The notes under the pieces were generated by a model, which searched no databases, was not told where the DNA came from, and saw only the letters and a list, made by a program, of their open reading frames with translations. Below, piece by piece: positions 1-64,000 of a stretch of DNA of 64,000 bases; position 1 is the stretch's first letter; the number at the start of each line of letters is the position of its first letter. The translations under genes and the position numbers were made by a program. The stretch spans positions 9,796,001 through 9,860,000 of the forward strand of contig NC_087255.1 of NCBI RefSeq assembly GCF_037042905.1, in the 5' to 3' direction. The DNA comes from Lytechinus pictus (Eukaryota).

Positions 1-264
1 AAGAGCACAGGGCATGACATTTTATCTGTAAGACTCTTGAAATATGTATGTTAACTACCAATTTTAATACAGTCACTTGTACACATTTTGAATTTATCAA
101 ATGAAACGTGTACTTTCCCTGACGCTTGGAAAATTTGCCGTGTTCAACCAATCTTCAAATCGGGCGATAAAAGTAACCCAAGAAACTATAGGCCAATAGC
201 AATCTTGCCTGTTATATCAAAAGTAATAGAAAAGGCAGTCCATTCAGAATTCATGTCCTTTCTA
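1..264 (+). pseudogene. CR1/L2-group LINE reverse transcriptase fragment (duplicate copy)
   Basis: Translates to FPDAWKICRVQPIFKSGDKSNPRNYRPIAILPVISKVIEKAVH, typical of the N-terminal region of non-LTR RT. Confidence 0.9.
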
Positions 265-1907
265 TAGACGGGTCAATATACGACCAAAAATAGCCTTACC
301 CGGAACAAATTGCAACAGATGATTTTTCAACGGTATTTCATACTATTTGACCTCAGGAATAACATACTAAAAATCCGCATCCGGGAAAGTGGTTATTTTC
401 AAGATGGCGTACAAGATGGCCGCCTTCACTGAAAATGGATACAAATGACACATTATCCACCCTAGAATACTATTTCGGTTAATATTCCATGGTCTGGGGG
501 TAATTGATTTAAGCTAGAATGCATTATAAACCCTCCAGTGCACCAGGCAAATCCAAGATGGAGCCCAAAATGGCTGACGTAGGCTGAAAATCCACAATTC
601 ATCTAAATTTGATTTTTATTCAATGGTTTTAAGGGTGAAATGGTACATTGAAACAAGTTACAAAGACAGCCAATGGTCTGGTGTGTCCAAAAATCCAAGA
701 TGGCTTCCAAAAATGGAGTTTAAAATGGCTGTTGATAATTAAAATGGACATAGTTCATTTCATATCCACCTGGGACATAATGATTTTGGTGTCTAGACCA
801 TGATTTCAATGGTCAAATAAGACATTGGGATAAGTTACAAGGACAGCCAGTGGTCCAGTATGTTCAAAAATCCAAGATGGCTTCCAAAAATGGAGTCAAA
901 AACTGCTGTTGCTACTTTAAAAAAACCGACATAGTTTGCTCAGAAATATGATTTTTGTGTCTATACCATGGTTAAATGGGTGAAATAATACATTGGGACA
1001 AGTTCAAGGAAAGTCAGTGGTCTGGTAAGTGCAAAAATCCTCGATGGATTCCTGGTTTCAAGGGTCAAATAATATATTTTGGGATAAGTTACAAGGACAG
1101 TCAGTGGCCTGGTCGGTCAAAAAATCTAAGTTGGCTTCCAAAAATTGATTCTAAATTGACTGCTGCTACTCAAAGCGGACATAGCTTATTTCATATCGGC
1201 ATGGGAGATGCGATTTCGGTGTCTAAACCACTGGTTTAAGGGCCAAAATAATACATTAGGACAGGTTTTAAGGCCAGTCAGTGGTCTGGTATGACCAAAA
1301 AATCCAATATGGCTTCCAAAACTTGATTCTAAAATGGCTGTTGATACTTAAAAGTGGCATAGCTCATTTTAAATCCGCTGTGAGATATGATTTCGGTGTC
1401 TAAACTATGGTTTCAAGGGTCAAATTATATAATAGGACAAGACAATGGCAGTCAGTGGTCTAGTATGTCCAAAATTACAAGATGGCTTCCAAAAATGGAG
1501 TAAAAATATGTCTGATGTTACTTATAAAAGGACATAGTTTGTTTAATATCTGTCTGGGGAATATGAGTTTTGTGTTAAAAGCATTGTTTAAAAGGGTCAA
1601 GTAATACACAAGGGTAAGTTACAAGACCAGTCAGTTGTCTGTATGTTAAAAAAATTTAAGATTACTTTAAAAAAAAAATGGGGTGTAAATTGACTGTTGC
1701 TACTTACAAGTATGCATAGTTTATTATAAATACACCTTGGCGGTATAATTTTGTTGTCTATACCAGAGTTTACAGGGTCAAACAATACATTGGGTTAAGT
1801 TGAAAGGACAGTCAGGTGTCAGGTATGTCCAAAAATCAAAGATGGCTTTAAAAATGGGGGTCTTAAATGACTGCTGTTACTTAAAAGTGGATGTAGAACA
1901 TTATAAA
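265..1907. mobile_element. Truncated left arm of Academ-like foldback element
   Basis: Starts TAGACGGGTCAATATA after cta, same as 24460; ~125-bp subrepeats with the aaaatccaagatggcttccaaaaatgg core. Confidence 0.8.
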
Positions 1908-4359
1908 AAAAAAGCATCCATATTGTATTGGCAGCGTGCACCCGGCGAGCGTACGCCTGCACACTCTAAGACGGGATAATAGCGTCGGCCAGCGGCAGCT
2001 AGCTGCGATCATTAAAGCACAATAGAACTCACATCCGCTCTCGCAGCTCCCCCTGTGCCTGCTGCCGCTCGCTGCCATACTTTATAATCCATTTGATTAG
2101 AGATTTAATCCCCAGCTCCCTGTATCTAGCGGCAGCTCGCTGCCGCTAGCTGCGCTGTAGATATCTCAAGCGCTGCCGCTGCTCCCCATTTCTATCAAAA
2201 TTCGCAAAGGCAATCTCACGTACCCCGCGCCAGCCACGACTAGCCTTCAATAATTCCGCGGCTCGCTCTGGAATGAAGACCCAGAATGAAGAGTTAACAT
2301 ATACGTCGTGGTGCCTGTACTAGCTAGTTCCACTTGTCGTGCTGTTTTACTTCGATTTATTATTTTTATAAGCATGATAATGAAAGGCGTTCCTCTTTTA
2401 TGTTCCTAGCAAAGCATGCATGCAAGCACGCTCTATATTGGAAACGACTAACAGCTAGCTAGTATATGCTCGGCCGCATCGTGTCGCATGGCGACCGAGT
2501 ACAGATCAACATCCACGTGCGCACGATGTGATTATGACAACAATTTTCGATCTCGATATTAAAGTCGCGATGGTTCTTGATAGTTTCCGTTGTCAACGAA
2601 CTGAACTGAAAATTAACACTATCGATATAAATACTGCCGATTTCGAAAATGTTGCAGCTTGCGAATTGAGATTGACACAGAAGATTCACACATGAAAAAT
2701 AAGTTGAATTAATGACTTTTTTAACGTATGATTTTGGGGCCGGATACTGATGGATAATGCATTACACGCCTATTTTATCCCGTTTTATCCGAACGTCAAC
2801 ATTGCTTCTTAGCACTGACAACAAAAATATTAATTCTTGAGCATGAAAATCAAGAAGCGCAAGACCAACCGTTCGTTTTAAAAGAATATTAATGATCGAG
2901 CAGTTGCACGAATGGTGCCCATGCATAGTTTTTTACCTCTATTGAGGCCATAGTTTGAGACATCTTGGTATGAATAGGCCTATATTATCCAACTCGCCGG
3001 ATAATGTCCACCAAGAGCGTATAAATAGAGTGGTAGGCCTATTCATCTTTGCCATGGGAAGATATTAATATTTTTTAGAGGCCAGATAAAATGAGACAAT
3101 ATGAATATGATGCCCGAATGTAACTAAATTAGTGCGAACTATGATAGCAACGGCAGACTAAATTTTGGAGAATGATAATGACGCCAAATCATTCAACACG
3201 CTAAATCGCAAATTAACAAAATTTCTACTTTTTTTTATTTTGTTTGACATCATGCTGCCTTACTTTTTATGTTAATTTGATATACTTCCTTTTATGTTAT
3301 TTTTGTTTTTATGTTTTTGACATTTTGATTTTGTTTCTGACATCATATAATTTGTTTGGGTATATTTGTTTTTTGTTGTTGTAACTTTTGCCGAATTTTT
3401 GATATTGTAGGCACTCTTGATTCTTGAAAATTATTGGGAACGCAATCTGCTTCTGTGGGACTTTATTGGAAAAATACGCGAATTGTATTTCTTTCAGGAG
3501 AATAAGAGTTTACATTGGGAGGTTTTAATTGATTTCATGATATTTATCATTTCCACTTCAAAACAATTTCGAAAATACGTCTCGAACGATCGTGCATTAT
3601 AATCTAAGATGTCGAGTACTTTTATTTCAACGTATTTCCCTTTCTGACTTTATTGGAAAGATAAGTGAATAATATTTATTTCAGGATAAATAGTTTATGG
3701 TATCTGAAATAAATTCTATATAATTTCCACCTCAAATAATTTTAAAATACGTTCCGATCGTTCATGAGCTGATCTGAGACGTTGAGACCATTATCCAATG
3801 TATTTAGAATTTAGATTTCTGACTTAATTGAAAAGAGACGTGAATTGTATTATAGGGTTAGGAGGGTTTTTAGGAGAGAGTTTATTCTAGAAGGTAATTA
3901 AATTATTTCAATATAATTTCCAAATCAAAACAATTTTGAAATAATTTCTGTCCCGAACGATTTTCAATTAATATGAGACGTTTAATTCTTTTTATTCAAA
4001 CCCTTACCTTTTACCGGACCTAATAAACCGGCCAAAGTCAACGATCAGCACCATTAGCGTACCAAATAAGGGGGGGGGGCAGACTTCCCCCCTGACGAGT
4101 CACAACACATGCAAGTGACGTATCCCTGCCCCCCCCCCCCCCCCCCTGACGAGTCAAAAGTGATACCTGACGGGCCATAAGTGACCCCTCTCCTAATGTG
4201 AAGACCTTTTTTTTTTGCTTGTCTTTTTTTTCTGGCGCGAAATGTCATTTACTTGTGGTTCAAGACCTTTTTTGTTTGTCAAATTTTTGGGCGGACGAAT
4301 TTGCACCCCCCCCCCTCTCGAAAAATCTAGGTATACGCCACTAATCAGCACTACTATTT

Positions 4360-4524
4360 ATACCTCGGTCACATTTGCTCTACGGCGGCTGTACGGCGAG
4401 TCGAAAACAGCCGTTTTAACATTTTTGAACCAGCTGCAAATACGTGGTTTGTATTTTAAAAAATGAATAAACGGCTGTTTTTTATTCGCTTTACGGCTGC
4501 CGTAGATCAAACGTGACCGAGGTT
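4360..4524. mobile_element. Small MITE
   Basis: acctcggtcacatttgctctacggc ... gccgtagatcaaacgtgaccgaggt, imperfect ~25-bp TIRs. Confidence 0.7.
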
Positions 4525-5168
4525 TAAGTCTCGGCATAAAAATCAGTGCTTCTCAGTATCAAGAATATTCAATACTGTATTTCTAGGCACGGGATTAAAT
4601 CCGATCAGCCTTTCATCCACCAGTTTCCTATAGTGCGCTAACAATTCCCTAGTGACGCTAAAGACCACACGCAGAGTGGGGGGAGGGATTGCGGGGGCGT
4701 TAAGGGTCGAATGCAAATTATCGCCCATTATCATTAACTTTCAAAGCTAGACAAACGCCGTCTTTTGATCGCTCTGTATCATTTCGAGCAGGAACAATAA
4801 TAACAAACCGGATATGCGGTTTAGTAGTCCATTTTTTTCTTATTAAGAAACATTGAATGAAGAAAAAGAAAACGCTTTGGATCCACAGATGACATCCCCA
4901 TACAAAACATCTTACTTATGAAAAAAAAGGGAAACTGTATGATACTCATTGTAACTTCCCTACTGCAATATTTGATGACCCAGTATCATTTTAGGTCTAT
5001 TTTTTTAAGTTTAGCAACATTTTGTGAATAAATAGGCTAGGGCCTTTATACAAATAATGGGAACTGATAGATGTGACGATCCTTTTTTTTTTGTGCGCAT
5101 GTGGTTATTCAAATGAGGAAACTCTTCACCCTCTATATTTTGTTATGAACATGATGAATGGGTGCTAC

Positions 5169-5345
5169 TGCGCCAATATGTTATTATGTTTGATGTGTAT
5201 TGTGAAATGTCGCCCTCTGCGGGGGATGGTGTCTTATCGGCCCTTACGATGGCCGCGCACTGTAAATGAGGTTTGCCCCTAAGTTGGGTTAGTAAAAGTG
5301 TTATTACTGTAACTGGTTTCCCATCTCCTTTGTAACTTAATGTCG
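5169..5345 (+). repeat. 5' LTR
   Basis: Direct repeat of 9788-9964. Confidence 0.9.
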
Positions 5346-5368
5346 TGGTGACAGCTAGGATTTGAACC
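5346..5368 (+). promoter_or_regulatory. Primer binding site, tRNA-Leu-like
   Basis: tggtgacagctaggatttgaacc resembles the complement of a tRNA-Leu 3' end (TGGTGGCAGCGGTGGGATTCGAACC, recalled consensus). Confidence 0.65.
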
Positions 5369-5495
5369 TTGCCTGCTCCGCTCACCGATGGGATTCATGC
5401 TATCCGAGCAACCAGTTGGTCGGCAAAAATGTGTCGTGATAGGTGTAACAATTTTTTACTACCTCAGTGCCGTAGTCCCACATACAGTCCTTTGA

Positions 5496-7859
5496 ATGGC
5501 TGTTCCCTCTCCGAGGTCAAGCCCTCGCCCCCAGGCCCGAGAGCGAGGCCGCCCCAGTCAAGTTGGTTCTTGTACTTTTCTGTCAGAGATTCAAAACATT
5601 TCTAGTCATGCAATTGGTAAATCAAGTAATTACACAATCAGTAAATCAAGAAATTACACAGTAAATCAAGAAATTAGAGTTAGACATAGTAAAATTAGTA
5701 GATTTCATTGTGTGGATGATGTTGAACCTGTCGGTGACAGGGCCAGTCCTAATGGTCGTAATTGTGTGAATGAGAATAAACCAGACGATGATTATAAAGT
5801 GGAGAAAGAACCAGAAGATGATTATGGTGATGAGAATGAACCAGAATCGGAAAATGATTATGTCTATGAGGTTGAGAATGAATCAGAAGATGATCATGAG
5901 AATGACCCGGAAGATGATTATGTTGATGAGAGTGAACCAGAAGATTATGACAGTTTTCATTGTGATCAAGTTACTTATAAGTTGGATGATTCCAGACAAA
6001 AGTCATGCCTAGATCTACCTAGCCAATCATATCCTCAGAATCAGATTAGAGTTTTACACGTACATTTAAGCCATAAGCTTAACGATCATCAAGCAGTGTA
6101 CGATGATCATGAATCGAGAGATGATATCGGTAGTAGGTCTAGTAAAGAGATGTATGATAGATCTGCCTATTATGGCGTAAATGATAACCACAAGTGCGAT
6201 GTACCTTACTATCAGTATATCTCGAGTCCTGAACATATCCAGGATACCAATAGTTATAGCATTACACCTTCATCGATTCAGACTAGTCCTAGGCCCGCTT
6301 TAGTTCATCATAGGCCTAACGTAAACCAAGTTGTGTGCCCACTTTGTCTTAATGCTAGTCGGCATGGTTACCGCCACCATATTGGTGACTGTCCATTCTT
6401 GCCTGACCATGAAAGGCGCATGATTACTCGAGCTCGCAAGGCCGCTAGCATCCTCGGCTACACCAATTTCCAGACTTGTAGTGATACCTGCGATGAGTTG
6501 ATTGTCGATCATGACCCTGGTTGTGATCATGTTCCAGGCTGTATTCCTACTGAATATGTTGACTGTTCATCGTATGCCGTGGATCGTTCCTCCATAGATC
6601 CTAGTTTACATCTTGGTTGCTTTGATGACTCGAAGTCAGAGTCAGCGATTCAGGGAGACCCTCACTGGTGCAATGGACAATCATCAGAGTCAGATGAGGT
6701 CCAAGGTCTTCACAGTACGCCACATAGGCCTGTGGCTAGTTCATTCGTTGTGCCTAATCAGGCCCCCGTGACTCCCTTCGTGGAACTGTTCCATGGTGAT
6801 CGGTGTGTCCGTGTGAGCATTGTCTGTGGTTCTGCGGAGAATTTGATTCAACGTTCTGTGGTCCAAGACCTTGGGGCCGATATAACCGCCACTTCCCTAT
6901 CAGTTCAACCTACCGGCAATTCCTCCCCTCTTGCGATTGTAGGTGAGACCTGTCTCACATTCACAAGGGACAACAGACAGTTTCTCTTCAAAGGATTAGT
7001 GGTAGAGTCTTTGGATGTTGCTGTACAGGCTGGAATTCCATTCATGGAATTGCATGACGTGTTTATCCGCCCGGCTAAGCGCGCAGTATCATTCGGTGAT
7101 GGACCATCGTATCTGTACGGTCCTTCGGCCATCCCTCTATCCAATGCGCTTGCTGCTGGCTTACCTGACTCTACGTCCGATGGCGTTGACCAATCTTACC
7201 TTGTTTCAACTCCGGACTCCTGTAATTGTGAACGAGCCCATCCTGCTGTTGCAGACCAGTCATCTACAAGTGAAGTCGTTAGAGACATCGAACCTGTTGC
7301 TGTCTCAGACCGACATCCTATAGCCGTGGAGCCCACCAGTGAGTTTATAACACCTCAACAGCCATCGGCTCCTGATCATGACTCTTTATACCGTATAAAC
7401 TGTGTAGTCCATGACTCATCTGATGTTTCTGTATCTCAACCAGATCGTAGTCGGTCATTGGATCCTACATTGTATGATGACAGTTGGTGCCACCTGAATA
7501 CTTTTCCTCTTTCAACTCCTGTGGTCAAGGATTCTTGTGCTCTCATACACAACATCACCGTCGCCGAGCATCATCATATGGCTCTTCATCCTTGTATCCT
7601 ACGTATCAATGACCCTCCTGGTCGACCCCCAGATTCTCCTGGTGATATCCCCGGTGATGCTTCAGGTCCTACCAGTGATCCCTGGTGCTGCGAGATGTTG
7701 GATCCTCAGTTCAGGTGGCCAGACACCGTTGTGCCCTTCACTTTTGCCCTCATGATGACTTCACAGAGTCGGCCATGTCACCCTGTTGGAGAACACATTG
7801 GACTCCCCCCAGGTCGTCCTCCAGATATTGACTTTAAATCACGCAGGACCCCTTACTAG
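5496..7859 (+). CDS. 787-aa gag/protease-derived retroelement protein: acidic repeats, Cys/His knuckle, degenerate retropepsin, Pro-rich C-terminus
   Basis: Uninterrupted ORF. ENEPEDDY-type repeats; CPLCLNASRHGYRHHIGDCPFLP; retropepsin-like VRVSIVCGSAENLI...GLVVESLDVAVQAGIPFMELHDVFIRP lacking D[ST]G; two PPGRPPD motifs. Confidence 0.8.
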   Translation: MAVPSPRSSPRPQARERGRPSQVGSCTFLSEIQNISSHAIGKSSNYTISKSRNYTVNQEIRVRHSKISRFHCVDDVEPVGDRASPNGRNCVNENKPDDDYKVEKEPEDDYGDENEPESENDYVYEVENESEDDHENDPEDDYVDESEPEDYDSFHCDQVTYKLDDSRQKSCLDLPSQSYPQNQIRVLHVHLSHKLNDHQAVYDDHESRDDIGSRSSKEMYDRSAYYGVNDNHKCDVPYYQYISSPEHIQDTNSYSITPSSIQTSPRPALVHHRPNVNQVVCPLCLNASRHGYRHHIGDCPFLPDHERRMITRARKAASILGYTNFQTCSDTCDELIVDHDPGCDHVPGCIPTEYVDCSSYAVDRSSIDPSLHLGCFDDSKSESAIQGDPHWCNGQSSESDEVQGLHSTPHRPVASSFVVPNQAPVTPFVELFHGDRCVRVSIVCGSAENLIQRSVVQDLGADITATSLSVQPTGNSSPLAIVGETCLTFTRDNRQFLFKGLVVESLDVAVQAGIPFMELHDVFIRPAKRAVSFGDGPSYLYGPSAIPLSNALAAGLPDSTSDGVDQSYLVSTPDSCNCERAHPAVADQSSTSEVVRDIEPVAVSDRHPIAVEPTSEFITPQQPSAPDHDSLYRINCVVHDSSDVSVSQPDRSRSLDPTLYDDSWCHLNTFPLSTPVVKDSCALIHNITVAEHHHMALHPCILRINDPPGRPPDSPGDIPGDASGPTSDPWCCEMLDPQFRWPDTVVPFTFALMMTSQSRPCHPVGEHIGLPPGRPPDIDFKSRRTPY

Positions 7860-9787
7860 ATTGCCGTCTGATATGACCCTTCTTCAAGAGACCCTTTCGG
7901 GAATGTTGATGGGCAAGGACTTAGTTTTAATGTTCCATCGCATTATTTGAGTGACACATATCTAGGGACTTCGATACAGAGGACTCATTCATGACAACAT
8001 ATGAACTGGTATTCTTATGCTCATCATACTGATATGGACAGTATATACTCCAGTCTTCTTTGTTTCCTTGTTTCCTGTTATGCTTTTGTCTCTTTTCTCT
8101 TTGCCTTTTTTTGTGATGTGATTTGTGCATGTTTTTGATTCAGTATATTTTTAGCCTTTGCTGATATTTGTATATATATAATGTACCAGTGGACCATATT
8201 ATCATTGTTTTGATATTGCTAAATAAATTGTATCCCTTTGACAATATTGGGTACCATACAGTTTTTTAGGTGTCAGATTGTTTCCTTTTACATATAATTT
8301 TTATGACTAAAAGTTATTGATTACATGTTCATTTTGGTAATTTCCATCTTAGTGATGAGTTGGTAATCCGATATTTATAATTAATTTTCATTTTTAAATT
8401 ACATGTATTCATGTCATACTGGTTTTTATTAAATGTTGAGATATTATAATCAGGATGTATAGTGTGAGCCTGAATGCCCTTTTTTATCAGCTATTTTAGG
8501 TTAGTAATCTTTTGTCACTTCATGAATACATCTTTTACTTTCCATAGTTTATGGTAGTCTGCTTTTAGTTTGTCATGTTTTGTTGGTTTGCCTTTAGACA
8601 TTGCGCATTTCATAGCTGAGCTGTGGTGGCTGGATAGTGCCCATTGAACCTACACCTATTTATTTTACTACTGGAACAATTTGTACACGTTCATGTTTTT
8701 CTACTTTACCTATCCCAGTTTTTATTTGCTTTATGTGACCCATTGCCTATTTGTTTTACATTTTGTTTAGTGTTTGCTATTAATACTTTTGTGCAAAGAC
8801 TGTCTTTTGCTTAGCAAGACTTGTGGGCCTCCATATCCTTACATGTTCTTACAGTTGGAAAATGTATCATTGGATTGTTTATGTGTTTACTATGATAGGA
8901 TTGTTTGTCTTCAGTATGCAAGGCAGTGATGTTATTCATTTGCATTTATATTTCGCATGAATCACAACAAAAATGTAAGTTGCATTTTACATTTTTCAGT
9001 ATTTGCACATTTATGTATCTATTGTTGCATGGGCTCAAAAGTGTCCACAATGATTGTACTTATGAATGTATTGCGTATTGCTATGCCCTTTTAGTTTTAT
9101 AGCATATGCAGTGTCCACAGTGATTGTGTTTACGGATGTATTTTATTTAGTAATGCCTTTTTTAGCTTTTATCCTAAGTCATGCTTTAACTGTTTGTTTT
9201 ATAGTGTGTGTTGACAATATTGATGTTGCTACATGAATTTGACTGTTTTACAGGTTTTTAGCTTTTTAGCATACATAGGGATGTTTTCACGGCTATTAGA
9301 GTTTTTCCCCCTTTTTGGTTGGCTTGATATACATTAGGTCATGTTGATTGACTATTAAATTTTTGGTGTGTGTTTTGCCTACAGATTGAAGGGTAGATGA
9401 GATGTTGGTTATTCATTTTGTGTGTTTTGCCTACAGATAGAAGGGTAGATAAGATCTTGGTTATTTATCTATTTACGCATGTTGTACATGTTGTATAATG
9501 GTTAAAGGTACATTATGCCTTTTACTTAGTTTTATGTAGTAACCATGGTAATGGCCAATACTTTGTATTGATACTGATCTGTTAACTTACTTTGATTAAT
9601 ATGTGATACCTTCCTTGCAGGTCTACCGGTATGTTTTCCGGAATCCATGGTTTGACGAGATAACTACAGATATAGTTATTTACCATTTTAAAGAGTGAAT
9701 TGATTTTGTTGTTTAGATAGTAATTGTCCCCCAAGCCATTTGGTTTGAGGTTGACTTAATTCAAATGGAAAGATAGAGAAAAGTGGT

Positions 9788-9964
9788 TGCGCCAATATGT
9801 TATTATGTTTGATGTGTATTGTGAAATGTCGCCCTCTGCGAGGGATGGTGTCTTATCGGCCCTTACGATGGCCGCGCACTGTAAATGAGGTTTGCCCCTA
9901 AGTTGGGTTAGTAAAAGTGTTATTACTGTAACTGGTTTCCCATCTCCTTTGTAACTTAATGTCG
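9788..9964 (+). repeat. 3' LTR
   Basis: Direct repeat of 5169-5345. Confidence 0.9.
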
Positions 9965-12900
9965 CTGCGTATTTCGCGAACCAATTCCATTAGATTGTTG
10001 GATGCATGGAATATCTCTGTCGTTCTTTGATTTTCGCCATCATTTCCGATTGATGTTGTTTTGAGGTGCAAACAATTCAAGATAAATTTAATATATCTTT
10101 AGGACTGAATTCATGTTCTTTGAGAACATAAATGACACTTTCCCCGACAATATCGGAAAGACAAATGAAATGGAGTTACAAACATCTCAAATTAATGCAC
10201 GATCGATCGTGCATGATTTGAAATTTAATTTGAGTGTAAACGATTTAAATAACTGATATTTCCCTAGATGGACGAACCTATGTTCTGTCCGAAAAAAAAT
10301 AAATGACTAATTTTCCCGACAAAGTCGAAAAGGCATTTTTTAATGGAATAAAAGTCGCAAAATGTCTTATTCTTGATCCAATCCAGCATGAGATGAAAGT
10401 ATTTCAGTATGGAATATCGAGTTAAAAGATATCCTCTGTCAATAAAAATATATTTGAAGACTTTCGATGTGGAAATAATTGATTTTTGTAGGATTATGAA
10501 TATCTATATCTTCCAACAATATACGATTGTTGTTCTTGATCCGACCCGTTATAAAATGATGGTCGACTTCAAGAAAATCGTAGATATACCTATACAGAGT
10601 TTCGATCTAGATGATACTTCTAAAAGGTTTCGAATCGGAAAGAGATCCGACCCGACATAAAATGGCGGTATAAAGTTGACAAATATCGAGTTCATAAAGA
10701 TCTTAAATTATCAAAAATATACTTCTGAAGAGTTTTGGAACGGAAAGAATCTAATTCTCCCTACGCTATAATGTCTACATCTTTTAACAAGATGCAACCA
10801 TTGCTTGTTCTTGTTCCGATATGAAATTAAGTATAAAAAAGTTACTCCTCCCCCTAATCAAAATTACACTGCTGCCGCCCATCCTCCTACCCCGGATGCC
10901 GGGCAAGGGGATTTAAAAATATAGTAATGTACATAAAATAATGATCCGCATATATTCATACGATTTGCGTTCAGAATTTTATATTGCTCTAGATGCACAT
11001 CACAAGGCGGTAAATGAACGTGGACTGAAAAAGGGACGATATGTTCTATTTCCACTCCATGCAGAATAATTGCCATGTTCGTGCCATTTCTAGTTAATTG
11101 ATGCATACGCAATTGTTGATGATTATTTTACATCTCTAACAATTTTGTCCAAAAAGCGTCACTTTTCTCCTGTATCTAATTTGTCAACAAAGTTAGAGCT
11201 GCAATGCTTTTATCCTCTCAACGATAAAATGCGAAGAAACAATAGATTTAATTCCCTATAGAAATTAGAGCTATTGTGACAAGTTCGAGCAACTGGCACT
11301 TCGTCATTTCACAAAGGAGTGATTAGTCCTCATGATCGAATTCATTGAGCCCGAGCTTCATTGAAAACAGTTGGCATCTCGGTTTTTTTTTGTCTGGACG
11401 ATCTTTGTGCATTTCTTGGCAAAAATAACTATTACAAGATTTCTTTGAACAGGAGTGAAAGCAGGAAGCCTGACCAGGTTGACGTTATTCCAATAAACCC
11501 CAACATGAAACTATGAACAATGAGCACGCAATAAACAGACGAACATTATATTTCAAAAGTGTTTCGGGTAATTATAATTTTTCAATGTAATTTTAAAAAT
11601 CGCGAGAGCAAAAGAAAGTGTGAAAACGGAGAAAAGCAAATAGAATGAATTAAAGGATGTTAAAAAAAAACAAATGTGAAAAATAGAACATGAAGATTTA
11701 AAGAACGGGATTTTAAAAATAGCAACCAATTAAGCCGACATTATATGTTTTGGGTAGTTGGACATCAAACATGTGGTGGGGGGGGGGGAACACGTCCTTC
11801 CAAAAGTCAGTTAAGCGTAGAGGACACAAAATTGCCATACATGTACATCCCTGCTCACCCCCACCCTCTCCCCCCAACAAATGGAAGCTTTATTTCATTT
11901 GATTATTTACGAACGTTGTCTACTTGTCAAAACTATCAAAATTGTCAAGGATCTGCCTTATAGAAAATTCAAGCGCACTTCGTGTCGTGTTCTCGTGCTT
12001 GCGCCATTTACAAAGGCCAAATGAAATTTGATCTTAGTTATATAGCAATATAATGAGGCATATCTCTTAAAGTAGCTGAAAAGGCGACAAGGCATTGTGG
12101 CCCCGGGTAAATCTAGGAGTTACACTCATAAGTGCCCACATGAGTATGGACTTGGTTTTATACCCCCCCCCCTATTTTTAAGTTTATCTTTCTTTTAATT
12201 ATGTTAACAATTTGCATAGATTTTGTATCCCCACGCCGATACAAAAGGTAAGTTAGAATCAAAGTTCTAATAATCCCGCCTTCTAACAAGGTATTCTGTT
12301 TGGATGCCTATTGACATTACCGCCCTAAAAAATATAATTGTACATAATAATACCATAGAGCTATATATACTTTGTTGATTTCAACGTGCCCGGGATTTTA
12401 TAGGTCTAATAAGTTTCGACCCCCCCCCCCCTTTACATGAAATCGCCGACCAATTTTTCAAAAGATTCTAGTGTTGGATGACTTTTAAAAGCATTAAAAT
12501 ATTATAAGAGGGCAAAAAAGTAGAGACTCCACAGGATGTTCCTTCTTATCCCCTTTTAAAATTAACTGATTAAGAAATACCTAACAAAGGTGCTGTTTAA
12601 GTCATTAAAGATCAAAGCGTCATTTTGCTTTCACCATATAATGCGCGACGAGTTCTTTTCAAAGAAAGTATCCGACTTAGATTATATTGATTAATTATCA
12701 TTGAAGGGTCATGGGCGTAGCGGACATAAATATTCTGCGAAAGATCCTGCTCTTTTCATTGCGCTTGAGCGTTTTTCATTAAATTGATTAATTGTGTATA
12801 CATGTACGTGTATGAAAACAGTCATAATGAATTGCGAAGAAGCACTATTATACTCACCTGCTGCGACCAAATAATTCAATGATTATGTAAAAATGAAATG

Positions 12901-12999
12901 AAATTACTTGAATACTTTTGCATAAAATATTATGGCATAAAATCACAAATTTTGTAATTTGAACCATCAAATTAATGGCAAGGTGAATTATATCATTCT

Positions 13000-14220
13000 A
13001 AAACAGGAACAAGCGATTATCGTACATTGGTGGAAGAAAAAGTTAATTTTTAAGCAGGGTTAATTAGATATATATGAATCCTTCCACCTTGAAACGTACT
13101 ACAAGTATTTCTTAGATCGTTTATAAGACAGTTTATGGCTCAATATTTCGCACATTTACACCTTCATTTCGTGTCGGAGCAGAAATAAACAAACAAGCTA
13201 TAATCGTTCATTGTTGGAAAATACCGTAGATTATTGCAAAAGGCAGTCAGATGCTTTCCGCCTCATAACTATTTAGAAATCTGCTACCCGTTTTATCTAT
13301 TAACATTCCAAATATTTTGCTTCATTTCATGTCGGGTCGGATTCAAGAACAAGCTATCATCGTACATTGTTCGAAGAATAGAATAGTTATTTTATTTCCG
13401 CGTTAAATAATCTAGGACCCGTGTTATCTGTCAATATTCCAATATATTTTGTTTTATTAAATGTCTGGTCGAATTCAAGAGCAAGCGATTATCGTACATC
13501 GTTCAAAGAAATACGTAATTATTTCGCAAGTTTAATTATATGAATACGAATCTTTCCACCTACAAACGGACCAGAATTATTTCTAAACCATTTAAGACAC
13601 TTTTAGCTCAACATTTCATTCTTTTATACCTTCACTTCGTGCCCGAGCGGAAACAAACACACAGGCGATAATCGTACAATGTTGGAAAATACCATAAATT
13701 ATTACGAAAGGTAATTAGATTCTTCCCGCCTTAAAACTATTTAAAAGTATATTTAGAATAATCTACGACCCGTGTTATCAATTAACATTCCATGTATTTT
13801 GTTTTATTAAATGTCTGGTCGAATTCAAGAACAAGCGATTATCGTACATTGTTCGAAGAAATACGTAATTAATTCGCAAGTTTAATTACATGAATACGAA
13901 TCTTTCCACATTGAAACGTACCAGAAATATTTTTTAAAGTTTTTAAGACACTTGTTAGCTCAATATTTCATTATTTAATACTTTCATTTCGTGCCAAAAC
14001 GGACCCAAACAAACACGCAAGCGATAATTTTACATTGCTAGAAGATTCTATGCCCTATTTCATGTCGGGTCGGATTAAAAACAAGTGATGATTGTACTTT
14101 TTTTAGAAGAAATAGATAATTATTACGCAAGGGAATTAATATAAAACTCATATCAATATGAATCTTTCCACCTCGAAACGTACAAGAAGTATTTTGCTAA
14201 AAATCTAAGTCTTTTTAGCT
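13000..14220. repeat. Degenerate subterminal tandem repeats of the TIR element
   Basis: Recurring acaagcgattatcgtacatt and ttcatgtcgggtcgga motifs; ~350-bp higher-order duplication (13415 vs 13767). Confidence 0.75.
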
Positions 14221-16023
14221 CAATATTTCATAGTTTAATACCTCCATTTCGTGTCGGGCGGACAAGAAAAATCGCCGCATCGGTCGCGCACATTTCACCA
14301 ACGGAAATATAAAAAAGCACATCATTTGAGTACGAGTATTCGCTTGCAAGTTGGCCGCGTGCAAGCTGCGAGAAGCGGCGAGAAGCTGCAAGGATAAAAT
14401 CTAGGATTAACGATTCTTGTTAATCTGCTTTAATCTGAGCAGCGCGCTGCCGCTAGCTGCGTCTAGCGGGGAGATACATCCTGTTCACTAATTACCGCAG
14501 CGGGGGTGTGCTCGCCGGGTGCACGCTGCCAATACAATATGGATGCTTTCCCTAAGTTAGTGATGTAGATCTACTAGAGCTAACGTTAGATCTAACTTAG
14601 AATCTACCGTACTTAAAGTTCCACTTCATTACCCACTCATATTCGTAACTAGACCGTGTAGACCTAACAGTTAGGCTTGGTCCTAGTCTGCGTGGAGTGT
14701 AGGCCTAGACCTCTAGATCTAGGGTCAATCCTTTTTTTATTTGATAGAGTCTATGATTCTAAATTAGATCTAGATAAGTTAGAATATAATGATAAAAACA
14801 ATTTCATATACTGCAAATCTAGTCTTGCATTTCAGATCACAAACATTATTAAGTTATCTAGAATCTAGATCTAGAGTTCTAACTTACATGTGCAACAGTT
14901 AGGTCTATACAGCTCTAGTGTAACTGTCAATACATGTGTGACAATCTTCAAGTTGTGCATGCCATGGCAACTTTGTTGTCAGCGACATGAACGATTCGTC
15001 ATGCAGTGGGTTTCCGTGCAGTGCTACATGATAAATTAATTTTCATGCATGACAAAATATTTGTCATGCATTACGAATTAATTTCCATGCATGCCAAACT
15101 GATTTCTTAGCATGACGAATCAAAATGAAAATTCGTCAAATAAGACCACTTTTCATTACGAATTTAAAATTTGTCAAATTACAAATCTTTTCCCATAAAT
15201 AATTGACGAATTCAATTTGTCAAGGAATTCTGCTTGCATGACAAATTTATTTGACGAATTCAAAGTTTGACAAATGAGACCATGTTTTGACGATTTTTTT
15301 GTCAATTGGCTAGGTATTTTTTTAAAGTGTAACCATGAGAAAACTCTGCCCTCCACGAACATAAAGGTCTTTTCCCACATTATTTAGGGTGCAACCTTTA
15401 TAAAGAGTGATTTGTATGGACAAGGCTAAGTCAGCATTCAGAATCTATTGTTTGGTTTTATATAAAGTAATGCTTTCTTTAAACACTTTACAATGCAATG
15501 CACACATATGTGTGCATATGACCATAAATCTAAAATGTACTCTGTGTGTATTACAACTGTGAATGAAATGAAACTTGAGTCTTAGTTGGAAGCCCATACT
15601 ATCTTACTCTAGTTCCGAATACACATTTTCTGTATACTCTAACTGTAGAAGTAAAAAAAAATCCGGATTTCCGTTTTCAAAAGATATGCTCTATATCGAA
15701 TACATATTAACATCCGATAAAAGGAAACACTAGAAAGACTGAACTGCAAGTTCTCAGTTGAGAAATTTTAAATTTGAATCTATTCATGAGTGAGGTGTCG
15801 CATATATATACGCAATGTGTGTACTGTGATCTTTGAAGAACAGGAAGTTCACGCATTATTATTGCGGAGTATCATTTGTCCTTTAGTCCAACAATTTTTG
15901 TTTTAAATGGCAGCCCTTCATACTCTAAAGGTGTTAATATATTGCGTGTCATCTTTATTTTGTTTCCCGATATCAATACAAGGTACGTTGCTTGAGTTCT
16001 CATTGATTTAAACGTTCATATAT

Positions 16024-16055
<32 letters not shown>

Positions 16056-16684
16056 TCCATGTATACCTACAATGGAAAAAGAAGACAGATACGGCTTGAG
16101 AAAAATATACTCTCATTTTGCCTTATTTGCCTTATAATATCTTAATATTACGGTTGTTATCATTTGCCTTCTGATGGAACTGCTTATTTATCTTCCATGT
16201 GATGGTTTAATCTTATATTCTGGAGTGATTTTTGTGGATTCTTCAATGTGCTGTGGTTGAGAAATTCGGAACGCCACGGACGTCCGAGATCGTAGTCCCA
16301 TACATACACTACAGTGCCTATAGTTATGTGAACATAATACTGGTGAGAATAGATGTGATACACTGACTGAACCGTCGTTATAGATTCATTTATTTGTATA
16401 CAGTGACATTTTATCAAGCCTATTAGATATTGTGACAGTGTTATCAAGTCTATCAGTGATTACATTCCAACTTGGTGTCGATTTTCTATACAATGACGCT
16501 AAAATCAAATACTCATACCGGAGCCCCGGGTTCGGGAGATTTCAGATATAAATTACCCAAATATATGACTACATCTGCGTTACGATTAGCTGTACATCAT
16601 TTGCATTATTCTTATGAACATAATATAGAGTAGAAAGATAAGAAAGCACGAATTGACTATGTGACAGATCTGATGTGTCATATA

Positions 16685-16850
16685 TTACCCCATCTTGATT
16701 GTAAGATATGTGAACATTTCGTCACCATGCATGAACAAGGCAAATATGGCGACCATGACCAGAGAGATCTACGTGATCATGATGATCAAGACGAAGTAAT
16801 CCTCCATGAGATCGAGCGTATAGTACGGGAGCCAGCAGGGGTCAGCATAG
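16685..16850 (-). pseudogene. Possible orphan terminal exon of a membrane protein, with one in-frame stop
   Basis: Minus-strand acceptor ttttcag, then YADPCWLPYYTLDLMEDYFVLIIMIT*ISLVMVAIFALFMHGDEMFTYLTIKMG*; coding-like composition; product unrecognised. Confidence 0.3.
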
Positions 16851-19335
16851 CTGAAAAAGTAGACATTTTTCATGTTAATGACGTGATTCCCCATATCACA
16901 CAATGCAATGAATGGGGCGTCTGCCGTGTCCTAAGTGGTGGGTGTGGCCGTAGGGGCCCTAAAAATGAGGCCCCAAAATTGAGCTAGCTCAGCTGGAAAG
17001 GTAACCACCTGAAACCAACAGGAAAATGTTTGGCATAGCTCACTTGTACATGAATGACACTTAACTGACACTTTAAGTGGTGGGGCGCCCCCGGCAGACG
17101 CCCTCAAAACCCCAACCCCTCAAATTGAGCTAGATCAGCTGGAAAGGTAAACACTTGAAACCAACGGGAAAATGTTCGGAACAGTTTACTTGTACATGAA
17201 TGACACTGAACTGACACTTTAAGTGGTGGGGCACCACCGGCAGATGCCCCCAAAATCCTGACCCCCCCCCCCCTATTATTGAGCTAGATCAGCTGGCAAG
17301 GTAACCAACTGAAACCAACAGGAAATATTTTGAATAGTTCACTTTTACATGAATGACACTTAACTGTAACACTTTAAGTAGTGGGGCACCCCCCCCCCCA
17401 GGCAGATGCCCCCAATTGGGGCGCCCAAATTGGGCTAGATCAGCTGGAATGAAATTCTTACTTTTCCTATCCTTTTCTTTTTGTTCTTATTTGTAGAACT
17501 CTTCCATCTGTGTGCTAGTGATATGCGGGTGGGGTCCGGGGCGAACCCTTATACCTCTTTATATTAAGCCATTTTAAACCTTATAGAACAAATCCCAGGT
17601 ATACAATTTACACAACACATTACTTCAATGCAGTTGCGTAATAAACCAAATATTTTAAGGTGGCACATATATAGCAAATGTGGGAAATTGTTGCCAGCTA
17701 GAAAAGCGAGCCAGAAAAAAAAAGTGGTTTATTGGAATAAAATTCTAATTATGCGATAGTTTTTTACATTATATATCATAATTATTTATTATATATCATA
17801 ATTATTTTATTTCCCCAAATTAATTTCCTGTCCTTGTCATCTTTATTTTCTTCCCCCTTGGCTGTGGAACCAAGCCCCCTACCCCATATACACCAGTGCT
17901 TCAACATAAAGCTCAATGCAGGAAGGTCCATACAGGGGCCCCGTTATAGGGCCCTTTGTTACAGATGAAGAGCCCCTGCTGCATGAGGTTTGGGGCAAAG
18001 TCCTTGGTAGCTTTTGAGATTGTAGACATTAATAAGCTTTTTACGGTAACTCTTGCCTGCGTAAAGCTTAACTTAATAGGTAGGGATATATAACATACAT
18101 AGGAGGATGTGTCTAGACCTTGGCCTAGGACTTTGTTTGTCCTGGTTGCGACCATTACTGCATTAAATTGATCAAGTTAATAATAGACTTCATACAAAAT
18201 GTTATATGGCATATATTTTTCTTTCCGTTCTTTGTTTCTAATCCTCAGCAGACCCGTCATGTTTTTAAGTTCTCTTTTTTTTTTCTTGTCCCGTTTCTTC
18301 ATTTTCAAATTTAGCTTTTGGCTCATTCCATTTTACCTTCATGTTCCGCTTATTTTTGCCTCTTTCTTTTCCTTTTATGTTCAATTTTGCCATTTATTTG
18401 ACTTTTTTTTTACTAGTGTAGCCCCCGGTGTGTTGCCTATTAGTGTTTCACGATGATTTGTTTTTCTCATGAGTTTTTCTTTCCGTTTCCCGAATTCCTT
18501 TCGTTTTCCCTTTTTTTTGTGTTCTTGCTTTCCCTTCTCTCCCCTTCCTCTTTTCCCCTTTTTCTTTCACTTTCCCTCCCTTTTTTCCTCCTTTTCTTTT
18601 TTTCTTCTCCTTTTTCTCTTCCCCTTTTTCCCTGGTGAAATCCGCCGGGGGGGGGGGGGGGCTGTTACGAGACTGGAGAAATTGCCTTGCTAACTACAAA
18701 CAAATTAAGATTTGTGTGTGTCTGTGTGAATGTGTCAACAGTAACATGTGTAATGCAATAACACAACAAGGTTCATGGATTGCTGCTTTTTTTTTTTATC
18801 TTCATGATTTATCATTCTGAAATCGACTGGACTAATTCTTAAGTTCAGATAATCGTTTCATAATTGTATCATTCTATTACGACATTTATGTAAGTCGTAA
18901 GTGAAAAAAGTATATCTTCTGCTTTTTTGTTTTCAGCGACTTCGCTTATCTGATATTGATTCTGAATGTACAGTAGTACATTAAAAAAGAGCTGAACCTC
19001 ATCCACAATATACATGTACCATATAATTTTTGTTATGATCACCAATACGTTCAGGGTATTTTACGGAGAGAAAAAAAAATCACTGATGCCAATAATAACA
19101 AATAATGATAGCGAGTATACACTTGAAAATTTTGTAATCGTGGTAATATGACGAGTCAACTGCCACGGTATTCACAAGTTATCGGTAAATAATTTTTACT
19201 AACCCTAATGATGCAGATTTATCACATTACTTCAAAATTCTCAGGCAAAGTATTGTTGAAATTGATTTTTTTGTCTACCATATGAGGCTGACTAAAATAA
19301 TTAATTTTTATCGAATTGTTGAGTTTACATTTTAA

Positions 19336-20277
19336 GGATGTTCCACAGTTAAAATGAAATCCATGTTAATTTTTACCAAACTTTACACCGAGATAATTTA
19401 TCACCTGAATATTCCAAGTATGCAAAATATAACGTGGGTCCATGCGTATGATTTTTTCTGCTATATATAGAGCTTCAAACTTCACCCAAATAAATGTTTT
19501 TAAGAATTGCGCATTTTAAAAAATGGCATTTTTAGACCTTAAGCGATCAATACAATCAGTTTAAACCTCTATTACTCAGTCAAAATCCATGAAAATTTCA
19601 TCAAATTTTGAAATATAGTTAATAATTGAATGTTCAAGATGGAGAATCTATTTATATTGGTATTTGTTTGCTCTTTTAAATCTAAACAGCACTGTCAGTT
19701 CTTTAAAATTATGCGAAAGATTACAAAAACCCAGTCTGTGAGACCGAGATTTCATCAACAAACTTGAGAAGTACAATAAATGCTGCACTTTATTCAAAAC
19801 CCGTGTCATTTTCACCAAACTTTGCATTTGTAGAGGAAATCATACCTAAGAGGTGCAAACATTAAAAAATAGGGGTTAATGTGCTTCTTTTCAAACTCAG
19901 CACTTTTATTAGAGCAAATGTTTTTTTGTTTTTTTAACTACAAAAACGCGCCAAATGCTTTGTATCTGTGTGAGTACAAATTTGAAACCACTCTACCATT
20001 TATTCAAACTCGAGGTAATATTCATTATACTTTACAGCACTACAGAGTAAAGATTTTTTGAATTTGTATAACTATTTTTAGGAATTGGTCTATGGAATAA
20101 TTCCAGTTTATTAGCTTCATAAAATAAAACATTGGATCTGCAGTTAGAGTGCATAATGAGCAAAATCAGCTCATACCTACAGCTGATTAATCACCTGTCC
20201 ATCAATTGTGACGTCAGCGCGCAGAGTGTACAATATGCGCAGATCATGATGCGCACAAACATAACTGTGGAACGTCA
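19336..20277. mobile_element. Kolobok-like MITE
   Basis: ttaa|ggatgttccacagtta ... taactgtggaacgtca|ttaa: TTAA TSD and 16-bp imperfect TIR. Confidence 0.75.
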
Positions 20278-20976
20278 TTAAATTGTATTTACATAACAAC
20301 ATGTTTTGATCTGTATATTGGAATGCATTTAAGCGTTCAGAAAATTAGATATGTTCCTACTGCTTTTTAATATTTTGTAATGTTTTATCAGAAAAATTAA
20401 ATGATGTTTGACTTCTTACTTCTTTCTGCTTTATTCGCATTCATTTTTGTCTGCATTGAAGCAATCGACACATGACTTTGGAGGTGTGAAGGTTATTTTT
20501 TATTATTTTTCTGGTTTACTCTTATGTTCCGTTTCTCTTTTTCAATTCGTAATCTCTTTCTCATTCTTACCCTTCCCATTCCCTTCCCTTTCGTAGTCCT
20601 CTTTTAACTTATAATTTTTTTTAATTCTAATTCATACTCATTCATTGAATTATCAAGTTATGATAAAATGAATATGTATTCATTCATTTTTCATAAAACG
20701 TTTGAGCAAGTAGCATAGGTGTCCTCGTATTTGATAGTGGAGATGAGTACATGATGGGAAACATGGAATGTATAAAATGAAATTGAAAAAAAGTGTAACA
20801 TCAGTTTCAGTCTCAATCTTCTACCCCCAGCTCCTATACAGCTGATGTATAATATTTTCTGATTGGTTTCGTGTTGTTAATAAACTTTCCAGCTGATCTA
20901 GCTCAATCTCAGGGGGGGGGGGTGGTGGGATTTGGGGGCATCTCCCGGGCTCCCCACCACTCAAAGTGGCAGTTAA

Positions 20977-21568
20977 AGGGATGCTCCGTGCTGAAAATAT
21001 TTATATAAATAGAAATAATTCACAGAGCACAATGCTGAAAATTTCAACAAAATCAGATAACAAATAACTAAGATATTGAATTTTTAAGTTAAGCAATATT
21101 TTGTGAAAATAGTTATATGCAAACCATCATGAATATTCATTAGGTGGGCTGATGATGTCACGTCCCCACTTTCCTTTTTCTTATGTTATTACATGAAATC
21201 TGAATTGTTTCATTTTTTTATGACACATGTATGTCTCCTTTATAATGAAATGAGTTGCAGCAATAAATATAAAATGCCTCAAATCAGTTGTCAATCTAAT
21301 TTTTTTCAGTTCTTGGTAGAAAAAATTTAATAAACCTAATTTCATATAATAACATACAAAAGAACAAGTGGGGATATGATATCATCAATTTACTCATTTA
21401 ATATTCATGAACACATGCCTAGAACTGTTTTACCGGAATAATGCAAATCTTTAAAATGCCATTCGTTTTTATTCCTTGTCAGATTTTGATCAAATTTTCA
21501 TTGTTTTGCTTGTTTGATTTTTTCTTTATCTGTTTAAATCATATTGTTTTTTTAGCCTGGAGCATCAC
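20977..21568. mobile_element. Kolobok-like MITE inserted in a foldback subrepeat
   Basis: ttaa|agggatgctccgtgctgaaaa ... ttttagcctggagcatcac|ttaa; flanks rejoin to the repeat consensus cagttaagtgtcattcatg. Confidence 0.78.
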
Positions 21569-21732
21569 TTAAGGTGTCATTCATGAAACAGTGAACTATG
21601 TCAAACGTTTTCCTGGTAGTTTCATGTGGGTACCTTAGCTTGCCAGCTGATCTAGCTCAACATTGTGGGGGGTCAGGATTTTTGGGAGCATCTGCCGGGG
21701 GTGCCCCACCACTTAAAGTGTCAGTTAAGTGA

Positions 21733-22460
21733 CAAAAAATTCTTTTGTCTTTTCTGGTCCCGTATATTGGAATTCCTTGCCCAACGCCTTTAAGGAATCC
21801 CCAAGCATCACAGTTTTTAAACATAACCTTAAAAAGATGCTTATTAGCCAATACTTTACACAAACAAGTCAATCTACCATATAACCAAAACTATACACAA
21901 CAAAAACTTTTTTTTTTTAAACCTCCCAGGATACAACTTGCCTGCCGACCTTTTCCCGCACCTGCCATGCTCCTCTTTGCACCTCCAATTGTACCTGCAC
22001 CCCCCCCCCCCCTCTCTCCCTACATTTGCTTCTCAGTTCCTCCCTCATTATCACAATTATTGTAACCATACTGTTATTATTTTTTTATTATTATTATTAC
22101 TATTATCACTTATTCTAATTTGTGTTACTCTTTCGTTGTTACCTTTGATATTTTGTATAGCCTCCTTTTCCCTCCTTTTAAACTGTCTCCCGTCTCTCCT
22201 TTATATTATAATTTTGTAATATACGTACTGAAACTAAGTTACGGGGGCTTGCCTCTCATACAAGCTTTGCTTTTCTTGGCAAGCCCCTCCGTTCTGTTTT
22301 ATATAGTCATTATAGTCAAAGTTACTTTAGTTAGCATTAGTTCTCATTGTTTATACCTTACTCCGATGTTGTACTTCAAATTTGACTATGTATTGTTTGA
22401 TTTTGTTGTGCTTTGTGAACGGAAAATGAATAAATCTAAATCTAAATCTAAATCTAAAAA
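21733..22460 (+). mobile_element. 5'-truncated CR1/L2-group LINE (3' end)
   Basis: SFSGPVYWNSLPNAFKESPSITVFKHNLKKMLISQY ORF2 C-terminal motif, pyrimidine-rich 3' UTR, (TCTAAA)n tail; no TSD, flanks rejoin to the host repeat. Confidence 0.8.
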
Positions 22461-22689
22461 TCATTCATGTACAAGTGAACCATGCCGAACATTTTCCTGT
22501 TGATTTCAAGTGGTTACCTTGCCAGCTAATCTAGCTCAATATCGGGGGGGGGGGGGGGGGGGGGTCGGAATTTGAGGGGCGTCTGCCGGGGGCGTCCCAC
22601 CACTTAAAGTGTCAGTTAAGTGTCATTCATGTACAAGTAAACTATGCCGAACATTATCCTGTTGGTTTCAAGGGGGCTGACCCCTCCTG

Positions 22690-23520
22690 GCTCCTGCTCT
22701 AGTACCGAGGAAAAATCAAAACATGAAGAATGCAAAATCTGCTCTTCAATAGGATCTAATCTCATTTCTCTCCAGCAGCAAATAAAGACATTATTGATCA
22801 CAGTGAATAACCTTATCACATCTAATGACTCTAATCTTGTTCGTGATGTAAACAAAGAGGACAATGGCCAATCAGGAAATTATATTGATGATCAACTAAA
22901 GGCTTACAGAGAAAAGCACCGTGCAATCCACGAAAGTTCTTATAGGCCCAAAAGCAAGAACGATGTGAAAGCAGAAATTCTCATTATCAGCGATTCCATG
23001 ACAAGAGGATTAGTTCCAGCCCGATTGTCAAAACGTCGTATTGCATGTAAGACCCTCCCAGGCGCTAAGCTTGAAGATGCGTATGACAGAGTGTGTGACT
23101 CCGTTCAAATGAGTAAACCTGCTCAGGTTATTTTTCACCTTGGAACAAACAATGTCATGATCGATGACTCCAGTGAAATTGTTGCCAAACACACCTCACT
23201 GATTGAAGAATTGAAGAAATGCCACGGTTTCGAGTTTGTCACTATTTCATCAATCATTTTATCGGCGCAACGAGAGCTCGGAAACTCGAAAGAAGGTTGA
23301 TGACGTCAACGAGTCGCTGAAACTATTAGCCAATCAGAACAATTGGTCATACATCGACAATGGGAACATCGACTCGACACTCCTGACGAGAGATGGCGTA
23401 CATCTGAATAAAAGCGGAGCGCGGTTATTAGCCGTGAACATCATCCGACATATGCGAGGCATCATGCCTGGCGAGACATACACCGGGACGCACCCCGCCT
23501 CTCTGAATCTAAGGACTTCA
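22690..23520 (+). pseudogene. LINE ORF1 (coiled-coil-like region plus SGNH/GDSL esterase), frameshifted
   Basis: ORFs 22644-23300 and 23236-23568 together carry SGNH blocks I, II, III and V. Confidence 0.82.
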
Positions 23521-23543
23521 GTTCAGAATCATTTGAACAAACT

Positions 23544-24459
23544 TTGTCACAATTGCCTTTTTATTTAGTATTTGATATAAAGGATGTGAATTATGCATTG
23601 GAATTATGGTATAATATGTTTATGAATGCAGTAAACGATCATGCCCCGTTTAAGAAAAAACACATTCGCAATAATCCATGTCCATGGGTCACAGGAGACC
23701 TAATTTCTTTAATGAATACTCGTGACCTTTTGCACAAGAAAGCCACAACTTTGAACAGTCAAGTGATATGGACTGCATATAGGCGTCTGCGAAATTTTAT
23801 TACTCATAAAATCAAGGAAGCAAAAAGCGAGTTTTTACAGTTACAGATAAACAATAACGCTGGAAACTCTGGCGCAATCTGGACAGTTCTTAAAAGCATT
23901 TGTAAAAATAATAAGAATAATAGAACATGCCTTGAAGTAAATCAAAGTATTATATCTGATGCAGATGAAGTCGCCAGATACTTGAACGATTACTTTATTG
24001 AGTCTGTCGAAAAAAATTGCAAAAGTATCTGAATCTTACTATGATCGCATTCTGTTTAATAGTGACAATTTGGCGCATCATAGGCATGACGTGGATGCAA
24101 CTGATAAAGCACTAGTACATGATAACGATGTTTTTGAGATGCCATCAATTTCTTCTGAATTTGTTATTTCGGAAATAAACAAATTAGGAGTAAAAAAGAG
24201 CACAGGGCATGACATTTTATCTGCAAGACTCTTGAAATATGTATGTTAACTACCAATTTTAATACAGTCACTTGTACACATTTTGAATTTATCAAATGAA
24301 ACGTGTACTTTCCCTGACGCTTAGAAAATTTGCCGTGTTCAACCAATCTTCAAATCGGGCGATAAAAGTAACCCAAGAAACTATAGGCCAATAACAATCT
24401 TGCCTGTTATATCAAAAGTAATAGAAAAGGCAGTCCATTCAGAACTCATGTCCTTTCTA
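23544..24459 (+). pseudogene. LINE ORF2 linker and RT N-terminal fragment
   Basis: NDHAPFKKKHIRNNPCPWVT, KSTGHDILSARLLK, NYRPITILP; frameshifts and stops. Confidence 0.88.
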
Positions 24460-27400
24460 TAGACGGGTCAATATACGACCAAAAATAGCCTTACCCGGAA
24501 CAAATTGCAACAGATGATTTTTCAACGGTATTTTATACTATTTGATCTCAGGAATAACATACTAAAAATCCGCATCCGGGAAAGTGGTTATTTTCAAGAT
24601 GGCGTCCAAGATGGCCGCCTTCACTGAAAATGGATACAAATGACACATTATCCACCCTAGAATACTATTTCGGTTAATATTCCATGGTCTGGGGGTAATT
24701 GATTTAAGCTAGAATGCATTACAAGCCCTCCAGTGCACCAGGCAAATCCAAGATGGAGCCCAAAATGGCTGACGTAGGCTGAAAATCCACAATTCATCTA
24801 AATTTGATTTTTATTCAATGGTTTTAAGGGTGAAATGGTACATTGAAACAAGTTACAAGGACAGCCAATGGTCTGGTGTGTCCAAAAATCCAAGATGGCT
24901 TCCAAAAATGGAGTTTAAAATGGCTGTTGATAATTAAAATGGACATAGTTCATTTCATATCCACCTGGGACATAATGATTTTGGTGTCTAGACCATGATT
25001 TTAATGGTCAAACAAGACATTGGGATAAGTTACAAGGACAGCCAGTGGTCCAGTATGTTCAAAAATCCAAGATGGCTTCCAAAAATGGAGTCAAAAACTG
25101 CTGTTGCTACTTTAAAAAAACCGACATAGTTTGCTCAGAAATATGATTTTTGTGTCTATACCATGGTTAAATGGGTGAAATAATACATTGGGACAAGTTC
25201 AAGGAAAGTCAGTGGTCTGGTAAGTGCAAAAATCCTCGATGGATTCCTGGTTTCAAGGGTCAAATAATATATTTTGGGATAAGTTACAAGGACAGTCAGT
25301 GGCCTGGTCGGTCAAAAAATCTAAGTTGGCTTCCAAAAATTGATTCTAAATTGACTGCTGCTACTCAAAGCGGACATAGCTTATTTCATATCGGCATGGG
25401 AGATGCGATTTCGGTGTCTAAACCACTGGTTTAAGGGCCAAAATAATACATTAGGACAGGTTTTAAGGCCAGTCAGTGGTCTGGTATGACCAAAAATCCA
25501 ATATGGCTTCCAAAACTTGATTCTAAAATGGCTGTTGATACTTAAAAGTGGCATAGCTCATTTTAAATCCGCTGTGAGATATGATTTCTGTGTCTAAACT
25601 ATGGTTTCAAGGGTCAAATTATATATTAGGACAAGACAATGGCAGTCAGTGGTCTAGTATGTCCAAAATTACAAGATGGCTTCAAAAAATGGAGTAAAAA
25701 TATGTCTGATGTTACTTATAAAAGGACATAGTTTGTTTAATATCTGTCTGGGGAATATGAGTTTTGTGTTAAAAGCATTGTTTAAAAGGGTCAAGTAATA
25801 CACATGGGTAAGTTACAAGACCAGTCAGTTGTCTGTATGTTAAAAAAATCAAAGATTACTTTAAAAAAAAATGGGGTGTGAATTGACTGTTGCTACTTAC
25901 AAGTATGCATAGTTTATTATAAATACACCTTGGCGGTATAATTTTGTTGTCTATACCAAGGTTTACAGGGTCAAACAATACATTGGGTTAAGTTGAAAGG
26001 ACAGTCAGGTGTCAGGTATGTCCAAAAATCAAAGATGGCTTTAAAAATGGGGGTCTTAAATGACTGCTGTTACTTAAAAGTGGATGTAGAACATTATAAA
26101 TACACCTTGGGGATATTATTTGGTGTCTACACTAGGGTTTCAAGGGCCAAACAATACTTTGGGACTGGTTACCATGATATGCAGCTATCCATTTTGCCTT
26201 AAAATCCAAGTTGGCTTAAAAAATGGGTTCTAAAGTGACTACTGTTACATAAAATATCTACCTCTTAGAAATAATCTTGGTGCCTACACTTAAATGCATG
26301 TGGACAAGTTATCATATTGTTTCATGAGTTGGTAACAGCACCCATTTTGATGAAATTTTAGAATCCATCATGGATTATTTGACAAAATGGAGTACTAACC
26401 ATCCTTGTTACTTGTCCGAATGTATTATTTGACCCTTCATACCATAATTTGGACACCAACATTATTTCTTGCAGATGAATATTGTAGAACTCTGACCACT
26501 ATTGAATGATATGAGTCGTTTTAGAATTCTTTTTTAAAAACCCTCTTGTGTTTTAGGCGAACTGGACAACTGCATATCAATGTAACCAGTCCAAACGTAT
26601 TATTTAAACCATGAAACCATAGTGTGGACACCGAAGTTATATCTCCTAGGTGGATTTTAAATGAGCTATGTCCATTTTAAAGTAGCAGCAGTCATTTTAG
26701 ACTCCGATTTTTGAAAGCTTTCTTAGAATTTCGACATACTGGACCACTGACTGTCCTTGTAACTAATTTTCTGCCTTTTGAAACCATGATATAGGCAACA
26801 AAATCATATGCCCTTGACGAATAAAACATGAACTATGTCCATTTTTAAATACCATCGCGGCTAATTGATACTATTTTTTAAGCCACCGTGGACTTTTGGA
26901 CATACTTGACCACCTATCGTCCTTGTAACTTATCCCAATTTATTATTTGACCCATTTAACCATGGTATAGGCACAAAAAATCATATTTCCGGATATTGAA
27001 CATGTTGGGTTTTTTTTAAGTAGCAACAGCATTTTTACTCCATTTTTGGAAGCCATCTTGGATTTTTTTTAACATACCGGACCACTGATTGTCCTTGTAA
27101 CTTGTCCCAATGTATTATTTGACCATTGAAACCATGGTCTAGACACCAAAATCATATCTCTCAGGTAGATGTGATATGAGCTATGTCCATTTTAAGGATT
27201 AACAGCCATTTTAAACTCAATTTTTGGAAGACATCTTGAATTTTTGGACACACCAGACCACTGGCTGTCCTTGTAACTTGTCCTGACGTACTATTTCATC
27301 ATTAAAACAATGGGATGGAAACCAAATTAAAGCCACTTAAGTAATATATGAATTGTGGATTTTTTTTACTACGGCAGCCATTTTGGGCGCCATCTTGGAT

Positions 27401-27696
27401 TTTCCTGATACCCTGGAGTGCTAATATTCACTCTAACTTGTATAAATAAATTATTTTACCAATTGGACCTTGGAATATGACCGCAAATGGGATTCTAGGG
27501 TGGATAATGAGTGAGTTATATCCATTTTTAGTGAATGGCGGCCATCTTGGACGCCATCTTGAAAATAACCACTTTCCCGGATGCGGATTTTGGTAGATCT
27601 TTAGTGTGTTATTCCTGAGGTCAAATAGTACAAAATACCGTTGAAAACTCATTTGTTGCAATTTGTTCCAGGTCAAACCATATATTGACCCGTCTA
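24460..27696. mobile_element. Non-autonomous Academ-like foldback DNA transposon
   Basis: cta|TAGACGGGTCAATATA ... TATATTGACCCGTCTA|cta: TAG terminus and 3-bp TSD (Academ hallmarks); long imperfect inverted arms built of ~125-bp subrepeats; LINE reading resumes after it. Confidence 0.85.
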
Positions 27697-27837
27697 CTAA
27701 GCAGAAGATCGCTATTATGCTCGAAGCACTCGTCTGAAACGACTCTTCTTTGTATGATAGATGAACGGTCTCGTAACGTCGACAATAAGAAAATGAATGG
27801 ACTTATCTTCCTCGATTTACGTCGAGCGTTCGACACT
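27697..27837 (+). pseudogene. LINE RT fragment
   Basis: KHSSETTLLCMIDERSRNVDNKKMNGLIFLDLRRAFDT. Confidence 0.88.
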
Positions 27838-29046
27838 CCCGACCTTTCGTTGGAAGAACGCGAACGCTTATTTACGACGTTAGTTGATTTTAGAAGAGAC
27901 TTTTGGGCCCGTCGTCATGGTCTTAAAACTCTGTCCTGCAATGCAAATTGTGTGACATGAGATTTTTTTTCGTTTCGCATCTGGAACGGAAACATTCAAT
28001 TTGCGTTTCGTATGCAAAATACTGGTTGCTACTATGGTAACAGCGATATATCCGATTTAGGACGACTTTCCAAATCCACATTTGGTTCCTCCTAGAGCTC
28101 GAGAGGCCGCCCGGGGGGCCCACTTTCATTGAAGAGTGGATACCAGGCGCAACAACGCGTAAAAAGGGAAAGAGTGGTTAAGTACGTTACGTATAGGCCT
28201 ATGTAACGTTATAAAGGTGTCAAAAACGATGATTAAAATACTGGAAAAAAAAGGGATATATTTCCAATACTTGTAGGGTTTCACAAGCCAAATAATTGTT
28301 AAAAGATGCATTTTCATAATCTGGAAAATACTTGCTTCCCTTGTTTAGGGTACTTTTCGAAACCCCATGGTCGTGCCTGGTATCCACTCATCAATGGAAG
28401 TGGTCACCCCGGAATTTGAATCTAACCCCCCATTTCTGGGAAAAGTAAAACATAATACCCTTTACATCGTGTGCTAGAGGCGTATCGTTTGTGTAGAAGG
28501 AGTGAACAAAAGAAACAACAGAAACCCGCATGCAAACGTATTGCATACGCTGTGTACATATGCGAAATAGGTTCGGCTAGAGAGGTGATCTGACTCATGG
28601 AATCAATTGCCAGAGATCCACCAATAATCCACATTTAATGCAATATCGATTCGATGGACTGTAATGATCTATATCTAAGCCTTAATTTAGTAAGTTTTTC
28701 CTCACTCAATATGTACTCGATTGTTTGAAAAACCACTTTCTTATCCATGTCATATTCTATTTTAGGTCCTGCATTTCGAATATCTCCAGCCATCAGTTGT
28801 AATTCATGCATGTATGGCGCGCGGGTGTCGCGGGAAATAATTTTGCACATGAAAAGCAGATCTGTAGGGCCTGTAACCCCCCTGTAATACAAATCTTAGC
28901 ATTGATTGTAGAGCAGTTTTCTACGTTTGATTCTATTGACTATAATGTACAATCAATCTTAAAAATCAAGTGTATGATTAAGCGTCAACTTTTGTGTTAG
29001 GGGACCCTACTATTAGCGTCCGTGATGATTGCGAAAGGTGGCAACC
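27838..29046 (+). mobile_element. ~1.2-kb dispersed composite repeat, copy 1 (inserted in LINE RT)
   Basis: Splits AFDT|VNHEL. Colinear with 34584-35851. Contains nested inverted-repeat modules at 28110-28412 and 28868-29007. Confidence 0.8.
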
Positions 29047-30100
29047 GTGAACCATGAACTCATTTTAGATAACTAAGCAATGTATGGTTGTAGTGCAAGC
29101 AGTCTTAAATTGTTTCACTCGTATCTTACTCATCGCAAACAATATGTTTCTGTAGAAAATAACAAGTCCACAATTAAAGATGTTAATATAGGTCTTCCCC
29201 AAGGGTCGGTACTTGGCCCACTAATGTTTTTTTATTTATAAATGACCTACCAAAGAGTATTCCTAATGGATCTGTGTCCATGTATGCCGATGATACGACC
29301 ATTTCTGTATCAGGTACATCTAAAAATGACATTGAAACACAGCTTAATGAAGTAATCATGGTAATGAAGCAAACACATGAATGCTTAATTCGAAACAAGC
29401 TTATTCTCAATGTCGATAAGACTAAGACAATGCTACTTGGTTCACGTCAAAGAATCTGCACATTACAAGATAAAAACCTAATTATTATTATAGACGGAAT
29501 ATCCATAGCATGTGTAAATGAATATAAATATCTTGGGGTCATTATTGACTCATATCTAGACTTTAGAAGTCATACAAACAAAGTTGCAAAAGATGTGAAG
29601 CAAAAGTTGGGTATTTTGAGGAGATTGAGATCTACCTTCTCCGCTGAACAATTGTCAAAGATTTACTGGGGGTATATAATGCCCCATATTCTCTATTGTT
29701 GTAATGTATGGACAGAGAAGTGATGTCAATTATGATATCCTTAATCGCCTACATAAAAAGGCAGCATACTTAATTTCACACTTAACTTGGAAAATCCCGT
29801 CCAATGGAGTATTTAATGAATTATCTTGGCCAAATTTGGACAAACTCTTTTGTTTGAAAATCTGCCTGCTGCACAATGTTTAAAAAAATTCGTGAACTTC
29901 CCCCACCTATACTTTTACGTAGAATTGTACGTCTAGACACCGTACTAATGAGGAACTCTAGACGATCAAATACAATGATTTTGTTCCACCTTTTTCGATC
30001 TAAATTCTTTCCTTTTAATATTCAGGTGCCACAAAGTGGAACAACATTCCGGACGCTATACGCGGCTAGAAAATCGACCAGCTTCCTTTAAATTACTCCT
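29047..30100 (+). pseudogene. LINE RT C-terminal part
   Basis: [49 protein letters not shown]. Confidence 0.9.
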
Positions 30101-30723
30101 AAAATAATATAATGCAATCACAGATAGGAATATGAAATCACTTCTCATACTTACAGCCCATGCTACATGTATTATGTTTTACTATGAATGCATGATCACT
30201 TCCTCAATTTGGTTTTTATCCTGTGCTATATATACATAATAATAGATTATGCTTGATAGGTCAAATATTACATAATATTCTTTGCTCCTGAAATCTCTCT
30301 CTCTTACCCTCCCTCTCTCACATTTTTTCCCCTCTCTCTTTCTCTGCCTCTCTCTCCCTCTCTGTTTGCCTCTGCCCCCTTTCTCTCTCTCTCTTTCTCC
30401 CTCTCCATGTCCTTTTACTTTCTCATTCTGTATCTTATTTTGATGTGTATATATGTTTTCTTTACTTATGTTTTCTTTATGTTATGAATTATATGTTTTA
30501 GGTATTAATGCAGAGCCTTAAAGAGGACCAGCGATTTTTAAATAAAAGTTCTAATTGTATATGTTGTGTAATTTTACATATTTGTTTGTATAAAGCTGAA
30601 CAGGCTACTCTGGATACAGATTTGAAATAAATAAATAAATAAATGTTAATTTCTTATTTATGGACAGAACCATTTATCTAATATATAAATATTTGAAAAG
30701 GTTTATATAAAAATGCCTTTAGT

Positions 30724-31902
30724 CAGTGGCGTACCGTGGGTCACGGCATTGGGGGGGGGGGCACCAGCAAAAACTTTGAATCACTTAGTGAGCGCGCAAA
30801 GCGCGCTCAGTTGCCACTTATATTGAGCTAATAGAGACATTTTAAGGACTATGTCATTAAACGGATATGTATCTCACTGATCAAATAATGCGAGCGCAAA
30901 GCGCGAGCTGAAATTTTTTTTATATTCACACATAAAAAGGGACATTATAATCAAATTTGTGTAATTATGATAGGTACCTGTCTCGCTAAACAATGCGAGC
31001 GCGAGCTAAAATTTGTGTACATATTGAACCCAAACAGCAAGATTTCAAGGAATATATTTTAGGAATCCATTAAGAGTATGCATATCTCACCATAGTCATA
31101 TAATGCGAGTGCCAAGCGCTTGCTGATTTTATTAAATTCAAATCTGAACACATGAAAGACTTTTTGTAGTCATTGCAATCATGATTATCATACGCATCTC
31201 ACTAATCATATATTACGAGCGCGAAGCGCAAGCTGAAAATTTAGATAATTCAGACCTGAAATGGGGCATTCTAAGGTTTCTTTGCAGGAATTAACTACAA
31301 ATAACTACCATACGTATTTCATTAACCATATGATGCGAGCGCGAAGCGCGAGCTGAATTTTTTTTATATTCAGATCAGAAGAAGGGACAGTTTAAGGACT
31401 GAATTTAGGAATTCATGAAGAGCAGACATCTAATGCGAACGTAATCACGGACAGGAAATGTTTCATATATTTAAAGACCTTAAACATGGGGCAATCACTT
31501 TTTGAGTCATGAAAAAGAAGCATATGTCACTACATAAAACAATGATAACTCAAGTGCTAAGAAATATATTTGGTTTATATTGACTTGAAAACGGGAGGTT
31601 TTAGTACAACAGGATTATATATCTCTTTAAACAGACAATGCGAGCACCAGGAACAATGAAGACGTAGGCCCTGAGCAAATATGTTTCATAAAGTTATGAT
31701 AAAAATGTTTCTTATGTAATGTAACATAACATAATTATAATATAATATAACATTATAATGAATGAAATTTTCTTCTTTCCCACTATGTTTCTCTTCATTT
31801 CTCCCTCTTTTCTCCTTTTCCCCGTTTTTTTTTTGATCAGTCGATGGGGGGAGGGGGGGATCGGGCCCCCCATGCCCCCCCCCCCCCGTAGTTACGCCAC
31901 TG
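30724..31902. mobile_element. hAT-type MITE
   Basis: cctttagt|cagtggcgta ... tacgccactg|cctttagt: 8-bp TSD; internal gcgagcgcgaagcgcgagc repeats. Confidence 0.88.
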
Positions 31903-33087
31903 CCTTTAGTTCTTTGGAATATTTGATGTGTTTGTGCGCGCTCATTGAAGACAAAATATGCGTTGGAAACTCACATGTCAGGTTTTATTTCTCATTTCAC
32001 TTAGAACTGTTTAAAAAGATTATTAGCAGGGTTCAATGAAATAAAATGATGACAGCTCCATGTGCGAAACAAAATGTCGATGCAATGCCCTTAGTCTTCT
32101 TTTTTTTTTCAAACTTGCATTAACTTATAATACCCTGGTTTGATTTTATATATTTAAACGAATTAATGATTATAGGAAAATGTTGAATACTAGAATGAAA
32201 CCCTACAAGCCTAAACCTAGGCTTAAATGTTATCCACCATTTCCACTTTTGTATGTTGTTTAGATTAAACTTCTTTTGTTAGTCTTTTGCATTTATACGT
32301 ATTTATAAATTTTAATGCGTAGTGCAGGTTTCAAAAAAGTGTTTTTGTAGACGAATTTGGTGTCCACCTTATAATAGCAGCCTCCCCCCATTCCAGGGCC
32401 ATAAGAGAAGAGTCTTATCTTGTTTCAGCAATGAGAGCTTCCCCGTTTTAACTTGTGTACATGTATGTAATCGCTCCCTATGCATACCTTGAATATCGTA
32501 TATTGGAAAAGTGCAGCTTTTAACGATTCAGACATAGTTTTTTTTTTCCGACAGTTGTTATGGTTCTTGGGGCACGTATGATATGGCTATTAAATCTGAA
32601 TGAAAACATAACTTAAGACAGGAAGGGAAACAGAACCATGACGTTTCAGGCGTTAGTGGTGGTAATGGTCAAGGCAAAAATCTTTATTTTAATTTATGTT
32701 ATCCAAAACACACGAAAATCATGTTTTGATGACCCATTTACAACTAAAGTACAACAAGCAGTTTTGTTTAATTTTATGGATGGATATGTCCTGACAATAT
32801 TAGTTATATAATTTACCCAAAAAATATAATCGGAAACATTCTCAAATGACGTCATAAATATGGCGCCCTAAAGCTAGCATTTTGCCATGGTGATTGTCAA
32901 TAACACATATCTACTTTTAATACAAAAAGTACAATATCCAGCTCTTAAATGATTTCCTCTACGAAAATTAAGAATTTCAAATAGCATACATATAGATCAT
33001 CAGCCATCAAAGACTTGTTTTCAACTGAAGATACCACCCCATTTCCATGGTCATATAGCATTGTATACTTATTCTAAAAAAGACAAA

Positions 33088-33840
33088 AACAAGTTGAGAG
33101 CCTCTGGCAGTCTCTCCTGCATTAGGCGATTTAGTATGGCACCAGTGCTGACTTTGAAAAGTACTATAAAGTAATTATTCACCCCCAAAAGACACGATTC
33201 ATATAATGATATCATGCTATGTTCATTGAACCTAAATGACATTTGATCTTAATCTTGTGACCTAAGACTTGTCAGTCATACTTGATTTCCCTCACGCCGA
33301 CATTTCATAAACTATATCAATAAATTTACAAAGTTATCACGGCAATTTAACATTTACCTCCAACATGGCCGACATTTCATAAACTATATCAATAAACTTT
33401 CAAAGTTATCACGGCAATTTAACATTTACCTCCAATGTGGCAAAATCGCATTGACCTTAAGTGACCTTGGACTTTTGTCATGTGACCTGACATTTGCACG
33501 GGATGTTCAGCTATACGTGATTACTATCATCTCTAAGATTTATGAACTAGATTCATACACTTTCAGAGTTATAATGGTAAATCCACAAATACTCCCAACT
33601 TGGCCAAAGTTCATTGACCCTAAATGACCTTTGACCTATGTGACACGAAACTATAGCAAATTGTTTGGTAATACTTTATTAGGCTTATGTATAAGTTTCA
33701 TAAACTAGGCTGATATACTTTTTAAGTTATGCTGTCATTTCAAAAACTTAACCTTTGGTTAATATTTGATGTTGACGCCGCCGCCGCCGCCAGAAAAGCG
33801 GCGCTTATAGTCTCGCTCTTCTATGCAGGCGAAACAAAAT
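33088..33840 (+). mobile_element. Helentron-associated (HINE-like) interspersed repeat
   Basis: Starts aacaag in an A-run. Subterminal inverted repeat gtctctcctgcat / atgcaggcgaaac, internal tgacctttgacc-type tandem units, 3' stem-loop. Confidence 0.5.
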
Positions 33841-34583
33841 CACCTTCTCTTACTAGAAATATATGGAAATTATAAAAATAATGTGCGAATTATGATATAT
33901 TACTTTGGCTATATAGTGAAAATTCAGTTTAAAATTTTTTTTTTGATCATATGAAATATGAAAAAAGTACTTTAGTTTCCATGATAACTCATCATAAAAC
34001 AACCCATGATTGATATACATATATGTGTCAACACTTGTAAGAAATCATTGTCAACGTTGAAATCTCAACCAAAGTTAAGTGTTTTGAAATATCACCATAA
34101 TTTAGAAAATTGATGGAATAGTACATGTAACTTGGACATAAGGGTAATCGAATATGACATCGTCACATGGTCAAGATCAAAGGTCAATTACGGTCCATGA
34201 ACTTTGACTATTTTGGGTTATTAACTCTGGGATATCAACCAAGGTGAGAAAGGGAAAGAGTGGAAAAATGAGAGGAAGACGAATGAATAAAATAAGATGA
34301 GGGGAAGACTTGGACAATAAAAAAATTATTTTATGACCCTACACAATTTTCGCTCGCGATTGCATTATCTGTTCGATTAGACACATATCTTGCTCAATGG
34401 GCTTATATGGATCTTCAATTATCAAGTTTTGAAGTCAATATGAGTAAACCTATTTCAGCTTGGACATTGAACCTTCATTTTTTTGTTTGATTGATTTTGA
34501 TTGATTTTATCAAAAAGTGCTATGTAAATTTTTCGTTTCATCATCTGAATATCAAAACTTTAGCTCGCGCTACTCGCTCGCAG

Positions 34584-35851
34584 TCCCGACTTTTCGCTGT
34601 ACAACGCGGACGGACTTTACGACGGTATATTGATTTTCGAAAAGACTTTTGGGCACGTAGTAAAACACTGTCCTTCAATCCAAGTTGTGTGACATGATAT
34701 TTTTTTACGTTTTGCATCCGCAACGAAAACATCCAATTTGCGTTTCGTGTGCAAAATTCTGGTTGCTACTATGGTAACAGCGATATTTCCGATTTAGGAC
34801 GAGTTTCCAGAGCCACTTTTTTTTCCTCCCAGAGCTCGAGGGGGGGGGGTACTTTCATTGACGAGTGGATACCGGGCGCGACCACGCGTAAAAACGGATT
34901 TCCTTTTCAAGGGTGGGCACGATACGTATATGTTACGTTATAGGTGTGTCAAAACGATATTTGAAATACTGAAAAAGTGATTTGGTCAAATTTCCAATAC
35001 TTGTTAAGAGTAGGGTTTCACACACCAAATAATTTGTAAGGGATGCATTTCTATAATCTGGAAAAAACTAGCCTAGCTTCCTATGTTAAGGGTGCTTTTC
35101 GAAACCCCATGGTCGCGCCTGGTATCCACTTGTCAATGCAAGTGGCCCCCCGGGAATTGAAATCCAATTATTAATTTCGGGAGAAAGTAAAAGATAATGC
35201 CCATCACATTGTACGTTAGATGGCTTACTGTTAGGAGGAGCGAACAAAAGGAAAAAAAACGCAAATTCGGATGGCTTTCAGACGGATAGGTCTATTGCAT
35301 GCTGTGTACATATCAACGCATGCGAAATAATTCAGCTGGAGAGGTGATCTGACCCATGGAATCAATTGCCTGCTATCCACCAATAATCCATGTAAGATGC
35401 AATATCGATTCGATGGACTGTAATGATTTATATATAATCCTCAATATGTACTCGATCTTTTTGAAAAGCTTTTTTCTTATCCATGTCATAATCTACCATG
35501 TACGCCTAGCATTTCTCATATCCCCAGCCAGCTGCCAGTGTGTAGCTCCGCGGGCTCAGGCGGGCATATACTATGATGACCAGTCGTACATGCATGAAAG
35601 CGGGATTTAATCTCACAACTTGGAATTGCATGCATAATGTCGCATAAAAGAATTTGGCTTACTACGAAAAGCAGATATATAGGGCCTGTAACACAAAGCT
35701 TAGCAATGATTGTAGAACAGTTTTCTACGTTTGATTCTATTGACTATAATAATTATACAATCAATTTTAAAAATAGAGTGCATGATTAATCGTTAACCAT
35801 TGTGTTACGGGACCCTAATGTCTGCGTCCTGGAGATTGCGAAAGTTTGCTA
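34584..35851 (+). mobile_element. ~1.25-kb dispersed composite repeat, copy 2
   Basis: Diverged colinear copy of 27838-29046, inserted in a gcgctcgc-family repeat. Confidence 0.8.
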
Positions 35852-36173
35852 TTATTTGATTTGTCAAGTACCTGTTATCAACATATAATTTTTAGGTCTC
35901 ATTGTCAAAAGGTGTCACTTAGCGCTGCGCGCTCACATTTTGATCGGTGAGTTATGTTTGTACATCTATATTAATTCTATAACATCCCCTTTTCATGACA
36001 GTTTACCACAAATTTAGGCTCGCGCTTTGCGCTCGCATCAATTGTTACAAATATATTAACCTATGCATCCTATTCATAATTACAAAAGTGTTTAAAATTT
36101 CAAATGTTCAGGCCTTAATATCATCCGATTGTCATGAAATGTTTAGTGTTATGCTTGATAGATCTGTCCTCTT

Positions 36174-36320
36174 GAGGCGCGATAGCTCAGTCGATAGATC
36201 GGGGGGTTTGTATTCCGTTGACCCGAGTTCGAAAACCACTTGATGCGCTAGTGTCCTTTGGTAAGGCATTAATCCTTAATACCAGGTCCTTCGAAGAGGA
36301 CCTTAAGCCATCGGTCCTCA
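36174..36320 (+). mobile_element. tRNA-derived SINE fragment
   Basis: A box tagctcagtcg, B box gagttcgaaaacc, followed by a gtgtcctttggtaaggcattaa core; no proper cloverleaf. Confidence 0.6.
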
Positions 36321-36377
36321 TCCCCCACCCCATCACCACCACCAAATCAATTTGTTGTCGGGCTGGGCTTGTCCTTA

Positions 36378-36598
36378 AAGCTAGGGTTACACCAAAACCG
36401 AATTCTCTCGAATAAATTCAGACCGACTCTGCCCGTATTATGGCCTGATTCGGATGGTTTTTGTGCATTCGAATGTTCCCAAATCCCTCCCGAATTTTCT
36501 CGCATTCGCGGAGGGAGAACAGAATACGCCCGAAACCACCTGAATACGTGTATTTGGATGAATTCGCAGCTGATTCGGCTCCGGTGTAACCCTAGCTT
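36378..36598. mobile_element. Small MITE just upstream of the first visible exon
   Basis: aagctagggttacacc ... ggtgtaaccctagctt TIR. Confidence 0.75.
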
Positions 36599-36632
36599 AA
36601 AGCTTTATTCGATTATTGTTGGTCATGTGCAG

Positions 36633-36953
36633 GTGAAGTGGTCCATATCACAGTGCTGACCGAAAAATATACCACGATAGAGACCCTCTCTGGTCATGCT
36701 GGTGTACAGTACCAATGCTACCGCAGTGTACCGGACAGAGATGCCTCATTGTCATTTGGTCGATCTGCACCTATTACAACCAATAGATCACCGCCTAGTG
36801 ATCAGCCACATTTTGTATATAGTCATGTCAGAGTGATCAGATTCCCTAACAACAATAATTGGCCTTCAGATGGTTTTGGTCCCTTCTACTGTGAAGCTGA
36901 AAAAGAGGATCGAGACATTACAAGGGTTACTACATTTTTCCAGAGAAGTGATG
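36633..36953 (+). CDS. Tie-like receptor exon: N-terminal Ig-like domain
   Basis: cag|GT GAA GTG..; EVVHITVLTE...VQYQCY...DGFGPFYCEAE...TFFQRSD|gtatgt; phase 1/1. Confidence 0.82.
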
Positions 36954-39900
36954 GTATGTAACACTATACATTTTGTTTCAGTCGAAATCGGGAAAAATAA
37001 CTGTCAATACTAGCAATTAGATTAACAGTTCAAGAATTTCTTAATTTTGGTGGATTTATATCAAGGGGACTATCAAAAAGGCTCTACCGGATGTGCACTT
37101 TATTAAGTTGAAGGGATGTGACGTAGTCGTTTTTGTGTATTATTATCATAGTTACCATTATTATAATTATTATTATTATTATTATCATCATCATCACTAT
37201 TATTATCATCATTATCATTAGAAGTAGAATTAGTACTATTTTCGTTATTATATGTACACCGATTATTTCCAGCCAACTGTCATATACCTTCATATTTTTA
37301 TGAAATTCATTGCAGTCATGATTTATTGGTAAAATCAATCGAAGCTCAATTGATTTTCTTAATATATAACAATAACACCATGGTTCTAGTTTTTTTTTTC
37401 TCTTATTTACTCTCTTCTTCCTACTCAATCTCAATCTGTCTCTCTTTTCGTAATCCCTCTCTATATACTTCATCGATTTTGTTGCTTACTTTCTATTTTA
37501 TTTTCTTAATTTTCTTCAATTTTTTTTCTTCTCTAATTCGATCTTCTGTCTTGGACCTTGTTTTGGGGTCTGTCTGTATTTCTTTTTTCTCTCTACAGTC
37601 CTCTTCTCTTCTCCTTTTCCCTGTTATATGGCTCTTTTCTCTATCCCTATTTAGATGAGTTATCGCGAGAGGTAATAACAACTATGTTATTTGTATATAC
37701 CTGCCAAGTGCTCCAAAACCAACAATAGTCGCACAAATGAATTTTCGAGATTTTTACACTTGAAGATAATGAAGCACATACTAAGCTTTGAAATGATATA
37801 TTCTGTAACTTGTCAAACTTGTTCAGTAATAGCTAAAACATGAAGAACTTTATTGAATGTAAACGAAATATAGTGAGAGCTTCAAAGAGTAAATAAACAC
37901 AAGGTTTGAATTTTAGGGTTCACTCCAGCAATAGCTTTATCTTGTATTCTCCTCAACTTTACAGCCTCAAACTTGACAGCATGAAGAAGAAGAATATTTT
38001 TTTCCCCAGAATAGCCAATCTCCCACTTTTTCCTTTTTGAAGAACAAGTTTCTATATTTGGCTACTTACAAAAAAAAACCTTCCCTGGCGACTTATTGTT
38101 GTTTGGTTGGTTTTTTGTTGATCTATATACCTACTTGTATTTCGCTGTTTGCCTGCTTGTTGATTTTCTTTTTTCAAAGAAATTGTTTCAACATAATTGT
38201 GTAGTCAAATTTTATTGATATTACTTGGCTTTATTACGTGGTTTGGAATTGTAGATTTACTACGGACTGCTAATTGTGACACAAATCTCTTATAAAAAGT
38301 TAAATCTATCAGATTATTTTAAAGACAGGTTGTTTATAATCATCAGGAGTTAGTAAATATAATAATTAATTTCATACCACTAAAGCATGATATTTTCAAA
38401 CAAACTTGTGATATTCGGCATTCCATTATTTGAGAACACAGTTAAAGACCATGATGTAAGTTAAATCAGACATGGACTACTAAATTTAATTATAATCACA
38501 ACTTCACTTATTGTAACAGGATCAGATATATCGCATACAATTTTTTTTTGTTGTAAACTTTATGTTAACAGCTAAATTCATAACAAGTGATGGCGTGTTT
38601 ACGCAGACAGTCAATGTGAATTACACAGGAGTGGTGATCTCAATGACTAATCGAGACCAACCTGATGATAATGGCAATGTGATTACATGGAGGAAAGATG
38701 GTGGTAATGTTCTTACACAATTTGAGGGACAGACCAATATCAGCTTCCCAAACCCAATCCAGATGTCAGACCAAGGGATTTATGAGATCTACTATGGTGG
38801 CGAGAGGGACCAAAACAGAGGAGGAATATTCCGACTTATTGTCAGGGGTAATCTTTGCTTTATTTCTAATCACTTTTGAATAGAATGATTTGGAATTACC
38901 TTAATAACCAAACATACTTTGACATACTTACTTGTTTTCAACGAGGCAATGGAACTTTCCATGGTCTCGGCTAGTTCTCTGTTTATCTTGTTCTTTCTAT
39001 TTGTCTCTTTTGTGTATGATATTAGAATGTCCTGCTGGTAAGTGGGGTCCACCTGAATGCCATGGTATATGTGATAACTGCTATAATGGTGGAGTCTGTG
39101 ATGACAAGTCTGGTCTTTGTATCTGTCCTAACAACTTCATGGGAGAAAACTGTTTAAAAAGTGAGTATGGCCATTGATTTTTAGTTTAATACTTAGAGCA
39201 TATATTATTTTATTATTACCATAATTATGATTTATACTGCTATATCCATCATCATCATAAATCAATTCATGTTTTGCAATGTAAGTAAGCATATTAACAA
39301 AGTACATGACATGACTTACATGTACATGTATTATAGTCCTAACACACTCATGGAAATGTCTTTGGAAAATAGGTGAGCAAATAATGCAGGGAATATGGTT
39401 GATTTGTTTGTAGTACATGTAAATGTGGTACTACTTTATGGCATAACTAATTTGAGTAATGTTAAGGTTTGTTAAAATGACTCTGTTATCTTTGATATTG
39501 GATTACAAACTAAGAAATGCACCATGTAATGCATCTTTCCATTTCCAATTCAAACGTTTCTTCAGTTTGCAGGAATGATGGAGGGAATAGGTTTGGATTA
39601 ACATGTGAATTTGAATGCTCAAGACGTAACTTAAATACTAGCTGTCGTGGCCTTCTGTTTTGCCTACCTGATCCTTATGGATGTTCATGTGATGTTGGTT
39701 CCCAAGGTCTTGCATGTGATCGCGGTACGTGTTGTGGACAATAATTCCCGTAAATCTTGTTCCAGTTAGACTGGCATATTTTACTAAAGAAACGAATGAT
39801 TAGGTGTAGTATTGACATGTTTAAAGATTCAATCAGTTTAGAACTGGCATTTTTACATCTATCACATTTGTAACACTGATTACATCTTCACAAAACGGGA

Positions 39901-42900
39901 ATTTATTCGTTGATTTCGAACTACTAAGTGTGATATACTAGTATATCTTATTGTGCTAACTGAAACACAACACATCTGTCTCGACCATGCCTGTTCCTAA
40001 CATGTAGAATAAATTGTATGTTATTTTTAATTCAATGAACATGCAAAGTCCTATATGCATTTTTTTTAAGTGAAGTAATGTAGGTGAAAAACACGAAAAA
40101 GGAAAAGGAGGGGAGGAAGAGGAAAGAGAGAGAGAAATGGAGGCTATGGAAATTAATGTAAAAAATATGTTAAGAATTAGGAATAATAATTATTTATGTT
40201 AATTGTGTCCTTCTGAACTGTCTCTCAGATTGTGATATTGGCACATATGGTCCAGGGTGCTCACAAACATGTAACTGTGCTGATGTATCAGCATGTGATC
40301 CTTTCAGTGGAATTTGTACTACAGGTGGATGTCAGTCTGGCTGGTCAGGGAACAATTGTCAAAGTAAGTCTATACTAAACCATTCTTACATATTTTTTCT
40401 TTTATTCTCAAAGAATTGGGGAACTGCAAAGATAATCTCTATCTTGTACATAATCCTCTGTATCCGCAACATGAAAAGCACCTGTCAGTCAGTGTCTTAT
40501 TCCAGAGTATATACTAGCTGATGAGCTATGCCCGTATAAAAAAAGGATTAAAGAAATCTAGGGATACAGTTTGGGGATCCCTGTTTGAAGGGAAATGCTT
40601 TATTGAAAGAAAATACTTGTTTGAATTCTTTGTTGAAAGCGTGCGTATTAAATATCCTTGGTTACAAATTATAAATGCTGCATTTACTACGTCTTATTAT
40701 TTTTCCTTTTCATTTCTCAGTTCCTGATATCTGTGAGGCTGGATACTATGGATCAAATTGCACGGATAAATGTCATTGCATGGATGATGTATCTTGTGAT
40801 AAAACAACAGGAGCATGTCCTATGAAGTGTGCCTTGGGGTACAGCGTACGTAATGGTCAGGAAAATTGTCAAGGTAAATAATTTTTCATTGACTCTTATT
40901 CAATTTCTCAAAGAATACATACGATATACTTACAAGTATTTCACAGTTTTGTATCAGTGACATAGGTATATATCAACCTCACATCAGTTTTATTTGTGTC
41001 CTTTAAAAAAAATTGGGGGTGGGAGTAGGTTCGTCCAAGTATAGTCTCTATCCCCACATACTCTCACTCTTACACTAATTCAACATCTCTTGGTTATTGA
41101 ATGAGCATTTCCCGCCACTTAGAATGTCACCTTGATTAATCTATAACAAGCTATAAAAAGCTGCTCTTGGTCCAGACACTTATTTACTACATTCTTGCAT
41201 TATATTAATGTTCAGGTTATTTAATTCACATTTCGGAGCTTTTCTTCATACCAGGCATGACCTAGCACCATACTGACCCATGTTTTAAAAAGAGTATATA
41301 TAGAGCGAAAACAAATGTAGTTTTCTTCTGGTGATGATTTCTTAGATATTGGTTATATTGACAAAAACTGTTTGGAATACAAAAGATTAAGGAAATTATT
41401 ACTGTCTTCCTTTCCCCCTTAAGACTTCATTTAATTTCTAAACTGCTAGTTGTAATGACATCTTTTGACTTCTTACACAATGTTGTCATGATCAGGTGAT
41501 TTATATCAGACTTATATAAAATTACTTCCTAAGGATCCAGCGTTACAAAATTTCTGTTCCAAATTAGGAAGATTTTTTTTCGTGCTGATATTATCACATT
41601 CAGTGAAAATTGGCATTTCTGGATAAATTTATATCTGCAAATTCAATAATTATAAGTTGTTTACTTATCCCTCAAGTAGAATGTAGGCTGTCTAATGGAA
41701 AGAGTAACATTTTTGTACATTTATCAAATGAAATGATTACCAATCATACGTAATGCAAATGTTAAAATTGTCATTAAAATTCCATAATTACTACACACCT
41801 GCCAATACTACTGGTACTCTCAGTAGGTCCGTTGTACTTGACCACCACCCCCATCTATTTCCTAATGATGTAATTTGATTCCACTTGACTATATCAAAAA
41901 TTAGCTTTTGTTTTAAATATTTTTCATTTAACTCTTATCGTGTAGAATGTGAAGAAGGTAGGTTTGGCCTGGATTGTCTTCAGCAATGCCACTGTGCTCC
42001 AGAAGCCTGTGAGATACAGAGAGGATTGTGCGATGGACAGTGTCTTACAGGCTGGATTGAACCATACTGTCAAAGTAAATATATCCATTAATTTGTGTTT
42101 TCTTTTAATGTGAAACTCTGTACATGATACATTTATCACTTTGATGGCAATAATATACTGACTGTTGTTTTCACTGGGAGCCAAAATTATAAAGATATCT
42201 ATCAAATCTTGTATGAAATCTTAGGAGCTGGTGAATAAATTTTAAAATACCAAGTATTGAATTCGTTTATAAATAGGGCTCATTAGGAATGAGAGTAGGT
42301 TGGGCAATTGGTCAATCAGTTCTTTGGTCAATCCATCGCAAATGGTGGATCAAACCACATTCTTAGTTTTCACTAAGCATGCTAAGTGGTCATAAGACTT
42401 GAGACAGACTCATTGGAATTGGAGTGAATTGAAGAGGCAAGACACATATTGGCAATGTTTCGGATACTGCATTGAAAATTTTCACAGTACATATAATATT
42501 TCATTTTTATTTATGAATTGTTAGAAATGTAACCTTGACTACTTGAATTATAAATTCACTCTCGGATTTCTACCTTGGTTATTTTAAGGAATATCACGCT
42601 ATGACTTAGTAAGAGTGAATCCATACCAACCATCAATCATCACATGTTATGTTGAGGGGATCCCACTTCCTGATGCCTCATCAGTTGATCTTCGTCGACG
42701 TATTGATACCAACACTTACAACATCACGGGAATCACCAAGCGATCAAGCTCTGTATCAGGGTCAGAACGGGGTGTTCACTTTGATATTGAAAATGTTTAT
42801 CCACCAGAAGATGGGGACTATGTCTGTGGTCTTATTATAGAAAACCAGTTCTACCCAACAAGCATTACTAATATAACCTATGGTGAGCAATAGCATAACA

Positions 42901-44188
42901 TCACTCTATAAAATGATAACTTAATTTTTTAATAGATATCAATGTAGGTAGCAAAAGTTTATTTTCCATAGTGCAGAATCATTACTATAATTATCAGTAA
43001 TCATATTTTCAAACTTATTTTTAAACAGTTATATAAGTCTTGTAATGTCTTTTTCTAATTTCCTGTGATATACATGTACATGTATGAATAAACTGAGCTT
43101 TAAACTCCCTCATTGAATATAAATCAGTGTCAGATAATAAATTGTAAACTAACACAATCACCAGCAGTGGCCATTCTAATCTTTAAGAAAAAAAGAACAG
43201 CAGCTATGAAAATGACTTTATGTTAGTGGTAACGAAATATAACAGATGATAATGTCAGTGAAAATCATAATATCAGAAGCTTATTATTTGTGAACCAAAA
43301 AAGGAAGAAATATCTGGTAAGTAATTGCGAAAGATTATGCCAGAGATGACAATTCAGATATCAACAAGAGACCAGAATATTGTCAGAGGTAATTATACCA
43401 GTTGTATAAAAGCTTTACTCGTTCATAAGAAGTATACTTACATATTCTCAAGATTCATCTCCATGGAAATGCTGAGATGCTTCAGTCATTGATAATGGAA
43501 AAATATAGGCGTATAATCTTATGAATTATGTAATCTCATGTTCTGCCTCTTTCTCTATTGCTTTCAGTTCTTCCTGTCATAAGTACGGCACCATCTATTG
43601 TCAGCACCACTTCAACTACAGTATCTATACAATGGAATGCCTGGTCTGCAGGAAAAGACATAGGTGATCCTCCCCTTATAGGATATGATGTATTTGTAAG
43701 AAAAGGTGGCATCTGGGAAATAGATCAGAGAGTAGATGACTCTATCACTTCAGCTACTGTTAGTAACTTGACTCCTGACACAGAATACAGGTTTCGTGTT
43801 GCAGCCGTGAGGGAAGGAGAGGGTGGAACAGGTCCATGGTCTCCAAGGATTGATGCAATCACTCTGTGTACAGGTAAATTAATCGTATTCTGTAATATTT
43901 GAATATTTTTTGGTAAGTGCCATTTCAACCCATATAATGTATATAATTGCTTGAGCAGTTGGAGATTTTCAGCATGAGCAGAATAAATATTTATGATTCA
44001 TAATTTTTACGTGCATTTAAAATTGTATTTTTCATTTGAATCAATTTTTCAGCACCAAGGTCTCCCCCAGCTGGAATACAGGTGACAGCCAACAATCCTA
44101 AAGAACTAGAAGTGACATGGGAGGTAATGAAAGTGATGAAAGTGTTGTTATTAATCTAATACTACTACCCCTTCTTTTTCTGCTACTG

Positions 44189-44227
<39 letters not shown>

Positions 44228-45205
44228 TTACTACTATTACTACTACTACTACTACTATTACTACTATTACTACTATTGCTACTTCAACTACTACTATTAC
44301 TTCTAATAATACTGTTGCTGCTGCTGCTGCTGCTTCTACTACTACTACTAATACTACTAGAACTGTTAGTACTACTACTATTGCTACAACTAATACCACC
44401 ACTTGTTCTTCATATTTCTTAATATGCTTACCGTACATCAAAATTTCTGCTAGCGCTTCGCGCTCACACTATTCAATTAGGGCTTGTATGAGATTATTAT
44501 ATATTTATGTTTCATAAGAATAAAGCTAAGAAGTGACTAATTTGACTACCCCTTAAACAAACACATAAATCAGCTTTGAGCTGCCGATCGGGGAAAATAT
44601 GGGTATTTTTTCGCCCCCCTCTATTGCAGAAAGCTGGATCTGCCCCTGTTCTATTATTACTAATACTAATTATAATTAAATGTGTACTTATACCTTTACT
44701 GCTGCGGCTGCTATTGCTGCTACTACTACTTCTACTCCTGATGATGCTAATAACAGTTATTAATTTCCACCATTATCTTGCAGTTCCTCTCATTGGATTC
44801 AGCAAACTGCAGGAGTGGTGTGACCAATTATATGATCTACTATGCTCTCTCTGGTTCATCATCCACAAACTCTCGCATAGTTTCTAATGATACAAGCTCC
44901 TATACGATAACAGGGCTGGGGACCTATCTGGACTATACCATTGAAATAAGTGCTTCAAATAAAGATGAGGAAAGTGACAAGAGCAGTGAGATAATCGGCA
45001 GAACACTTGAAGAAGGTTTGGTCGATTTTTAAGTGATTTGTTTTGTGATGGCTGGCACGAGCTTCGCTATTCAAGGCAATTTTCTACATAATTACTATTC
45101 CCAATTCCTTGCAGAAGCTTAAGATTTAATTGTTATCTAAGAAATCTTATTATTTGATATTCTTTGGTATATTTTATCTGATTCTGTTTTTATTTGTTAT
45201 ATACT

Positions 45206-45238
<33 letters not shown>

Positions 45239-47768
45239 GGGGGGGGGGGTAAATCCGCACATAAACATGATTAATGTCATGTTCTACAATTCCTTTTAAA
45301 GGAGAATGAAACTCTTGGAGCAAGTTAGCTTTTGTGAAAGCAGAAAAATCAAAGAATAAGATCAACAAAACTTTGAGTAAAATAGGACTAGCAATAAAAG
45401 AGTTATGAGCATTTGAATGTCGAGATCACTAATGCTATGGAGATCCTCCCGTTGGCAATGCGACCAAGATCTGTGATGTCACACACGTACAACTCTCCCA
45501 TTCGGACACTGAAAATATACCCCAAAACATCTCTTTTTGCTCATTCTAATCATATGACAAACGATTCATCAATGATATAATGTTGTGAAACCTCTGTACT
45601 TGTCATCTCATAAAGAAAACACCTAACCTTGTGATAGACTCTATAAAAGTGAGAATATAAGTGAAAAATGTACTAAAGTAATGAGGGAGTTGTACGTGTG
45701 TGATATCACAGATCTTGGTCGCATTGCCGATGGGAGGATCTACATGGCACTAGTGATCTCAATATTCAAATGCTCATAACTTTCTTATTATTCATTCAAT
45801 CTTCCTCAAACTTTCAACAATATGTTTCTTTGATTTTTCTCTTTGATATGGATTCAGCTGGTTTCAAGGGTTTCATTCTCCTTTAAGCTCTTAAATTTGA
45901 ACTGATTTGAACTACCACTTTTTTATAATTTGATATACGATTATTTGCCGGTTTTAATCTTATTTATATCATTTCTTGTTTTAATTCGATAACCATGTTT
46001 TATTTTTCTCTCCGTATTACAATGAAGGTAATTTTATTCACAAGTTTGATTATAATTACATATTTACATTCATTTCTATTTTACGTTATTCTGTGTAAGC
46101 ACCGGCCAATACGAAGATCCTCACGACAGAATACAATAAATATATTAATAAATATATAAATAAATTCAAGCGTTTCACCTTAAAGATCTCCTGTCATTCA
46201 ATTCCCTCTATCAGTTGCACCAGCTCCTATCAACGTGGCCATACCAAGAAGTACTAAAAGTTCTTTCACTGTGTCGTGGTCCACTCCTCTCCCATCGAAC
46301 GTAAATGGTCATATTCAGATGTACACCATTCGCTACAAGCAAAGCGATCAAGGAGATGATGATGATTATATCATGGAAAATGCGTTGACAGATGCATTTG
46401 AAGCAGAACATACTGTGACGAATCTTCTGTATGGTGTTAACTATACAGTTCAGGTAATACAACGATTCTCGGTCTCATTTCTTTTCGCTTTCTTTCATTA
46501 TGGATAATCACACAACTCAAATCAAAGAACAAAAGGCGTTCATACGTTCCAATGACAATCATGACAAAGTATGGACTTCGAATTATTTTATGACTGATAT
46601 ACTTCAGTACAGTTGTAAACTATTTGAAATGATTCTTAATTGCCAAATTGTGGATTAAAGTACATAAATATTCATATTTAGATATTATAACGTATGAATA
46701 TAGGCCTACTTAAAAAAAAATACCATTAAAAATGACATTTATAGATAAAGAATGTGCCATGTTATTCATAATTGGATTAAAGTACAAGAATATTTATATT
46801 TAGATATTATAGCGTATGAAGATAGGCCTACTTTAAGGAAAATCACCATAAATTACAATATTACTGGATAAAAACGTGCCAGGTTATTCATAATTTTACA
46901 TTTATCGGACCAATAAACAATTTAACAAAATTCAAATAAAGTCATGACATATTATGGATTTCGAATTATTGTATTTATTTTATATGTATCAGTACAATAA
47001 TTAATTATTTCAAATTTAATTGCCGATTTGTGGTTGAAAGTACAATAAAAATATTTTATTCATATTGGGACACTGTAGCGTATTTAGATACTTTAAAGAA
47101 AATCAATCATCAACAATTCGTATTTATTTTTGATCAGTGATCATTAGATTAGATTTTTTTCATCGTTTCCAAGGTCCAAACTGTCAATGGAGCTGGTTCT
47201 AGTAAGTGGTCGTACCCAGTCAGAGCTAAGACCATCCTTGCTGGTCATCACTGTAACGGGGTGCAAGTAGGCACTATAATTGCAGGTGTTTCAATACCTC
47301 TAATCATCATCATCATCTTCCTCATCATTCTCAATGTTGTTACGTATAGGAGGTAGGTTAATTGAAATTTCATAATTTTAATGATTTTTTTATTGGAATA
47401 TGTTCTCAGTAGGATATCTTTGTATGTAACCATTAAAGCCTTTGTTAATATGATTTGGTTTAAAAATATGATAGTAGACATATTGTGAATTGATTTTCAG
47501 GGCCAGACTAAGACATCCAGTCACCGCATCGTCAAAAGACACTGCACGTGAGCCATCCCCAAGGTATGAGAACCCTGCATTTGATGCATCCATGCGCACC
47601 TGCAAAAACGTGGATAAAGACACCTACCAAGATCTCGATATCGACACCAGGGACTACCAGAACCCTACTGACCCCCACACATATCAAGGGCTTAAGAAAA
47701 CCAGCATCGATACCTCGCATCAGAGTGTCAGCCAACCAGAGCCGGAAATCACTTATGAATACATTTAG
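36633..47768 (+). CDS. Tie-like single-pass receptor lacking a kinase domain (Ig-Ig-EGFx5-Ig-FN3x3-TM-Tyr-motif tail); 14 exons, 5' end incomplete
   Basis: join(36633-36953,38572-38847,39026-39160,39566-39724,40229-40363,40721-40873,41946-42074,42589-42882,43568-43873,44053-44123,44784-45015,46215-46453,47174-47352,47501-47768). All introns GT-AG, phases consistent, no internal stops, about 965 codons. Confidence 0.9.
37140..37235. repeat. (ATT/ATC)n microsatellite, intronic
   Basis: Direct reading. Confidence 0.85.
38572..38847 (+). CDS. Tie-like receptor exon: Ig domain 2
   Basis: FTQTVNV...ITWRKDG...SDQGIYEI...IFRLIVR; phase 1/1. Confidence 0.9.
39026..39160 (+). CDS. Tie-like receptor exon: EGF 1
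   Basis: ECPAGKWGPPECHGICDNCYNGGVCDDKSGLCICPNNFMGENCL. Confidence 0.92.
39566..39724 (+). CDS. Tie-like receptor exon: EGF 2
   Basis: NRFGLTCEFEC...CRGLLFCLPDPYGCSCDVG, the Tie1/2-type motif. Confidence 0.92.
40229..40363 (+). CDS. Tie-like receptor exon: EGF 3 (not in ORF track)
   Basis: DCDIGTYGPGCSQTCNCADVSACDPFSGICTTGGCQSGWSGNNCQ; cag|...|gtaagt. Confidence 0.9.
40721..40873 (+). CDS. Tie-like receptor exon: EGF 4
   Basis: PDICEAGYYGSNCTDKCHCMDDVSCDKTTGACPMKCALGY. Confidence 0.9.
41946..42074 (+). CDS. Tie-like receptor exon: EGF 5
   Basis: ECEEGRFGLDCLQQCHCAPEACEIQRGLCDGQCLTGWIEPYCQ. Confidence 0.9.
42589..42882 (+). CDS. Tie-like receptor exon: Ig domain 3
   Basis: VNPYQPSIITCYVEGIPLP...EDGDYVCGL; phase 1/1. 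Confidence 0.88.
43568..43873 (+). CDS. Tie-like receptor exon: FN3 1
   Basis: VSIQWNAW...DIGDPPLIGY...LTPDTEYRFRVAAVREGEGGTGPWS. Confidence 0.92.
44053..44123 (+). CDS. Tie-like receptor exon: FN3 2, first half (not in ORF track)
   Basis: APRSPPAGIQVTANNPKELEVTWE|gtaatg; phase 1/0. Confidence 0.88.
44158..44392. repeat. (TAC)n/(TGC)n microsatellite, intronic
   Basis: Direct reading; explains the poly-Leu and poly-Val ORFs. Confidence 0.95.
44784..45015 (+). CDS. Tie-like receptor exon: FN3 2, second half
   Basis: YMIYY...YTITGLGTYLDYTIEISASN...RTLEE; phase 0/1. Confidence 0.9.
45300..45882. mobile_element. Kolobok-like palindromic MITE, intronic
   Basis: ttaa|aggagaatgaaac ... gtttcattctcct|ttaa; internal ~100-bp inverted repeat 45403-45502 / 45680-45780. 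Confidence 0.85.
46215..46453 (+). CDS. Tie-like receptor exon: FN3 3
   Basis: SFTVSWSTP...NGHIQMYTIRY...VTNLLYGVNYTVQ; phase 1/0. Confidence 0.9.
47174..47352 (+). CDS. Tie-like receptor exon: end of FN3 3 and transmembrane helix (not in ORF track)
   Basis: VQTVNGAGSSKWS...VGTIIAGVSIPLIIIIIFLIILNVVTYRR; phase 0/2. Confidence 0.9.
47501..47768 (+). CDS. Tie-like receptor terminal exon: cytoplasmic tyrosine-motif tail
   Basis: tttcag| phase 2 matches the previous exon; YENP, YQDL, YQNP, YQGL, ITYEYI*. Confidence 0.85.
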
Positions 47769-49287
47769 AATCGACTCCTAAGCACAGTTCCACTACCGAA
47801 TTACAGAATGAAGCAAGTGCCAGAAGTGATGTGCGTGTATATCTGTGTGTGTGTTGGTGGGAGGATGCGTCTGTGTGTGTGTACATTTTTGTGTGTGGAA
47901 GAAAGAAATAACATAATATGAGTGTCAATAATTAATAAATGGGTGAGTATGGGTATGACAAATGAGGGTGTGTGTGTGAGTATGGTATAAACAATTAATA
48001 TAAGGGTGTGAGTATGGTGAGCAGAACTAATATGAGGGTGTAAATGATTGTGTGGGTGCACTGTTAGAAAATTTATCCTTAAAATAAAAGAAGTTCCTGC
48101 AGCAGAGTCTCGAGAACACCTGTAATCTTACAAGATTGCGTAATCTTACAGATAATTGGTATTTGGTGTATGGAACCTTACAAATTTTCTTTAATAAAAC
48201 ACCCTTTTCTCCTTTTTAAACATACCTGTTCTGTTAAATTGCAGAAAAATTCATGTTTTATGAATTTAAAAAAATCTATGTATAATTTGCATTCACATAT
48301 TCAATGATTATGTAGCAATATTCATGTTTGAAAGAGAAAAGAATAGATATCATTTAAAACCAAACTATAACAGTATAACGGATGAGAGAGGCGCACTTTA
48401 TCGGTTTTTCAAGAATGGGTGTTGAAGTGAGTATGTGACCCAACATCACCCCAAAACCAAGGAAGGTTCTTTAAAAATAGCTTAAACAGTCATGAATTTA
48501 GTTGGAAAAAAGAAAAAAATGAAAATCACCGTGTGCAAAATAATTCTCCTTCTGACAAAGTTTGAAGTTGTAAAATTCAATAAAAGATGCGAAGGACGCA
48601 GTTTTGATTTTTAACAATACCTTTTTTTTCCGGACTGCTTAGAAATTTCACTGAGATTCAATAGTGTCCTACGGTTGGGTGAATAGATCCCTTTGAATCT
48701 TCATGGCCTTAGGAAGCGGGGGTGCGAGGGGATTTTCCTAGGGGGTACTTAGTGTGTTATTCTCCATAGGCAGCACTCCCTGGAATTATGGTAGATGTGG
48801 CAAAATTTAGAAATATAAACCAAAATTTCCTCTTTTTTTTTTTTTTTTTGGGGGGGGGACTTGTCAGATTTATCGGGACCAAAACGACCTTCGTTTTGCA
48901 GTGAAACATTATTTTTTAGAGGAGGGGGGGGTGGGCTTGTTAAATTAACATCAGTACCCCTATGTTAAAAAAAAAGGTTCCATGACCCTACTTATTTTTT
49001 GAAGCTCTAACTTAATCTATTTTTCTATTCAATAATTTAAGTACTTCCGTAGTTTTTTTCTTTGTTTTTTGAGTTTTGAGGTATAACATATTATTTCAAA
49101 GCTTAAGATGTGCCACTTCCAGGTCAATGGAAATTTCAACATTCATCTTGGGCGTATATTGCAACCCTATCAAATTAAATATATAACACAGTATATTGCG
49201 ACAAAGTGATCGCAAACGATCGCAGGAGCAATTGGGAAAGCCCCCTAAGGGAGGAGCACCCTTCTCTGTATGTGGGGTTAATATTAA

Positions 49288-50877
49288 CCTGTATCGGCCG
49301 CACAGAAACGCTGTTAGCGTAACATTTCACTAACACTGCCGTAACAAAGGGCCCTGTTACAACCGGTAATCTCGCTGCGATGGCTATAATGCATTATTTA
49401 CATCTGAGATCAACGCTTGACATCACAATCTGTATAGTATTATCCATTAACAAATCAGCTCCAAACAACATGGGTAGAAATACCGCACAGAAGGCACAGA
49501 AAGCTGTTGTTAGGGGATTAGAGTGAGGCAAACTCTATTATTTGTGCGTAGTGATCTAGATTTAACTTAGATTTACGTATGATTATTTGCACATCCTACA
49601 AGTTTAAAATCTTGTCTAGGAAAGGGTAAAGGAATGGAATTCATTATCATATAGGCCTACAAAATTGAATTATTATTACATTTTAAACAAGAAATGGCAG
49701 CAGATAGTATATATATATTTACTAATGTAATTAAAAAAATATCGAATAAGCTTCAAAAAAATTGCCTATCATGATATTACGATGGAGATTCTGTACCAAA
49801 AAATGAAATCCCACCTTCCATCAGTTTCTTTTGTTGAAAATGCTCTTCACAGACTTCATTCATCATGCTCATGATAGAGTATTTGCCAATGATGGTTATC
49901 ATACGATAAATGATATATCTTGGAAGAAAAAAATCTTTGAAAAGGATCATAAATTTCGGCACTAATCAACATCCCCCGCTATATACCTATTCCTAAAGAG
50001 GTACAGGCTAAAGAAAAAAATACGGTTTGAACAGTAAAGTGAAACAAACAAAACACTGTCAAATTGATAAAAATTGGAAATGAATACAAAAAATTATGGT
50101 ATCTTAAAATTTTGCATTAGGCCCTATTTCGGTAAAATTTATATTCATGTCTTCAGGAATATGCAATGAGGGTCTGTTGTATCATACAAACTTAGGTTTA
50201 TATAAGTTTTGTCCACACAGAATATTGCTTCAAAGATCATCATTTTGTTACTCGGGCGAAATACACACATTTGAGACAATTATACGAGTCCATTTCAATA
50301 AAATCAGAAAAGGGGGAAAGAGCTAGAGGATATGACATTATCGTTCCATTGATTGCATATTCATGGCCACATGTTGCTCAGTAATATCAATTGCAAAGTA
50401 CAGTGTTATATTTTTAATATATAAGAATTTTGTTATTTTCTATCAGATTTTGATGAAATTTTCTACAATTTGCTCATCTAATTTTACTCATTTTTTGCAT
50501 ATACAGTTGGGCCCAGAATACCCCTTTAATTCGGTCGAGGTATATTTTAAATTACTTGGTATGAGCAAGGGAGACAAGTTTTAAAGAGAGAAAGTATTCA
50601 CTAACATCGTCACTATTGGTGTTCTTGGCACCGTCAGTGATTTGTATTAACATTAGCGCCACTGTTAGCTTCTGCTAACTTGCTAAGCCTTTTATTGTTA
50701 GATTATTAGCAATTCGGCTAAGCTTCTGTGAGTTTATCGATACCGGTAGGCCTACCTTTAGTGCACTGTTAGTGAAAACAATGTGTCAAGGCGGTGGTCA
50801 CCCGTGAAAGGTGTGACTGGCCCTAATGTTTGCGTTCTGTTACGCTAACAACGCTTCTGTGCCGTCGCCACTGGTGT
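49288..50877. mobile_element. Nested TIR element (hAT-like)
   Basis: gcacagaaacgctgttagcgtaaca ... tgttacgctaacaacgcttctgtgc inverted ends. Confidence 0.65.
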
Positions 50878-51633
50878 ACAAGGAGTTGTCGACTGTGGTA
50901 TGTGCTAGGATGTTCAGGGGCGTTGATTCGTGTGGGCGTGGTGTGTTTAGTGGGGGCGTTGTTAGAAGGGGTGGGGTAGCGGTAATTTGGGGAATGGAGG
51001 GAAGTCGATACAGCTCTTAGTTATGCCGACTCAAAAGCTGAAAGAACAGTTACTCATTCTTGATATAACAGCGAATCATTTATCTGAAAACAACCCTTTA
51101 TAGCTCATGTCTAACACTTAATTTAATGAGCTCATGAGCTCAATTACTCATTCTTGATATAACAGTGAATCATTATTGAGAAAACATTATCATATACATG
51201 TATCTGACTGTCTGCACTGGATTTTCTGCATTTGCTCATGACAGTATCAATTAAAACATCTATCAAATAAAAAGGGGTTGTCGTTCAATTTGTCTAGTTA
51301 TCTAGTGTTATTTTGGGAATATAAAATATATGTTATTGAGAATGAGTGTTAATAACGAATGTGAGGTTGTGCATGACGCTTTATTCCGATTAATTGTGTC
51401 CATAGTAATTCAGTCAAGTTGCAATACCAACATGCTGGGTGTATGAATGTAGGCCCTATGGTTCGACCTGCTGTCTAATATAGATATATGGACTGCTTTG
51501 AGAGGCATGGTTGTTTCTAGAGGCTCAATGGGACCGGAACGCGACTATGCCCGAGGGCATGATCTGGCCGATGCGGTACCCGCGAGCCGAAAGAAACAAC
51601 CGTGTCTCGAATATTAAAGCAGTCCATATATAT

Positions 51634-52620
51634 TTTATAAACCGAATTAATCGTTGGATCTACAAAATGTTAGGGCCTAGATTTAGTCTAGATCTTAAAC
51701 AAGTTAGGCCTAAAACCAATCGCTATAGGCCCCAGGCTAACTTTAGGCCTAGGCCCTAACTTTGCCCTGCCCTCGAAGTCGAATATCAAAGCATACCGGT
51801 ACTACTGGTCGGCCTAGATATTTTAGGAACCAGATTAGGGTATGAATAGGCATAGATCTAACCTAACGTAAACAGTCTTAAATTTCCATTAGAGTCTAGA
51901 TCCAACGTTAGATCTCTAGACTACGTCAGATTTAAGATTAAATGGAACATTAGGCCTAGAATCTAGGTCTAGTTAGATCTAAGTTAGATCTAGCGTTAGA
52001 GTCATGGCCTACTAACTCTAAGCTAACGTTAGATCTAACGACAACATTACCTTACGTTGTCGTTTGTCATACCTAACGAGTTACGTTATAGATCTAGCCT
52101 ATAGAAAGTGAAATGAACGTCTTATCTTTTCACCCGACTCACCTTTTGCGAGCATGCATTTGACCGACCAACTGCAACAAGACTTGATGATTAATACATC
52201 CGTTATGTCCTTAATAATTGGTTTCTTTTCAATAATGCCATATATTAGGAATTAGCAAGCAAAATTCAAAGATCGGCATCGTTAAATCGATTTGTCATAT
52301 CCGTTGCGCACACTTGCGCAATAGGCGCGTAAATGCGCGAATTGTCTAAAACTTTCGATCAAATCAGGTGGATATTTTTGGTATTCGCAATCCCCGCAGA
52401 AAGCAACATTTTGCATAAATGGGGATCTCAGGCAAATTTTGCTACGCCCGTCGTTAAGGGGCGGGTCAGGGGGAAACGGGCAGAAATCTTGTTAACTATG
52501 CCCGTTGCCCTTGTGTACCACCTTAGTTTGTTGTTTTGCAGGCATGGTGGTTTACATGACCTCAATTTTGACCAATCAGAGGAACGGATTATTTGACATT
52601 CTTAAAGAGAGGTTTATAAA
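51634..52620. mobile_element. Nested element with 10-bp inverted ends
   Basis: tttataaacc ... ggtttataaa; interior rich in tagatcta/taggccta palindromes. Confidence 0.45.
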
Positions 52621-53570
52621 AAAAGTTAATAACTTTTAGAGCTTAAATTTCCACTAAATATTTCATAGTTTAAATTATATCCCAAGCATACTATCATTCA
52701 ATTAATCTTGAATTATACATCGGATTTTGAATACTTGCAACATTGTGCAGATAGCAGAATTAACGATGGAAATAAAAATAATCTACATTTTCCTGAATAA
52801 ATTAAAAACATAGGGACCAAAAAACGCCCTCTACTACGCTACGTAGCTACAAAACCTACGCCTCAGAAGTCACCTAAGGTTCGTCTGATGTTGAAATTTT
52901 GCTTAATTTTCATATTGTCATTGTGTTATTAAAACAAGAAAAATCTCCATTGTACATTCAACAGTGTGGGTGAGCATGGGTGTGAAGAATGCCTATGATG
53001 TTGTTGGTGAGTATGGTGTGAAGAATGAATATGAGGGTGCGGGTTGATATGGGTGTGAAGATTAAATATACGGGAGTTGATGATCATTGGTGTGAAAAAA
53101 AAATGTGAGGGTGCGGGTTACTCTGGGTGTGAAGAACGAATATGAGCGTGTGGGTGAGTATGATGTGAATAATGAATATGAGGGTGCGGTTGAATATGGG
53201 TGGGTGAAGAATGAATATACGGGAGTTGATGATCATTGGTGTGAAAACAAAAATATGAGGGTGCGGGTTACTCTGGGAGTGAAGAACGAATATGAACATG
53301 TGGGTGAGTATGGTGTGAAGAATGAATTTGAGGGTGCGTGCTACTATGGAAGTGAAGAATGAATAAAATAAGGATGCGGTTGAGTTTGGGTGGGTGAAGA
53401 ATTAATATACATGTAAGGGATGTTGATAAATATGGGTATGCATGTGAGGCTGTGGGTTAGAATAGGTGTGAACAGAATAATGTAAAGTTGTGGTTGATTA
53501 TGGGTGTGAAAAATGAATATGATGTTGTAGGTGAGTATGGTGGAAGAATGAATATACAGGTCTGAGTGAG

Positions 53571-54912
53571 TGTCAGAGCGCCCCTGAATTAGTTAACTAC
53601 TTTTCCCTCTGCCTTGAATTCTTGTTATCCATTTGAAAGGAGCTGCACTTGGTCTTAATAATTGATATGCAAATCAACTCCACCACTTTACTGTAGGTTG
53701 AGTGCACAGTTTGTATAGTCAGTGGGGTGTGGAGCTATGTTGGGTGAGTTGCAGAGGTCTATACAGAAAGCTGGGACCATTTTATGATTTTTACTGAGGG
53801 AACACGCAGACCCTCACTGAGAAGGATTTCTTCTAGTTTTATTTTGCCAGCTTCAAGCTATTTACTGGCAGTTGGTTATTATTTCTACATTCCAGAAATC
53901 AAGTGTAAGTCTGTGATATTTCTATATTTTTTTTGAGGCAATTAATTTGTTCTGAAAGGTGACATTTTAAAATAGATGAGAGAATGTTGGTTTTGCAGTA
54001 ACATCAAATTAATAATCCATTCATTGGTATTTATGAAGCATATTTTGCAAAGGAAATTAAGACGTGACAGATTACCACTAATTATAAATTTGTGTATGTT
54101 TTTGACATAATTTAATGTGATCTACAACTTTTAATAGGAACTCAAGTTGTATAGCAGGTTTTATCATGAAGAAGTTTACTATAATTGTCAGGTGGCTCCT
54201 ATTTCATGGAAAGACTGATCCACGTCCGATTCCATGTCATTCATTCTGAAGGGGGCGCTATTCACGCTATTTATTCTGAGTGAACTACTCTACGTGATTG
54301 TGATCTCGGATCTGCTTTGTGACCCCAATCTGGGTGAGGGGGAGGTGATACGAGCGTTCCATTCTGCGATACATGGATTCATAGACAGTTCATCGATGAC
54401 GATTAAGTGATCAACGATCAACGTTTGTTCGATGTCAGTAAGTCTTTTCGACCGGTAAGCGGATATCGTTTTCAAGGAACATCTATATGCTCTACATTGG
54501 TGTTTACTCACTACGGAACTTTACTCGATGAGCATCGCTCTGATTCCGAAATCGCATATGCCAAAGACAATGATTGAACTGGACTAAAACAAGCTATTTC
54601 CACCTGAAATAATTGTATATGAGCTCAAATGTCATGCCGGTCCGGTTTTGATATTAATAATCCTTTTTCCAAAATTTACATATCAAAGTGTAATCTGTCA
54701 CTCTAGGGGTTTTAGTCTTTGTATTTCATATTCATTTCACTTGTAGTTATGAATGATGTACTTCGACTAGAGTTAAAGGAATTTACAAAGAGGAGTGATT
54801 GACTGTAAACCTTGAAAAGGTGATAGTTTGAATATTCTGTTAATAAAGCTAAACTTAAATTTAAAGTAGTCGTTCTGTTTTTATTATTCTGTGTACAAGC
54901 TTTTACCTGACA
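53571..54912 (+). mobile_element. Solo LTR (1342 bp)
   Basis: gtgag|TGTCAG ... CTGACA|gtgag: TG..CA ends, 6-bp terminal inverted repeat, 5-bp TSD, aataaa at 54842. Confidence 0.85.
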
Positions 54913-55999
54913 GTGAGTATGGTGAGAAGAATGATTATGAGGGTGTCGGTTAGTATGGGTGAGAAAAATGAATATGAGGGTGTGGGTGAGCATGGGTATG
55001 AAGAATGAATATGAGATTGTGGGTGAGTATGGTAAGAAGAATGAATATAAGGGTGTGAATGAGTAGAGTGAGAAGAAAGAGGATGTGGGTGAGTTAGGTA
55101 AGAAGGATGAATATGAGGGTGTGGGTAGGTATGTAAGAAGAATGAATATGAGAGTATGGGTGAGTATGAGTGTAAATAATGAACATGTGGGTGCGTGTGA
55201 GTAGAGTGAGAAGAATGAATATGAGGGTGTGTGTGAGTAGAGTAAGAAGATTAAATGAATATGAGAGTATGGGTGAGTATGGGTGTGACAAAAAGATGTG
55301 AGGGTGCATGTGGGTGAGTATGAGTGTGAAGAATGAATATGAGGGTGTGGGTGAGTATGGGTGTGAAGAATAGATGTGAAGGTGTGAGTGAGCATGGGTT
55401 TGAAGAATGAATATGAGGGTGTGGGTAAGTATGGGTGTGAAGAATAAATGTGAGGGTGTGAGTGAGCATGGGTGTGGACAATGAATATGATTTGGGTGTG
55501 AGTATGGTGAACAGAATGAATACTAGGGAACACGTGTGTATGAGTATGGCGTGAAGTTGATAAAAAGCTTCGGTGTCTGTTATACTGGTTGTTCTGCTGA
55601 ACTCCGTTGGCTCCACTCATCAATTACAGAGACCGAAGTTCTTACTTGATCTGTACAGTGACTCAATGGCAGAAATGCAAAGTTAAAAAGAGCCCCCACA
55701 AACAAGTTTAATGTTATCATTATTGTCAAAGTACATAACCTATTACGACCGCCGTATTTAGATCGTACCCTTGTACTAATTTCTTACCCTATATCCTCGA
55801 CTGGATAATGGCTAACAACAATTTTTTAATGAGATTCCAATCGTTCGTTGTAACCTGTAAGCTGCCATCTTGGTTCTGAATATTCATGAAGTGACGACAG
55901 TCTCCTACCCCTTGACCATTACGTCACTACAGTGCCCGGATGTTCCATGAGTTGAACGTTTGTCGCTTGTGTACGATCGACAAGCAATCCAACCCGATA

Positions 56000-58118
56000 T
56001 AGTCCAGGATAGAAGAGGCATAACCTTGTTTTTTTATATATACAATATTTTTTTATGGTTTCTTGTCAATTCGAGGGTGCTGATTACGAATCTGGATGAT
56101 GCCACTCGTGTAACCTTGAGCATTTTCCGCAAATTGGCAAAATCCAATATGGCCTCCAAAATATTCAAATTACCCATGAAAATCATAAAATTGTCCACAC
56201 ATTGACTATGAAATGCATGAAATTGTGTGGCAGGAGTGAAATACTCTCTGAAAAAATAATTTTTGACAAAATATTTATTTTCCTGATATTCAAAATGGCC
56301 GCCAAAGGCCCTTGTATACTCTATTATGTACAATATGAATAGGGAAAACTAATTTTCACATAAATGAGCACTAAAGTGCAAAAAAATGTATGAACGAAGT
56401 AATATATGCAAATCATCATTACTAACGAGATATATCATTTATTATGTCATATATGGGAACATTTCTATATTTTGATATCTAAAATAGCCGCCACTGGCCC
56501 AAACAGTATTGCGTATATGGCAATGGGGGCCAAAAAAAATCACAAGAGTGCCGATTAAACGAGTGGAATACTGACTAAAAACATAATTGTTAACGAAATA
56601 TATTATTAATATGCCATGTATGTGATGAATGTTTTATTTTGATATTCAAAATGGCTGCCAAAGGCCCTAAACGTATTATGCACAATGAGAAAGAGGAGCA
56701 AAGAAATCACAAGAGAGAGCACTAAAATGCATATATATGTGATAAATTAATGGGATACTGTCTAAAACATATTTTCTAACGAAATATATCATTCAGGTTT
56801 CAAGTTTGTGTTAAATACTGTATTTTGACTTTCAAAATGGCCGCCATAGACATTAACAGTATCATGTACAATGCAAAGTGGGAAACCAATATTCACATAA
56901 GTAAGCACCATAAATGCATGTAATAGTGATCTATGAGTAAGATATTGTCTGAAAGCATAATTTCTATTAAGATATATCATTTATTTTGTCAGTTAGGTGA
57001 TAAATACTGTTATTGGAAAGTCAAAATGGCCGCTACAGGCCCTTATGGTATTATGCACAATGTGAATGGAAACAAATTATTTCAACAGAATTTGGCTTTG
57101 CTTGTCCAAATGGTGATGTATGAGTGTAATATTGTCTGAAAACATGATTTATAACAAAAGATGTCATATCCTATGTAATTTAGGTGATAAATACTGTATT
57201 TCAACATTCAAAATGGCTGCCATATGCCCTTTTTGTGAACATTATTTGTCTCCACTCAAATTGTATATTATACGATAAGGGCCTATGGTGGCCATTTTCA
57301 ATTTAAAAATGCAGCATTTATCAACTTAATTACACATGATATGATATATCTCGGTAGAAACCATGGTTTTAGACAATATTTCACCCTTTCACAATTCACA
57401 ATTATATGCAATATTTAAAGTCAAGCAAAGCCAAATTCTGTCAAAATTATATGTCCCATGTTACAATGTACAAAATACTTTTAGGACCTATGGCAGCCAT
57501 TTTGGATTTCAAAGTACAGCATTTATTACCTCCACGACCAATATGTGATGTATTCACTTAGAAATCATGTTTAAGACAATATTGTTACTAGTATATCACA
57601 GTTATATGCAATTTATGATTCTCACTCTTGTGAAAATTAGTTTCTCTATTCGCATTGTACATGATAAATATAGGGCCTATGGCGGCCATTTTGAATGTCA
57701 AAATACAGCATTTATCACATAAATGGTATATTAATGGCAAAGATGTTTTTAGTATTCCACTCGTTTATCTTAATAATATGCGTTAGAGTGCTCAGTCTTG
57801 TCATTTTTGGGCCCAGGCCATTGCCATTGTACATAATACTCTTTGGGCCAGTGGTGGCTTTTAGATATCAAAATACAGTGTACACAATACTTTTAGGACC
57901 TATGACAGCCATTTTGGATTTCAAAGTACAGCATTTATTACCTCCACGAGCAATATGTGATGTATTCACTTAGAAATCATGTTTAAGACAATATTTGTAC
58001 TCGTATATCACAGTTATATGCATTTTATGATTCTCACTCTTTTGAAAATTAGTTTCTCCATTCGCATTGTACATGGCCTATGGCGGTCATTTTGAATGTC
58101 AAAATACAGCATTTATCA
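56000..58118. repeat. Partial foldback element with caaaatggccgcc subrepeats
   Basis: aaaatggccgcc units at 56280-57225 and inverted ggcggccattttg units at 57280-58115; near-identical internal duplication (57475 vs 57886). Confidence 0.7.
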
Positions 58119-58139
58119 TATTTATCGTATTTTGATTGA

Positions 58140-59223
58140 GTTAGGTATACCTCTATAATAATTCTATAACAAACTTTTTAAAATCCCCTTTACATAGCAG
58201 TTTATCAATAAAAATTTGGGCTAGTGATTTGCGCTCGCATGACCAATTGTTACAAATATATATTTACCCATGCATCCTATCAATTTTCATTTTCATATGA
58301 TGACGAATGTTCTTAGAATGTCCCGGTCGTAGGTCAAAATAAAAATAAGACAAAATCAACCCGCGCTTCGCGCTCGCATCATTTATTAAGTGCAATCCAT
58401 ATCCACTTCACAATTTTCCAACACAGTGCTTAAAATAGTACTTATATTGAGCCTTTTTGAGATCGGAATGTCAAATATTTTCAGCTCGCGCTCGCATTAT
58501 TGACCTTCGTGATAATAAAAATATTGAAGACCCACATTCTAATCTAAACCTAGAACACGCTCACGCATGTTCTTTATTCAAAACGTGCTTAAATTATCCA
58601 GTTTCAGATAAGACTATAAAAAAAAATCTTCTTGCGCTTCGCGCTCGTATTATTTATGTAGGAAGATACCCAATTGCCCAGTTTTCATGACTTGCAAAGC
58701 ATAAATAGAGTGTCTCCTTTTTGGTCTAAATCTCGCGCTCGCATCAACCGTTTAGTCAGGCCTATAATACCTTTCCTGTTCATAATTACATAAAAGTGCA
58801 TAGAATTCCACTTTTAGGTCAGAACGTCAACAAAATTTCAGCTCGCGCTTCGCGCTCGCATTAATCGATTATTGAAATATACATTGTCTTCAAACTGAAA
58901 ACAGTCCCTTTTCGATCAGGCTAAATATATAAAAACTTTATGATCGTGCTTCACGCTTGCATCTTGTTCAGGATCACAAAAATTGCCCAGAATGTTCAAT
59001 TTTCAGGAAACAAAAAATTGCTCGCGCTTTGCGCTCGCACTTTTAACACAGGGCTTATGAGATTATTATATATGTATGATGTTTAAAAAGAATAAAGCTA
59101 TAGTAACTGTTAGGACTACCGCTTCAAAGAAACAAAAAAAAAATATTTGATCGGCTGATCGGGGAAAAGATAGGTGAAAAAAAATGCCCCCCCCCCCCAT
59201 TGGCAAATGCTGGATCCGCCCCT
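58140..59223. repeat. gcgcttcgcgctcgc-family interspersed repeat
   Basis: Periodic gctcgcgcttcgcgctcgca motifs ending ctggatccgcccc; relatives at 44445-44648, 60430-61445 and 34330-36130. Confidence 0.7.
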
Positions 59224-61748
59224 TGCAGCAGCAGTAGTAAATGTACTAGCAGTGCCATCAATTGTAATTATCACCATTATCAAGAATTATCATCACATAT
59301 GTGACCAAAAAAAACAGCAGTGATAAACAATAACATTTGTTATCGGTAATGTGTTGTAATCATGACTAATGACGATAATGACAATATTAATAATAATGAT
59401 TATGATAGGGAATAATGATTAGGAATAATTCTGAAAGATCTGACCGCAATTTTGACAACAATTTTCATACTTAAAAACTCTAAAGAATGATAGCAAGGTT
59501 GATTTCTACTCCATTAGGATTTTCCTTGTATTATTCTCTTTGGCCAACAAGAATGTTTTTAGTCTTAATGATATTTTGAAAAGATTTGGTAAACTTGAAC
59601 ACAATCTTCAATTTTGTCATATCCAAATCGACTATGTCAATGGCATGATGAGCAAAAAAAATTGAGGGGTCAATCATGGCATATAGAGCAACATTTTTGC
59701 CAAAAAATGTTGAAAGCGATCGAAGCGAACGATGGATTGTGACAATGTGTTTAGAAAATAATATCACATTTTCTCCTTTTCCTTTTCTAAGTTAATTATT
59801 GGTGGTGGAACTTCTTCTCTATCCCTCCCTCTCTCTCTTTTTTTTTTTTTTTTTTTTTGGGGGGGGTCTGATCCGAGAAAGAGGAATGACGAGAAAGAGG
59901 AATGGGGAGAGAGAGAGAGAGGGGAGAAGGAGGTGAAACATGTGAGGGCGTAAAAAAGATGGGGGTGACACATATGGCTGGTTTGGTAGAATATACTGCA
60001 AAATCAGTTAATTATGTTGATAGGCAGTACATCTTTTCTAAATTTCATATATTTTTTTTTGGGATTGACAAAACAAAGTAAACAAAAATGTTTACTTCTT
60101 TTTAATCATATGGTTCGACAGTGAATTCTATTTCACTACAGTTTCAAGGAAAAAAACAACGTATTTGTTTTTGTATCAAAATGGTTTAATAGGAGGCTCT
60201 ATTTGACTGTTTCAAGAAATAATTAAGATTTACCCTACCCCAACTAAGGACATGGGGTGCGCATTTTTTATTTCATATCCATTTGAATATAATTTCATTT
60301 TGCTAGTATTCTTTATTCCGGTATTTTGTGGTAAAATAAGTGAGCAAGATACAAATAAGGAGAATTGAAATTTAAAAGTGGTTGTAAGCAGAAAAAACAT
60401 GAAAACTGACAAGAGTCCTAAAAATGACTCATTTTCAGGTCAGCATTTGAAAATTTCAACTTGCCCTCTGTGCTCTCTTGCTCCCCCCTAAAAATTCCCT
60501 GTAGGAAAAAATGCCCCTCTTTTCAAAATCGAAAATGCCTTTTTTTCCAAATGAAATATGCCCTTATTTCAAATAGAAATACCTTTTTCATAGTAAAACA
60601 TAATACATTATAATACATTTTAGATTCGAAAATCGTAAAAATTGTTGGATCGCGCTCGCATCCATATTGTTAAGTACCGTACTAATCCTGTTCATGGTTA
60701 TAATGATGTTTAGAATGTCCAGTTTTCAGGTTGGAATATCACAAATTTTTGGCTTGCGTTCTGCACTCGCATCAATTACCGTTTAGTAGGTTACTCCTTC
60801 TATTCCCGTTCACAAAAAAAAAATCTTAGAATGTCCAGTTTTCAGGTTGGAGTATCGAAAATTTATGAGCTCGCACTTTGCGCTTGCATTATTTAATTGG
60901 TGAGTTATGTATGCCATTTATCAGTCACTAAATGCAGTCCTTAACAGCTTTCTTTTCTGGTCAGTATATTAAAATTTTCAGCTCGCGCTTCGCGCTCGCG
61001 TTAATTCTTTAGTTAGATACACATCTATTTCATGATTATAAAAACAGCTCGGAATATTCAATTTTCTTTTCTTATAACACAAAATGTCCAGAGGTTTGAG
61101 CTCGTGATTCGCGCTGGCAACATCTCGCAAGGATGCCCTTTTAACAGTGAATAGCGCCATAAATTGACCAAAAATCGAGTTTCACAACTTCAGAATTGAT
61201 TTTTTTAACCGCTTGCTCGCTACGCTTTCTCACAGAAAAATATCAAATCAAATATTCATCTTATCAATAATAGGAATCACTTAAAAAAGCTTTGCTTAAC
61301 TTTATTTCTACAAAACACACAACTATTTTACGCAGTTGATAATCTCATTTGGAAAATATCTGTTTGCACCAAAATGCCAATTTTGACATATAAGTGCCCT
61401 TTTTGGCTTCGACCCCCCAGAAAAAAACCCGCTCTGCCACCCCTGTCCAAGGGAGTGGAGAAAAAGCATACGTTGAGAATGGGCATGTCAGGATCAGATG
61501 ACCTTGTTAATAATAAGTATTGCGATGTAAATGGCCTAAAAAATAATGTAATACATGTAATACAAAGGTAATTGTATTATTGTTTTTATATTATGTCTAA
61601 ATCTATCGTAAAATTATTTTTGTTTTACATGTACAAGGGTAAAATATTTGCTCGCTCACATCTTTTATACATTTTGCCCTGTGTGCCATGTTTGCCGCCT
61701 AAGCATTGTTGGCTCATTGTTCCACACATCGAAAGTTTGAAATGCTTT

Positions 61749-61980
61749 GGCCTTAAGGTTTTCAGGCATTGGCCTTGGGTTTCCATGCCTCGGCCTTGGC
61801 CTTGAGTATAGAAGCCTTGGCCTTGGAGGTTTGAGCCTTGACTACAACACTGTTAGCTAGTTTTTCAGGCATTTGCCTTGGCCTTGGGTTTCCATGACTG
61901 GGCCTTGGCTTGGGTATTGAGGCCTTGGCCTTGAGTATTAAAGCTTTGGCCTTGGAGGTTTGAGCCTAACTACAGCACTG
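61749..61980. repeat. Duplicated ggccttg-rich element end
   Basis: Two ~100-120-bp copies ending gactacaacactg and aactacagcactg. Confidence 0.7.
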
Positions 61981-62092
61981 TTACACTGACATGATAAATA
62001 AACATCTTAAGGAATTTTGGTATAAATTCAGGAGGATACGTGTCCCACTAGTTTAATAATGCGCGCGCGAAACGCGAGCTGGAACTTGTTAA

Positions 62093-62152
62093 CCCTTTGT
62101 GTGCGGGCCCCACTGATCTCTCCACTAGGGGAGAGATCAGTGGCGGGCCCGC
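62093..62152 (+). mobile_element. Probable piggyBac-like left terminus with a strong hairpin
   Basis: ttaa|ccctttgtgtgc followed by gcgggccccactgatctctcc-actagg-ggagagatcagtggcgggcccgc; partner end not in window. Confidence 0.45.
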
Positions 62153-64000
62153 GAAACCGGATACCTCTCCCTGCGGCGGAGCCGTTTTTGTACATTGCTG
62201 GTATTTGGATCTGTGGCGGTGTTTTCCTAATTTATTGCTAATTGCGCCAAACTTAAGTATTTTCAGGATTTTTAGTTAAGATGAAAGATTAAAGATCAGA
62301 CATTTTTCTTTCTAGAATTAAAGGTCTCGCTTCTCAAATCAACAAAATAGTTAAGAAATTTACGAGGAAAAAGTCGTGGTATTTTGTCAAATCTTCGCTT
62401 TTTCCCCAAGTCAATAGGCACTGTGTACAAAAATGCGTAAGGGCAATCAGCACGCGCGGACAAGTCGGGTTCGATCGATACCGCTCTGTTGTCTGCTCTG
62501 GTGCTTTTTTTCATTGCCTATTGTCACGCTACTCATGATTGGTCTCTTCACCCCCTTGTATTCAGATCATTTGCAAAGTGTATAATTACGACAATAATCC
62601 GTTTTGGGTGAAATCACAGCATACCAAATACCTTTATTTTCCAGAATGAATAAAAAGGGTGAATATATTCCCTTGCAAGTACGATGATGATGCTGCGCAG
62701 CGAAAGTCCGAAACTATTTTGTGATTTTTTGCTTCTGGGCTTCAAGACGGTGGCCTCAATGTTCCACTAAAAATCGCCTTTGGTTTCTTCTTTTCATGAA
62801 TTATAGTTTGTAATAAAAAATAATGTTGTTCCTGAAGATTGCATACCAGTGTTCGATTTGTTTTCCTGTTGCAATTTCAAAGAGCGAAGGGGGTAACTGT
62901 GACTCAAATCTGAAATCATACATCCCAACGCTCTCCTCGTCTCGTTCTACGTTTCATTTTCTATCTCCCTTTTCCCACCAAAATAACCATGCTACCGATT
63001 ACTGTTCGTCACAATGAGAGAAAGTAAATTAATTGTATCTATTGAAATTGTAGCATCTAAATTAAAAGTGTTTTCTTTTGTTCTTTCATTTTATTCATTT
63101 TTTAACCGTTCTGGATTTTTTCACAACCGAAAACAAAAGTAATAAATAAACCATGAAAGATTTGTATCCCGTTTTGTCTCTATATTTTTATTCGTTCAAT
63201 TAAATACAGATGCGTTGGAGTCGGTATGAGGCGTCAGTCCACCCCCCCCCCTCCATTCAGCAAACGTATACAAAAACGCAAAGTCCATAAATTCGTGATT
63301 TTTAGGGGCCGGATCATTCCCTCCCACATTCAGCTCAACCCCTCCATTATCAAAAACGCTCAGCGGTCCCTGTTATTTATACATCTTTTTCAAATATTTG
63401 GGTGTTGATGCTCACCAGGGTAAGCGCCCCAATAGTATGTTTGCCGTAAAAAAAAACATAAGGTCAACCTGTCCTTTTTTTTTTCTTTATATGGATCCTT
63501 TTCTGCTACGCTATTCGCCAGAAAAAAAAAGACAAAAAAAAAGAAGAAAGAACCTGGCGAAAAAGTAGGAAAATTATTACATTTTTAGGGGGGGGGGGGG
63601 TAGGTGTAAAATTGAGAGGGGTTTGTCGGGACACGTCAAACAAACGTATGTTTTTTTAGGTGGATGCCTCAACGTAAATTCTCATTCTATTTCCTCAATT
63701 TCCGGCAAGGAAACTTTTAGTTCATTGTTAGTTTTAGCGTTTGAACTGATTATGCTTTTGTCGAATTTCCAGTGCAAAAATTTTCACATGGGAGAGAAAG
63801 AGAGAATGAGATGAAGAGCTTCCAAAACCTAACATGACAAATTCGTGATTTACAAATTGAGGTGGGGGACTAGTATTCTATAATTCTTTATAAGTAAATA
63901 TTCATGCAATAGCAAAAGCGCACATTATGGTTTTCATTATACCTTTTTGGTCTATTTCCTCTTTTTTCCCTTCCATCTTTTCTGTCGTTTTATCATTCTC

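What the first reader, a model, noticed from the sequence alone, without database searches (positions are those of the whole stretch)
36633..47768. Intact Tie-type receptor in which a short tyrosine-motif tail replaces the kinase domain
Seen: 14 phase-consistent exons give Ig-Ig-EGFx5-Ig-FN3x3-TM, including FCLPDPYGCSC, then one ~90-aa terminal exon and a stop. No kinase or phosphatase exon is recognisable in the following 16 kb. Known: Tie1/Tie2 are Ig-Ig-EGFx3-Ig-FN3x3-TM-kinase and bind the fibrinogen domain of angiopoietins through Ig2. Inference: a catalytically inert, adaptor-recruiting Tie-like receptor, possibly one of an expanded invertebrate family that reads fibrinogen-domain (FReP) ligands in immunity, or a co-receptor/decoy for a kinase-bearing paralogue.
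Basis: partly seen in the sequence, partly recalled or inferred. Interest (0 to 1): 0.82.

Follow-up and report, generated by a model that had tools for sequence, protein, structure and literature searches.

The report
Tie-like receptor with tyrosine-motif tail
This is an intact, transcribed sea-urchin (Lytechinus pictus) gene for a receptor whose outside resembles the vertebrate angiopoietin receptor Tie2 but whose inside is only a 90-residue tyrosine-motif tail. It is one of eight such genes lying beside four phosphatase-bearing twins, a layout that recalls paired activating and inhibitory immune receptors.

Summary
Window 36633-47768 carries 14 in-frame GT-AG exons encoding Ig-Ig-EGFx5-Ig-FN3x3-TM plus a 90-aa tail and a stop. 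I add a signal-peptide exon at 15907-15982, giving 15 exons and 990 aa. RNA data move one acceptor from 47153 to 47174.

- **Tie2 likeness:** the ectodomain is Tie2-like by sequence (PDB 4k0v, E 1.4e-44) and by fold (2gy5, E 4e-29).
- **No catalytic exon:** neither the window nor the surrounding cluster holds a kinase or phosphatase exon downstream of the tail.
- **Transcription:** RNA contigs and stranded reads cover the last three exons only.
- **Tail conservation:** the tail is open in all 8 genomic copies and is conserved in Strongylocentrotus.

The interpretation needs one correction. The nearest relatives are not Tie kinases; the true Tie gene lies 18 Mb away and is 25-50% identical. They are four neighbouring receptor tyrosine phosphatases, 81-95% identical from Ig2 to FN3-2 and unrelated from the third FN3 inward.

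Ectodomain trees group by genus, not by cytoplasmic module (AU p 4e-90). This indicates exchange between the tail-type and phosphatase-type genes.

My best reading is the adaptor-recruiting arm of a paired receptor system; that function is inferred. RefSeq names these proteins 'angiopoietin-1 receptor-like', and I found no paper describing them. The scan holds an unchecked, similar note on another locus of this genome (s1-317487).

The parts
15907..15982 (+). Exon 0: start codon and signal peptide (25 aa + first base of Gly codon), donor CAAG|gtacgt, phase 1
   Evidence: tblastn of the signal peptide of paralogue model P0079. Sequence read. Joins in frame to 36633.
36633..36953 (+). Exon 1: Ig1
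   Evidence: Open frame and splice sites. 12 copies in the cluster falling into two sequence types. Confident Ig fold in the AF2 model of the allelic protein.
38572..38847 (+). Exon 2: Ig2 (the ligand-binding domain in Tie2)
   Evidence: 12 close copies on C11. Aligned to Tie2 Ig2 within the 4k0v alignment.
39026..39160 (+). Exon 3: EGF1
   Evidence: PDB phmmer to Tie2 185-232, E 4e-10. Pfam EGF_2.
39566..39724 (+). Exon 4: EGF2 with FCLPDPYGCSC
   Evidence: PDB phmmer to Tie2 237-279, E 1.4e-7. Acceptor 39566 is required for the frame.
40229..40363 (+). Exon 5: EGF3
   Evidence: Aligned to Tie2 EGF3.
40721..40873 (+). Exon 6: EGF4 (extra relative to Tie1/2)
41946..42074 (+). Exon 7: EGF5 (extra relative to Tie1/2)
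42589..42882 (+). Exon 8: Ig3
   Evidence: Second aligned stretch to Tie2 387-510. Copies listed.
43568..43873 (+). Exon 9: FN3-1 (VREGEGG motif as in Tie2)
   Evidence: Pfam fn3, E 1e-11..
44053..44123 (+). Exon 10: FN3-2, first part (an alternative in-frame donor lies at 44132)
   Evidence: Donor 44123 matches paralogue models P0002 and P0078. No RNA was laid here.
44784..45015 (+). Exon 11: FN3-2, second part
   Evidence: Pfam fn3, E 2.4e-6..
46215..46453 (+). Exon 12: FN3-3, first part; start of the type-specific cassette
   Evidence: RNA contig depth and the joint 46453>47174. Identity to the phosphatase paralogue drops to 55% here.
47174..47352 (+). Exon 13: end of FN3-3 plus the transmembrane helix
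   Evidence: Acceptor 47174 fixed by spliced RNA contigs in runs X19 and X1. Open in all 8 copies.
47501..47768 (+). Exon 14: cytoplasmic tail (YENPAF, YQDL-x6-YQNP, YQGL, C-terminal TYEYI) and stop
   Evidence: RNA contigs 47499-47654 and 47625-47779, and stranded reads. Exactly 8 copies in the genome, all open. 90-99% identical where intron 13 is 69-98%. Orthologous tails in S. purpuratus. dN/dS 0.2-0.65.
47769..47955 (+). Probable short 3' UTR with AATAAA at 47934
   Evidence: An RNA contig runs past the stop to 47779, and there is depth in bin 47676-47872. The first 270-290 nt after the stop are 88% conserved in most copies, including those whose intron 13 is only 69% identical. Signal found. 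The cleavage site was not observed.

Best explanation
Shown:
- The locus is a complete, transcribed 15-exon gene of Lytechinus pictus. It encodes a 990-aa type I membrane protein: signal peptide, Tie2-like ligand-binding region (Ig-Ig-EGFx5-Ig), three FN3 domains, one TM helix and a 90-aa non-catalytic tail.
- It is one of 8 tandem tail-type genes (C11 9.54-10.03 Mb, all + strand). They lie directly beside 4 receptor tyrosine phosphatase genes (8.95-9.50 Mb) with the same ectodomain.
- From Ig2 to the second FN3 the two types are 81-95% identical. This gene's Ig1 and Ig2 are closest to phosphatase genes.
- From the third FN3 through the TM helix into the cytoplasm the two types are type-specific.

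Inferred mechanism:
- The tail is a phosphotyrosine scaffold. Ligand-driven clustering would let Src-family kinases phosphorylate it.
- The family-level YxxL-x6-YxxL (ITAM spacing; degenerate to YQNP in this copy), the YxN sites and the C-terminal YE(Y/E)I would then recruit SH2 proteins of the Syk, Grb2 and Src types.
- The phosphatase-type twins would read the same ligands and deliver the opposite enzymatic activity.
- The gene would thus be the adaptor-recruiting arm of a paired receptor system whose recognition domains are kept alike by gene conversion or exon exchange.
For: - Gene model and ORF.
- Transcription, strand and splicing.
- Tie2 homology of the ectodomain: by sequence; by fold, AF2 pLDDT 91.9 with Foldseek top hits 2gy5, 4k0v and 9lv4 at E 4e-29 to 2e-18 and the next hit at 6e-8.
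- No kinase or PTP in the window or near it.
- Eight open tail copies found only in this array.
- Tail exon better conserved than its intron.
- Tail orthologues in L. variegatus and S. purpuratus keep YENPxF, YQDL-x6-YQNL, YQxL and C-terminal YE(E/Y)I.
- Four phosphatase genes in the same cluster.
- Per-domain identity break between FN3-2 and FN3-3.
- Ig1 and Ig2 best matches are phosphatase genes (90% and 93%), while Ig3 best matches are tail genes.
- Mosaic DNA identity along the gene.
- Ectodomain trees group by genus, with tail monophyly rejected (delta lnL 198.6, p-AU 3.6e-90).
Against: - No phosphorylation, binding or expression-site data exist; every signalling step is inferred from short motifs, which occur by chance in Tyr-rich disordered tails.
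- In this particular copy the second ITAM tyrosine reads YQNP, not YxxL.
- Tail dN/dS of 0.2-0.65 shows only moderate constraint.
- The E13>E14 junction was not directly displayed.
- RNA depth is low, and cross-mapping from the 99%-identical neighbouring copy cannot be excluded.
- The AU-tested group was named after a first tree had been seen.
- YxxL and NPxF are also endocytic sorting signals.
Confidence: 0.6

Rival explanations
1. One reading: a Tie receptor tyrosine kinase derivative that lost its kinase. It would act as a co-receptor or decoy for the kinase-bearing Tie paralogue, as Tie1 modulates Tie2.
For: - The ectodomain architecture and fold are Tie2-like.
- A true Tie kinase gene exists on the same chromosome.
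- Vertebrate Tie1 and Tie2 are known to heteromerise (established knowledge).
Against: - The true Tie (P0183) is only 20-65% identical per domain, lies 18 Mb away and falls in the other half of the N-terminal tree.
- The gene sits inside an echinoderm clade whose crinoid, holothurian and Diadema members carry PTP domains.
- The tail is conserved and motif-rich rather than vestigial.
Confidence: 0.1
2. An endocytic or phagocytic uptake receptor. The NPxF and YxxL motifs would serve as sorting or engulfment signals, as NPxY and YxxL do in CED-1/Draper/MEGF10. There would be no antagonism with the phosphatase paralogues.
For: - The tail holds YENPAF (NPxF) and two to three YxxL motifs conserved across genera.
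- The ectodomain is EGF-rich.
- CED-1, Draper and MEGF10 tails use NPxY plus YxxL/ITAM (established knowledge).
Against: - There is no sequence homology to those tails or to their EMI/EGF ectodomains; the ectodomain matches Tie2.
- This reading does not explain why near-identical ectodomains are kept on phosphatase genes.
Confidence: 0.2
3. A transcribed but functionally decaying duplicate, or an adhesion molecule whose tail has no signalling role.
For: - Tail dN/dS reaches 0.6.
- The ITAM-like motif is degenerate in this copy.
- RNA depth is low.
- A young transposon sits in intron 11.
Against: - All 15 exons are open with intact splice sites.
- All 8 copies keep the same stop and the tyrosines.
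- The tail motifs persist in Strongylocentrotus.
- The exon is more conserved than its intron.
Confidence: 0.05

Closest known systems
Vertebrate Tie2/TEK (and Tie1) receptor tyrosine kinases
   Same: - The domain order is Ig-Ig-EGF-Ig-FN3x3-TM.
- The alignment to Tie2 residues 76-320 and 387-510 is colinear (E 1.4e-44).
- The FCLPDPYGCSC and GEGG motifs are identical.
- The predicted fold matches the Tie2 ligand-binding domain far better than anything else in the PDB.
   Different: - There are five EGF modules instead of three.
- There is no kinase domain: the tail is 90 aa.
- The gene is not in the kinase-bearing clade.
- It is a member of a 12-gene cluster.
- The ligand is unknown.
Echinoderm receptor tyrosine phosphatases with a Tie-like ectodomain (e.g. 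P0081 and P0082, RefSeq 'receptor-type tyrosine-protein phosphatase mu-like', L. pictus)
   Same: - They lie in the same cluster.
- They are 81-95% identical from Ig2 to FN3-2b.
- Ig1 and Ig2 of this gene are closest to phosphatase genes.
- They fall in the same clade in all trees.
   Different: - Identity in the third FN3 and the TM helix is only 50-55%.
- The cytoplasmic part is unrelated: ~230-aa juxtamembrane region plus two PTP domains, against a 90-aa tail.
Paired activating/inhibitory immune receptors of vertebrates (KIR, LILR, SIRP, PILR, CD300)
   Same: - Genes are clustered, with near-identical ectodomains on alternative signalling modules.
- There is evidence of sequence exchange between the two types.
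- An ITAM-type motif is present on one arm at family level.
   Different: - The ectodomain fold is unrelated.
- The opposing arm carries phosphatase domains covalently, instead of ITIMs that recruit SHP phosphatases.
- The ITAM-like motif is in the receptor's own tail rather than on an adaptor.
- Function is untested.
CED-1/Draper/MEGF10 engulfment receptors
   Same: An EGF-rich single-pass receptor with a short tail combining an NPx(Y/F) motif and YxxL motifs.
   Different: There is no EMI domain, the ectodomain is Tie-like, and no sequence homology of the tails was detected.

Membership tests
Tie receptor tyrosine kinases | Ectodomain Ig-Ig-EGFx3-Ig-FN3x3 homologous to Tie1/2 | tested here: met
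   - PDB phmmer to Tie2 4k0v, E 1.4e-44, colinear.
- Foldseek to 2gy5, E 4e-29, TM 0.61 by target.
- One deviation: five EGF modules instead of three.
Tie receptor tyrosine kinases | Intracellular (split) tyrosine kinase domain | tested here: not met
   - The ORF stops 90 aa after the TM helix.
- Pfam finds only fn3 in the allelic model P0078.
- There is no kinase similarity in the window or in C11 8.9-10.1 Mb.
Tie receptor tyrosine kinases | Orthology with Tie1/2 (groups with kinase-bearing Ties) | tested here: not met
   - The N-terminal tree puts the L. pictus, sea-star and amphioxus Tie-type proteins on the other side from the tail/PTP clade (support 88, unrooted).
- Identity to the true Tie P0183 is 20-65% per domain.
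Tie receptor tyrosine kinases | Binds angiopoietin fibrinogen domains through Ig2 | not testable with these tools
   No ligand sequence or binding assay was available.
Receptor-type protein tyrosine phosphatases | One or two cytoplasmic PTP domains with the HCxxGxxR motif | tested here: not met
   - There is no PTP similarity in the window.
- No PTP exon lies between C11 9.50 and 10.10 Mb.
- The tail shows no significant match to the paralogue's cytoplasmic part.
Receptor-type protein tyrosine phosphatases | Ectodomain shared with family members | tested here: met
   The gene is 81-95% identical to P0081 from Ig2 to FN3-2b and nested in the echinoderm PTP clade.
Paired (activating/inhibitory-type) receptors | Closely similar ectodomains on alternative cytoplasmic modules, encoded in one cluster | tested here: met
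   - The cluster holds 4 PTP-type and 8 tail-type genes within 1.1 Mb.
- Identity table.
- Ig1 types are shared across both module classes.
Paired (activating/inhibitory-type) receptors | Ectodomain homogenisation or exchange between the two types | tested here: met
   - Trees group by genus, not by module.
- AU test rejects tail monophyly, p 3.6e-90.
- DNA identity along the gene is mosaic.
Paired (activating/inhibitory-type) receptors | ITAM (YxxL/I-x6-8-YxxL/I) on, or recruited by, one arm | tested here: inconclusive
   - YQDL-x6-YQNL is present in 4 of 8 L. pictus copies and in most of the aligned S. purpuratus tails.
- This copy reads YQDL-x6-YQNP.
Paired (activating/inhibitory-type) receptors | Opposite signalling outputs on a shared ligand | not testable with these tools
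   This needs cell and binding assays.
CED-1/Draper/MEGF10 engulfment receptors | EMI domain plus long EGF array; tail with NPxY and YxxL | tested here: not met
   - There is no EMI domain, and the ectodomain is Tie-like.
- Only the motif-level resemblance of the tail (NPxF, YxxL) is met.

The most novel reading that the evidence does not exclude
Echinoderms may run a paired-receptor system built on a Tie-like recognition module.
- One arm carries tandem phosphatase domains covalently.
- The other carries an ITAM-like, Src-SH2-type tyrosine tail.
- The recognition domains (two Ig1 types, with Ig2 and the EGF modules) are shuffled between the arms by gene conversion.
- Each ligand would then be read by an opposing pair.

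This would be an invertebrate solution to activating/inhibitory balance that is independent of ITIM/SHP recruitment. It might be used for immune or self/non-self recognition. Short Tyr-tail and PTP versions also coexist in Diadema and in crinoids, so the system could be phylum-wide.
Probability: 0.35. Interest if true: 0.85.

Novelty: new variant of a known kind. Interest (0 to 1): 0.62.

Why it matters
- **Modularity of the Tie ectodomain:** outside vertebrates the Tie ectodomain is not tied to a kinase. In echinoderms it is a modular recognition unit joined to phosphatase domains, hyalin-repeat stalks or tyrosine-motif tails.
- **A testable candidate:** the cluster found here has 8 tail genes and 4 phosphatase genes with exchanged recognition domains. 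It is a concrete candidate for paired receptor signalling in an invertebrate deuterostome.
- **Link to vertebrate biology:** in vertebrates Tie2 is controlled by a separate receptor phosphatase, VE-PTP. Here the two functions sit on look-alike receptors.
- **Annotation:** the RefSeq names ('angiopoietin-1 receptor-like', 'phosphatase mu-like') hide the relationship. At least one model (P0078) appears to start in a probably transposon-derived ORF instead of the signal-peptide exon.

Tried and rejected
- **Paralogue DNA:** Paralogue structure rests on match tables and on database proteins.
- **Ig2 exon alone against the PDB:** this gave only weak TCR hits. The homology to Tie2 Ig2 appears only in the full-length alignment.
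- **Pfam on single exons:** it did not recognise any Ig domain.
- **The 47352>47501 joint:** Read laying did not list it, because 47295-47333 (the TM codons) was skipped as a repeat. Only indirect support remains: a contig starting 6 nt before 47499 that does not fit the intron, and RefSeq-type models reading YRR|ARL.
- **Tail against phosphatase cytoplasmic regions:** no significant similarity (best E 0.013), so the tail is not a remnant of the juxtamembrane segment.
- **Literature:** seven searches (one more failed on syntax) and one read paper found no description of kinase-less Tie-like or Tie-ectodomain phosphatase families in echinoderms.
- **Rfam:** no family matches the highly expressed repeat 3' of the gene.
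- **Pseudogene reading:** considered and rejected.
- **Complex prediction:** not used, because no ligand or partner claim rests on it.
Full report
**1. What is in the sequence**

The window is C11:9796001-9860000 of an 812-Mb intron-rich genome. Names attached to near-identical database proteins identify it as Lytechinus pictus.

Between 36633 and 47768 the + strand holds 14 open stretches. With canonical GT-AG sites they join in frame to one stop codon. Most domain exons are phase 1-1, as expected for shuffled extracellular modules.

Two boundaries needed correction:
- Exon 4 must start at 39566 for the frame to hold.
- Exon 13 starts at 47174, not 47153.

Exon 10 probably ends at 44123, as in paralogous gene models.

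A signal-peptide exon lies 20.6 kb upstream at 15907-15982. It has an ATG, 25 mostly hydrophobic residues and the donor CAAG|gtacgt, also phase 1. It was found with the N-terminus of paralogue model P0079. The complete ORF has 15 exons and 990 aa, with 50 cysteines and 10 N-glycosylation sequons.

**2. Is it transcribed and does it end in the short tail?**

I laid two contig runs (X19, X1) and two raw stranded RNA-seq runs (X21, X22) of the same species on 46100-52000.
- They cover exons 12, 13 and 14. There is no depth in 46494-47084, which lies in intron 12.
- First mates lie on the minus strand, which means a + strand RNA.
- Three contigs from two runs carry the GT..AG joint 46453>47174.
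- One contig covers 47499-47654 and starts 6 nt upstream without fitting the intron. Another runs 47625-47779, past the stop.
- The joint 47352>47501 itself was not listed, because the ATC-rich TM codons (47295-47333) were masked.
- It is the junction used in every database model of the family: YRR|ARL in P0078, P0079 and P0085, and CRR|VKL in P0002.
- An AATAAA lies at 47934. The first 270-290 nt after the stop are 88% conserved in most copies, including those whose intron 13 is only 69% identical. This fits a short 3' UTR.
- Depth is low. Reads from the 99%-identical upstream neighbour cannot be separated from reads of this gene.

**3. No catalytic domain**

- tblastn of 23 kinase ORFs taken from this genome finds nothing in the 64-kb window (best E 0.27).
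- The cytoplasmic parts of the phosphatase paralogue and of the species' true Tie kinase also find nothing (best E 1.2).
- Genome-wide, Pfam PK_Tyr_Ser-Thr and the true Tie kinase domain give no hit between C11 8.9 and 10.1 Mb. The true Tie gene is at 28.01 Mb.
- A PTP-domain query gives no hit between 9.50 and 10.10 Mb.

Alternative splicing from this gene to catalytic exons nearby is therefore excluded at this sensitivity.

**4. The ectodomain is Tie2-like**

- The EGF1 and EGF2 exons hit Tie2 residues 185-232 and 237-279 as the best PDB matches.
- The ectodomain of P0078 is this gene's model from another assembly or allele. It is 100% identical in Ig1 (apart from a 3-residue indel), the TM exon and the tail, 97% in Ig3, and 79-95% elsewhere.
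- That ectodomain aligns colinearly to Tie2 76-320 and 387-510 at E 1.4e-44. The next best hit is RPTP-mu FN3 domains at 2e-21.
- An AlphaFold2 model of Ig1-Ig3 (38-row alignment, pLDDT 91.9, pTM 0.80) finds the three Tie2 ligand-binding-domain structures at E 4e-29 to 2e-18. Everything else is at 6e-8 or worse.
- The difference from Tie1/2 is two extra EGF modules.

**5. The family and its neighbours**

- The tail exon occurs exactly 8 times in the genome, all + strand, at C11 9.55-10.03 Mb.
- The Ig2 exon has 12 close copies. The four without the tail (8.98-, 9.21-, 9.44-, 9.48+ Mb) each have PTP-domain exons 15-57 kb downstream on the same strand.
- The cluster is therefore 4 phosphatase-type genes followed by 8 tail-type genes.
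- Database proteins confirm both types. 'Angiopoietin-1 receptor-like' models end in the tail. 'Receptor-type tyrosine-protein phosphatase mu-like' models P0081 and P0082 carry two PTP domains.
- A third type in L. variegatus joins the same Ig-Ig-EGF module to hyalin repeats (P0003).

**6. Where the two types differ**

Identity per domain between this gene and P0081:

| Domain | Identity to P0081 |
|---|---|
| Ig2 | 94% |
| EGF1 | 95% |
| EGF2 | 81% |
| EGF3 | 88% |
| EGF4 | 92% |
| EGF5 | 83% |
| Ig3 | 86% |
| FN3-1 | 89% |
| FN3-2 (two exons) | 95% and 83% |
| FN3-3a | 55% |
| FN3-3b + TM | 50% |
| Cytoplasmic part | unrelated (22%) |

- Among tail genes the last three parts are 76-100% identical.
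- The tail shows no significant similarity to the phosphatase juxtamembrane region.
- The type-specific cassette is therefore FN3-3 plus TM plus cytoplasm. Everything N-terminal of it is shared.

**7. Exchange between the types**

- Ig1 exons fall into two types. This gene's type is shared with two phosphatase genes (90% and 84%) and two tail genes (82%). The other seven genes, of both classes, are 61-69% identical.
- The best Ig2 matches are phosphatase genes, at 93% and 92%.
- The best Ig3 matches are tail genes, at 89-92% against 78-86%.
- At DNA level the 3' 1.9 kb is 99% identical to the upstream neighbour. The Ig2-EGF2 segment is only 89% identical to that neighbour, 94% to another tail gene and 90% to a phosphatase gene.
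- In trees of the ectodomain, Lytechinus tail and Lytechinus phosphatase proteins are sisters (100/100). The S. purpuratus phosphatase P0099 nests among S. purpuratus tail proteins.
- Holding all tail proteins together costs 198.6 log-likelihood units (p-AU 3.6e-90). Yet the tails of the two genera are plainly orthologous.
- The simplest reading is concerted evolution or repeated exon exchange of the recognition half between the two receptor types.
- Caveat: I named the tested group after seeing the first tree.

**8. The tail**

- All 8 copies keep the frame and the same stop.
- Conserved in Lytechinus and Strongylocentrotus:
  - (K/R)YENP(A/V)F;
  - TYQDL, then six residues, then YQN(L). This is canonical ITAM spacing. 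This copy and two others read YQNP, and one reads YQNS;
  - HTYQ(G/D)L;
  - a C-terminal TYE(Y/E)I.
- From established knowledge, pYEEI is the optimal Src-family SH2 ligand, pYxN is the Grb2 SH2 motif, and NPx(Y/F) is a PTB or endocytic motif.
- dN/dS among the copies is 0.2-0.65. This is typical of a disordered tail in which only short motifs are constrained.
- Short Tyr-rich tails also occur on Tie-like ectodomains of Diadema (VYQDL-x6-YMAV) and crinoids, next to phosphatase versions.

**9. Interpretation**

Shown: an intact, expressed, kinase-less and phosphatase-less Tie-like receptor that belongs to a mixed tail/phosphatase cluster with exchanged recognition domains.

Inferred: the tail acts as a phosphotyrosine docking site, and the phosphatase twins oppose it on the same ligands, giving a paired-receptor logic.

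The clade's crinoid, holothurian and Diadema members are phosphatases, and the true Tie kinase is distant.

Rivals:
- an engulfment or endocytic receptor of the CED-1/Draper style;
- a Tie co-receptor or decoy;
- a decaying duplicate.

**10. Novelty**

The proteins exist as automatic RefSeq predictions. Seven literature searches found no description of the family, of Tie-ectodomain phosphatases, or of the pairing.

They also hold an unchecked note on kinase-less C-type-lectin receptors with ITAM-type tails elsewhere on this chromosome (s1-317487). That hints the tail-versus-phosphatase theme may recur, but I did not test it.

Noticed in passing
window 45296-45886: A ~590-bp element with ~207-bp terminal inverted repeats sits in intron 11. 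Copies 97-99% identical lie on at least 15 other chromosomes. It looks like a very young MITE-type insertion specific to this gene copy.
   Followed up: partly
window 48059-48267: A ~210-bp stretch just 3' of the gene has RNA depth of 884-1861 in the contig runs and the highest raw-read depth, with loose ends on both sides. It has no Rfam match. It is probably an expressed interspersed repeat, not part of this transcript.
   Followed up: partly
window 22644-23297: A 218-aa ORF lies inside the 20.6-kb first intron. Database model P0078 uses it as its N-terminus (98% identity) instead of the signal-peptide exon at 15907. Pfam finds nothing. It is either a probably transposon-derived chimeric annotation or an alternative promoter.
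   Followed up: partly
window 36633-47768 versus protein P0078: The database model of this gene is identical in Ig1 (apart from a 3-residue indel), the TM exon and the tail and 97% in Ig3, but differs by 5-21% in Ig2, the EGF modules, FN3-2 and FN3-3a. This could be strong allelic mosaicism, conversion between copies, or an assembly difference.
   Followed up: no
G000 C11 28.013-28.017 Mb (outside the window): The kinase exons of the species' true Tie receptor (P0183, 85-95% identity per exon) lie 18 Mb from the cluster on the same chromosome.
   Followed up: no
proteins P0003, P0108, P0109 (L. variegatus): The same signal peptide-Ig-Ig-EGFx4 module (71-74% identical to this gene) is joined to five hyalin (HYR) repeats, a TM helix and a different short tail. 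This is a third module class of the family.
   Followed up: no
window 29274-29720 and 5496-7856: There is a reverse-transcriptase fragment (RVT_1, E 7e-6) and a 787-aa ORF without any Pfam match.
   Followed up: no
window 52000-56000: GC skew is strong (0.25-0.31) over 4 kb. A 303-aa ORF on the minus strand (54715-55623) has no Pfam match. This is unexplained.
   Followed up: no
window 44183-44396: A (CTA)n microsatellite of about 71 units lies in intron 10.
   Followed up: no
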